Below, in pieces: positions 1 through 64,000 of a stretch of DNA of 64,000 nt. Within the stretch, counting starts at the first letter, position 1. Each line of letters opens with the position of its first letter. A model generated the notes under the pieces. The model saw only the letters and a program-made list of their open reading frames with translations, ran no database searches and was not told where the DNA came from. A program made the position numbers and the translations under genes. This DNA comes from Macrostomum lignano. Its lineage: Eukaryota. The stretch is from assembly GCA_002269645.1 (NCBI GenBank), contig NIVC01003149.1, forward strand, positions 1-64,000. The letters are read 5' to 3'.

Positions 1-2675
1 CAGATGAACAATTTGATGGTTTAAAGATGCATGCATATTAGCCAAGTAGAACTCTCTTCGTACTTATTTTTCAATAGGATCTTTATCTTTTTCTTACATT
101 ATTTATCTGTGTCAATCTCTGAACACAATTATACATTTTAAGCGTGACTGAACTCTGAATCAGACGTTAACTCGAATGTGTTTTTGAACTTGAAAAAAAA
201 TAAACAAAACGATGTCCGTTGAAAGCAATATTTAAGGTTACATCTTTAAAACTGTTTTTTTCGAGCCGAATTTTTATGTAACTCACCTGTTATACTTATC
301 TAAATTATAAAAAGATTACTTTTTAAGAAATTTAAGAATTTTAAAGAAATTATTTATTACCCTTTCCTCAGCTTCTTTTTTGCTCTAAAAATATTAATTT
401 CTGTTTTGCTTTGTTATCTAATTCTGCCGTAAATTTTCTCAGAAAGACGTTCAGTTTTAATGTTTCCTTGATTGATCAGCGCAATATATTATGAATAAGA
501 TCTTTTTGAAGAATAAAAATTTTTGAATAAAAAAAGATAAACTTTTTTTCTTGCAAGAAAGTGAGAATTTTTTGGCTTTTAATGAATAAGAAAATTACTT
601 TTTCTCGCGAGAATTTCTTCTGAAGATATTCTTATGAGATTCTGAGACAAGAAAATCTTGCTAAGAAAATCTATGAAGAAAAAGATTTTCTCGCTCTCGT
701 ATGAATAAAATCACCCGTTTCTCAATGTCTGTGTAAAAACTTGAGTTTTTGACGAGCTCCTTCTTCTAAAGCTCAGACACTGAATTTCTATCACTGAATT
801 TTTTTCTTGCTTTAGATTTGAAATGTTTGCGGTTGTTACGGTCGGTCTTTGCCTTGAATCGGCATTTCATGTTGGCAATCTTCTTCAAAGTCTTCTTCGT
901 GTCGAACGACTTTCCAGTCAACGTTTCCAGCTCTGTGCACTTCGCGTTAATGGCTTCCTCCTTCTGCCGTTTTACCACCGGCGTGCTGCTCTTGGTCAAC
1001 AAAATCGCATGTTTTGCAGTCCGCATCATCTTCATGCACTTGTGCGTCTTGCCCTTCCATTTGTTCATCTGCTTTCATTTTTCCTTTGCAAGGCAAAAAA
1101 TAGGCCAGCCAAAACTTTCTCGAGTGCACCCAGTCTTATTTCTGTCTCTCGAGATTCCACCCAACCCTGCCCAGGTTGGCCCATAGACGACAATTTGCTT
1201 CATAAATTCTTGCGAGAAAGTCTTGCAAGCCAAGAAAACTTGGCTTTTGCAGATTTTCTTAGCTTGAGAGAATTTCTACGCGCGAAAATCTCGACAGTTG
1301 AGAATTTTCCTTTTTTACTTGGCTTACAAGAATTTCTGCCGAGATTTTCTCGATTTTTATTCATCCTTCAAGTTCTTGATCAATGTCATATACATATAAG
1401 CTGTTTTTGTCTTACAGGAATTTTTTTAATGGGGGTCAGCCAGCAAAAGCACAGCTGTAGGAACTGCTTTCGGAAAAGACTGATTAAACCCTTCAACAAG
1501 ACCTTGAACTAAGAAAAGAATTTGCTAGCTATAGCTACTGCAAAATCTCAAGCTAGAAGTTAAAAAAAATTCTTGAGAGATGAAAGAACAATAGAAGATC
1601 TTAGCGCGTGGTGGGACGCCTGTAAACTTGAAACATCTGGCGAGTAGACAACAGAGGTAAAAGTAGCTCCACTGTCAACTAAGGCGTCGGAGCTTGAGGA
1701 GAGCCCATACTCGTAGTTCAAGTCCTCGCGCCCGCTGCGATACCTAGTAGTTATAAGATGTATTGCTTGTCGCAGTCGCTTTAACAATCAATGAAACTTC
1801 CCTAGCTTGAATAATTGGCACAACGGTTACACCTGTGCCTCGTAGTATCGCGAATTTGACAGACAATAAAATCATTAATTATTCATGAGGACAAGCATCA
1901 TATAATTATTGTATTAATAAAAACTTATTACTGTCTTTAATTTACGTTGTATTATTTTGAAAGTCATCTAACTGAGCGAAGGCTAACATACTATCGAATA
2001 TATACACTACTACATTTATGTCCGTGTAGTAGTAGATAGCGGAGAAGAGAGGGAAGGCGGATTTAAAGATAAATTATAAAAACCAAAGCCAATTGTTTGG
2101 CCTGCAGTCAGTCATTTAGAGAGGCCGAAATTAAGTGACAGTCTTATTAGTGTCGATAAGCAGTCATCAAGGCGTCCAAAAATCGATATTAGCACGTGAG
2201 CAGCCTTAAAACGGATGGATTTCATTTTATCAGCAGTGCTCTACCAAGAACTAGCTAATTCAAAATGTCAGTTTAGGTGGCTAAATATGACTATGTCAAT
2301 AAGGAGCTATCAAGAGTTCGGTGCAGTAGAAAAACAACTTGGCAGATGTACGAGTAGGAAGAACAGACGATTTGTGACGAGCAGAAATCCTGGTAAAACA
2401 AACAATTTGAATTGATAACTTGAATTTGCTTGCTATAGTTTAGTTAAAGTCTTTGCATGAGCCTGGCTTTCGAGAAGACATTGCAGTCTCCCATCATCGC
2501 GCGATGCAAATACGTGAGGCCTAACAGGAATTGACAGACAGATACGTTGCAGTAGGGGAATAGGAAAAGTCTTCCTGTGATTTCGGATTTTCAGTCTATA
2601 TAATCCAGCTATTTATGACAGAGTAAACTGAAATTAGTTGGTTAAAAATCCATTTTTAAATACGTTTTTTTCACA

Positions 2676-5338
2676 ATGCGTTCAGATTCTTATAGCTACA
2701 GACAAGTAGTCATTGTTTTTCTTCTGGATATCGTGCTGACATGGCACACTGGACGTGCTGATGAAGGTAACGCATACATCATGTAGTAAAATTGAAAAAG
2801 GCTTGGCGTCTTGACGCTTTGCTAAATTAGTTTAACTGTTTCATATTTTTAGCCAACTGCAGCCCAGCTCGTTATGTGCAGCACAACGGGACTCTCGTCA
2901 TCAACTCAACTATCGGTAGCAGATTCCTAAACTTTAGTGAAGTGCCAACGGTGCAGCAGTGCCTGCTGATGTGTCGCATGCGAGCCTGCGCCGCCCTCGA
3001 GTTTCAAAAGCGTACATCTCGATGCCGCCTAGTAAAAGTGTCGCAGGTGCCGCCGAAACAACAAGGCTGGGTGATCAACAAAAAAAGTATCCTGACAAAG
3101 TCGAAGGGCACGGTTGTTATGAAAGTGGAAAACTTTGACGAGCTGATGAAACCGCATTACGCTCGGAGATTTCAGGGTGAGATCATATTGATCATTGACG
3201 CTGCTCATTTTTAAAGGTCAGCTAAGACATCCAAAGGCGCTACACTCTCAGATTCTGCTAATCTCTCTAAAGGCCGGTTTTTTGCCTCTAAGTGCAATAG
3301 TAAGACACGAATTTTTTGCATTAAACTCACGGTGTCACCGTTTGGACTATGGACAGATGTGCAACCAACAGCTCAGCCGCAGCTATTGCGCCGCGCATCT
3401 GAAGGCTGCGTATGGCTGTTCAGTCCAAGAACTGGGGGGTCACCACATACATCCCTCAATTACCCAAGCTAATGCTGGCACTCATTTTACAGCTGGGTGA
3501 GCTGAAGCAATGCAGATCATTAAGTGTCTTGCTCACAGACAGAAACTGTTCCGAGTGGGTTAGAACCGAAGCCTCGACCTTTGTCGTGAGTCCGACGCTT
3601 TAACCACTAGGCTGCAACGATTTGCAAGTTCAGCATAAGTAAATGAGTATTCGATTAATGTATATCAAATTTTCAAAGATTAGTTAGTGATTATGCTAAC
3701 GTTACGTTAACAACACTTCAGCAACCGGCACAGGCAGGAACGGCAAAATTCAGCAAGAAGGGATCAAAGTGACCGGCTGCTACGAGATCGAAGTCAATGG
3801 TGCCAGAGGAGGGAGCTGTTCAGGAAATATTGGAGGCATGGGTGTCAAAACTGTTGGCGACTTCTTTTTGACGGACGGCACTGTACTTGGCATTCTGGTA
3901 GGACAGGCCGGCACCGACTGCAGCCAAACGGTCCAAGTCGACGGCGGCGGCGGTGGCCGCGGCGGTGGCCGCGGCGGTGGCCGCGGCGGCGGTGGTGGCG
4001 GTGGCGGCGGCAGCTTCGTGTTCCTGATGACGTCGAACGCTTCTTCGCCCCTAGTGGCGGCTGGTGGTGGCGGCGGTGCTTCTCCGACTAGTGTTGGTTA
4101 GTAAATTGATAAATTGACACTCCCTTATGCTGGCCATTAGTATTTACGAGCTATTGTTCCAATCGATATCGTCATTTCAAGTAATGCTACGACTGTACAG
4201 TAAGAATATCACATTCCATTTGGTTCATGTAGTTTTAGCATTTAACGTGCATTCGTGCATAACGGTACGAGCGTATAACCAACGAATAAATAACCAAAGT
4301 TGAAGAAGCAACCATTGTATCCATTTCAAGTCCCAGTTTTTTTAGAATTCACTAGCGAGATTCGAACATTTATGCTTTAAGTGTACTAGATTAAGTCATT
4401 GTCAAAATCAGCAAATAAGCTGCTGGTAGATGTATGCGTTAAATCTGCAAGTTTAACTAAATTTTCATGATACAATGAATTACGTAGTCCATATAATAAA
4501 AATTACTACTATAGGCGCAATTATCTGCCTTTTCGGAGTTAGGGTAGGTGCATATTCCAGTGGCTTTTACTCGTAGAATTAATCCTCAACAAAACGCATT
4601 GGCTAAACAGACATCACAATAATAGTTCGTTGCAGAAACAATCAACCAGATGGTACAGTACATACGAAAATGTAAATGTAAAACAGAAGCGCTTCTTTAA
4701 TATCATTTCAAGGAAATCCCGGACTATCTGGTACAGCCGGCGGCAACTCGACCTCAAGAATGAACTACCGCGGCTATGGCGGCTCGGCTGGAGGACCAGG
4801 CTTTTTCAAAAACACCAGCTACATTGACTACTATCAAATAATAAAAACCATCGGCGGATGCGGCGCTGGCTGGCTGGGCAAGGCCACGGATTTTGGAGAG
4901 AACTATCAAAGCGGCCAACCTGGCGGCAGTCAAGCTGACAACTGGGTCGGCGGCATGGCTGGTGGCAGGGATGGCAACGGCGGCAACGGCGGCTTTGGAG
5001 GAGGCGGCGGCGGCGGCAGCGATGGATGGAGAGGCGGGGGCGGAGGAGGCGGCGGCAGCGATGGATGGAGAGGCGGGGGCGGAGGAGGCAGCGGCAGCGA
5101 TGGATGGAGAGGCGGGGGCGGAGGAGGCGGCGGCAGCGATGGATGGAGAGGCGGGGGCGGAGGAGGCGGCGGCGGCTTCAGCGGAGGCGGCGCTGGTCTC
5201 GGCGGAGGCCAAGCCGGCGGAGGCGGCGGCTCTTTCTGCTCTACAGCTGGCCACAGTTGTAGAGCCGTGGCCGGAGGCAATTCGGAAAGCCAGCACGGCT
5301 TTGTAAAGCTGCGTCTGCTGAGTGACGACTGCGAATGA
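2676..5338 (+). CDS. Secreted protein: signal peptide + PAN/Apple domain + ALK/LTK-like glycine-rich domain, no transmembrane or kinase domain. Exons 2676-2766, 2853-3176, 3722-4096, 4713-5338 (~471 aa)
   Basis: All three introns are GT-AG with matching phase 1, and the exons total 1416 nt ending at TGA. Hydrophobic N-terminus (VVIVFLLDIVLTW). PAN-like Cys pattern QQCLLMC..CAALEF..RCRL. ALK GRD-like motifs GCYEIEVNGARGG, LGILVGQAG, GGGGGSF, PLVAAGGGGG, GGFGGGGGG, GGGGGSF, GFVKL. Confidence 0.75.
3512..3615 (-). mobile_element. Short tRNA-derived SINE fragment (family B) in intron 2 of the PAN-GRD gene
   Basis: The minus strand reads GCAGCCTAGTGGTTAAAGCG (A-box-like), then GGTTCTAACCC (B-box-like), then TGAGCAAGACACTTAA, which resembles the CORE/V-SINE central motif. 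Confidence 0.5.
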
Positions 5339-5885
5339 TTGAGTGTGCATGCAGCGCCAACAAAGCCAAACCAAGTCGTGAAGGAAGCGTCACGTCAACA
5401 AACAAGCAAGATAGGTCTGCAGCTGCAGGGCATGAACTAGCGAAAGCAGAAGATTGAAAACAGAACGCACACTTAAAACATTTGAAAATTTTGTGTCTGC
5501 AAGTACAAACCTATGTTTATGCTTATTGAATCTATGTTATTAAATCGTAAAATAGTATGATTATAAGCAATTGAAAATTCTGAAACTTCGTTCTTTTCTG
5601 CACTATGTACTTTAATAGGTCGTTATGTCAAATATTGGTATTTTTTAAACATTAGTTCTGTGAGCCATAGCCGTCTAATACATACACACTCAATTCAAAA
5701 TTTATAATATTTAATTTGTTATACCGCAAACTTGTATAAATACATGGGTACTAAAACTGAAATATATGAAACCCTTCTTTCTATTGCAGCACAGGACAAA
5801 ATCTGAACTCATTCATTTAAATTCGTTCCGTGAGCAGTCGCATTTTATCAAAACTGACTGAGACCAGTGTCACCAGTATTATATT

Positions 5886-6220
5886 ATTTTATTAGAGGCA
5901 GGGGGTTGTGTGCACACTGGCGCACTTTAAGCGACATAGGCACACAACATTCCGCCGACTCCCCTGAGCAGGCATACAAGCGCGCGGATACGTACGCAGG
6001 CACACACTCACACAGGAGTGTACAGCGGCCCTAACTTTTTTTATCGTTAGGCATGTACACTTCACTGCGCCTTGGGGGTTGGCTCTCAAGGCCGTTAATT
6101 GCACGAGCAAAGCCAAGCCGAGATTCCAATTCAGCCCCAAATTAATGTGACTGCACTTGGAATCGAGCCTGGGTCGCTGGCACACCAGAGCCTGCGCTAG
6201 ACCGCTGGGCTACGGCCCCC
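5886..6220 (-). mobile_element. tRNA-derived SINE family A, copy 1 (full length, ~330 bp)
   Basis: The minus-strand head GGGGCCGTAGCCCAGCGGTCTAGCG...GGCTCGATTCC has Pol III A/B boxes. The body is shared with 41568-41800 and 53952-54270. Confidence 0.75.
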
Positions 6221-6704
6221 TGTGTCACGAGTATGCTTATAGCCTTTTTGAGAATTTTTTAATAACTCACTTACTTGTGGAAAAGACTTGTATTGTTCGT
6301 ATTTTTCAGTAAATATCACGTCTTTTAAAACCGAGCAGAGATAACTATTAATGGCTTGAATATCGAAGCGCTTTCAATTGCACCATATAATTACTATGAG
6401 CAGCCATTCGCACTTCAAATTTATTTGCATATCATAAAACTGTGACCGTTAGTAATTATAAAGTGATTAGCTTTAATAGCTTCATTGTACTAAATGCTAC
6501 ACTAAATTCAACTAACAATGAAAAATGTCATTATAAGTCAAGTTTCACTCCAGTACCTCACCACATAAACTGGGTTAAAATTACTATAGATGTTTACAGA
6601 CCATTATTTGTTTCGCTAGAAAGTTGATAATTTAGGCAATAAAGTGTAGAATCTCCACTGGTCTTGCCCATAGACATAGACAGACATTGACGGAAAAAGG
6701 GAAA

Positions 6705-7057
6705 CCCAGTTGATGATTCGGCCATAGACATCTCTCTCTATCTACCCAGTTGATGATTCGGCCATAGACATCTCTCTCTATCTACCCAATTGATGATTCG
6801 GCCATAGACATCTCTCTCTATCTACCCAGTTGATGATTCGGCCATAGACATCTCTCTCTATCTACCCAGTTGATGATTCGGCCATAGACATCTCTCTCTA
6901 TCTACCCAGTTGATGATTCGGCCATAGACATCTCTCTCTATCTACCCAGTTGATGATTCGGCCATAGACATCTCTCTCTATCTACCCAGTTGATGATTCG
7001 GCCATAGACATCTCTCTCTATCTACCCAGTTGATGATTCGGCCATTGACATCTCTCT
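6705..7057. repeat. 40-bp tandem repeat (cccagttgatgattcggccatagacatctctctctatcta), ~9 copies
   Basis: Directly visible, near-identical units. Confidence 0.95.
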
Positions 7058-7267
7058 CCAGACATCTCCCTCTCTCCCTCTATTTAACTTGCTGATAAAT
7101 GCAATACTATATCAACATATACCGGTATACTAAAGCTAGCCTTAGTAATGGTACCCAGTAAACTTCATTATTTAAACAGTAATAAGTCAGGTAACTTAAA
7201 ATAAGCATACAGAAATTCAAGTTATTTCATTCGTACAATATAATAGACTTGATTTGATTAGTAGAAG

Positions 7268-10200
7268 TCAGCCAGACTTCAACAGCAAGCCGTGCAGTAG
7301 GCAGTCGGCGCAGCGTAGCGGACAGCACAAACCGGACAGCTGTCCGAGGAGAGCGGCCTGTTTGTCCGGCTGGCCGGCAAGCAGCTGACGGAGCAGATGA
7401 GCGCAGCGCTGAGCCAGTTCCGTCTGGCAGACTCGCTGCAGTACAGTGGCCGAAGGCAGGGCGGCTACGCGACTACACAGAGAGGTGAGGCTGGCTTGCG
7501 CCTCCTGCAATGCGTCATTAAAACAAATAAACGATTTACGGTGTTTTTGTAGATTATTTCATTATCAGATGATTAACAAAATTTGATACTCGTAGTAAAG
7601 AAAGTGACTTATCGAGTTCAGTGACTGAACTAACATCAGTGACCTTGAGACTCATTCAGTGATTAAACTAACATCAGTGACCTTGGGACTCATTCAGTGA
7701 CTGAACTAACATCAGTGACCTTGGGACTCATTCAGTGACTGAACTATCATCAGTGACCTTGAGGTTCATTCAGTGACTGAGCTATCAGTGACCTTGAGAT
7801 TCTTTCAGTGACTGAACTAACATCAGTGACCTTGAGGTTCATTCAGTGACTGAGCTATCAGTGACCTTGGGATTCATTCAGTGACTGAGCTATCAGTGAC
7901 CTTGGGATTCATTCAGTGACTGAACTAACATCAGTGACATTGAGACTCCTTCAGTGACTGAGCTATCAGTGACCTTGAGATTCATTCAGTGACAGAACTA
8001 ACATCAGTGACCTTGGGATTCATTCAGTGACTGAACTAATATCAGTGACCTTGAGACTCATTCAGTGACTGAGCTATCAGTGACCTTGGGATTCATTCAG
8101 TGACTGAGCTATCAGTGACCTTGGGATTCATTCAGTGACAGAACTAACATCAGTGACCTTGGGATTCATTCAGTGACTGAACTAATATCAGTGACCTTGA
8201 GACTCATTCAGTGACTGAGCTATCAGTGACCTTGAGATTCTTTCAGTGACTGAACTAACATCAGTGACCTTGAGGTTCATTCAGTGACTGAGCTATCAGT
8301 GACCTTGGGATTCATTCAGTGACTGAACAAATATCAGTGACCTTGAGACTCATTCAGTGACTGAGCTATCAGTGACCTTGAGATTCTTTCAGTGACTGAA
8401 CTAACATCAGTGACCTTGAGGTTCATTCAGTGACTGAGCTATCAGCGACCTTGAGATTCATTCAGTGACTGAGCTATCAGTGATTTTGAGATTCATTCAG
8501 TGACTGAACTAACATCAGTGACCTTGAGATTCATTCAGTGACTGAACTAACATCAGTGACCTTGAGATTCATTCAGTGACTGAACTATCAGTGACCTTGG
8601 GATTGATTCAGTGACTGAGCTATCAGTGACTTTGGGACTCATTCAGTAACTGAACTAACATCAGTGACCTTGGGACTCATTCAGTGACTGAAGTAACATC
8701 ATTGACCTTGGGATTCATTCAGTGGCTGAACTACCAGTGACCTTGGAATTCATTCAGTGACTGAACAAAAAAGAAGCAAACCAACAAACCTCAGGCTCCA
8801 GCTGTCTGTCTGTCTCGGCGCTATCCAGGCGATCCAACAGCTGCAAGAAGTCCAAGTACAGCTGGCCGCCCAGCTGCCAGTCCTGCCTGTCGCCAGCCAG
8901 CCGAGCAACTGGTGCCAGATGACGCCGAACTCGACTGAGCTGCCCGGCTACCAGCCAGCGCGGCGCCAGACTGTTCAGCAGGATGTCGTGCGCCGGTCGC
9001 CACTGACCGGCTGCCAGCCAGTGTCGGGCCTCTCGACGCTGCCAATCGGCCAGGTTGACAGGTAATTGAGCGCCGTCGCTAATGTAGAAGCAGCGAGTTC
9101 GACAGGCCAAGGCCCAGGCTGAGTGAAGCCAGTGGCGCGACAGGCCGAGCTGGTTGGTGAGGAAATTTTGCAGAGCCGGGTCGCGAACTGTGCCCAGGTG
9201 ACGGCTCAGACAGGCGCTGACTGCTCGGGTTCTGCAGGGTTGGGATTTTGGGAATAAACCAGATTTTTCCCAGCGATTGGATCTAATAGACCGAATCGAA
9301 TTGAAACTTTTTTGAATCCTCAAGTTGGAATTTGAATCCTCAACTAGGGATCTGAATCCTCAATTGGGGATCTGAGTCCTCAATTAGGGATCTGAATCCT
9401 CAATTGGGGATCTGAGTCCTCAATTAGGGATCTGAATCATCAACTAGGGATCTGAGTCCTCAATTAGGGATCTAAATCCTCAATTAGGGATCTAAATCCT
9501 CAATTAGGGATCTGAATCCTCAACTAGGGACCTGAATCCTCAATTAGGGATCTGAATCCTCAATTAGGGATCTGAATCCTCAATTAGGGATCTGAATCCT
9601 TAATTAGGGATCTAAATCCTCAATTAAGGATCTGAATCCTCAATTAGGGACCTGAATCCTTAACTAGGGATCTAAATCCTCGATTGGGGATCTGAATCCT
9701 CAATTAGGGATCTCAATCCTCAATTAAGGATCTGAGTCCTCAATTAGGGATCTGAATCATCAACTAGGGATCTGAGTCCTCAATTAGGGATCTAAATCCT
9801 CAATTAGGGATCTAAATCCTCAATTAGGGATCTAAATCCTCAATTAGGGATCTGAATCCTCAATTAGGGATCTGAATCCTCAATTAGGGATCTAAATCCT
9901 CAATTAGGGATCTGAATCCTCAATTAGGGATCTGAATCCTCAATTAGGGATCTAAATCCTCAATTGGGGATCTGAATTCTCAACTAGAGATATAAAAATC
10001 CTGTATTGAAACCCACAGAGCGATCTCTCACCTGGCTAAATCGTCGTCAATATGAAGCAGCACAAACAGGGCCCAGTCCCACAGTCCCTGGGACTCCAGT
10101 TTAGCCGCATAGCCGCAGTGCAGCGCCTGAGTGGCCGAGTCGGTGAGGTGGCTGTAGCCAATCGCGCGCAGACTGCGCCACAGATGCCAGGCGGGCCCAA

Positions 10201-13200
10201 AGTCGATGGGATCTGGACCGTAGCCGCGCGGATCCAACAGCCTAGCCAGCCGGTGGCTTCGTTTGCAGTGCAGGCGCACTAAATGATAGGCGGTGTCCCA
10301 GCGTGCGCCGCCGTGCTCCGGATTTAACGGCGGCGGCGGTGCGCCGGGCTCCGGCGATTTGAAGGCCGATTTGTAGGCGCGCAATGCCGGGCCAAGACCG
10401 TCGCCGTAGGGTACGGAGAACCACAGGTAGAGAGTGAATGCTCGGGTCCAGTCCATGCCCTCTGGATTGGTTGTTTTGCATCAGAGGAGGTGAACTTTCG
10501 ATACATATCGGCATATTGTAATTCATACGACAATACTTAGAAATTTTGTCTAGGATTTTCTTAGAAACGCATATTTTTTAAACTTACTAATTAACAAATT
10601 ACTATTATTTTGATACATATCGGCAAATCCAAGAGTACATTTAATATTAACTTTAAATCTCTAGAAGTCTAGTACAAAATTAAACTGTATTTTCTATACA
10701 TATCGGTAGACTGAAATGATAGTAGAACAGTCAAACACTTTTATGAAACTTATATTGGCTTTTGATACATATCTGATGCTAACCTGATGGCATAAACTTA
10801 AAAATCAAAGTTGATTATATAAATACAATTTTCGATACATATCCGTAATTAATACTAATAGATATACCTGTCCCATTGACATCGCCAGCCAGGAGTCGAT
10901 AGAGTCGCCAAACAGCTGGCGGTATAAAATCTTTTGCTCCAGTCTGCTGCCAACAGGCCACCTGCTGGGCCACCAGGTCGCGTACAGATTCCGAGTGCGG
11001 CTGGCCCAACAGCAGCGCCAGTCGGTAGTGGCGCCGTTTTAGCGCTAAAGCGCACGCCTCAGTGAACTGACCGGCGCTTAACAAGCGAAACACAGCCACG
11101 GCGCAATCGCCCTCACTGTCGGGATCTTCAACAGTCTGTTGCTGTTGCTGCTGCTGCTGCTGAAGTTCGGCAACAACTGGCCTTCGCTGAACCCATTCTG
11201 TGAAAGCCTCTTTCCGAGGCAACTGAGTCGCTAAGAATTCGTCCTGCGGCAGATGCTGCTGCTGCTCACCACCAGCTGCATCAGAAGACGCAACCGTCGA
11301 GGATTTCAACGGAGCCCAGAGCGCTCGAGTGAGGCTGAGCAGGCGGGACAGGACACTGTCAGGCTGGGACTCCAGCTCGGCCAGGTACTGGGTCAGGGGT
11401 TCGAGTCCCGGCTCCGGAGACCATCTAGGGCATTGAAGAAGACTCTGCTGGCTGCCTCGGTCGGACACGGAGGTGTCGAGAGCAGCATTGAGCAGATTCT
11501 CTTCGTGTACGCTGGCCTCGCGACTCGACTCGGGAGCGAACACGCTGGTCAAGTGAATCTGCAAATTAATTTCAATATGCATTAAAAGACACTTAAATTC
11601 TAACAATACTACTTATTAATAAATCGCATTCAGTTGAGTTTTTTTAAATTTTCGCAAAAATTAGAAACTCCGATATGTATCGAAAATAAATATAATCAAC
11701 AACGCAAATCTTACAGACGTGACAAAATGTGCCAAGTATTATAGTTTAACAACCATAGTCACGATACTACTAAACTTCAATTCTGAGGAAAACATGTAGC
11801 GAAAAATACAAAATTCCAGTCAAAAAGAAAAAAATTGGCAGTAAATAATTTCGGAAAAATTGTTGACTCACTAGTTTCTGAGATGTGATCCATTCCGTTG
11901 TAGCTTCAAAACCCCGATATGTATCGAAAACAAATATACATAAAAACACTAATTCAACGAATCTCGAAACCCTGATTGTAAGCAATGCCATTGATACTAC
12001 TTTTGTACTTAGCATATGAATTAGTACTCGTACGAAAATATAGAACAAATCCGATATGTATCGACAGAACAACTATAGTAGTAACAAATTAACCAACTCT
12101 GGTCCTGATGACATTTCAACCGAATTACACTTAAATATACAAAACTGCTAATAATACTACTTATCTACTCTTATACGCACTGATACAAAAAAGATTTTTA
12201 TGAAAAAACTTTTCAAAAAAGGAGGAAATCCCCGATATGTATCGAAAGATACAAAACTCTAACTAAATGAAACCACAATTTTTATGTTTAATGTTTTCTT
12301 CCTTTCTACACATTAGTGTTTACTGAACCCGATATGTATCGAAAAACTATTATAACAATAAAAGTTTAATCAGTTTTGATCCGGATAACAGTTTTACCGA
12401 ATTACACTTAATTACACAAAAACGGCAAAAACGCTAATAATACTACTTATCTATTTTTTCGCGCCGATATAAAGCATAATTTAGATACAAAAAGCTAGTT
12501 GAAAAACGAATGCCAATATGTATCGAAAACAAATATATATATATCGAATACCAACCCTGGGTCCATCGATAGCTAGTAGCTCTCCAGACGGTCCCCAAGA
12601 GACGCGGCGAGACCTGCTACGCCAGAAGGCGACATCGGCCAGACTAAAATCGGCCGCGCATTGTCGCAAGTCGCCGCCGCCGCCACCGTAACCGGCAAAG
12701 CTGAGCTTCACAGATTCGGGAAACCTCAGCCGAGCAGCTGGCCTAGCCGGCATCGAGGACGGCACCGGAGACTCTGGGGCGAAGGCGAATTCCATTGGTT
12801 TCACTCGCAATGGCGATTGGGTTGGCAGGCCTGGACCAAGATGTTGCTGCTGCTGCTGCTGGCCAGTACGACGCAGCTTTGATGGTGATGGAGAGGTCGA
12901 TAGCAGGCCAGTCGGTGAGGCTAAGAACGACCGACGAGAGTCCACGTAAGACAGTTGCTGTTGGGAATACATTTATCTGTCTGCGGCATCAAGTCATGAG
13001 GAGCAGGTCATGAATTGCTGGGAAAAACTTTAATAAACCGTTATACATTAGTAATCTGACTTGTCAGGTCTACTAAATCTGACTTGTCAGGTGTATTAAA
13101 TCTGACTTGTCAGGTGTATTAAATCTGACTTGTCAGGTGTATTACATCTGACTTGTCAGGTTTATTAACTCTGACTTGTTAGGCCTATAAAATCTGACTT

Positions 13201-15988
13201 GTCAGGTCTAATAAATCTGACTTGTCAGATCTATTAAATCTGACTTGTCAGGTCTATTAAATCTGACTGTCAGGTCTATTAAATCTTACTTGTCAGGCCT
13301 ATTAAATCTGACTTGTCAGGTCTATAAGTCTGACTGTCAGGTCTATTAAATCTGACTTGTCAGGTGTAGTAAATCTAGCTTGTCAGGTCTATTAAATCTG
13401 AATTGTCAGGTCTATTAAATCTGACTTGTCAGGTCTATTAAATCTGACTTGTCAGGTGTATAAATCTGACTGTCAGGTCTAATAAATCTGACTGACAGGT
13501 CTATTAAATCTGACTGTCAGGTCTAATAAATCTGACTGACAGGTCTATTAAATCTGACTGTCAGGTCTAATAAATCTGACTGACAGGTCTATTAAATCTG
13601 ACTGTCAGGTCTAATAAATCTGACTGACAGGTCTATTAAATCTGACTGTCAGGTCTAATAAATCTGACTGACAGGTCTATTAAATCTGACTGTCAGGTCT
13701 AATAAATCTGACTGACAGGTCTATTAAATCTGACTGTCAGGTCTAATAAATCTGACTGACAGGTCTATTAAATCTGACTGTCAGGTCTAATAAATCTGAC
13801 TGACAGGTCTAGTAAATCTGACTTGTCAGGTGTATTAAATCTGACTGTCAGGTCTATTAAATCTGACTTGTCAAGTCTATTAAATCTGGCTTGTCAGGTC
13901 TATTAAATCTGACTTGTCAGGTGTATTAAATCTGACTTGTCAGGTCTATTAAATCTGACTTGTCAGGTGTATTAAATCTGACTTGTCAGGTCTATTAAAT
14001 CTGACTTGTCATGTGTATTAAATCTGACTTGTCAGGTCTATTAACTTTGACTTGTCAGGTCTATTAACTCTGACTTGTCAGGTCTATTAACTCTGCCTTG
14101 TCAGGTCTATTATCTTTGACTTGTCAGGTCTATTAAATCTGACTGTCAGGTGTATTAAACCTGACCTCAAAAAGCAAATTAGAAAACCAAAAAACACAGT
14201 CGAATTAAAACAACACCAATGATACACGATCGTATTCAGTTATAATATATTAATGGTTAATAATTAAGCTAAAAAGCATGATTAATAAAAGTATTGCAAT
14301 AAAAAACTTAACATAAAACACATAACTTACTACTATTAATAAATAAATAAGCCAACACAACATCAAAAGCAGCAACAATAGCAGGCAAAAAAGCAAACAT
14401 ATTTCAAGCAATTTAAGACAACATAATTATAAAATAATGGGTAAAAAAGCAAACGGTTAATACAAACCATTATTTCTGGCATTTCTAGCACCGATGACAA
14501 TATTGCAGTCTTTTAACAGTTAAATAAAAGTCATGGAATGCGGCCAGCTGCATTTACCAGATTGAATTTATATATTTTAATTATAAACATGTAGACTAGC
14601 AACTGTCAACGCAAATTAAATAGATTATAAATAGAGCTAAGTTTAATACCTACATGCAGTTGAAGCAAATTCAACCAATATCAAGTGATAAACGCAGTCA
14701 TTATTATATAAATACTAAAAGAAGAGAAAATGGACGCAAAAGAATGTGCGCTTGGGCTAATTGCAGAGCAAAACTGGGCACTAATGGACGGCTTAAAACT
14801 TCAAGCGACAGTCGGTGAGATCGATTTGAGAGTACAGAGTAGAGGCAGAGAAAAGAAAGGAAGAATAGAGATTAGAATTAACTATTCGCGTTAGGATAAG
14901 AGATGCGGGAGAAGAGAGGATGAGATTTGTAGATAAGATTAGGAGGATCAGATTTGCGAATAGGAGAGGGCGAGATTTGTGAATAGGAGGGTGAGATTTG
15001 TGAGTAGGAGGGTGAGATTTGTGAATAAGAGAGGGCGAGATTTTTGAATACATGTAGGTGAGATCTGTGGATAGGAGAGTGAGATTTGTAGATAGGAGGG
15101 TGAGATTTGTGGATAGGAGATGGTGAGATTTGTGGATAGGAGATGGTGAGATTTGAGGATAGGAGGGTGAGAGTTGTGGATGTGAGGGTGAGATTTGTGG
15201 ATGTGAGGGTGAGATTTGTGAACAGGAGAGGGTGAGACTTGTGGATAGGAGGGTGAGAGTTGTGGATAGGAGATGGTGAGATTTGTGGATAGGAGATAAT
15301 GAGACTTGTGGATAGGAGATCTTGAGATTCAAGACAGAGATAAGATCGAGATAAAAAATGATAAAAATAACGATTTTCAATCAATCAATCGTTGTTAATC
15401 CAGTCAGTCCAGTTATCTCAAGAGAGTATCTGAGTCGGATTTTCGCCAAGAGCCATGCTGCCCTTGAAGCCTAGCAGATCGGAGAGACGACACCAACTGC
15501 CTTTGCTGTTGCTGCTGTTGCAGTCTCGGCGGAGTCAGAGTGGCGGATTTCTCGCCGCCAAGAATATTACAATTATTTGGCGTCATAGTGGGCCGACGGC
15601 AAGTCACGGCCACTCTAGAAGTGGAGGCTGTACGCCACATCAACCTCTGGCACTGGCTGCCAGTGTTCAAAGACTCACAGGAGGATGATTGATTAATTTG
15701 ATCCTCGCAATTAAATAATTCAGTTTTCATGCTTTGCAAAGTGGCAGCGCTCAGGCCAAGTTGTTTTACTAAAGCAACTGAAGCTGGGTCGGATGAAGCT
15801 GATGAAGGCGGTTCCGGCTGAGGTGAATGCTGCTGAGGAGGCGGCGGCGGTGGCATGGGCGGCCCAATGGGGTAGAGGTGACCATTTTGCAGAACGCAAG
15901 GCAACACGAGGCCATTGGGAAGTGGATAAAAATAGTAGCGATAATGCGTGTTACTACCCGGATGTGACTGCTGCTGACAATGCTGCAT
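7268..15988 (-). CDS. NUP96: Nucleoporin Nup96. Exons 15988-15494 (donor uncertain), 12957-12556, 11558-10868, 10461-10032, 9231-8790, 7504-7268 (~898 aa)
   Basis: Conserved Nup96 motifs occur in order: LGLSAATLQSMKTELF, LADVAFWRSRSRRVSWGPSG, HYRLALLLGQ..RDLVAQQVACW, MDWTRAFTLYLWF, LCGYAAKLESQGLWDWALFVLLHI, DWQLGGQLYLDF, SLCSRV. Splice phases match across all introns. Confidence 0.88.
7617..8766. repeat. 35/38-bp minisatellite (cagtgactgaactaacatcagtgaccttgggattcatt) filling the last Nup96 intron
   Basis: Visible tandem units with variant forms; the unit contains the palindrome tcagt-g-actga. Confidence 0.95.
9331..9988. repeat. 20-bp minisatellite (caattagggatctgaatcct) in a Nup96 intron
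   Basis: Visible tandem units. Confidence 0.95.
10496..12530. repeat. Dispersed 17-bp motif ccgatatgtatcgaaaa: 5 copies on - (10496-10845) and 6 copies on + (11670-12530), flanking one Nup96 exon
   Basis: Minus-orientation copies (some degenerate) at 10496, 10608, 10694, 10760 and 10829. Plus-orientation copies at 11670, 11914, 12051, 12232, 12329 and 12513. Confidence 0.85.
13053..14166. repeat. 22/23-bp minisatellite (aaatctgacttgtcaggtctatt)
   Basis: Visible tandem units with an internal hairpin ctgac-tt-gtcag. Confidence 0.95.
14920..15330. repeat. Degenerate ~21-23-bp repeat (gagatttgtggataggagggt)
   Basis: Visible imperfect tandem units. Confidence 0.85.
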
Positions 15989-16033
15989 GCCGGATGTCTT
16001 TTAGTGCTGAAATATTTACGATTTTTTACGGTA

Positions 16034-16578
16034 AAGGATGTCAGGTACAATGGGATTAACTAGTTAAGGATCTGAGGTACAATGGGATTAACTACTTAAG
16101 AATCTGAGGTACAATGGGATTAACTAGTTAAGGATCTCGGGTACAATGGGATTAACTAGTTAAGGATCTCGGGTACAATGGGATTAACTACTCAAGGATC
16201 TCAGGTACAATGGGATTGACTAGTTAAGGATTTCGGGTACAATGGGATTTACTAGTTAAGGATTTCGGGTACAATGGGATTAACTAGTTAAGGATCTCGG
16301 GTAAAATGGGATTAACTAGTTAAGGATTTCGGATACAATGGATTAACTAGTTAAGGATCTGATTCTCGGGTACAATGTGATTAACTAGTTAAGGATGTCA
16401 GGTACAAAGGGATTAACTAGTTAAGGATGTCAGGTACAATGGGATTAACTAGTTAAGGATGTCAGGTACAATGGGATTAACTAGTTAAGGATGTCAGGTA
16501 CAATGGGATTAACTAGTTAAGGATGTCAGGTACAATGGGATTAACTAGTTAAGGATGTCAGGTACAATGGGATTAACC
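16034..16578. repeat. 32-bp minisatellite (ggtacaatgggattaactagttaaggatgtca) immediately upstream of the Nup96 first coding exon
   Basis: Visible tandem units containing the perfect palindrome ttaactagttaa. Confidence 0.95.
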
Positions 16579-17056
16579 AGATTAATAGAAGCAAAGAGTG
16601 AAAAGCAAACTCATTAGAGAACCGGGAGGACACAAAAGCCTGTACTTGTATTTAAAACAAATAATACATTCGAGTCGGTTCTTGTAATTTATAAAATGAA
16701 ACTTTTTTCTTATGCAGTTTAGCAAATCAGTAAATACCAGCACTAGGAGACAGGTGAAATTGAAACCTTTCGAAATTAACAAAATAAAAAAGAATGCGAT
16801 GACATAGGACTAAGTAAACATCAAACTTAAAATATGGTACTTTTTAAACACCGACAAAAAGGTATTTTAACGACAAATTTTACAGTACACATGAACTCAT
16901 GCCAAAAATTTGGGGGGGGATAAATAAAATATGAAAATTATAACAAAAAGAATATTTTCATTTCATTTAACTGAATAGGCGTGTCTATAATATTTTGAGA
17001 TAATTATATCAGGATAAAAGCATGCCTATTAAACCTTTATTTTGAAATATTATCTT

Positions 17057-19837
17057 CTGTTAGACAGCCAACTCTGAACACAGTGTCAACACCTGTTAGA
17101 CAGCCAACTCTGAACAGTGTCAACACCTGTTAGACAGCCAACTCTGAACACTGTCAACACCTGTTAGACAGTCAACTCTGAACACAGTGCGAACACCTGT
17201 TACAGTCTGAACACAGTGTCAACACCAGTTAGACAGTGATCTCTGAACACAGTGTCAACACCAGTTAGACAGTGATCTCTGAACACAGTGTCAACACCTG
17301 TTAAACAGTCAACTCTGAACACAGTGTCAACACCTGTTAAACAGTCATCTCTGAACACAGTGTCAACACCTGTTAGACAGTCAACTCTGAACACAGTGTC
17401 AACACCTGTTAGACAGTCAACTCTAATCACAGTGTCAACACCTGTTAGACAGCCAACTCTGAACACAGTGTCAACACCTGTTAGACAGTCATCTCTAAAC
17501 ACAGTGTCAACACCTGTTAGACAGTCAACTCTGAACACAGTGTCAACACCTGTTAGACAGTCAACTCTGAACAGTGTCAACACCAGTTAGACAGCCATCT
17601 CTGAACACAGTGTCAACACCTGTTAGACAGTCATCTCTGAACACAGTGTCGACACCTGTTAGACAGTCAACTCTGAACAGTGTCAACACCAGTTAGACAG
17701 CCATCTCTGAACACAGTGTCAACACCAGTTAGACAGTCATCTCTGAACACAGTGCTAACACCTGTTAGACAGTCATCTCTAAACACAGTGTCAACACCAG
17801 TTAGACAGTCATCTCTAAACACAGTGTCAACACCTGTTAGACAGTCAACTCTGAATACAGTGTCAACACCTGTTAGACAGTCATCTCTGAACACAGTGTC
17901 AACACCTGTTAGACAGTCAACTGTGAACACAGTGTCAACACCTGTTAGACAGTCATCTCTGAACACAGTGTCAACACCTGTTAGACAGTCAACTCTGAAC
18001 AGTGTCAACACCTGTTAGACAGTCAACTCTGAATACAGTGCCAACACCTGTTAGACAGTCAACTCTGAACACAGTGTCAACACCTGTTAGACAGTCAACT
18101 CTGAATACAGTGCCAACACCTGTTAGACAGTCAACTCTGAACACAGTGCCAACACCTGTTAGACAGTCAACTCTGAACACAGTGCTAACACCTGTTAGAC
18201 AGTCAACTCTGAACACAGTGCTAACACCTGTTAGACAGTCAACTCTGAACACAGTGCTAACACCTGTTAGACAGTCAACTCTGAACACAGTGTCAACACC
18301 TGTTAGACAGTCAACTATAAACACAGTGTCAACACCTGTTAGACAGTCAACTCTGAACAGTGTCAACACCTGTTAGACAGTCAACTATAAACACAGTGTC
18401 AACACCTGTTAGACAGTCAACTCTGAACAGTGTCAACACCTGTTAGACAGTCAACTCTGAACACAGTGTCAACACCTGTTAGACAGTCAACTCTGAACAC
18501 AGTGTCAACACCTGTTAGACAGTCAACTCTGAATACAGTGCCAACACCTGTTAGACAGTCAACTCTGAACACAGTGCCAACACCTGTTAGACAGTCAACT
18601 CTGAACACAGTGCTAACACCTGTTAGACAGTCAACTCTGAACACAGTGCTAACACCTGTTAGACAGTCAACTCTGAACACAGTGTCAACACCTGTTAGAC
18701 AGTCAACTGTGAACACAGTGTCAACACCTGTTAAACAGTCATCTCTGAACACAGTGTCAACACCTGTTAGACAGTCAACTCTGAACAGTGTCAACACCTG
18801 TTAGACAGTCAACTCTGAATACAGTGCCAACACCTGTTAGACAGTCAACTCTGAACACAGTGTCAACACCTGTTAGACAGTCAACTGTGAACACAGTGTC
18901 AACACCTGTTAGACAGTCATCTCTGAACACAGTGTCAACACCTGTTAGACAGTCAACTGTGAACACAGTGTCAACACCTGTTAGACAGTCATCTCTGAAC
19001 ACAGTGTCAACACCTGTTAGACAGTCAACTCTGAACAGTGTCAACACCTGTTAGACAGTCAACTCTGAATACAGTGCCAACACCTGTTAGACAGTCAACT
19101 CTGAACACAGTGTCAACACCTGTTAGACAGTCAACTCTGAACACAGTGTCAACACCTGTTAGACAGTCAACTCTGAATACAGTGCCAACACCTGTTAGAC
19201 AGTCAACTCTGAACACAGTGCCAACACCTGTTAGACAGTCAACTCTGAACACAGTGCTAACACCTGTTAGACAGTCAACTCTGAACACAGTGCTAACACC
19301 TGTTAGACAGTCAACTCTGAACACAGTGCTAACACCTGTTAGACAGTCAACTCTGAACACAGTGTCAACACCTGTTAGACAGTCAACTATAAACACAGTG
19401 TCAACACCTGTTAGACAGTCAACTCTGAACAGTGTCAACACCTGTTAGACAGTCAACTATAAACACAGTGTCAACACCTGTTAGACAGTCAACTCTGAAC
19501 AGTGTCAACACCTGTTAGACAGTCAACTCTGAACACAGTGCCAACACCTGTTAGACAGTCAACTCTGAACACAGTGTCAACACCTGTTAGACAGTCAACT
19601 CTGAATACAGTGCCAACACCTGTTAGACAGTCAACTCTGAACACAGTGCTAACACCTGTTAGACAGTCAACTCTGAACACAGTGCTAACACCTGTTAGAC
19701 AGTCAACTCTGAACACAGTGCTAACACCTGTTAGACAGTCAACTCTGAACACAGTGTCAACACCTGTTAGACAGTCAACTCTGAACACAGTGTCAACACC
19801 TGTTAGACAGTCAACTATAAACACACCTGTCTAACAG
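17057..19837. repeat. 36-bp (34-bp variant) minisatellite, ~2.8 kb (cacctgttagacagtcaactctgaacacagtgtcaa), between Nup98 and Nup96
   Basis: Contiguous units with no spacers and higher-order variant patterns. It produces the spurious STPVRQSTLNTV ORFs. Confidence 0.97.
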
Positions 19838-19949
19838 TCGATCCGACACGAAGAATCAAGCCCCTAAGAATGACATAAACTAGACAATATGTTCAGAAAC
19901 TGTAAGGCCAGAAATCCCGCAGTAAAACTGAAATCTCAAATCGCAAATC

Positions 19950-22900
19950 TCAGATCGCGCTGCTACTATCAGGCAGAGGCTGTCTGTGACTCTCGGTCGG
20001 TGCAGCAGTCAGAGCGGGACTGTTCTCAACTCCGCCAGATGCATTGGAGGCATTCAACGATTTAGACTTAGCAGCAGTGCCAACTGCAGCGGCTCCGATA
20101 GCTTTAGCCGAGGCCGAAGCAGCAATAGCGGAAGCAGACGCAGAGTCAAGAGACGCTCTCAAAGCAGACGAGGGCAGCGTGAGCTTCTTCCAATTGGATT
20201 TTCTAACAAAGAACAGACTGTCACTGCCAGACGGGTTGCTACTAGAAGAGAAACTAGCCCCCGCAGCATCCGAGGAAGCCTGTTCGAATCCTTCGAATAG
20301 TTGCTTCCTATTGGCCACTTGAAGCGGTCGGACAGTTGTTGACGAGCCAGATGAGCCACTGTTAGACTTGGGAGACACTCCGATGCTGAAATTGTAGTTA
20401 GCCTGACTGTTGCCAAGGGCGCGTTGGGCAGCCACTGGGAGCAGAAGATGTTGCTGCGAACTGACACCACCGCTAGACTGTTGAAGATTAAATGTTTGAC
20501 GAGATGCCGACGGCTGAGACAGGCTGAAATAGTTCAGAGGTGCACTCGAAGTCGAGGAGAATGGGCCGATGCCTGATCCCGCGGCTGAACCAGACGAAGA
20601 GGTCGACATTTGGCGAGTCAGGTGAGCGGTGCCGTATGGTAGGGTCTGGACTAAGTCGAGTACCTGCGGTCAAGTTTTAGAGACGAGGGAGATGGTTAAT
20701 TTAGATTATAATTGTGCTGAAACAACTGTTGAAAGATTGGGAAATGCTAGCAGCTAAGCATCTGATCTTAGCTCAGGAAGGATCAGGGAAGGTGTCAGTA
20801 AGTGTTATACCTGAGGATCAGGGAAGGTGTCAGTAAGTGTTATACCTGAGGATCAGGGAAGGTGTCAGTAACTGTGATACCTGAGGATCAGGGAAGGTGT
20901 CAGTAACAGTGATACCTGAGGATCAGGGAAGGTGTCAGTAACAGTGATACCTGAGGATCAGGGAAGGTGTCAGTAACAGTGATACCTGAGGATCAAGGAA
21001 GGTGTCAGTAACTGTGATACCTGAGGATCAAGGAAGGTGTCAGTAACTGTGATACCTGAGGATCAGGGAAGGTGTCAGTAACTGTGATATCTGAGGATCA
21101 GGGAAGGTGTCAATAACTGTGATACCTGAGGATCAGGGAAGGTGTCAGTAACTGTGATACCTGAGGATCAGGGAAGATGTCAGTAACTGTGATACCTGAG
21201 GATCAGGGAAGGTGTCAGTAACTGTGATACCTGAGGATCAGGGAAGGTGTCAGTAACTGTGATACCTGAGGATCAGGGAAGGTGTCAGTAACTGTGATAC
21301 CTGAGGATCAGGGAAGGTGTCAGTAACTGTGATACCTGAGGATCAGGGAAGGTGTCAGTAACTGTGATACCTGAGGATCAGGGAAGGTGTCAGTAACTGA
21401 TACCTGAGGATCAGGGAAGGTGTCAGTAACTGATACCTGAGGATCAGGGAAGGTGTCAGTAACTGTGATACCTAAGGATCAGGGAAGGTGTCAGTAACTG
21501 TGATACCTGAGGATCAGGGAAGGTGTCAGTAACTGTGATATCTGAGGATCAGGGAAGGTGTCAGTAACTGTGATACCTGAGGATCAGGGAAGGTGTCAGT
21601 AACTGATACCTGAGGATCAGGGAAGGTGTCAGTAACTGTGATACCTGAGGATCAGGGAAGGTGTCAGTAACTGTGATACCTGAGGATCAGGGAAGGTGTC
21701 AGTAACTGTGATACCTGAGGATCAGGGAAGGTGTCAGTAACTGTGATACCTGAGGATCAGGGAAGGTGTCAGTAACTGTGATACCTGAGGATCAGGGAAG
21801 GTGTCAGTAACTGTGATATCAGAGGATCAGTTAGTATTTAAGCCAGTCACCCTCACCTGCTGTTGCACCCTAGCCTGCTGCAACAGTGCCTCATCATGAT
21901 TAGCGCTTAATCCGATAGACTGCGGAGCAGCGGCTTGAGCTGTCTGTCCAGGCAGAGCATAGGACTGCTGATGCAACTGGAACGGCTGATTAGGCATCAT
22001 CAGTGACGAAGCATGTTGCTGACCAACTCCAGTTTGCAGGCCTGACTGAAACGGAGTCTGACCGAGCATCAAACCGCCCGTGGTGCCGCCGCCAAGAGCG
22101 GATGGTTGACCAGCTGAAGGCAAGCTGAAACCAAACGAGCCGCCAACTGAGGCTGCTGGAGCGCCGGCGGTGGCGCCGAAGGACAAGCCGGAGTTTGCTG
22201 TTGGCTGGGTTGCACCGAATAGCGGCTTCGCCTGAATTTTGAAATTCAGGTTAGAGAAATCATGTATAATCTTGGCGTTAGTCTATTGATAGTAGGATAG
22301 GGCACAGATACCAGAATAACTAGATGGGCCACTCAGCACATTTGCGTGTAAGCTACTATCAGTTCAGTAGTAAGCTAAACTGAAGCATTTTAATGTACTT
22401 TAAATTACAGACAAGGCCCAGCCCATTTATTGGCTCTTACCCCCCCCCCCAAGCTTGAACCCACAAACTCCACACAGAACCTCTAACCCAATTTTTATTA
22501 CCTTCCTCGGTTGTTACAGCCTAAAATCTGTCTTGTACATTTTAGTGGCTAATGTACATACATTACGGCTGAACCACTTAGCAAGCTTGTTTAGTTAGTC
22601 TAGTAGCTGTGAGATAGGGTTAGAGTTTTGGTTAAGGTATAGCATTAGTAATAGGTTAAGCATAGGATTTAGATTTGTATTAGGATTAAGAAGTTTAGAA
22701 TAAGGGTTTAGGTTAGGTTTAGGATAATGCTTTAGGTTAGGTTTAGGATAGGACTTTAGGTTAGGTTTAGGATAAGGCTTTAGGTTAGGTTTAGGATAGG
22801 GCTTTAGGTTAGGTTTAGGATAAGGCTTTAGGTTAGGTTTAGGATAGGGCTTTAGGTTACGTTTAGAATAAGGGTTTAGGTTAGGTTTATGTAGGATAAG

Positions 22901-25526
22901 GCTTTAGGTTAGGTTTAGGATAGGGCTTTAGGTTAGGTTTAGGATAAGGCTTTAGGTTAGGTTTAGGATAGGGCTTTAGGTTAGGTTTAGGATAAGGCTT
23001 TAGGTTAGGTTTAGGATAAGGCTTTAGGTTAGGTTTAGGATAAGGCTTTAGGTTAGGTTTAGGATAGGGCTTTAGGTTAGGTTGTTAGGTTTAGGATAGG
23101 GCTGTAGGTTAGGTTGTTAGGTTTAGGATAGGTTTAGGGGGTTTGGTTAGGTTTAGGATAAGGGTTAGGTTTAGTTTAGGCCTTTGACAATAGAATGAAT
23201 ATAGAGGAACAACAATAAGAATGATAAACCGGAACCACAGAAGTGAGGCACTAATAGCATCGCACAATAGAAACTCACCGCGCCGGCTCCAAAGCCGCCC
23301 GTAGCGCCGAAAAATCCGCCGCCGGCGCTTGACACCACAGTTCCAGCCGGCGCCGATGTTGCCGCCGACGGGGCGCCAAAAAACGACGTAGCGGCGCCGC
23401 CGGTAGCTGGCGTCGACCCGACCGAGGCGCCAAATGCGAACGGTTTCGTCGCATTAGCCGCGCCAGCAGAGTTGCCACCGCCAAACAAGCCGCCGCCAGT
23501 GGCGCCGGCGCTAAATCCAAACGCCGATCCTGTCGCAGTGGCGCCAGGCGCCGCCGCAGTAGATGTCGATATTCCGGCGCCGAAAGCAAACGGGCTTGGC
23601 TTGGCGCCGGCGTTAGCACCGGCGCCGCCGAAAAGTCCACCCGTGGTGGCGCCAGACGCGGCTCCGGCGCTTCCGCCAAACAGAGAAGTGGCGCCAGGCG
23701 CGGCGGCGCCAGCAACCGAAGCCGGCTGGCTAGCGGGGGCGCCGAACATAAATCCGGTAGGCTTGACGCCGCCAGCCGTAGCCGCGCCGGCGCCGCCGCC
23801 AAACAGACCACCGGCGCCGGCTGTAGAAGTGGCGCCGCCAGTGGACGCGCCGAATCCAAATAGGCTGCTGCCTGTTCCGGCGCCGCTAGCGGCTACGCTG
23901 CCGAAGGTTGGCACGCCAGCCGTGGCGGCGCCAAATGGCTTAGCAGCCGTTGAAGTGGCGCCGGCGCCGCCAAAGAGGCCGCCGCCGCCAGTTGTAGCGC
24001 CAGCAGAGGCGCCAGCGCCAAACAGGCCGCCGCCAGCTGCCGGAGGGGCGCCAGCACCCGCGCCGGTGGAGGCTCCGGCGCCAAACATGCCAACGCCGGC
24101 GCTGGAGGCGCCAGACTGCGGCGCGCGCCGACCAGCTTGATAATCTTCAAGGCGCAGCTCCTCCAGACTACCGGCTTGATACTCTTTCATGGCCGTGATC
24201 ACCATGTGCTTGGTGTTCACCGTCTGCTGGGCACCGCCCTTGGCCTGCAAGGTTATATGAGCGATTATTGATGCAATAATTGACTAGGATTAACTTCTGG
24301 CTGCATTTCAGTGATAAAAAGGCCTTTGTTTATTGTCATTTCCACCAAAATTGTAAATCATTGATACCGCATTCACGCTAATCCTAAACTGCTTTCTTAC
24401 TAATCCTAAACTGCATTCACACAAATCCTAAACCGCATTCACACCAATCCTAAACTGCTTTTTCACTAATCCTAAGTCACATTCACACCAATCCTAAACC
24501 TCATTCACACTAATCTTAAACTGCATTCACACTAATCCTAAGTCACATTCACACCAATCCTAAACTGCTTTTTCACTAATCCTAAGTCACTTTCACACTA
24601 ATCCTCAACCGCATACACACTAATCCTAAACCGCATTCACACTAATCCTAAACCGCATTCACACTAATCCTAAACCGCATTCACACTAATCCTCAACCGC
24701 ATTCACACTAATCTTTAACTGCATTCACACTAATCCTCAACCGCATTCACACTAATCCTCAACCGCATTCACACTAATCCTCAACCGCATTCACACTAAT
24801 CCTAAATTACATACACACTAATCCTAAACCGCATTCACACTAATCCTAAATCACATACACATTAATCATCAACCGCATTCACACTAATCCTAAACCGCAT
24901 TCACACTAATTCTAAATCACACACACTAATCCTAAACCGCATTCACACTAATTCTAAATCACACACACTAATCCTAAACCGCATTCACACTAATCCTCAA
25001 CCGCATTCACACTAATCCTCAACCGCATTCACACTAATCCTCAACCGCATTCACACTAATCAACAGCAGCAGTCACACAATCACAACAGAGCACAGTGAG
25101 CGGCATATACCTGAGTGGAGCTCTCAGTCCCTATTGGCGGATTAAAGGCCGGCCTGTTACCAGCCGACATGCCGCCAAGACCGCCAACTGTGGCGCCGCC
25201 GGCGGCGCCAAAACCACCAGAGGCGCCAAACAGGCCGGCGCCGCCACCGCCACCAGCAACTGTACCAGTTCCAACGCCGCCAAAGGCTGAACCAGTAGCA
25301 GCAGAAACACCAGCAGTTGGTTGCACACCCACACCAACTGTAGGCTGCTGCATCATGCCAAATGTACCAGTGGCACCAGTAGGCCGAGCAGCGGCGCCAA
25401 AAAGGCCAGTGGTGCCAGTTCCAGTGGCGCCAGCCGAAGGGCTGCCAAAAAGGCCGCCCCCAGTGCCAGCGGCTGGGGTTCCGACTGTTGGAGTTGTAGG
25501 TTTGCCAAATGGATTGCTGCCGAACA
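19950..25526 (-). CDS. NUP98: Nucleoporin Nup98 FG/GLFG region with GLEBS motif. Exons 25526-25111, 24244-23279, 22231-21857, 20663-19950, plus an upstream exon supplying the A of ATG (~823 aa). No autoproteolytic domain found
   Basis: The start reads (M)FGSNPFG, followed by many GGLFG repeats. The GLEBS motif is PPIGTE..TKHMVITAMKEYQAGSLEELRLEDYQAGRR. Linker motifs are QTLPYG, RKQLFEGF and FFVRKSNWKKLTL. The internal introns are phase-0 GT-AG. Confidence 0.9.
20776..21830. repeat. 35-bp minisatellite (cctgaggatcagggaaggtgtcagtaactgtgata) in a Nup98 intron
   Basis: Visible tandem units with the hairpin cctga-gga-tcagg. Confidence 0.95.
22690..23175. repeat. 24-bp TTAGG-rich minisatellite (ttaggtttaggataaggctttagg) in a Nup98 intron
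   Basis: Visible tandem units. Confidence 0.9.
24375..25062. repeat. 22-bp minisatellite (ccgcattcacactaatcctaaa) in a Nup98 intron
   Basis: Visible tandem units. Confidence 0.93.
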
Positions 25527-27844
25527 CTACAATTGGTTGTTTAGTTTTAGTTGTTTAAGTTAGTTTGCTTTGACAGTGTGTTGCAACTAAAGTTGTTAAT
25601 GACTACATTACCATAATCCTTTACGTGGCTTTTTAAGTGACTCATTTAGCCTAGATGATGAGCCTAAATAAGATGAGATTAAAAACGCCAAAGCTAGAAA
25701 CATTAAAGCTTTTAATAATATCTAATGTGGACATAAAATACCTATTTATTTTTTTATCACTAACAATAAGCTTACGGATTTAACCACTAACCCTATGGGT
25801 CAGAAAAGCTTATTTAAGGAAAACTTGTAAGCAAAAACATTTTAAACATATTTTTAAATTGGAATTTTCTTGCTTGGAAGACATTTTAAACTTTTTATTA
25901 AAATTTATTAGACTAGCTAGACCTTTTTAGATGCCAACTAATATAGTTTAGAATTTTACCTTTGGTATAGCATAGAAAATTTGATCATAGATGATAGTAG
26001 TAGCAAAACACTTTATTAACTATATAGCATAGCATACAAAAAAATTTCATGCCTATTCTCTTGCAAACTTGCATTAGAATGGCATACATGCGCAACCTAG
26101 TTTGAGATAAAAAATGCAACTTACTTATAAAAAAGCAAAGCAAAATAAATGTACTTTTTGATAAATGGCAGGAGTAACTATGACCATATTTTTAAGGCTA
26201 AATGCCTCACCAGGTAATTAGTCCTATATGCAGATTACTTGCGTCTTTATAACAGCTAATCAGTATGCAGTCTAAGTGGCAGCCTGTGAGGCAATTAAGT
26301 AAACTGTCTTAATACAATGTAGTGAGCATACTACATAAGTCATGATTCATGAATATTTAGAAGTAAAAGTGAAATGAATACAGTGTGATACAATTCACAA
26401 TGTATTCACCTATAGCTCAAGAATAATTCCATTTACTAGATGATTGAACATGGAATATGAGAACCCTGATTCAAATGGATCATTAGTTGCAGAATATGAA
26501 TCCAGTAGAGATACAAGCTATTAAAACCTGCAGATTTTCAATTTTTTAAAGCAAAACCCTAAATTCCAATTAATAGAACTATCTTTGCATTGCTTTTTTT
26601 AATTTGAAGTCATGCTCAAACAAAAACTTGTTAACAGTTAGGAAAAAGGCTAACAAAGATGGGAGCAAATACATGTTAAATTAAGATTTGAGGCTTTTGC
26701 AACTTTTCTCCTCTCTTCAACCTTTTTATCGCCTCCTATATTTATTTTCTTTCATCCCTCATACCTCCTCTCTCCTTTCCTTTCTCTTCTTTTAACATTC
26801 TTATCTCTCTTATCATCTCTCTCCAGTCTACTCTTTCATCTTGTCTCTCTTCTCTAATCTTTCCTTTTATCTCTTATCTATTTTCTCCTCTCCTTCTTTC
26901 TCTTGTCTCCTTTTTCCTCTCTCTTCTCTTTTCTGATCTCATCTATTATCTTTCTCATGAGAGAGATGAATCTCTCTCCTCACCTAGCTTTTCTCTTTTC
27001 TTTTATCTTTTCTCCGATTGCATTGCTTACCTCTGTTTGCTTATCTCTAATTGATTCTTTTATCCCCTCTGCTTTGAAGTAAGAAAGTTTGCCTACATTT
27101 TTGCTAAAGATAAGAGGAGAAAAGAGGGCATTGAGGAAAAAGGGTAGAGAGAAAAAGGGAAAAAGAAGGGAGGAGAAAAGAGGAGAGAAAAAAGGAGAGA
27201 AGAGAGGAGGAAAAAGGGAGAGAAAGAAAAGGGAAGGTTAGGAAGAGAGAGAGAAGAGAGTTAAAGAGACCAACCTAGAGAGAGAGAAGAGCCCTTCTAG
27301 GCCAGATAGAGGGGCTTTACAAGCTAGAGTTTGCCAACCCTTGCTTCAGAGTTTGAGAAATCAATGGGAAACTGTTGGGATAGGCTGTTGATTTTAAAGA
27401 TCTTGTCTGTAATTGAAGGCTTCTATTCTAGGTTTGCTCTCCTGCTATACTTGCATCTACTATCCTGATTGCCTCTAATTGCGACTTAGTTGCTCCTTTT
27501 ATGACTTTACCTAACTAATCATTTTGCAATTTATTTAATTATTTTGCAACTTACCTAATCATTTTTGTGACTTAGTTGCTCTTTTTGCAACTTATCTAAT
27601 CATTTGTACTGCTTAATTTGCTTTAGTTGCAACTTGTTTTTCTTTTGCTTTATTATTTTATTTCCCTACACTGCACTTTTTTCTTTTTTTCTTGCCTTTC
27701 TTTCCTTTTTTGTTTTTGGCATTTTTCATTTTTGGTTAACTCAACTTTGCAACTTACCCTAGTCCACTACAATTTATAGTGGCTAGATCGGCCATGTCTG
27801 CCAGCAGTTGCGCATGTATGGCGGAAGAAATATTAACATTAGTT

Positions 27845-28260
27845 ACTTGCTATCTGATAGATACTTGCTATCTAGGAGTAGGAGATATTTGCTATTGTAT
27901 CTAGAGGTTGGTGCTTACTATTAAGGGATGCTTACTCTCAAAGGAGAAGGGTATACTTGCTATATATATATATAGGATTCTTTTTATCTAAGGATTCTTG
28001 CTATCTGCAATTATAGGATACTTGCTATTTGCAATTATAGGATATTTGCTATCTAAGGGATACTTGCTGTCTAGATAATGCTTGCTATCTAGGAGATACT
28101 TGCTATCTAAGTAAATACTTGTTATCTAGATAGATGCTTATTATCTAGATGGATGCTTGTTATCTAAAGAGATATTTGTTATTTATTTCTAAAAAAATAT
28201 CTCTTAGAAATAAAGAAATATTTCTAAGAGGATGCTAGCTATCTTAGGCCTAAGTTAGGG
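27845..28260. repeat. Decayed ~18-20-bp minisatellite (gatacttgctatctag)
   Basis: The core tacttgctatct recurs with many substitutions. Confidence 0.75.
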
Positions 28261-29499
28261 ACAATTTCTATTTAAGAAAAAGAATGTCTATTATCTTTAT
28301 GAAACTTTTTTATTTTTTTTCTATTAATTTTACAAAAAGAGATTCATAGTAAATATCTTCATCCATGATAGTTGTACTCAAATAAGATGATTTGTAAAAC
28401 AAAAGAATTAGTTTTTTAATGTGCTTTTTTAATTGTTTTCCATGGATAATTTTTGCTCCTTGGCCTTACTTATTATGTGCCCTGAAGGAAGCACTAGATT
28501 GCTAAGTTTAGAACTAAACTAGGCCTATTGAAATTGAAATGGATTTTTAAAAAGAAAAAGTAAAAAAAACATTTTAATTAATATAATTTTAATCATAACA
28601 TAAGCCGATAAGGCTAAGGGTAGGGACTTCAGTGAGATTTTAAAAGTTTTTTTGTTTTTTTTTGCATCATTTTCAACTTTCAAAATCTCACTAAAGTTCC
28701 TACTAAGCTAATATTTTAGGGCAATATTCATCCTTATAGTTACTCTATCCTATAGTATATTGACTTGGATATAAATATAAAACATTTTTATTTTTATGGC
28801 AAAAATTAAAGAAATCATATTAAAAGACATTAAGACAGTTACTTACTTTTTAGATTTTTTGTAGCACTTGGGTCTTGTTCACTTGGAAAGTTAGGTATTC
28901 TTTAAAATTCACTATTAATTATCTATTAATGTTTGTTAATAGTCAAAGACTTCTGTAGCAATTAATTTTCTCTTAACTCAAATTAACTATAACAATTATA
29001 TGCTAGGGCATATGGCTTCTACGACTACAGTTCTACCTAAGTAGGTGTAGGTTCAATTTATCGGACTCTATAACTTAATTATCAAAAAATGAATTCGAAT
29101 TTGTTTAATTACAGAGCTGGCTTTCCAAACACAAAGTCAGTTTTAGCAGGCCTTCAGAAAGAAAATGAAAACTTTATTTTAATTGCTTATATCTTTATAA
29201 CTTACTAGTTATCAAAACTATGAGCACTTAGTCATTTAGTTTATGCTTTGAATTAAGCGCTACACTGTTATTAAACCGCAATTATAAGTATCTCAGGTTG
29301 TACTGTACTAAAGCTGTTTTTAGCTGTGCATTTGCTTATTACGTTATTTACCCTTGATTACAAATTACAATGCAGAGGAAGAAAAAATATTTTTAATCTA
29401 GATGTCATTCAGATTGCGAAATCAAAAAATTCACTATATAATAGAAAGTTAAAATATGCAAGCAGAATAACAACATATTTTTTTATTATTTGTACTTAC

Positions 29500-30344
29500 T
29501 GCAAACAGAATACCGATAAAAATAATTTTTGTTAAAAAATACAAATTAAAAGTGTAAAAGGGTAATTTATTTTACTTTTTATCACCGCTTTGCGTCGCAA
29601 GTTTTTTGAAATGGCTTAATATCTAAAAATAGTTCACGACTCTTTTTCAATTTAAAACTTTAATAAATCTTCTGCGACGCTATGGACCGACCAAAAAAAT
29701 GTCATCTATCTTTGTATAATTTTCTCATGTTTTTTATTGCACCTGGTGTGTTTTTATCTAGCCATTACTTTTAGTAGACTCTTTCATTTACCATATGAAT
29801 AAGCAAGAGGACTCTATATATTTCTGTATTTGGAAATTTGGATTGGATCTGGATGGAGTGTCAGTACTCTGTAGTCAGTACCAGTCAGTAGCAATCAATT
29901 TTGACTCAGGTCTCTTTTTTCAATATGCACTCTTAGCATTATAGCATAATCTATTTATAAGCAGATAATATGCTGTATACTTGTAACACTTGCGGCTTGC
30001 AGAATAATAGTAGGTAAGTAGGAGAGTCTCATTCCACTTAGGCAAAGCTCCGCATTCCAAATTATATTAATAATCAAGTTGGCAGCAGTGGTCTGTCACA
30101 ATATATTTATATTAGAAGACATTTTCCTAGCTTAAAACAAATTATAATAATAATATAGAATATTTATTATGATACTATTGTTCCATTTTTTGAAAATCTT
30201 ATAGCTAAATTTATTTATCATTTATTATCAATGCAATTATATAGGATTACTAAACTTTTATTTTCATGAAATCAGATTAAAAATACAAACTTGAGCCAAT
30301 TCAAGGCACTTTCCAAGTTTACCCTTTGAAATCCTTCAACTGGC
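29500..30344. promoter_or_regulatory. Probable bidirectional promoter region between Nup98 (-) and NEK10 (+)
   Basis: The genes are head-to-head. The motif GCGTCGCA occurs twice in opposite orientation (29591-29599, 29673-29680) in an AT-rich, CpG-poor background. No TSS data, so this is inference. Confidence 0.4.
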
Positions 30345-33300
30345 ATGTCTAGTGAAGATGCCTCATTTGAACAGTAAGTTCAACTGCTTTTTCTATTGTT
30401 TTGGTATTTAGAACAAAAACTTTATCAGAGTAACTATAAACTGATTTTAAATTATTAAAAAAACAGAAATCCACTCCGAGAGCTGCTGTCTTTGCTTGAA
30501 AAGTCGCTGCCTCTGCCAGTCACAGCAGCACCAACAGCTCAGCAGCAGCAATTAGAGAAGCAGCAACAAAGTCTCCGGGATCAGTGCAGGTCAAGCCAAT
30601 CAGCCAAGCCAGTCCCAGACAGCCCCTGGCCCCTGGCCAGCCCTAGGGCCAGCGCCCACGATCAGCAAGAAGCCGAGCTGTGGCACCTGTTCTGTCAGTC
30701 GCATCGAAATGAACGCCGTTTTGGTGCATCAAATCACGGGGCCAACAAACTGCTGGATTTGCTGTTGGCCAGGAGAGTCAAATCGGATTTGTGGATGTCC
30801 AGCGCACAGCCAGACACTTTGCTAGGCCTCCTAGGAGCTTTGAGAATTCTACTTCGCGATCGGTTTATGCAGCGTCGTTGCCTTGACGACGTTGAAGCTT
30901 TGGAATGCTTAGCCAGGGCATTGAAATTGGCCTCTGAAAGTTACCTTATCCACGGCGACACACCGCACATGCTGGACATTGTCAGAGAATTGTGCAACGT
31001 CTTTCAAAAGCTGATCACTTGTTCTGTCGCATCTGGTTCTGGCAATTCCGGCAATAGTGCCAATTCTGGGAAAGATATTTTCCTCAAACTGCAGGTAGGT
31101 TAATGCTAATTTTATAGAGCATCAAAATTCGTTAGTGTGAATGAGTAAATGAGTCAGTAATCCGTTAATTTTGTGTCAATTATAACTGTTCTGTGTCAAG
31201 AGACTGTAACACACCGTTAATGATGTGTCAAGAGACTGTAACACACCGTTAATGATGTGTCAGAGACTGCAACACACCGTTAAATGATGTGTCAAGAGAC
31301 TGTAACACACCGTTAATGATGTGTCAAGAGACTGTAACACACCGTTAATTATGTGTCAAGAGACTGCAACACACCGTTAATTATGTGTCAGAGACTGTAA
31401 CACACCGTTAAATGATGTGTCAAGAGACTGTAACACACCGTTAATGATGTGTCAGAGACTGTAACACACCGTTAATTATGTGTCAGAGACTGTAACACAC
31501 CGTTAATTATGTGTCAAGAGACTGTAACACACCGTTAATGATGTGTCAAGAGACTGTAACACACCGTTAATGATGTGTCAGAGACTGTAACACACCGTTA
31601 ATGATGTGTCAAGAGACTGTAACACTAACACACCGTTAATTATGTGTCAAGAGACTGTAACACACCGTTAATTATGTGTCAAGAGACTGTAACACACCGT
31701 TAATGATGTGTCAAGAGACTGCAACACACCGTTAAATGATGTGTCAGAGACTGTAACACACCGTTAAATGATGTGTCAAGAGACTGTAACACACCGTTAA
31801 TGATGTGTCAGAGACTGTAACACACCGTTAATTATGTGTCAGAGACTGTAACACACCGTTAATTATGTGTCAAGAGACTGTAACACACCGTTAATGATGT
31901 GTCAGAGACTGTAATTCACTATTAAATGATGTGTCAAGAAACTATAACACACCATTAAATTGTCAGAGACTGTAATATATTTTGAATGATTTGTCAAAGA
32001 CTGTAGCACATCGTTAAATGACATGTCAGACACTGTAATACACCGTTGAATGATGTGTCAGAGACTAACACACTGGTGAATGTGTCAGTGACTGTAACGC
32101 TCTGTTTAATGCTGTCAGAGACTGTAACACACCGTTAAATTATGCATCAGAGACTGTAACAAACTTTTAAATGATGTCAGGAAGAAATAGCGATAAGTAA
32201 AATATATAAAAGAATCTGTTAATAAACAAAAACATTTTCATTCACATTTTAAAAAAATCTGTCAAGGTCCATGTCTCCCTTGTGCACCTGCTATCGGCGA
32301 ACGACTCTGCCACTCTCCAGTGCTCTCTGCACGCTCTGGCATCGTTAGCTCAACAGGAGTCGCCGCGTCAGCTGCTTCGGAGCTCCAGCAGCGGCGTCGG
32401 CGGCGTGAAGCCGGAGTCTCTCACGGAGCAGCTCCTGGCCATTGCTGAGCGCTACGATTCACAGTCGAAACGTTTAGCAGCAAATCTGCTGCGTTTGCTT
32501 TTGTCAGACGCTTCAATTCGATCGGCAGTGTCTGAGCTAGACGGCATCGCTCTGCTGGTTAACCTAGCTGGATCTGAGGATGTTAAATTGGCTTGGAATG
32601 CTCTGTGGTGCCTCATACAACTGGCTGAAGATGCCGGGGTGAGGTGCGAAGTTCGAGCCCTAGGCGGAGTGCCGCTCATTCTAGCTCTGCTAGTGCCAAA
32701 TGAAGACGATTCAGAAGATGGAGTTAGCGAGGATCAGGTAGGGTTCGGGGCCTTTAGGAGTGGGGATATTTTCATTTTTTGGGTGTAATCCTGTTCCCCA
32801 GCTTCCACCTTAGTACGTAAAGGTTAAAAATCCTGAGTCTTGACTCTAAGAATCCTAACCCATAATTTAAGAATCCCAATCCCTATTTTAAGAAATCGAA
32901 TCTTTAATCTAAGTATACCATAATTCAAAGACTCCGAATCCCAAACCTGAGAATTTCAACCCTAATTCTAAGAATCCGAATCCCCAATCTGAGAATTCTA
33001 ACCCTAATTCTAAGAATCCGAATCCCAAATCTGGGAATTCCAACCCTAATTCTTAGAATCCGAATCCCAAATCTGAGAATTCCAACCCCTAATTCTAAGA
33101 ATCCGAATCCCCAATCTGAGAATTCCAACCCTAATTCTAAGAATCCGAATCCCAAATCTGAGAATTCCAACCCCTAATTCTAAGAATCCAAATCCCCAAT
33201 CTGAGAGTCAGGAATCTCGATCTCAGTTACTTTTCTTAGCTAAAATTTCAATTATTACTTAATGAATAAAGTCCCAGTAATTCATTTTCCCCAACAGGCT

Positions 33301-36300
33301 CAATTAACTCTAAACGTCCGTTCAGCAGCGTGCTGCGCCCTCACCGAGCTACTCATAGATGATAGAAACTCATTTTTAATCGCTCAAAACAACGGCGTTT
33401 ATCTACTGGGTAGATTGCTACTCCCAGCTTCTTCTATTGCTTCATCAAACTCATCGTCTTCATCAGCGGCTAGCGAAGGCAGCCAACGTATAGCTGAGGC
33501 GGTGAACACTTTGAGAAAGAATTCTTGTCGAGCTCTGCGATTTCTATTCAGCTTGGAGCGGAATAGGAGAGCGGTGAAGAAGCTGCTGCCTACGGGCCTG
33601 TTGGCTGCCTTCATTGATATTGGCCACTACAATAGGGATTTGAGCGCCTACGCTAGCGTTGTGGCCGCTATCGATCGGGTGAGGCTATTTCTGTGCCTAT
33701 GTGTTTTTAGTAGGTTTTTTACTAGTTCGTGGGTTGGCCCTCGTGGCTGTGAATCGAACGACAACCTAGCTTTTTTTACCTACGCTTTTACCAACGCAGT
33801 TGTAGTTGTTCGCTGCTAGGGGGTTGGTTGGCAAATTTTTTTACCTGAAGGGCCCAGCTGGAACATGGAAAATCTAGCGCATGGCTGCGGGCGAGAGGAG
33901 AGGAGAGATTAGATGGAATAGAGGAGGAAGGAAGGAGAGAGCTGAGAAGAGACACAAACCTTGTGCTATTGCTATTGGGAAGTTTCAAAGCACCCAAGGG
34001 ACGGATTCAAAGCTCTAGTGATATGCCTTATCTTGTTCGCTGGATGGATGCCTTATCAGTTTACCATTCTGACTACATCTATATCAAGCATTCAATGTCT
34101 CAAAACTTTGCATGCTCCACAACCGCCCCCCCCCCCGCCTAGGACGAGGAGCTGGCTCAGGAGCTGCGCACGAATCTGGAGTCTGTCAATCAGAATCGCG
34201 AAGCCAACCAGCACATCAAAGACTACGCCGTGTTGGAGATTCTCGGCAGCGGAGCATTTGGTACAGTTTATAAAGTGCGCAAACAAGACACAATGTACGC
34301 TATAAAAGAGTTGAACACTGGCGGTCTCGGTCGCAACGCCAACGAACGACAGAAGAATGTCGGTTACATTGTCAGCGAACTGACCATGGCCAAGGAGCAT
34401 CTTAGACATCCTAATGTTGTTCGCTATTATAAAACTTTTGAAGAAAGTAAGTTGTCGTTTTCAACCTCTCTTTATCATACAAGTCTGGTAAAATTTATAT
34501 AATAAATATAAATCTAATCTTGTTGTTTGTTTAAACTCTCTTACTAATACAATAATAATGCAACACATTTTTACCTACGAGTAATCAGTACCCGTTGAAA
34601 ATGTTACCGTGACAAGAATCACTCTAAAGAGTCATTAAAAACAACTCACTAGTGACTCTAGCGACTTTGGGAGGGGCGACTCTTGTGACTTTTTAACGAC
34701 TTAAACGACTGAACTCTCATGCGACGGTGAGACGACTGTTGAGTCACGAGCGCAACATGTTGAGTTGCAGAATCGTTAAAGTGTCGCAAAAAAGTCATCC
34801 AAAGTTGTTGTGTTAGCGCTTAAATTTTTACTAGCTCAAGTAGACTAAATCGAATTGTTATAAATGCTAAATGCGATTCTAACTTATAAAGTGACAAGGA
34901 TGCAACTCGGTGATTCTACAGCGACTCTAGCACGCCTCAGATATGACTCTACCGGCCCCAGAATCGTTATAGACAGTGCCACAGAGTTACTTGCGTTGCC
35001 CCAGAGTTTTTTCAGAGTTGCGGACAAAAAAACGCCTCAAATTGAGTCTTAAGGCGACTCTTTGACGACTTTTTGGCGACTTGTGCCGTGACATCTTGTC
35101 GTCTTAGAGTCGTCTAAAGTCACTTCTTTCCTATTTGACCTGTGCTTACGACTCTAAGAGGCGCAGGTGACTCTGGGACGCTTCTTGACCTAGGTACCGT
35201 TTTCATCGGGGTACGAGTGTACCTAAGCTTAAGGACAGACGTCCTTAGGACAGAAAGGACAAAAGCCTCTATCCAGCCCTCAGGTAGCTTTGAAACTTCA
35301 CAATAGCAATAAACTCTAAACCTAATTCAATTATTTAATTTCCAGACGACAAACTTTACATCGTTATGGAACTCATTGAAGGCGCTTCCCTAATGGAATT
35401 CTTTGTATCAATGCGCGAGAAAGGTCTGAAATTTGAGGAGGATCGAGTTTGGTTTATATTTGTACAGATTGTGCTGGCGCTGCGGTACCTGCATAAGGAG
35501 AAGGATATTGTGCACAGGTGCGTTTGAGTCGGCTGACTTTTTACAATGCTTCAATATTTGGCTGGGAATTATGTTCGATATATCACTGGTGCTAAAGCCC
35601 CTGGTGCTAAAGCCCCTGGTGCCAAAGTTCCTGGTGCTAAAGCCCCTGGTGCCGAAGCCAAAGCCCTGGTTCTGGCTACGACTTCGTCTGTAAACTACAA
35701 TAATATTTAAATACTGCAGTAAAGAGATTCAAATTTATGCATTAACCATTGCAACCATTGCAGAGACTTGTCCCCGAATAACATCATGCTTGGCGAAGAC
35801 GACCACGTCACTATCACAGACTTTGGCTTGGCCAAACAGAAACGCAAAGATTGCAGCAAAATGATTTCAGTTGTTGGCACAATGGTCTATGCCTGTCCCG
35901 AGATAGTCCAGAGTCAACCCTACGGAGAGAAGGCAGACATTTGGTCAATCGGATGCGTTCTGTACCACATGGCTGCTCTGAAAGCTCCCTTCGATTCGAG
36001 CAATATGCTCAACCTGGCAACTAGGATTGTTGAGGGTAGTTACGATCCCACTCCGTTGCAAAATCATTTTTCTAAACAGGTGAGTATGAGTTTTAGTTGG
36101 GGGAATTAGGAATCTGGGAATGAAGTCTTGGCTGGGGGAATTAGGAATCTGGAATTGAAGTCTTGGCTGGGGGAATTAGGAATCTGGGAATGAAGTCTTG
36201 GCTGGGGGAATTAGGAATCTGGAATTGAAGTCTTGGCTGGGGGAATTAGGAATCTGGGAATGAAATCTTGGTTGGGGGAATTAGGAATCTGGGAATGAAG

Positions 36301-39300
36301 TCTTGGTTGGGAAAATTAGGAATCTGGGAATGAAATCTTGGTTGGGGGAATTAGGAATCTGGGAATGAAGTTTTGGTTGGGGGAATTAGGAATCTGGGAA
36401 TGAAGTCTTGGCTGGGGGAATTAGGAATCTGGGAATGAAGTCTTGGCTGGGGGAATTAGGAATCTGGGAATGAAGTCTTGGCTGGGGGAATTTGGAATCT
36501 GGGAATGAAATCTTGGTTGGGGGAATTAGGAATCTGGGAATGAAGTCTTGGCTGGGGGAATTAGGAATCTGGGAATGAAGTCTTGGCTGGGGGAATTAGG
36601 AATCTGGGAATGAAGTATTGGCTGGGGGAATTAGGAATCTGGGAATGAAGTTTTGGCTGGGGGAATTAGGAATCTGGGAATGAAGTATTGGCTGGGGGAA
36701 TTAGGAATCTGGGAATGAAGTCTTGGCTGGGGGAATTAGGAATCTGGGAATGAAGTCTTGGCTGGGGGAATTAGGAATCTGGAATTGAAGTCTTGGCTGG
36801 GGGAATTTGGAATCTGGGAATGAAATCTTGGTTGGGGGAATTAGGAATCTGGGAATGAACTCTTGGCTGGGGGAATTAGGAATCTGGGAATGAAGTCTTG
36901 GCTGGGGGAATTAGGAATCTGGGAATTAAGTCTTGGTTGGGGGAATTAGGAAGCTGGGAATGGAGTCTTGGCTGGGGGGAATTAGGAATCTGGGAATAAA
37001 GTTTTGGCTGGGGGGGAATTAAGAATCTGGTAATAAAGTCTTGGCTGGGGGGAATTAGGAATCTGGGAATAAAGTTTTGGCTGGGGGGGGAATTAAGAAT
37101 CTGGTAATAAAGTCTTGGCTGCGGGGAATTAAGAATCTGTGAATGCGTGAAGTTATGTCTTGAGACAAGAACTTCTAACTGCACACACTACGCAGTAGCA
37201 CCTTCTATCTTCAGCTCTTAGACGTGGTGGCTGCCTGTCTCACGGTGGATTCGGAACGCCGGCCGGACATTGTTGGCGTGGCGTCTCTCATGGCCGAGCG
37301 AGTGCTGCGCCACCTGGACCTGGTGCAGGCGCAGAAGGCCGCCGCGGATCGCCGGCTGCATCGGGAGAAACGACGAAATCGTCGACGACTGCTGCTGTTG
37401 GATGACAGCGGCGGCGGAGGCGGGGGCGGCGGTGGCGCTGCGGCGGGAGCGGGCACCGAGGCAGCCGACCATGGCGCCGGCGGCAGCACCGGCAGCGCGT
37501 CGAGAATGCCTGCCAGCGCCTCGCCAACTGTTGTCGCTTCTCCGACAACGGCGCCGTCGTCCGCTTCGGCCTCAGCAGCGTCGGCCGATTTGCCGCCGCG
37601 GCCGCGCGCCGGAACCTCGACATCATCGGCTGCTGCATCGGCGCTGCCACCTCCAGCGGCGTCTTCTGCTTCCGGTGGGGGCGGCGGCGGCAGTCGGCCA
37701 AGCAGCAGCGGCGCCCTGACGATCAGCCAGCGCCGGGTTCGACAGATTTCCGATCCCATCTTGCCGATGTTGGCTGCGCTGCACAAGCTGGCGCATCTGG
37801 CCCGCCTGCCGCCTGGCGTTGTCGGCGGCAGCGGCAGCGGCCTGGGTGACAGCAGGCGCCGTCTGTTGGACAAGTACTGCGGTGCACTGTTCTCCGCCGG
37901 AGTGTCGCCTGTTGAAGTTAAAGAAGAGGTGAGTTGCTCAAGAGCGTGGGTTACAGGAGAGTGGGTATTGAGAACGAAAGAAATTTAGATAGTTTTAGAG
38001 AATACTGAGAAACGTAGATAGTCATTGTGTGTGAGACAGGTAGATAATCATTGTGAAGTAGATGTGGTTTTCTCGGGGTGGCCTGGTAGGTCTTTGAATC
38101 CCACCGCTGCCACCAGTGAAGTACTTATGGTTGTCTCGCTGTCCCGCTCAGTGACTCGGGCTCTCCGTCTTCTCACTCGTAGTAGCGTAGGTAGTGCTGC
38201 CACCAGTTCCTTCAGGTCTCGCGGTGAGGTGAGCTTCCCGTCGGAACGAAATAACGAAGTCAACGAACACAACACCAAGTGCAGATTTGCAGTTCAACGT
38301 ACTAGGCGTCTCGTCAGCGGTACCTGCCGGGCTTGGTTGGTAGAGGGAGGGCTGAGTTAGCCTCTCGTAGGCTTGGGCGCTTTAGTCGGGACTTTAGTCA
38401 GACCAATAAGAACAGAACTTAACGCACACAGATGGGCTGACACTCAGAACTCGCGGTCTCGCTAGAAACTGGGAACTCAGGATCTCAGTAAACTGGAAGC
38501 TCCTTGACGGAAAAAAGAGTAGAAGGGTCCTATTTATAGCCGGGAAACACCCACGCAGAAGACCTCGTGACTCGTTCTATTTTTAGAACTGACGTCACTT
38601 GAGAGTCTTGTGCAGGGTACAAGCGTGCGGAAGACCTCGTGACTCGTTCTATTTTTAGAACTGACGTCACTTGAGGGTCCCCCGGCAGAGTGCACATGGC
38701 TGTGACTCAGTTGCTATTTTTAGCAACATGAGTCACTCCTCTCCTTAGAGAAGGGAGGGGACCGAAAGCATGTGACTCACCCGGTAAACAGGGCCAGCGA
38801 GTGCAGTAAACATGTCTACTGCACTTTAAGACTCGAAGAACTCAAAAACTGTCATGTGACTAGCTCACGAGACAGGGTAAGCGGGACGGAAGCGAAACAG
38901 AGACAGCCAACAGCAGAGAAGCTGAAGGCTGAGAACAGAGACGCAAAGGGAGCGCAAAAGGGACAGGAGCAGACAGACAAGGGAGCGGGAAGCTGACCAG
39001 CGGCAGACAGCAACCCACAGAGGGGGCGAGAGCAAAGGCGACTGCTGACAAAGGGCGACGCCTAACAATAAACTAGCGGCTCACTACAATTGTGAGACGG
39101 AGGGGTAGATAATCATGTAGATAATTATTTTAAGAACACGTAGATATAAGACAGGTAGATAATCAATTGAAGACAGGTAGATGATCAATTGAAGACAGGT
39201 AGATAATCAATTGAAGACAGGTAGATAATCAATTGAAGACAGGTAGATAATCAATTGAAGACAGGTAGATAATCAATTGAAGACAGGTAGATAATCAATT

Positions 39301-41484
39301 GAAGACAGGTAGATAATCAATTGAAGACAGGTAGATAATCAATTGAAGACAGGTAGATAATCAATTGAAGACAGGTAGATAATCAATTGCAGACAGGTAG
39401 ATAATCAATTGCAGACAGGTAGATAATCAATTGAAGACAGGTAGATAATCAATTGCAGACAGGTAGATAATCATTTTAAGACAGGTAGATAATCATTTTA
39501 GGACAGGTAGATAATCATTCTAGGACACTTTTACAGATAATCATTTTCAGACAGGCAGATAATCACTTTAAGACAGGTAGATAATCCTTCTAAAAAAATT
39601 AAAGATGATCATTTTAAGACAGGTAGATAATCATTTTAGGACAGGTAGATAATCATTCTAGGACACTTTTACAGATAATCATTTTCAGACAGGCAGATAA
39701 TCACTTTAAGACAGGTAGATAATCCTTCTAAGAAAATTAAAGATGATCATTTTAAGACAGGTAGATAATCATTTTAAGACAGGTAGATAATCATTTTAAG
39801 ACAGGTAGATAATCAATTGAAGACAGGTAGATAATCATTTTAAGACAGGTAGATAATCAATTGAAGACAGGTAGATAATCATTTTAAGACAGGTAGATAA
39901 TCAATTGAAGACAGGTAGATAATCATTTTAAGACAGGTAGATAATCAATTGAAGACAGGTGGATAATCAATTGAAGACAGGTAGATAATCAATTGAAGAC
40001 AGGTAGATAATCAATTGAAGACAGGTAGATAATCATTTTAAGACAGGTAGATGATCATTTTAAGACAGGTAGATAATCATTTTAAGACAGGTAGATAATC
40101 ATTTTAAGACAGGTACATAATCATTCTAGGACACTTACAGATAATAATTTTAAGACAGGTAGATAATCATTTTAAGACAGGTAGATAATCATTTTAAGAC
40201 AGGTAGATAATCATTTTAGGACAGGTAGATAATCATTCTAAGACAGGTAGATAATCATTTTAAGACAGGTAGATAATCATTTTAGGACAGGTAGATAATC
40301 ATTCTAGGACACTTACAGATAATAATTTTAAGACAGGTAGATAATCATTTTAAGACAGGTAGATAATCATTTTAAGACAGGTAGATAATCATTTTAAGAC
40401 AGGTAGATAATCATTTTAAGACAGGTAGATAATCATTTTAAGACAGGTAGATAATCATTTTAAGACAGGTAGATAATCATTTTAAGACAGGTAGATAATC
40501 ATTTTAAGACAGGTAGATAATCAATTGAAGACAGGTAGATAATCATTTTAAGACAGGTAGATAATCAATTGAAGACAGGTAGATAATCATTTTAAGACAG
40601 GTAGATAATCAATTGAAGACAGGTAGATAATCAATTGAAGACAGGTAGATAATCAATTGAAGACAGGTAGATAATCAATTGAAGACAGGTAGATAATCAA
40701 TTGAAGACAGGTAGATAATCATTCTAGGACACTTTTACAGATAATGATTTTTAGACACGTATACAGATAATCATTTTAAGACAGGTAGATAATCATTTTA
40801 GGACAGGTAGATAATCATTCTAAGACAGGTAGATAATCATTTTAAGACAGGTAGATAATCAATTGAAGACAGGTAGATAATCATTTTAAGGACAGGTAGA
40901 TAATCATTCTAAGACAGGTAGATAATCATTTTAAGACAGGTAGATGATCATTTTAAGACAGGTAGATAATCATTTTAAGGACAGGTAGATAATCATTTTA
41001 AGACAGGTAGATGATCATTTTAAGACAGGTAGATAATCATTCTAGGACACTTACAGATAATCATTTTAAGACACGTCTACAGATAATAATTTTAATTAAG
41101 ACAGGAAATTATTGTGAGAGAAGTAGATATCCCGAGGGAACGAATATCATGATCCCATCCGCCCCGCAGATCCGCCGCCTTATGGGTGCCAGCCGCGACC
41201 CAGTGGAGCTGGAACTTCTGGGCGCCTCAGACCGACTTGTTCGCCAAGCTCTGCAAGAGCAGCAGAGAGCAGCGCTGAGACTCGAACGCCTGCCCAGCGC
41301 TACAGCAGAAGACTGCGGAGCTGAGCTCACTTACGCTGACTTGGCTCAGATGCTGGAGTCTGTACTCGAGTCCACGGAGTTTTATCACGGTCGCGCTGGC
41401 AACAGAAATTCTCAACAACAGCAGCAGCAACATCAAGGAGGCAGGCCGGCATTGCGCAGAGGCATCTCACTGTCAGATAGTTAG
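30345..41484 (+). CDS. NEK10: Serine/threonine kinase NEK10 (ARM repeats + NIMA-type kinase). Exons 30345-30373, 30467-31094, 32267-32737, 33298-33678, 34143-34446, 35346-35517, 35764-36079, 37215-37928, 41170-41484 (~1109 aa)
   Basis: Kinase motifs LGSGAFG, AIKE, HPNVVRYY, KDIVHRDLSPNNIM, TDFG, YACPE, KADIWSIG and RRPDI. NEK10-specific motifs LGALRILLRD, ALRFLFSLERNRRAVKKLLP, FIDIGHY, LESVNQNR, QRRVRQISDPI and LTYADL. All splice phases match. Confidence 0.93.
31190..32160. repeat. 31-33-bp minisatellite (gagactgtaacacaccgttaatgatgtgtca) in NEK10 intron 2
   Basis: Visible tandem units that decay toward the 3' end. Confidence 0.95.
32840..33225. repeat. ~42-bp (2x21) minisatellite (aattctaagaatccgaatcccaaatctgagaattccaaccct) in NEK10 intron 3
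   Basis: Visible imperfect tandem units. Confidence 0.9.
34588..35214. mobile_element. Possible MITE-like non-autonomous element in NEK10 intron 5
   Basis: Imperfect ~21-bp terminal inverted repeats, gtacccgttgaaaatgttacc and ggtaccgttttcatcggggtac. The interior is rich in gcgac/gactc motifs. No clear TSD. Confidence 0.45.
35586..35665. repeat. 15-bp repeat (ctggtgctaaagccc) in NEK10 intron 6
   Basis: About 5 units; the same unit occurs inverted at 56628-56952. Confidence 0.9.
36098..37135. repeat. 35-bp G-rich minisatellite (gctgggggaattaggaatctgggaatgaagtcttg) in NEK10 intron 7
   Basis: Visible tandem units starting just after the splice donor. Confidence 0.95.
38054..39088 (-). mobile_element. 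Solo LTR (~1035 bp) in NEK10 intron 8
   Basis: TG...CA termini with a 4-bp target-site duplication ATTG (38050-38053, 39089-39092). Minus-strand TATA (ctataaatagg) at 38529-38539. Internal 46-bp direct repeat. No coding capacity. Confidence 0.75.
39130..41100. repeat. 22-bp minisatellite (gacaggtagataatcaattgaa / ..attttaa), ~2 kb, in NEK10 intron 8
   Basis: Visible tandem units with two alternating variants. Confidence 0.96.
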
Positions 41485-41567
41485 ATTTCAGTAAACCATA
41501 AAGTTTTCATTCGAAGCAAATAACTTTGAGTTCGTGCTTACAAATATAATAATAATATTCACAGTAA

Positions 41568-41800
41568 GGGTTGTGCGCACCCTGGCGCACTTTAAGCGAC
41601 ATTGCTCCCCTGAGCAGGCACACAAGCGCGCGGATACGTACGCAGTCATACGCACAAGCACACACTCACCCAGGAGTGTACAGCGGCCCTAACTTTATTT
41701 ATCGTTAGGCATGTACACTTCACTGCGCCTTGGGGGGGGGGGGGGGTTGGCTCTCCAGGGCGGTAATTGCACGAGCAGAGCCAAGCCGAGATTCCAATTT
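41568..41800 (-). mobile_element. SINE family A, copy 2 (5'-truncated, lacks the tRNA head)
   Basis: Matches the body of 5903-6130 (ggcgcactttaagcgacat, gagtgtacagcggccctaac, gccaagccgagattccaatt). Confidence 0.75.
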
Positions 41801-42550
41801 ACGGTCCCCTCTACCACTGAGCTTAGTATTTACAATATTTAATGAGTTGAAAATCGGTTATGAAATAGAAAGGAAATTTTCTGCATAGTTAGTAAGGTCT
41901 AAACAAGATCAAACTGATTTTCTGATCACCCTACACTTGTCTGACAGTCAGACGCGATTGCAGAAGCAGATAATTTTCCCATCTTCGTTTCATTTGAATT
42001 TTGTCGTATTTTTATGCTTTTTTTTCTCTTTCGTACTACTCATTTCTGTAGTATAGTTTGAAGTATCAGTGCAACAAATTTAAAGATGTGAAGAATTTTT
42101 TTAACATTTCAAATACTGAGTTGCTTTCCAAGATCATTTTATTTCTGTGGCCTTCAAATCTGCTGTGAATGTAATTTTGTAGTGCGCTTAGACTTACAAT
42201 TTAGATTTAATAGACCTATATCGCATTCGATGCATGCTTTGAATATTATCAATTTGCACTACTGCAAAAACCGGCCACTGAGTAGCGTAATGAGAGTTTT
42301 CTACTCAGATTTTTACACGTATTCAAAATAATATTCCGTCCGTAAATCAAAAGCTGTATTTCATTGTTTGGTCGTTTGCGCTTTTCCTCAATTTTTTCTG
42401 CATGAAAATTTTTCTCGGCATTTTTATTATTAACTCTATGCTTTCTCTATCGTCACATTTCTGTTTTGAAAAAATAAACACATTCCTTAACACTGGCTAC
42501 AGTTCACCTCATTTGTGCTATCACTCCGTGTGCATCAATCTAACTCGCAC

Positions 42551-43056
42551 CCAGTCAGTATAGCTAGACACCCGCCACCCCAATGTACACACGCCCCAGT
42601 CACCATAGCTAGACACCCGCCACCCCAATGTACACACGCCCTAGTCAGTATAGCTAGGCACCCACCACCCCAATGTACACATGCCCCAGTCAGTATAGCT
42701 ACACACCCGCCACCCCAATGTAGACACGCCTCAGTCAGTATAGCTAGACACCCGCCACCCCAATGTACACACGCCCTAGTCAGTATAGCTAGACATCCGC
42801 CACCCCAATGTACACACGCCCCATTCGGTATAGCTAGACACCCGCCACCCCAATGTACACTCGCCCCAGTCAGTATAGCTAGACACCCGCCACCCCAATG
42901 TACACACGCCCCAGTCACCATAGCTAGACTCCCGCCACCCCAATGTAGACACGCCTCAGTCACCATAGCTAGACTCCCGCCACCCCAATGTACACACGCC
43001 TCAGTCAGTATAGCTAGGCACCCACCACCCCAATGTACACACGCCCCAGTCAGTAG
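42551..43056. repeat. 45-bp minisatellite (cagtcagtatagctagacacccgccaccccaatgtacacacgccc), ~11 copies
   Basis: Visible tandem units. Confidence 0.95.
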
Positions 43057-43576
43057 CCCAGACATGGTACTAAATTCAACTCAAATATCATTACTCAATT
43101 CTTTCTAATTCGCAGCCCGTCCACAGGAAGAAAATTATGCGACTTTAATAATTTATTTTGTTATAATTGAGACTTTATTAAAAGCTTCTCTGTTTTCCTT
43201 ACGCTGCTTCCTGTTGTGCTTATAATTGCCTAGTTTACTAAATATTATCTGTTAAGTTGAATGTCGTACATTTTCTTTGTTTCAAATCTATGTAGGTTTA
43301 TTTTTAGCGTAGTTTAATATTAACTTAGTGTTTTATTTTCAAAAAAATGTTAATTAGTTGAAACTCCGTCCATAACTGTGCGCAAGTGCCTTGATTGACA
43401 TTGTATTGGTGTATTGTTTACTTGCTCTAACTGTATTCTCCTCATGCATGTGAGTTGGGAAATAAATTAATATGAAGCATTAGAGAGGCCACCGATATAC
43501 TGTCGTATTATTGTGCTCCAGTTGTGTAGTCATAAATGATCCCCTTGGAACCTGTTATTGTTTTGAATTTAGATTA

Positions 43577-44926
43577 CTTCGGCTGTCCGGAAAGTCGTGA
43601 GAATGTGTCAATTAAGCAAGAAAGCAGCAAGCTGTTGACGTGGCACACAGAAATTTTCAATAATAGACTCATATAGGTCTATGGTGAAAATTATTGTTAC
43701 TCTAGTAGCAAAATTGGGGGCAGGGGCGAGCTCAGTATAAAGTGCTCAATAGCAAATGCAACGCGGTGATCAAGCTTGAAAATTTTGACAGCGAGTTCTT
43801 CAAAATGGAAGACTTCCAGGGTTATGCCTATGCTAGATACCGTCTTGGAATCTCCGCTCTCAGCTGCCATGACGAGCTGCTTAAAGTTTATGGAGATGCT
43901 GCACCAGGTCAGTCAACGGTTTACAGATGGTATTCGAAGTTCTGTGACGAAGCATTTCCCCGGTCTCAGCTCCTCGGACTGGCCGGCCACGGTCAACAAG
44001 GACAGCGGAACTGATCGAAACCTGCCGAGCTCTTGTTGAAGAGGATCCAAAAGTTAGTGTCCGAGACCTCGCTGACTTTGGAAGTTGGAAAAACAACAGT
44101 GCACGAAATTTTGACTGAGGATTTGCACCTTCGAAACGTTTCTGCTGTCTGGGTTCCGCATGCTCTATCCGAGGAGAACAAGACTGCTCGCATCAATTGT
44201 GCCAAGCAAATTCGCAGGCTTTTTTACAACAAAGGGCATGGAAAACTTTTGCGACAAGTACGTGGTGGAGGATGAGACGTGGGTGTACCTGAACAACACT
44301 GGCACAAAGCAAAACAACAGGTGCTGGCTTGGCCAAGGAGATCATCGGCCCCAGGTTGTCAGGCACTCAGTCGGCAATGCAAAGACAATGCTTCTGGTTG
44401 CTTTTACTCCAAACAAGCGCTTCTCCATTGAATCCACAGCCCCAAAGCAAACTGTTGATGCAAATGGCATAGTTAAGTTCATTCGGCACACCGGAGACCT
44501 ATGGCGTACTCTCAGGTCAAGGCCAATTCATCTGTCGGATGTTCTTTGGCAGTGGGACAATGCGCGACCTCACGTGGCTCGTTCTGTGCAGCAGTACATG
44601 GAGTCCCGTGGAGTTCAGCTGGTGTTTCAGAGTCCTTACAGCCCAGACTTCAATTTGTGCGACCGTTTTTTGTTCAGTTGGATGAAGACTGATTTCTCCA
44701 GGCGAGTGTTCAGCGATCACAATCAATTTCGAGAAGCTGCGTTGCAATAGGCAAGAGGCCTTGACGAAGATTGCTTGAAAAGAGAGGTTCAGCGACTTGT
44801 TGACCATTGCCAAGCTGTAATCAACGCAAGGGGAGATTGCATTACCAACTAGTGCTGTTATCGTGTTTTCTGATAGTTCTGACTGATTTTTTAAATACAT
44901 TCTCACAACTTTCCGGACAGCCGGAG
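43577..44926 (+). mobile_element. Mariner (Tc1/mariner DD34D) DNA transposon, 1350 bp, with a pseudogenised transposase (~43805-44852)
   Basis: 30-bp TIRs (28/30 match: cttcggctgtccggaaagtcgtgagaatgt) with TA on both sides. Motifs WVPHAL, EDETW, DNARPH and SPYSPDFNLCD, with 34 residues between D2 and D3. About three frameshifts and a TAG at 44748-44750. Confidence 0.95.
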
Positions 44927-45422
44927 TATTTGTAAGGGTTTTAAGGATTCGCCACAGATAAAGATGATTTTAATGTTATAGCCACAATCTGGTAAATTAT
45001 TCGAAAAAGACCCTTTTTATCTTCTAGTCCAGATGCTGTTTCTAGAACTCCACGGCTGGCTAACTGAAACACGTGGCTATACTTTGCACTTTTCAGAGTT
45101 AAGAAATCTCGCAAAGTTTGCTGTTGCTGATACCTAACCTTGGTGTGTTTGCTCAAGCGAAATATGAATATAGTTTAAAGCGCAGGTACAGAAGCTTAAA
45201 CCAGCTATCGAAAGTTTCTTTTTATCTTATCTATTACTTCGCAATGGCTTGAATGCCGATTGCCGAGGTTTCTCTGTGCCATGGTCGCCGTATCAGGGAA
45301 AGTTCTTGAAAGAAACTAGTTATAAAGGCACTTTAGATTCAGCAGGCTACTTTGCTTAAGAGACAGTGGTAAAGGTCAAGACGAACCTTTCAAACCGCAA
45401 CGCTACGTAGGCCACGGAAACT

Positions 45423-48400
45423 ATGGGAGTCTTGCAATGGATGCACGCAATCTCTGTGCTGTTGGCGTTGGGTACCGCGCATCCAGCTGCTGCGGATATC
45501 TGCACCATCACTACAGGTTCCGGTGAGCATATGGGGTCATTAGCGGTTGACAGAAAAACCTGCTAAATAACTATTGGTCACTATAAGGATTCCATCGTAA
45601 TATAGCTTGTACTGTAACCGACTATTGATGTAGAAAATGCAAGATAATCAGATAAAAATACTACTAGCTGGGAGAATAGTTAAATTTACAGGCGGAAACT
45701 ATAAAGGCACTACATGTAAGACAGCTCAACATGATGATAGACTAGCCACTTGACGATTAGAAAAGCGCAAAGATACTAAGACAGAATGGAAACTAAGATA
45801 CTTAAACATAAGGACACTCGGACACTAAGACCCAGGAAACAAAAACATTAAGAAACTAGAACAGATAGACGCTAGAACAGATAGAATCTAGGACAGATAG
45901 ACACCAGGACAGTTAGACACTAGGACAGATAGACTCTAGGACAGATAGACGCGCGTCGCTTTATCAATCTGCTACTGAAAAATCCAGAATACTAGTACAC
46001 TGAGACAAAGTTATGCTATGCACAGACAGACAAAGTGACTGACAGCCAGCAAAATAGAATAGAATAGAATAGAAGAAATATATATAAACATAAATAAGAA
46101 ATATAAATGGAATAGAATAAAATAGCCAGTATCCCGCTGTCATGCCTCCCGCAAAAAAATTACAACCGCGTGCAGAGAAGCTGCCATCGGCTCCGAAGCG
46201 ATTCCACATCACCATGGCAACAGTGAGCCAACCGGGAGACTTCGTCGGGCACGCATCGCTGATGGTCGACGGAGAGATGGGCCGAGCCGCCGTTAATGCC
46301 GAGAATTTTTTTAGTAACGACGAAGAGTTCAAAGTTATTTACGATATGGCAAGCGATCAAGTTATGCTGATCGATCGGAAAGCTGACGAGTTTCAAATTG
46401 GTAGGTTTTCGAAATCTGTGGTCTCTTTTCTTCCTATTAAGGGGAGAGCAGAGGCAGAGGGAGAGAGTAAGGCAGGACGCGGGTGAGGGAGAGGGAGAGA
46501 GGAGAAAAGAGAGAGAGGAGGAGGAGGAGAGGAGGAGGGAAAGAGAAAGGAGGAGGGAGAGAGAGAGGGAGAGGGAGATTGGAATTCCCGTTCTGAAATT
46601 TCTTATTGCAATGCTCTTGTTCCAAGCTTTCTCCTTTAGGCTTACACAATTTGCACTGTTCCAGCACTCAGTTAAAGATACCGATAGCGTGACGCATCCA
46701 CCATTTTATAAGCAAAAATATTTGGGTTTGTCGATTTATAGGGTTGGAATTGGGGCTTTATCTTACGGTCAATAGTTAACTGCTTATTTTTAATAATTAA
46801 CTCATCGGCATTATGAGAGCCTTTAATAGGCAAGTGTATTTGAATATTTTAATCAGGCCTATTAATATGGGCTCGTACACGAACTCGGCATACGGCTTAT
46901 CGTTTCATTTTCGCTCATGGGGACGAAACACCAGGATACAAATATAGGACTAATAATAAAAAAATAAAGGAATATACAAAGTTCCATTATCATTAACCAT
47001 GATGAACAACTTAAATAGGAGGAGCAACCATACTCTAATATGCTCTAGAGAACGCATTGCGTGGACGTCGCTGGCAGTTGGGTATTTTTTACATTACACC
47101 GATAGATAATGACGTCATGCGTGGGCTGAACGTCGATATACCTTAGCGCCGTGTCTCTTGCTCCTTCAATCTGTGCATGATTAGGTTAGTCTACGACCAG
47201 AACTCTTAGGACCCTTGGGATACATGAAGATTGTTGCGTCAACAATTAGCTATGTCTTTATGCATGTAACGTAATGATAACGACTGCTACACGGAGCAGT
47301 CTCTTCGTGTGGCAAAATCCTATTTTCAGTTGTGTGGTTAATCCTCCCTCGGACAGCGACGTGGATGGATGTCGGGTTGTTAAACGGGCTAAACACCCCA
47401 GCAATACGACAAATATACGTTATTTACTGGCCGCCCACTGATTTCTAGGAAAATTGAGTTTAGCGTTCTTCTATTTGAGTTGTTCATCGCATGCACACAC
47501 ACTAGATATCTCGCCGGGACGTGGGTATCGTCTCCTAATTTGCGTCAGTACCAAACAAATTGGCGTCGAGCTTTCGACCGAGCATCTTCGAACCTGCAAT
47601 TTCAGACAACTGTCAACTCCAGACGTCTGGCAGCAGCAATTTTCAACTAATGGCCAAGATCAAAAACAAAGGCGCAGACAGAATGGTTCCGAGTGGAAAG
47701 TTTCTGACGCCTCCGGAGGAGCTGAGAATTGATAAAGATTCAAATACGGTAAATTCTATAATTTAGTAAACATGATCTTGGGATCCATTGCCTGTCCATT
47801 AGAACACTATTCAACTAATTGTAGGAAATTAACGGAATTCAAACAACGCCATATCGAGCATGCTACAGCGATTCTCTAGCGACCGTCGAAGTAACTTGGT
47901 GGTATCCAATTGGTAAGTGAGCAACTTGTGAAAATCTCCTGCAGATGTAAAGATTTTCAAGCCAATTTATTTAACCATCGCATCAGGATCCGACTCTCCG
48001 ATTCAAATCAAAAGCATGTACCAGTTGAAGTCAGGTGGAAATGTCGTTACAACTACCTACACGCCAACTCCAATGCGGAATCTGTCAGAGAAACACGACG
48101 CTATGCGGCATCCGCTGATGGTAGGATAGATGTATTTTGTTGTCACTGATGCGTTTTATGTGCTAAATTGATAGATACGAGCGTAAATTTTAGTGCTGAA
48201 AAGTACGGCAGAGACTGGTACAGGGAGTATTTTGGATAATCCTAGTCGTTGCCACTGTCTCCTAGTGGTCGCCACTGTCTCCTAGTGGTCGCCACTGTCT
48301 CCTAGTGGTCGCCACTGTCTCCTAGTGGTCGCCACTGTCTCCTAGTGGTCGCCACTGTCCAAGAGGAGACAAAAGTTGAGCTCCTGTCATTTGTTGGGCT

Positions 48401-51400
48401 TGATTACCTCTCATTTAGTTTTTTTTGTTGGGGCGATTAAGGAGCGGGGATGTGGCTCACGATGTAGTATACTTATTCTCATAGTTGTCAAAGCGACTGT
48501 CAACTTAAGTTCCGGTATCGAGTCCAAGGTGAATCACCCAATTCCGTATCCTCTGAACGCCCCATCCGGCAAGTTATCGATTGCTTCGGACTCCACTCCG
48601 GCCTCTAAGTTGACACTCCTTTGACATTTCCTTCAGAAAGAATCCGAATTTTAACTTTTTCTCCCTTTACTTTGGAAAATATACAGGCTCCAAAAGGAGT
48701 ATACTGCAAAGACATGGTCTCAAGCAAGAAAGCACCCGAGCCAAATAACCGATTCGGTTTTAGCGTTGAAGAGTTTGTCGGTAAGTTTACTAAGTTGCAT
48801 TTGAACTACGAGCATACTTAAGATAGCTGCACTGCATTCGACCATATGAAATTTCTGCAGTACACAGTCATATTACTTTGGGGCTGGTGCCTCAAGACGC
48901 ATAGTGTACCGGTGTAAACGCCTGACCATTAGAAAGTCAGGACTGCTGTATAACCTGTATGAACGACTGTACACTTGACTAGCAGGAGTGTCTGAAACTC
49001 CCCTGAGCTCCCCAAACTAACTTGCTAAAATTTCAACTGCTTAAGCTATAGCACTATGTGTTTTAATATAACACTACAACACTTCAACACTAAGTATGCT
49101 TCTATTGTCTATGGCAGTTGTTAATAATCAATTACAGTTCGACAGCGCGAAGCTAAGAAGCCAGAGCGGCATTTCCTATCGATAGCTTCACACTTTTGTT
49201 CCACTGCAATTATCTGCTTTTTCATAGTTGTAGCACCCGCTACAAAGTGGTAGCAGAGCGTGCGATAACACCATCTGGCTTACCTTACGATGCCCAGCAA
49301 ACGCAGCAAGCGACAAACGGTGGCCAACACCACCGGCTCTACGTCTACTACAGAGAGGGACACAGCCTCGACGGCCCAAGAGTCGATTAACCGTGGCACG
49401 GTCCGCCCACCACCATTCTACCGCAAAGCGCCCGATGTCTGGTTCCGCCAACTGGAATCTCAGTTTGTCTTGGCCCGCATCACCTGTCCAACGAGAAAGT
49501 TTCATCACGCTCTGTCCGCACTGCCGGAAGACGTCGCCTGCGACATTGCCGATGTAGAGGACGATTACGAAGCACTGAAGTCAGCTGTGACGGAACTACT
49601 CCGGGCCAACCGCCACCAGCGCATCGAAGAAGCGCTCGCTGCGGTCGAGCTCGGTGACCGCCGTCCTACACAGCTAGTTACGGACATTCGACGGCGCTTC
49701 TCCGAAGTTGGCCTGCAGGTCGACGACTCGATCGTCAAGTCCCGCCTGCTGTCCGCCCTTCCCGGCAACATCCGTTCAGCGCTCGTCGGCCACGAATCTG
49801 AAGCACTCGACAACTTCGCAAGGATCGCTGACAGCATGTTGGCAGTCGCCGGTCCCACGACACCATTCCACACAATCGCGCGAGCTACCGCTGCACCGTC
49901 AGCCCCTTCGCCAGGCAACGCCCGTGAGGCACGACCCCAGCGACGCACCCGACAGTCAAGGCAGAAGGTCTGCAACGGCCACATCTACTACGGCGCAGAG
50001 GCTCGCACCTGCCGACCATGGTGCCAGTGGCCCGGACCAAAGCCACAACGCGTGCTCAAGAGCCGTCAGGCTACGCCGGCACAGTCGCGCGCCGCCAGTC
50101 CAACAAACGCGTAGGTCATGCGCCAGGGCCGAGCCATGACCTCAACGAGGCCGCTTCCTTGTTGTTACCCTGTAAATTGTTCGGAAAAACGGTTCGTTTT
50201 GTTGTGGACACCGGTGCTGAGCGCTCCCTGCTGCCTTTGGACCTTGCACCTCGCCACCTGCTGGCACCCACGCAGGTCCGGCTACGCAGCGTCGATGGTC
50301 GCGAATTTAGTACTCTCGGTCAGTGCTCACTGTCTGTCGCAGTCCCAGAGCTACGCCGCCTGTTTCCCGCGAACTTCATCGTTGCTGATACACCGCCGAT
50401 TCTGGGAGCCGACTTCCTGGCTAAGTTCGGTCTCCTAATTGACATGCGGAACAGACGTCTGCATGACCCGACTACTCAACTTCATGCAGCTCTTCAAGCA
50501 ATAGCAGACTCAGCCCCACAGGTGCTAGCAACATCGGGAGTGTTAGCGACACCCCTCGATGCTTTCCCGCAGCTAGCAGAAGCCCCAGACTATTCGTCCG
50601 CACCTTCGTCTAGCACAGTCAGCCACCAGATAATTACCGACAGCAAGCCGCTATTCTGCCGACCTCGTCCACTCCCTCCAGCCAAGTTCGATGCAGCGAA
50701 GGCGGAGTTTGACAAACTGCTGCAGCTCGGCATCGTGCGACCTTCCGCCAGTCCATGGGCGTCCCCTCTTCACATGGTGAAGAAGAAGGACGGCTCGTGG
50801 CGTCCCTGCGGCGACTACCGCGCACTCAACGCAGTAACCAAGCCAGATCGCTACCCGATACCCCACATCGGACACTTTCACCATCGACTCCACGGGTCAC
50901 GGGTTTTCAGTAAGCTTGACCTTGTCAAAGCTTACCACTTCGTACCCATTGCGGCGGAGGACATAGAGAAGACTGCAGTTTGCACGCCATTCGGTTCGTT
51001 TGAGTATCTGCGCATGCCATTCGGACTACGCAACGCAGCCAGTACCTTTCAACGGTTCGTCGACGCGATTTTCCGCGACATGCCATTCGTGGTCACCTAC
51101 ATTGACGATATTCTGATCCACAGCACCTGCCGCGAGGAGCACGAGGCACATCTACATGCCGTACTGCAACGCCTGTGCGACAACGGACTGCGTGTAAGCC
51201 CTCACAAATGCCAATTCTATCAGGATACAATCGAGTTCCTGGGCCATCAGATTTCTGGAGACGGGATCCGACCGCTGCCCGATCGAGTCGATGCCCTACG
51301 TGCTCTTCCTCCACCCAAGGACAGCAGGGAGTTGCAGCGATATCTCGGCATGTTCGGCTTTTACCAACGCCACATTCAGCACTACGCACAGCTGCTACTC

Positions 51401-54400
51401 CCGCTGCGACAACTTTTGCACGGCACCTTCAGTTGGCTCCCAGAACATGACCAGGCATGGCGGGCGCTGCAAGACGCGCTCGCTGACGCGGTCACTCTCG
51501 CTTTTCCGCATCCGGAGGCCAACTTCACAGTAACAACGGATGCCAGTGCCATGGCGATCGGTGCCTGTCTGCACCAGGTCGTAGACGGCGAGTCTACGCC
51601 TCTCGCGTTTCTGTCCAGAAAGCTTTCCGACACCGAAACTAAATACAGCACCTTCGACCGGGAGCTACTTGCTATCTTCGCCGCCATCAAGGCATGGAAG
51701 CACCTGCTGCAAGGCCAGACAGTGACGGTATTCTGTGACCACAAGCCAATTATCGGAGCCTTCGCAAGCAGCAAGGAACGCTTCTCGGACAGACAGCAGC
51801 GCCAGATGTCAGCAATCTCAGAGATTGTCACAGACGTGGTTCACATCGCCGGTAAAGACAACGTCGTTGCTGATGCGCTGTCCCGTCCCTCGAAAGACGC
51901 TGTCAACATCGCAACATCAGAAGTTCTGGTCGCGGCCGCTCATGAGATAGCCCCAACGGACGAAGACACTCAAATGTTGCCCAGTTTTGACCTGCCCGCA
52001 ATTGCACGCGCTCAACAGCTGGATTCAACGTTGCCATCGCAATCCAGCACTTTCAAGTTGTTCGACATCGGACTGACTGACTGTAAACTGCTCTGCGAAA
52101 CGTCATACCCCAATCCGCGACCAGTCGTTCCACCAGACTTGCGAAAACACATCTTCACATCGATTCATTCATTGGCCCATCCTGGTGTCAAGGCGAGCTG
52201 TCGATTGATCACCCATCGCTACTTCTGGCCGGAGATCTCTCGCGATGTGCGCCGTTGGACGGAGGAATGCCTACAATGCCAAGCCAACAAAGTAACTCAG
52301 CATGTACACCGACCATTACACCAGTTACCGACTCCCTCTCAGCGATTCGCGACGGTACACATGGATATTGTCGGACCACTAACACCACCAGAGGCTAACG
52401 GTCAACTACAGCCACGTTATCTACTGACAGTCATCGACGCCTACACCCGATGGTTGGAGGCCATTCCGCTGATAGACATCTCTGCCGCATCTGTAGCTCA
52501 AGGATTCCTCAGCGCCTGGGTGTCACGCTTTGGCCCACCCCTGACGCTCATTACGGACCAGGGTGCCCAATTCCGTGAAGAGCTCATGGAAGAGTTTACT
52601 AAGCTGTTCGGCATCCATCACATAAGAACCTCAGCGTATAACCCCCGAGCCAATGGTCTAGTGGAGCGAGCACATCGCTCTCTGAAGGCTGCTCTTCGTG
52701 CGCGAGGTCGCTGTTGGTTACAACAACTGCCGATTGTCCTACTCGGACTACGAATTCAACCTGATGATGCCGGCCACTGCCCATTCCCGGTGTAACAGGC
52801 GAGCAACCGATCGTACCACCGGTAGTCACAGAGGATGCCAGCCTGAGCCAACTATCCAATCGTCTTCACAATCTGTTCTACCCCTACCGTCTGCCACGCA
52901 CGCGCGCAACACCGGTGCACCTTCCGGACAACCTACAGAGCTGCAGCCACGTCTGGCTCCGGCTCGACCGTGTCCGTAAGCCGTTGGAAGCACCTTACCA
53001 AGGTCCATTTCCTGTTCTGCACCGTTCACCGCTCACCTTTACACTCGACATCCGCGGGACACCTACGAGCGTTGCAATCGACCGCGTTAAACCAGCACGG
53101 TTGCCCACTCCCCAGCGCGATGAGCCTACCAAGACCTCCGATACGGATGAGCCCATCCGAGCAAGGTTGAGACCCCGCCGTGTCACTTTTGCGTGAACTT
53201 TGTGTGGTTTGTGCCCCTATGGACACTAAGAACATGTTCTTGTTTGTGCATGATGCTGTTTTCATGATGTTACTGTACCGAACCGATGCACATATAGTTA
53301 TCTTCCTTTTGGGAGGGGGGGGTAGTTATAGCACTATGTGTTTTAATATAACACTTCAACACTAAGTATGCTTCTATTGTCTATGGCAGTTGTTAATAAT
53401 CAAATACAGTTCGACAGCGCGAAGCTAAGAAGCCAGAGCGGCATTTCCTATCGATAGCTTCACACTTTTGTTCCACTGCAATTATCTGCTTTTTCATAGT
53501 TGTAGCACCCGCTAAAAGGAATTGTCAGCGTCCTTTAACCCTATATACCCGACCTCACAACATCGCAGGTCTGTCAAGCGGTACACCCTCCCCAATCGAG
53601 CAGCCCTACAACATGCACGAGTCGTACGATCAGCAGGCTAACATCACCATGATGGAGGGCGACGCGACACTGTTCTTTGCCACAGACAAAGGAAAATACG
53701 GGACTGGCCGATTGGCAAAGATTAACGACTTCTCGCGCGGTAAGATCTGCAGGATGAACTACGATTTTCTGTAGAAGAGCTTCCATAAGAATCTTTGCGC
53801 GGAATCTTTGTCGGAATGTCGCAAGAATGGGCCACTCGCTATCTGTGACTGTGTATTTCATTCACAGAGAGGTGAAACTAGCTCGTGGCGATAGACATTC
53901 AAGACGGTCAACAAGCGTTACTCATTCGTAGAATTAAAAAACTCAGATTGGTTTATTAGAAGCAGAAGGCTGTGTGCACCCTGGCGCACTTTAAGCGACA
54001 TTGTCACACAACCGGCGAGAGGCATTACTGCCTATTCCGGCCGACTCCCCTGAGCAGGCACACAAGCGCGCGGATACGTACGCAGTCGTACGCACAGGCA
54101 CAAACTCACACAGGAGTGTACAGCGGCCCTAACTTTATTTATCGTTTGGCATGTACACTTCACTGTGCCTTGGGGGGGGGGAGCAAATTAATGCAACTGC
54201 ACTTGGAATCGAGCCTGGGTCGCTGGCACACAAGAGCGCCGCACTAGACCAGTACTATGCTACGGCCCCCTCCAGAATGATTCAGTGATGTTGTAAAGGA
54301 AATGTTCTGTTTTACATTACTGTTAGGGTATATTGATTGTGAATAACAGTAGAATTTTGCAAAGACACGCCAAGATATTTCGGTTTTGACCATAGACATA

Positions 54401-57400
54401 AACTCGGAACCAATGAAAGCCTATAGTTTGCTAGGCACTACACATTTTGACATGTACACGAGACTGTCTATCTGAGTGAAATTTAACAATATTACTCAAT
54501 CCGCATCGCTACTTCAACCTTTCAGGCATATCCTACATCAAGAATATGCACTATGGAAATTGTTCATTTGACAAGATCCCGGAGGACAGCTGGGATGCGA
54601 CTATCACACCGGGTGGTGCCAGATTGAAATCACCAGCGGAATTCTACTTTCCCAGTTTGAACGAATTGCAGTACAAAGGCAGCGTAAGTGTCTTTTAGTT
54701 GCCGTTGATACAACGGATTTTCCACGATCGAAAACCAAGCCATGCAAAAACCTTCAACACTACTTCTAAGGCTTCTGGTTTAAATGAAAAGCACAAATCT
54801 GTATTTAAGTTAGCTAGTAGATTTGAAGTAGAGAATAAATACAGTAGATTAGAAGTTCTATCACATTTATTAGAAGGTAGAAACATTAGATTAGATAGTG
54901 GAAACCTTTGATTAAATAGTGGAAAACTTAGATTATAGTGGAAACCTGAGATTATATAGTGAAAACCATAGATTAGATAGTGGACAACTTAGACTGGATA
55001 GTGGAAACCTGGGATTATATAGTGAAAACCATAGAGTAGATAGGGAAAACAATGAGTAGATGGTGGAAACCATTGATTTGATCGTCGGTAACCAATAATT
55101 AGATTAGAGGATATAAACTTTAGTTTAGAACCTATTTTAAAGTGAAGCTTATACATGTAGATTGTTAAATAGGAAAAAATAAAGGCCATAAAATAAATGC
55201 CGTCCAGGTCAATTATTATTAAAAAAGTTGCTAAAAATATTATTACAGGGTATTTATCGCGACACGGATGTTGATGTTTTCATTGGCTACAAGGATAACT
55301 ACGTAGACATTGGCGACGGCAAGAAATACCCAGTGACTGTGGAATACTATCTTCAGATTGTAAGCTTAACCTTGGTTTTTGATGTTTTTATTTCGATATT
55401 ATTACATACTACGAGTACTTACTAGCTCGAATCAATGGAGTTTCTTCGTTACAGAAGACAACAAGCGACATGGACGGCAACCCGAAGTACGAAGCGGTTC
55501 CAAGAGGCATTTACTCAGCTGTAGCTCAACCGGTAAACATTTTTAACTAAAAGATTAGGCTTACTTTACAGTACTTATAACAGTAGTAAAGCCACTACCA
55601 AACTCTTGGGGCAGAAAAGCTTTAGCACCCACGAAGGGGGCTCAGGAGGCCAACCCCCAAGGCACAGACTTTATAAAGCCGGAAAATACTAACCACAACA
55701 GCAAAAGATCAGATGAAAATAGCAAATCACTTTCTTAAAAAGTTTTATAATACGCTCGTAGCAAACAAGACTACGATGTCTAAGATGCTTCTTAGCCATG
55801 GTCAGTTCGCTCAAAATGTAACCGACATTCTTCTGTCGTTCGTTGGCATTGCGACCGAGACTGCCAGTGTACGTAACTCGTTGATGGCGTGCATAATTGT
55901 CACTTGTTTGCGCACTTTATAAACTGCACGAGGAATTGCCGTGCGTTTCACAGCCAGGAGGGCCAACTCCCAAGACACAGAGAGTGTACATGTCTGACGA
56001 TTTGAAGTCAAAGCCGCTGTACACTGTGTGAGCGTTTGCACGAGTGCTTGTCAGAGAGTCCCCAGAGTTCGCCGAAGGCGTTCCCGCCATCTATTACTAT
56101 TAGTATTATTATTAACCTCAAACTGCAGCTTCGCATCTACACAATGACGGACGTCTTTGACTACAACACTAAGCTGCCTCGAGTTTACGAGCACGACATC
56201 TCAGACTGTTTCAGCAGCACCGATGAGCAGCATTTTGAGCTGATTCTGACGACTTGTGAGTGAAAAGATGAATTGAAAATATGTTGAGCCCCTGACAGTC
56301 CAATAAATTTGCAATCATTTTTAGCCGGGATCAGTGACGAATCGCACATGAAATATCTGAAGAGTCATCTCAACGAGTTTTTCTACTCACTCGTGGCCGG
56401 CATCTCCAAGGCGATTAATATCTCGCCGTTGAGAGTTCTGGAGCCTAAGGTTAGTTACAATTTTATTTGAAATCACTTAACTTGTATTCTATTCACTTAG
56501 AACCAGTCAAAGTCATACCTCATAGTTCAAAATAGAACCGAAGCAACGTCATCGGTAATTCAGTACCGCTACTCATATTGACAACAGTAGTGTAGCCAGG
56601 GTCTTTCACTTTGGTTTTCGGCTTTAGAACCAGGGGCTTTAGCACCAGGGGCTTTAGCACCAGGGGCTTTAGCACCAGGGGCTTTAGCACCAGGGGCTTT
56701 AGCACCCGCGGCTTTAGCACCAGGGGCTTTAGCACCAGGGGCTTTAGCACCAGCGGCTTTAGCACCAGGGGCTTTAGCACCAGGGGCTTTAGCACCAGGA
56801 GCTTTAGCACCAGGGGCTTTAGCACCAGGGGCTTTAGCACCAGGAGCTTTAGCACCAGTGGCTTTAGCACCAGCGGCTTTAGCACCAGGGGCTTTGGCAC
56901 CAGCGGCTTTAGCACCAGGGGCTTTAGCACCAGGGGCGTTAGCACCAGGGGCGCAGTCACCAACCAGACATTGTTTAACCGGTGCCCTTAGCCATGACGT
57001 ACATTGTTACATGTACTAATCATACAATTTCACCTCCCACACCTTAGCTAAGTCTGTTCGCTGAGCCGCTGATGCTTGTCGAAGTGACAATTAGCGAGCG
57101 CGCGAATGTGCCCGGCTACACGCCAAGCCAGCCGGAGTCAACTCTGGCCGAGGTTGCGCCCAAACTGACTGAGGCAATCAATAAGAAAACTCTATACGTT
57201 CAGATTCTTGATGGCGAGATTATGTTTGACATACCTGTTAATGACTTTGTTCAGATGGATGCGAGAAGGTATTTATTCGCATCGTTATGAATTTTAATTA
57301 AGTATTCGACCGTATGCACTTGTGCACGCTATATAACTTGTTCAAAAATGCTAATTTCAGGACTGAAAAAACGGAATCGCAAGGAGGACTGTCTCCAGGT

Positions 57401-58209
57401 AAAATCAATGTCTTGTGTGTTTTTGGAAAGCAAGAAAGTCTTCATCTTTAATATGGGGCACTGAGACGTTAGAAAAGCGCCGAGACCGACACCTATGCAT
57501 GACACCGGGATAGACACTTGGGCACCAGGATATTCATATAGCACAATCTGGATAGACACTTAGACATCAGGATGGACATATAGAACAACCAAAGAGACAC
57601 TTGGACATAAGGACAGACACCTTGGACACCAAGGATAGACATATAAAACAATATGGATAGACACTTGGACACCATGATTGCCATATAAAACAATCTGGAT
57701 AGACGCTTGGACATCAAGATAGACACTTTGGACACCGGGATAAAGACTTGGACACCCGGATAGACACTTGGAAACCAGGATAGACATATAAAACAAACAA
57801 GATAAACACTTGGACACCAGGATAGACACTTTGGACACCAGGATAAAGACGTGGACACTAGGATAGATACTTGGACACCGGGATAAAGACGTGGACACTA
57901 GGATAGATATTTGAACACCGGGATAAAGACGTGGACACTAGGATAGAGACTTGGAAACCAGGATAGCCATATAAAACAACCAGGATAGAGAGAAGATGAT
58001 GGCATATCAAAGAATGCTTCCGAAGAAGGATCTTTAAACCAGCATTCTCAAACCAAACTCACGAAATCTAAGGAGCCGCAGCAGGTCTCAGCATTGGCAT
58101 GCTCATACTCGGTGCACTGATCGCCCTGCTGGTGATCTTCGGTCTGAGTTACTTCCGCAACAACTCTGTGTTCGGCTTCAAGCCGTTTGGAAACGGCGCC
58201 GAAGGCTGA
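45423..58209 (+). CDS. Type I membrane protein with signal peptide, repeated probable ependymin/LolA-like beta modules and a C-terminal TM helix. Exons 45423-45522, 46176-46400, 47549-47748, 47825-47912, 47945/47953-48120 (ambiguous), 48637-48780, 53569-53739, 54526-54683, 55249-55359, 55455-55532, 56129-56255, 56325-56449, 57048-57268, 57361-57398, 58073-58209
   Basis: Signal peptide [24 protein letters not shown] and TM segment [29 protein letters not shown] phases match except for one ambiguous exon. Motifs APKGVYC..P..F.F..E, ESYD, NDFSRGISY..GNC, HDISDC and ISPLRV recall an invertebrate ependymin/LolA-like repeat family (family call from memory, unverified). Confidence 0.75.
45780..45950. 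repeat. Degenerate short repeat (ggacagatagacacta)
   Basis: Imperfect tandem units. Confidence 0.6.
48243..48358. repeat. 20-bp repeat (cctagtggtcgccactgtct), ~6 copies
   Basis: Visible units with the hairpin agtgg-tcg-ccact. Confidence 0.92.
49290..50114 (+). CDS. gag: Gag of the Gypsy element
   Basis: [21 protein letters not shown]-terminal motif and the Cx2Hx9Cx3C motif [18 protein letters not shown]. Confidence 0.9.
50018..53196 (+). CDS. pol: Pol (protease, RT, RNase H, integrase). Main ORF 50018-52795; the integrase C-terminus (GPY/F) continues in another frame to 53196 after a frameshift near 52787
   Basis: [86 protein letters not shown] and IDRVKPA. Confidence 0.95.
53952..54270 (-). 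mobile_element. SINE family A, copy 3 (with tRNA head and an internal deletion)
   Basis: Matches copy 1 in both the head (ggggccgtagc...ggctcgattccaagtgcag) and the body. Confidence 0.75.
54895..55060. repeat. Degenerate ~21-bp repeat (agattagatagtggaaacc)
   Basis: Imperfect tandem units. Confidence 0.7.
55715..55926 (-). pseudogene. Inverted, decayed duplicate of NEK10 exon 5 (kinase subdomains I-IV) plus its donor region
   Basis: The reverse complement aligns by eye with ~34264-34465 (gtttataaagtgcgcaaacaag, acgaacgacagaagaatgtcggttacatt, gaactgaccatggc, gcatcttagacatc, tattataaaactttt), with indels. Confidence 0.9.
56628..56952. repeat. 15-bp minisatellite (gggctttagcaccag), ~21 copies
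   Basis: Visible units; reverse complement of the 35586 repeat. Confidence 0.95.
57500..57990. repeat. Degenerate ~21-bp repeat (ggatagacacttggacacca)
   Basis: Imperfect tandem units in the last intron. Confidence 0.8.
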
Positions 58210-58732
58210 GAGAGAATGTGCTTCGCTGGTGATTATTCGTTTAAACAAACCCGTTATAGCTATTATTCGTGTGAGCTCAGATGTTAAAAAATTAACTTTG
58301 ATAAACAAAATCAACATGAGCCAGTTTTCGAAAAGTAATAAACATTTTTCAAACCGATAACATTCGCTAGACTTAATATTTCAACAATATCAATAAATTG
58401 ATAAATATACTAGTATACTCGTTTCTGGCGTTTCTAGTTAACATAGAAATGTTTTGACAATTTCAACGCTTCACTTTGTTTATTGACTTGTATGGATCAC
58501 AATACTAAACGTTTCCGACGTGAATTGACTTCGCTAAAAATGTGGGTAATTTTACTTTTCCTTTGAATAGGTGTTACACTTCTTTATGATACTGACCAAT
58601 ATACGAGCTAGAGTATCGGGGAGTATTTTCATAAGACTGAAATTTTCACAGCGTCGAAAAAAGTATTGCTGATCACTTCCGCCGTCTCATACTGAGCCGA
58701 TTTCGACGATATGACGTTACAAGCTGTGATGT

Positions 58733-59210
58733 TTCGAGTCTGTGATGTTTCGAGCTTGTGATGTTTCGAGCTTGTGATGTTTCGAGTATGTGATGTGATG
58801 TTTAGAATCTGTGATGTTTCGAGCTTGTGATGTTTCGAGTATGTGATGTGATGTTTAGAATCTGTGATGTGATGTTTCGAGTATGTGATGTGATGTTTAG
58901 AATCTGTGATGTGATGTTTCGAGTATGTGATGTGATGCTTCGAGTTTGTGATGTGATGTTTCGAGTTGTGATGTTTCGAGTATGTGATGTGATGTTTAGA
59001 ATCTGTGATGTGATGTTTCGAGTATGTGATGTGATGCTTCGAGTTTGTGATGTGATGTTTCGAGTTGTGATGTTTCGAGTATGTGATGTGATGTTTAGAA
59101 TCTGTGATGTGATGTTTCGAGTATGTGATGTGATGCTTCGAGTTTGTGATGTGATGTTTCGAGTTGTGATGTTTCGAGTCTGTGATGTGATGTTTAGAGC
59201 CTGTGATGTT
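58733..59210. repeat. 16-21-bp compound repeat (tgtgatgtgatgtttcgag..)
   Basis: Visible tandem units. Confidence 0.9.
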
Positions 59211-59894
59211 TTGAGTCGGCGATGTAGACGTTTCAAGTGACGTGATGCTTTGAGCTTGTAAATCGACCCCCTTCAAAAAAGAAGTTGTCTGTCCAATGCG
59301 ACAATGAGACATTTTAAAGAATGGCCTTCAATTTCTGTAGAAATCTTGCTGTCCAAAAACATATCATTATTTTAATCATACAGTACTATTAGTACAAGTA
59401 CAATACAATACTAGGCAACAATTGATTAAAATTAGTTTAATTCAGTTGAGTTCTATATTTAGCATTTTACGCGCTGCGTTAAAATATCTGCTGCACTTAA
59501 AGCAGCACTAATGAAATGCGCTGCCCCGCGGCACTGTGCTCGCAGTGACAGAAAATCTATGGTGTACAAAAGCTAATGTACACCAAACTAAACTGCGGGA
59601 GGGGGTCTGAGTGAGACAAGAAAGAGAGAAAAGAGAAATGGCTGGCAAAGCAACGGGTTAAAAGCACAATTATCGTCAGCAACGCGAGTGCATACATGAA
59701 TAGGCTTACAAAAGTGGGTGGATTTCGAACAAGCTAGAAGGATAGAACTGACAGAATTGAAAGCGCATTCTCCGCTTTGCCGACCCAGTAAGTGACCAAA
59801 GATTAATATTTAAAGACAATTCTCTCGACAAGGCAAGGTACAGAAATTTCATCTTAATTGTGTTGCTGAACGTCGCTACAGGTGACCGTGAACT

Positions 59895-62082
<2,188 letters not shown>

Positions 62083-64000
62083 GCAGCGTCGCCGCTTAGT
62101 GCAGTGCTCTGACAGCAGAGACTCTGTAATGAGTAATACCGAATGGAAAGACTAAAAACTTTTTTTATTGAAAAATACCAAAATATTGGAGCTTATTGTA
62201 CGGAAAGGAATCATGTTTAAAACAAAATAAAAACTTTTTTTACTTTAAAAAAGGCTTGACTGTCTTTATCTACTACGATTTCGAAAGAAAAAATCATCGC
62301 TTACCATGCCTGCTTAGAGCCAACGGAAACGTGATTTTTTGTTAGATAGCTTTACTTTAACGCTTGGAACTCGCTGCATAAACAAACAAATCGCATTGCT
62401 TGCTATCGATAGGACTTGGCAAAATGATCTAATATATGTCTATGCATATTTCTTTGGTGGTTTTTTGTTTGTTAAAAAGAGCTTCATTTGCGATTTTTAT
62501 CTTCAAATGCGTGAAGTTTGGAGTTTGTTTCTTTATTTAACTGCCTGGCGTCTGTTCGATTTCGGATTCTCTCGGTGTAGCTAACTGGCATAGTTAAGAT
62601 GAGGATCGTTAGTTTTGACTTTTTTACAATCTACAAAGTCTCTACAGACCAGCACCTCGCTGAAAAATTGAACAAGATTGGAAGAACAGAATGTCAAGGA
62701 CATTCCCTACTTAGTTGCCGCCCCTTGATGTTGATTCTGGCGCAATCACCGTAAGAGTCAAGAATAGCAGGATGGAATACCATTTCAATAGTTGTTTTGA
62801 AATTCAAAATACCATTTCAAAATGGTGCTCAAGGATTTCCAGATTCTTTCTGTCAGAAAAGGGGGCCCTACACAGAGGGGACACCTTCAAGGTATCTATA
62901 AATCTGTTATTGAGACAGACGTCTAAGCTGACTATTGCATTGTTGGAATTGTCGTAATCTTAATTAGTATCAGAGATTTTTAGGGTATTTTATTAGACGA
63001 CTGCATGTAGCCAGTCCTCTGCGACACTCGGGTACATCGTACCATGAACAAATGGTATTGTCAATATTATTAAGCCCAGTTTCTGAGAAGAGACCAATAC
63101 TAATATTTGTATTGTACAACCACATTTTACTGTCATTAATCTTTTTGTTCAGCTTGTTACAATTTAAATTCCCAATATTGAGGGTTCAATTCTACGAGTA
63201 TTGCTGTCAGTAGCCATATCGAAATTTAATTTAGCTCGTATAACTCAGTTCAGGACTCGGTTCTGCTTCCGCACATCGAGGTGGCTTCAGCTTCACCTAC
63301 CCTGACTGCGGGCTCTCTCGGGCAAAAGAAGGTCGCCAGGACTTCACTCGAAGGGCCCCGAATTGATCTCAAGAGCCCGTTGATTTCTTTATCTTTTGGT
63401 GCGGCAAGTATTAAGTTCAAATCTTGATGACTATCTATCTGTGAATACATTATAGTCTGTGTTGTGAAACAGTTCTTATACAGACTTGATTCTTACGTTA
63501 TGAAGGTTTTTAGGACAGCATCTAGTAGCGTTAGTAGCGTCAGTGGCAGCGTTACTTGTAGAAATGGAATTTAGGACTATTTAGGGACTATCTATTGCAT
63601 TTTGTACAAAATTCGACTACTGAGAGTACATGTAGTTTTAATAAGCAGTTTGTACAGTTATTTTTTGTCTTTTACTATTAATTTGGTAGTTTGAATTGCT
63701 TTCATTAGTTTTAAGTAACTGAGACCGCGACTCTCCAAGTGAGTATATGGTGTAGCTAACCATTCTTTGTGACCCTAGATACTCCTTTTTTATAACTTAT
63801 GCTAGAAGATCTACATGTATTCGTTAAGTTACTCTTCTCTGCAGTAAAACAAATCTGCGATCATTTCTTATTTATCAGGCAAAACTAACAGAACTATTTT
63901 TTTATTAACTACGTTTCCTTTGTTACTAAACGTCTAATAAATGACAGAAGCTATACAAAATTCATTTAACTTCTATAATTTACATTTCGAGTACATTGTT

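What the first reader, a model, noticed from the sequence alone, without database searches (positions are those of the whole stretch)
15988..20663. Nup98-Nup96 locus apparently lacking the autoproteolytic domain: possible polyprotein fission into two tandem genes
Seen: the last Nup98 exon carries the pre-autoprotease linker motifs (RKQLFEGF, FFVRKSNWKKLTL), then runs to TGA at 19950-19952 with no consensus-strength donor. Between 19950 and 16007 I find only two minisatellites and AT-rich non-coding DNA, with no GYY.IPS, F.IGR..YG or HF/S-like sequence. The strong acceptor before the first Nup96 exon (atttcag, ending 16007) is followed by an in-frame TAA (16003-16001) and then ATG at 15988. The ORF from that ATG gives a full-size (~898 aa) Nup96. 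Established: animal Nup98-96 and yeast Nup145 are polyproteins self-cleaved by this domain at HF/S, and the domain also anchors Nup98 in the pore. Inference: protein-level cleavage may have been replaced by RNA-level separation (two genes, or a dicistron resolved by SL trans-splicing). Alternatively, an uncleaved fusion could form via weak splice sites. Either way Nup98 would need another pore anchor.
Basis: partly seen in the sequence, partly recalled or inferred. Interest (0 to 1): 0.85.

Follow-up and report, generated by a model that had tools for sequence, protein, structure and literature searches.

The report
Nup98-Nup96 locus without its autoprotease
In the flatworm Macrostomum lignano, the nuclear-pore gene that normally encodes one self-cutting Nup98-Nup96 precursor has lost the self-cutting domain in all three genomic copies and is annotated as separate tandem genes, an arrangement I found no report of in animals.

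Summary
The window is Macrostomum lignano contig NIVC01003149.1 (Mlig_3_7). On the minus strand, a GLEBS/FG Nup98 (823 aa) ends at TGA 19950-19952, just after the conserved linker motifs. Then come 3.9 kb of two minisatellites plus 622 bp of unique DNA, a TTTCAG acceptor, an in-frame TAA and ATG 15988. That ATG opens a 191-aa ORF carrying the conserved Nup96 N-terminal motif. Five exons of a 738-aa Nup96 follow.

A profile of 87 autoprotease (peptidase S59) domains finds nothing in any frame of the window or of two other genomic copies. It scores E 4.5e-67 on a canonical locus from an unnamed animal. One M. lignano copy has only 3.7 units of the 36-bp repeat, so assembly collapse is excluded. 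The copies evolve under purifying selection (dN/dS about 0.17). GenBank's RNA-seq-derived annotation lists separate CDSs.

Best reading: the autoprotease exon was lost and the gene split into tandem, probably co-transcribed genes. Separation by polyadenylation and SL trans-splicing is inferred, not shown.

Untested: whether an S59 domain survives elsewhere in the genome, and whether the 191-aa exon is spliced onto Nup96.

The parts
25111..25527 (-). Nup98 exon with the N-terminal FG repeats (MFGSNPFGK...). The start codon is probably split (A|TG) by an upstream intron.
   Evidence: ORF. The exon model sums to 823 aa, the annotated product length. Exact identity to the GenBank protein was not confirmed.
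23279..24244 (-). Nup98 exon with the GLEBS (Rae1/Gle2-binding) motif at 24140-24244, followed by GLFG/FG repeats.
   Evidence: PF21240 Nup98_GLEBS, E 9.8e-17, residues 140-174. Junctions.
21857..22231 (-). Nup98 exon with the last FG repeats, ending ...ALLQQARVQQQ. Donor is CAG|gtgagg.
   Evidence: Colinear with L005 ORF1.
19953..20663 (-). Last Nup98 exon (237 aa): unstructured linker with conserved motifs RKQLFEGF (20286-20309) and FFVRKSNWKKLTL (20175-20213).
   Evidence: Colinear BLASTP alignment to a canonical Nup98 up to ...LRTSLDS. The motifs align to 'kksLFdgledd' and 'prksvKkLvIkp' of a 74-sequence pre-APD profile, with weak statistics (E 0.02-0.3).
19950..19952 (-). TGA stop that ends Nup98 where the autoproteolytic domain would begin.
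   Evidence: It is the annotated CDS end. Identical in L003 and L004.
19826..19949 (-). Unique sequence after the stop; candidate start of the 3'UTR.
   Evidence: 97.6-100% identical among the three copies. It holds no canonical poly(A) hexamer.
17057..19825 (.). 36-bp minisatellite, 77.7 copies in the window (16.7 in L004, 3.7 in L003).
16586..17056 (-). AT-rich unique spacer. AATAAA lies at 17036-17041 as a candidate poly(A) signal. A promoter for the downstream gene here is not excluded.
   Evidence: 96-99% identical among copies. The AATAAA sits at a different offset in L003/L004. No Pfam or APD signal.
16034..16585 (.). 32-bp minisatellite, 17 copies in the window (38 in L004, 21 in L003).
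16001..16012 (-). Orphan 3' splice acceptor TTTCAG (G at 16007), followed by CAC and the in-frame TAA (16001-16003). Candidate SL trans-splice site.
   Evidence: Identical in all three copies. It fits the M. lignano trans-splice acceptor motif [T/C]TNCAG (PMC8629364).
15413..15988 (-). 191-aa ORF (ATG 15986-15988, TAA 15413-15415), annotated as its own gene. Residues 65-103 (15680-15796) carry the conserved Nup96 N-terminal motif QLGLSAATLQSMKTELFNCEDQ.
   Evidence: A Nup96 N-terminal profile (87 sequences) hits it at E 2e-6, profile positions 76-112 of 276. The ORF is intact, and the only length difference is one in-frame codon, in all copies. No Pfam family.
15673..15678 (-). Candidate cis donor T|GTGAGT (phase 1). 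It could join the 191-aa exon to acceptor ttcttag| at 12921, giving an 824-aa Nup96.
   Evidence: Donor score is 5/7 on the scale, counted by hand. The join is in frame and colinear with the profile. GenBank does not use it.
12973..15412 (-). Spacer or intron between the 191-aa ORF and the 738-aa Nup96 CDS. It holds 21-23-bp (14940-15329) and 23-bp (13053-14165) minisatellites.
12556..12972 (-). Nup96 CDS exon 1 of the GenBank model (MYSQQQ...AIDGPR), including ...RRVSWGPSGELL.
   Evidence: Exon walk reproduces P0001 exactly. Profile positions 117-210.
10868..11558 (-). Nup96 CDS exon 2.
10032..10461 (-). Nup96 CDS exon 3 (core of PF12110).
   Evidence: PF12110, E 6.5e-66, on P0001.
8790..9231 (-). 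Nup96 CDS exon 4.
7268..7504 (-). Nup96 CDS exon 5 with its stop (7268-7270).

Best explanation
This is the Nup98-Nup96 locus of the flatworm Macrostomum lignano. It has lost the exon(s) for the autoproteolytic peptidase-S59 domain, together with about the first 75 residues of Nup96.

Shown:
- The Nup98 part keeps the FG repeats, the GLEBS motif and the linker motifs. It reads into a stop codon at the point where the protease domain should start.
- The Nup96 part restarts 3.9 kb downstream at its own ATG. That ATG lies 18 nt after an acceptor with no matching upstream donor, with an in-frame TAA in between.
- All three genomic copies are built the same way and are under purifying selection.

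Inferred:
- The two nucleoporins are no longer made as one self-cleaving precursor. They are translated from separate mature mRNAs.
- The pair is most likely still transcribed from the Nup98 promoter. The pre-mRNA would be polyadenylated after the 36-bp minisatellite and SL trans-spliced at the orphan TTTCAG acceptor. By the rule cited in PMC8629364, an acceptor without a cis donor becomes a trans-splice site by default.
- Protein-level cleavage would thus have been replaced by RNA-level cleavage, with co-expression preserved.
- Without the S59 fold, Nup98 cannot bind the Nup88 propeller or the Nup96 N-terminus in the canonical way. It would be held in the pore by its retained linker motifs, whose vertebrate and fungal counterparts R1-R3 bind Nup205, Nup188 and Nup155. 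This holds unless another S59-bearing paralogue exists elsewhere in the genome.
For: Identity:
- Nup96 exons are 99% identical to M. lignano PAA53029.1. The window is NIVC01003149.1 positions 1-64000.
- The Nup98 part has GLEBS (PF21240, E 1e-16) and no PF04096. The Nup96 part has PF12110 (E 6.5e-66).

Absence of the domain:
- An 87-sequence APD profile run with hmmsearch --max against six-frame ORFs of the window, L003 and L004 gives a best E of 5.7. The canonical locus L005 scores 4.5e-67.
- Pfam on the unique spacer frames is negative. tblastn is negative.
- Among the top Nup96 relatives, every protein of at least 1200 aa has the domain, and 86 of 86 full segments keep H[FY][ST].

What is missing:
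- M. lignano Nup98 aligns colinearly to L005 ORF1 up to ...LRTSLDS (E 8e-78). Nup96 aligns to L005 ORF3 (E 1e-92). L005 has a 237-aa S59 ORF between them.
- The 191-aa ORF matches Nup96 N-terminal profile positions 76-112, and the next exon matches 117-210. Positions 1-75 are unmatched.

Not an artefact and not a dead copy:
- L003 and L004 have the same stop, spacer, acceptor, TAA and ATG. Their 36-bp arrays have 3.7 and 16.7 copies, against 77.7 in the window.
- dN/dS between copies is 0.17.
- Only one Nup96 cluster was recovered for the species.

Separate mRNAs:
- GenBank lists CDSs of 823, 191 and 738 aa. That annotation cuts transcripts at experimentally mapped SL and poly(A) sites (PMC5730564).
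- The acceptor fits [T/C]TNCAG, and the repeat-adjusted intergenic distance is 622 bp. The species' operon criterion is under 1 kb.
- No GT in the last exon scores above 3/7.

Anchoring: the APD binds the Nup88/Nup82 propeller, and linker regions R1-R3 bind the inner ring.
Against: - I saw no RNA reads. The SL site, the poly(A) site and co-transcription are all inferred.
- The SL ends in AUG. Spliced at 16007 it would create a two-codon uORF (AUG CAC UAA) ahead of the real start.
- AATAAA after the 36-bp array is not positionally conserved among the copies.
- The raw intergenic distance is 3.9 kb. An independent promoter in the AT-rich spacer is equally compatible.
- Donors used in this locus can be weak (4/7), so a rare read-through splice from a 3/7 site cannot be excluded.
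- Genome-wide absence of S59 is untested. The only proteome-wide search returned short proteins only and is not exhaustive.
- My 823-aa reconstruction matches the annotated length, but its exact sequence was not found in the collection.
Confidence: 0.7

Rival explanations
1. Assembly artefact: an exon encoding the autoprotease lies inside a collapsed or mis-joined minisatellite and is missing only from the assembly.
For: Mlig_3_7 is a difficult, repeat-rich PacBio/Canu assembly (PMC5730564). The gap region in the window is 84% minisatellite.
Against: Three separately assembled contigs share the same junctions. In L003 the 36-bp array is only 134 bp (3.7 copies) and in L004 589 bp, leaving no room for a hidden 450-bp exon. 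The unique flanks are colinear and 96-100% identical. The window has no N. The stop codon and the downstream ATG/TAA are themselves incompatible with a continuous ORF.
Confidence: 0.03
2. [quoted passage not shown]
For: TbNup158 shows that an uncleaved Nup98-96 can work (PMC4758718). Phase-compatible pairs exist on paper, for example GT at 20318 (3/7) with acceptor cctcctcag| at 15832. Real donors in this locus can be as weak as 4/7.
Against: All phase-0 candidate donors lie upstream of the conserved linker motifs and would delete them. The strong acceptor at 16007 leads into an in-frame TAA. The RNA-seq-derived annotation ends the CDS at TGA 19950 and starts new CDSs downstream.
Confidence: 0.07
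3. Decaying duplicate: these copies are degenerating paralogues, and an intact Nup98-APD-Nup96 gene elsewhere does the work.
For: The DV1 line carries large duplicated chromosome segments (PMC5730564). I could not scan the whole genome.
Against: All three copies keep every ORF intact, with dN/dS 0.17 overall and 0.04-0.12 for Nup96. A Nup96 query against 5.8 billion proteins, including the M. lignano proteome, returned only this cluster. Its 90% cluster holds only these copies. In the exhaustive search the next relative is only 37% identical. The models derive from expressed transcripts.
Confidence: 0.08
4. Fission with the autoprotease fold kept elsewhere: the locus is split as described, but M. 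lignano retains an S59 domain in another gene (a second Nup98-like paralogue as in yeast Nup100/Nup116, or a stand-alone domain). Pore anchoring would then be conventional.
For: Paralogues carrying a non-cleaving S59 fold are common in fungi (my own knowledge). Plants have duplicated Nup98 genes separate from Nup96 (PMC8685260). The domain is retained even in Entamoeba and in the flatworm Protopolystoma. My proteome-wide search was not exhaustive.
Against: No M. lignano protein was among the 90 S59 hits, which did include short stand-alone ORFs from many assemblies. No S59 signal was found in 64 kb plus 47 kb of the three loci.
Confidence: 0.3

Closest known systems
Human NUP98-NUP96, yeast Nup145 and C. 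elegans npp-10 self-cleaving precursors (peptidase S59)
   Same: Same gene order and orthologous parts: N-terminal FG/GLFG repeats, GLEBS, the linker motifs, the Nup96 N-terminal 'LQxMK' motif and the Nup96 alpha-solenoid.
   Different: The S59 autoproteolytic domain, the HF/S site and the first ~75 residues of Nup96 are absent. The reading frame is interrupted by TGA and restarts at a new ATG.
Canonical locus on ENA ERZ25070786 contig ctg130276l (L005, unnamed animal): the best-scoring Nup96 relative
   Same: Colinear Nup98 (E 8e-78) and Nup96 (E 1e-92). The linker exon ends about 70-85 residues after the ...SLDS motif in both.
   Different: L005 has a 237-aa S59 ORF (VRHF|SRY) between the two parts. 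It is not a specially close relative: its own best hit is a sea-star protein.
Land-plant Nup98a/b and Nup96, encoded by separate genes
   Same: Nup98 and Nup96 are produced from separate genes rather than a polyprotein (PMC8685260).
   Different: The plant genes are usually on different chromosomes, and plant Nup98 binds Nup88/MOS7. By my own knowledge plant Nup98 keeps the C-terminal S59 fold. Here the genes remain in tandem on one strand and the fold is gone.
Trypanosoma brucei Nup158
   Same: A lineage that abandoned autoproteolytic processing of Nup98-96 (PMC4758718; PMC8421043).
   Different: TbNup158 stays a single uncleaved polypeptide that lacks only the catalytic residues. Here the ORF is broken and the whole domain is missing.
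M. lignano SL trans-spliced operons
   Same: Same-strand neighbours, a downstream acceptor fitting [T/C]TNCAG, and a repeat-adjusted spacer of 622 bp (under 1 kb), with minisatellites inflating the spacer as described for this species (PMC8629364).
   Different: SL reads at this acceptor were not available to me. The typical operon spacer is about 100 bp.

Membership tests
Nup98-Nup96 / Nup145 autoprocessing polyprotein | N-terminal FG/GLFG repeats with a GLEBS (Rae1/Gle2-binding) motif | tested here: met
   PF21240, E 9.8e-17, at residues 140-174. GLFG-type repeats are visible in the ORFs.
Nup98-Nup96 / Nup145 autoprocessing polyprotein | Peptidase S59 (PF04096 Nucleoporin2) domain with an HF[S/T] cleavage site between the two parts | tested here: not met
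   No hit in any frame of the window, L003 or L004 (best E 5.7, against 4.5e-67 for the control). Pfam and tblastn are negative.
Nup98-Nup96 / Nup145 autoprocessing polyprotein | One continuous reading frame from Nup98 into Nup96 | tested here: not met
   TGA at 19950-19952, in-frame TAA at 16001-16003, a new ATG at 15988, and no donor above 3/7 in the last exon. GenBank lists separate CDSs.
Nup98-Nup96 / Nup145 autoprocessing polyprotein | C-terminal Nup96 domain (PF12110) | tested here: met
   PF12110, E 6.5e-66, on P0001.
Split Nup98 / Nup96 genes of the land-plant type | Nup98 and Nup96 encoded by separate genes | tested here: inconclusive
   Separate ORFs and separate annotated CDSs. No transcript evidence was seen directly.
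Split Nup98 / Nup96 genes of the land-plant type | Nup98 retains its C-terminal S59 fold (binds Nup88) | tested here: not met
   The 823-aa Nup98 ends 71 residues after the linker motif, with no PF04096.
M. lignano SL trans-spliced operon (criteria of PMC8629364) | Adjacent same-strand genes with a repeat-adjusted intergenic distance under 1 kb | tested here: met
   3943 nt raw, 622 nt after removing the two arrays.
M. lignano SL trans-spliced operon (criteria of PMC8629364) | Downstream gene carries the SL (SL-containing reads map to its 5' acceptor) | not testable with these tools
   Only the motif could be checked: TTTCAG fits [T/C]TNCAG and is identical in three copies.
Uncleaved Nup98-96 fusion (TbNup158 type) | Single polypeptide with FG repeats fused to the Nup96 alpha-solenoid | tested here: not met
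   The stop codon and frame break are as above. No annotated fused model exists.

The most novel reading that the evidence does not exclude
Macrostomum lignano has no peptidase-S59 nucleoporin domain anywhere in its genome. An animal would then have replaced the ancient protein-level self-cleavage of Nup98-Nup96 by RNA-level cleavage of a dicistronic pre-mRNA (polyadenylation plus SL trans-splicing). It would build functional pores with a Nup98 anchored only through its short linker motifs, without the Nup88/Nup96-binding fold that current pore models treat as its anchor to the cytoplasmic filaments.
Probability: 0.35. Interest if true: 0.75.

Novelty: new variant of a known kind. Interest (0 to 1): 0.55.

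Why it matters
The S59 autoproteolytic fold does two jobs in current pore models. It processes Nup98-Nup96, and it docks Nup98 (and through it Rae1) on Nup88/Nup82 and on Nup96. It is kept from yeast to humans, and even in Entamoeba.

A viable animal lineage whose only recognisable Nup98-Nup96 locus lacks the fold would be a natural experiment. It asks how far the linker motifs alone can position Nup98.

It would also be a clean example of gene fission made possible by SL trans-splicing. Losing an internal exon and its donor leaves an orphan acceptor, and that acceptor can then define a new gene.

M. lignano has transgenesis, so Nup98 localisation and complementation with an APD-bearing version can be tested directly.

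If an S59 paralogue turns up elsewhere in the genome, the finding shrinks to an animal counterpart of the plant-type gene split.

Tried and rejected
- Pfam on raw DNA references failed because of stop codons. I re-ran it with X-masked frames.
- A protein search with the last Nup98 exon plus the 191-aa ORF returned nothing, because low-complexity words swamped the candidate list. That search was wasted.
- The APD-profile search of the 5.8-billion-protein collection returned only proteins of 291 aa or less and missed all full-length Nup98-96. It therefore cannot support genome-wide absence. One NCBI hit I followed (P0170) comes from another assembly, GCA_013332595.1.
- I took L005 at first for a close relative. 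Reciprocal scoring shows it is no closer to M. lignano than a sea star is, so it serves only as a canonical comparator.
- My 823-aa Nup98 reconstruction was not found by exact look-up and could not be submitted to the contig look-up.
- The last-exon peptide has no match among PDB sequences. I therefore could not assign its motifs to the solved R1-R3 linker complexes.
- The pre-APD linker profile alone gives only E 0.02-0.3 on the last exon.
- AATAAA after the 36-bp array looked like a conserved poly(A) signal but sits at different offsets in the copies.
- No paper mentioning both Macrostomum and Nup98 exists in the searchable library.
Full report
WHAT THE WINDOW IS

The window has no N and is eukaryotic. 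A rough concatenation of the Nup96-like ORFs on the minus strand matched, at 99% identity, 'hypothetical protein BOX15_Mlig024537g1 [Macrostomum lignano]' (P0001, 738 aa, PF12110). Contig look-ups place the window at positions 1-64000 of NIVC01003149.1, in assembly Mlig_3_7 (GCA_002269645.1). They show three annotated CDSs on this strand:
- an 823-aa product ending at 19950;
- a 191-aa product at 15413-15988;
- the 738-aa Nup96 at 12972-7268.

M. lignano is a free-living flatworm with documented SL trans-splicing and operons (PMC8629364).

CHECKING THE OBSERVATION

The last Nup98 exon (20663-19953) encodes ...RKQLFEGF...FFVRKSNWKKLTL... and ends at TGA 19950-19952.

Between 19949 and 16007 lie four segments:
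- 124 nt of unique sequence;
- a 36-bp minisatellite (17057-19825, 77.7 copies);
- a 471-bp AT-rich unique spacer;
- a 32-bp minisatellite (16034-16585).

Then comes aaatatttcag|CAC TAA AAG ACA TCC GGC ATG.

None of the 39 GT dinucleotides in the last exon scores above 3/7 on a simple donor consensus. Donors actually used in the two genes score 4-6/7. 'No consensus-strength donor' is therefore correct, but the margin is modest.

The one point I could not reproduce is the '~898 aa' Nup96. The ORF opened by ATG 15988 is 191 aa long and has its own stop at 15413-15415.

IS THE AUTOPROTEASE REALLY ABSENT?

Three searches say yes:
- tblastn with the human domain (written from memory, so only a lead) finds nothing below E = 1 in the window.
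- Pfam on the X-masked frames of the non-repeat spacer, on the last Nup98 exon and on the 191-aa ORF finds no PF04096.
- The strongest test used my own profile. I took the full APD segments from the Nup98-96 proteins recovered by an exhaustive HMMER search with P0001 and added the L005 domain, 87 sequences in all. I built a profile from them and ran it with all filters off against every stop-to-stop ORF of at least 8 aa in six frames of the window and of three other loci. The canonical control locus scored E 4.5e-67. The best M. lignano 'hit' had E 5.7.

In the same relatives, every protein of at least 1200 aa has the domain, and 86 of 86 full segments keep H[FY][ST].

NOT AN ASSEMBLY ARTEFACT AND NOT A DEAD COPY

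The 90%-identity clusters of P0001 and of the 191-aa protein revealed two further genomic copies. I fetched them as L003 (NIVC01000034.1) and L004 (NIVC01002134.1).

Both show the same order: last exon ...PLPDSSSAI*, 36-bp array, AT-rich spacer, 32-bp array, acceptor-TAA-ATG, 190-aa ORF, Nup96. The 36-bp array has only 3.7 copies (134 bp) in L003 and 16.7 copies in L004. L003 also carries a retroelement fragment inserted upstream of the acceptor.

Identity between copies:
- unique segments: 96-100%;
- the 66 nt around the acceptor and ATG: identical.

A hidden exon in a collapsed array is therefore excluded.

Between copies, synonymous differences outnumber non-synonymous ones. Overall dN/dS is 0.17, with 0.19-0.25 for Nup98 and 0.04-0.12 for Nup96. 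The counts for the 191-aa ORF are too small to judge.

No other Nup96 cluster was recovered for the species. The next relative in the exhaustive search is only 37% identical.

The GenBank models derive from RNA-seq transcripts cut at experimentally mapped SL and poly(A) sites (PMC5730564). The pieces are therefore expressed.

WHAT EXACTLY IS MISSING

The best-scoring Nup96 relative (P0007) sits on an ENA contig (L005) from an unnamed animal. That contig carries three ORFs in a row:
- an FG/GLEBS ORF;
- a 237-aa S59 ORF (...WVFEVRHF|SRYRFEDSDEDD; PF04096, E 6.5e-44);
- a Nup96 ORF.

My exon model for M. lignano Nup98 sums to 823 aa, the annotated length. Its exons are 25527-25111, 24244-23279, 22231-21857 and 20663-19953. 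Exact identity to the GenBank protein could not be verified.

This protein aligns colinearly with L005 ORF1 from residue 3 to 762. The alignment runs through ARVQQQVL.LV...PYG...LF.....E and FFVR...WK.L..P.S.LR.SLDS, with E 8e-78. It carries GLEBS. M. lignano Nup96 aligns with L005 ORF3 at E 1e-92.

A profile of the first 260 post-cleavage residues of Nup96 from 87 relatives gives these matches:
- the 191-aa ORF in all three copies, E 2-6e-6, profile positions 76-112, motif 'elglsshkvqlMKasfFadeded' against QLGLSAATLQSMKTELFNCEDQ;
- the next exon, at positions 117-210;
- nothing at positions 1-75.

The missing piece is thus the S59 domain plus the acidic N-terminal segment of Nup96. In L005 this is essentially one exon.

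L005 is only a comparator. Its own best hit is a sea-star protein, not M. lignano.

The flatworm Protopolystoma keeps the domain. The loss is therefore not shared by all flatworms.

HOW IT PROBABLY WORKS

Shown: two (or three) separate ORFs in tandem, a terminated Nup98, an orphan acceptor, and separate annotated CDSs.

Inferred: separate mature mRNAs.

The acceptor TTTCAG fits the species' trans-splice motif [T/C]TNCAG. The same paper cites the rule that an acceptor without a cis donor upstream is trans-spliced by default. It also notes that repeats inflate operon spacers, and it defines operons by a repeat-adjusted distance under 1 kb. Here that distance is 622 bp.

This suggests a simple path. 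Loss of the S59 exon and of the upstream donor left read-through into a stop codon on one side and an orphan acceptor on the other. SL trans-splicing then turned the acceptor into the 5' end of a new gene.

Weak points:
- no reads were seen;
- the SL's terminal AUG would form a two-codon uORF at this site;
- the AATAAA after the 36-bp array is not positionally conserved;
- a promoter in the AT-rich spacer is not excluded.

IS THE 191-aa ORF A SEPARATE PRODUCT OR THE FIRST CODING EXON OF Nup96?

This is open. GenBank keeps them apart. However, an in-frame consensus donor (T|GTGAGT at 15678) and the acceptor ttcttag| at 12921 would give an 824-aa Nup96 that is colinear with the profile. The authors themselves note that RNA-seq transcription units tend to break in repeat-rich stretches.

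CONSEQUENCES FOR THE PORE

In current models the APD docks Nup98 on the Nup88/Nup82 propeller and thereby recruits Rae1/Gle2. Linker regions R1-R3 bind Nup205, Nup188 and Nup155.

M. lignano Nup98 keeps GLEBS and at least two conserved linker motifs. I could not map those motifs onto R1-R3, because there was no PDB sequence hit.

Either the linkers suffice, or another S59-bearing protein exists. I could not test the second possibility. The only proteome-wide APD search returned 90 short proteins, none from M. lignano, and it missed all full-length Nup98-96, so it is not exhaustive.

COMPARISON WITH WHAT IS KNOWN

- Separate Nup98 and Nup96 genes are known in land plants, usually on different chromosomes (PMC8685260). 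By my own knowledge, plant Nup98 retains the S59 fold.
- Abandonment of cleavage is known in trypanosomes, where Nup158 stays fused (PMC4758718; PMC8421043).
- Even Entamoeba retains the S59 domain.
- I found no report of an animal Nup98-Nup96 locus without the domain, and no paper linking Macrostomum and Nup98.

I therefore rate this a new variant of a known kind. The locus-level facts are solid. The RNA mechanism and the genome-wide loss remain to be shown.

Noticed in passing
window 13053-14165, 14940-15329, 16034-16585, 17057-19825, 20779-21830, 22693-23083, 24366-25061; L003 and L004 equivalents: Every intron or spacer of the locus carries its own, unrelated minisatellite (periods 21-36 bp). 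Copy numbers differ widely between the three 96-99% identical genomic copies: the 36-bp array has 78, 16.7 and 3.7 copies, and the 32-bp array has 17, 38 and 21.
   Followed up: partly
L003 5265-6818: One copy has a retroelement fragment (517-aa ORF with an RNase H domain) inserted between the 32-bp array and the acceptor/ATG of the 191-aa ORF. The 66 nt around the acceptor remain identical to the other copies.
   Followed up: partly
window 49269-53193 (+): Ty3/gypsy-type retrotransposon: a gag-like ORF and a 955-aa pol ORF with aspartyl protease, RT, RNase H and integrase domains. The pol ORF is open over its full length.
   Followed up: partly
window 30459-37985 (+) and ~55692-56050 (-): A multi-exon gene with an armadillo-repeat region and a protein kinase domain (NEK10-like by eye). 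A diverged inverted copy of one of its kinase exons lies about 20 kb away, probably a pseudogene fragment.
   Followed up: partly
window ~60400-60816 (+), flanked by 59913-60350 and 60843-61426: An ORF with an LRAT/PLAAT-family domain (PF04970, E 2e-19) sits between two long tetranucleotide-type microsatellites that stay open in several frames.
   Followed up: partly
window 3700-4098 and 4682-5335 (+): Glycine-rich ORFs (poly-G runs, GGxGG repeats) with no Pfam match. They may be exons of a secreted or extracellular glycine-rich protein.
   Followed up: no
window 12955-12972 (-): The acceptor cccaacag| (AG at 12958-12959) is followed by CAA CTG TCT..., in frame with the 738-aa Nup96 ORF. The M. 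lignano spliced leader ends in ATG, so trans-splicing here would supply an in-frame start (M-Q-L-S-Y-V-D...). The GenBank model of copy L004 is flagged 5'-partial and starts two codons after the genomic ATG.
   Followed up: no
window 25526-25614 (-) and upstream of 25988: The annotated 823-aa Nup98 CDS starts upstream of position 25988, yet exons from 25526 downward already account for 823 aa minus one nucleotide. This implies a start codon split A|TG by a 5' intron. My reconstruction was not found by exact look-up, so one junction may differ.
   Followed up: partly
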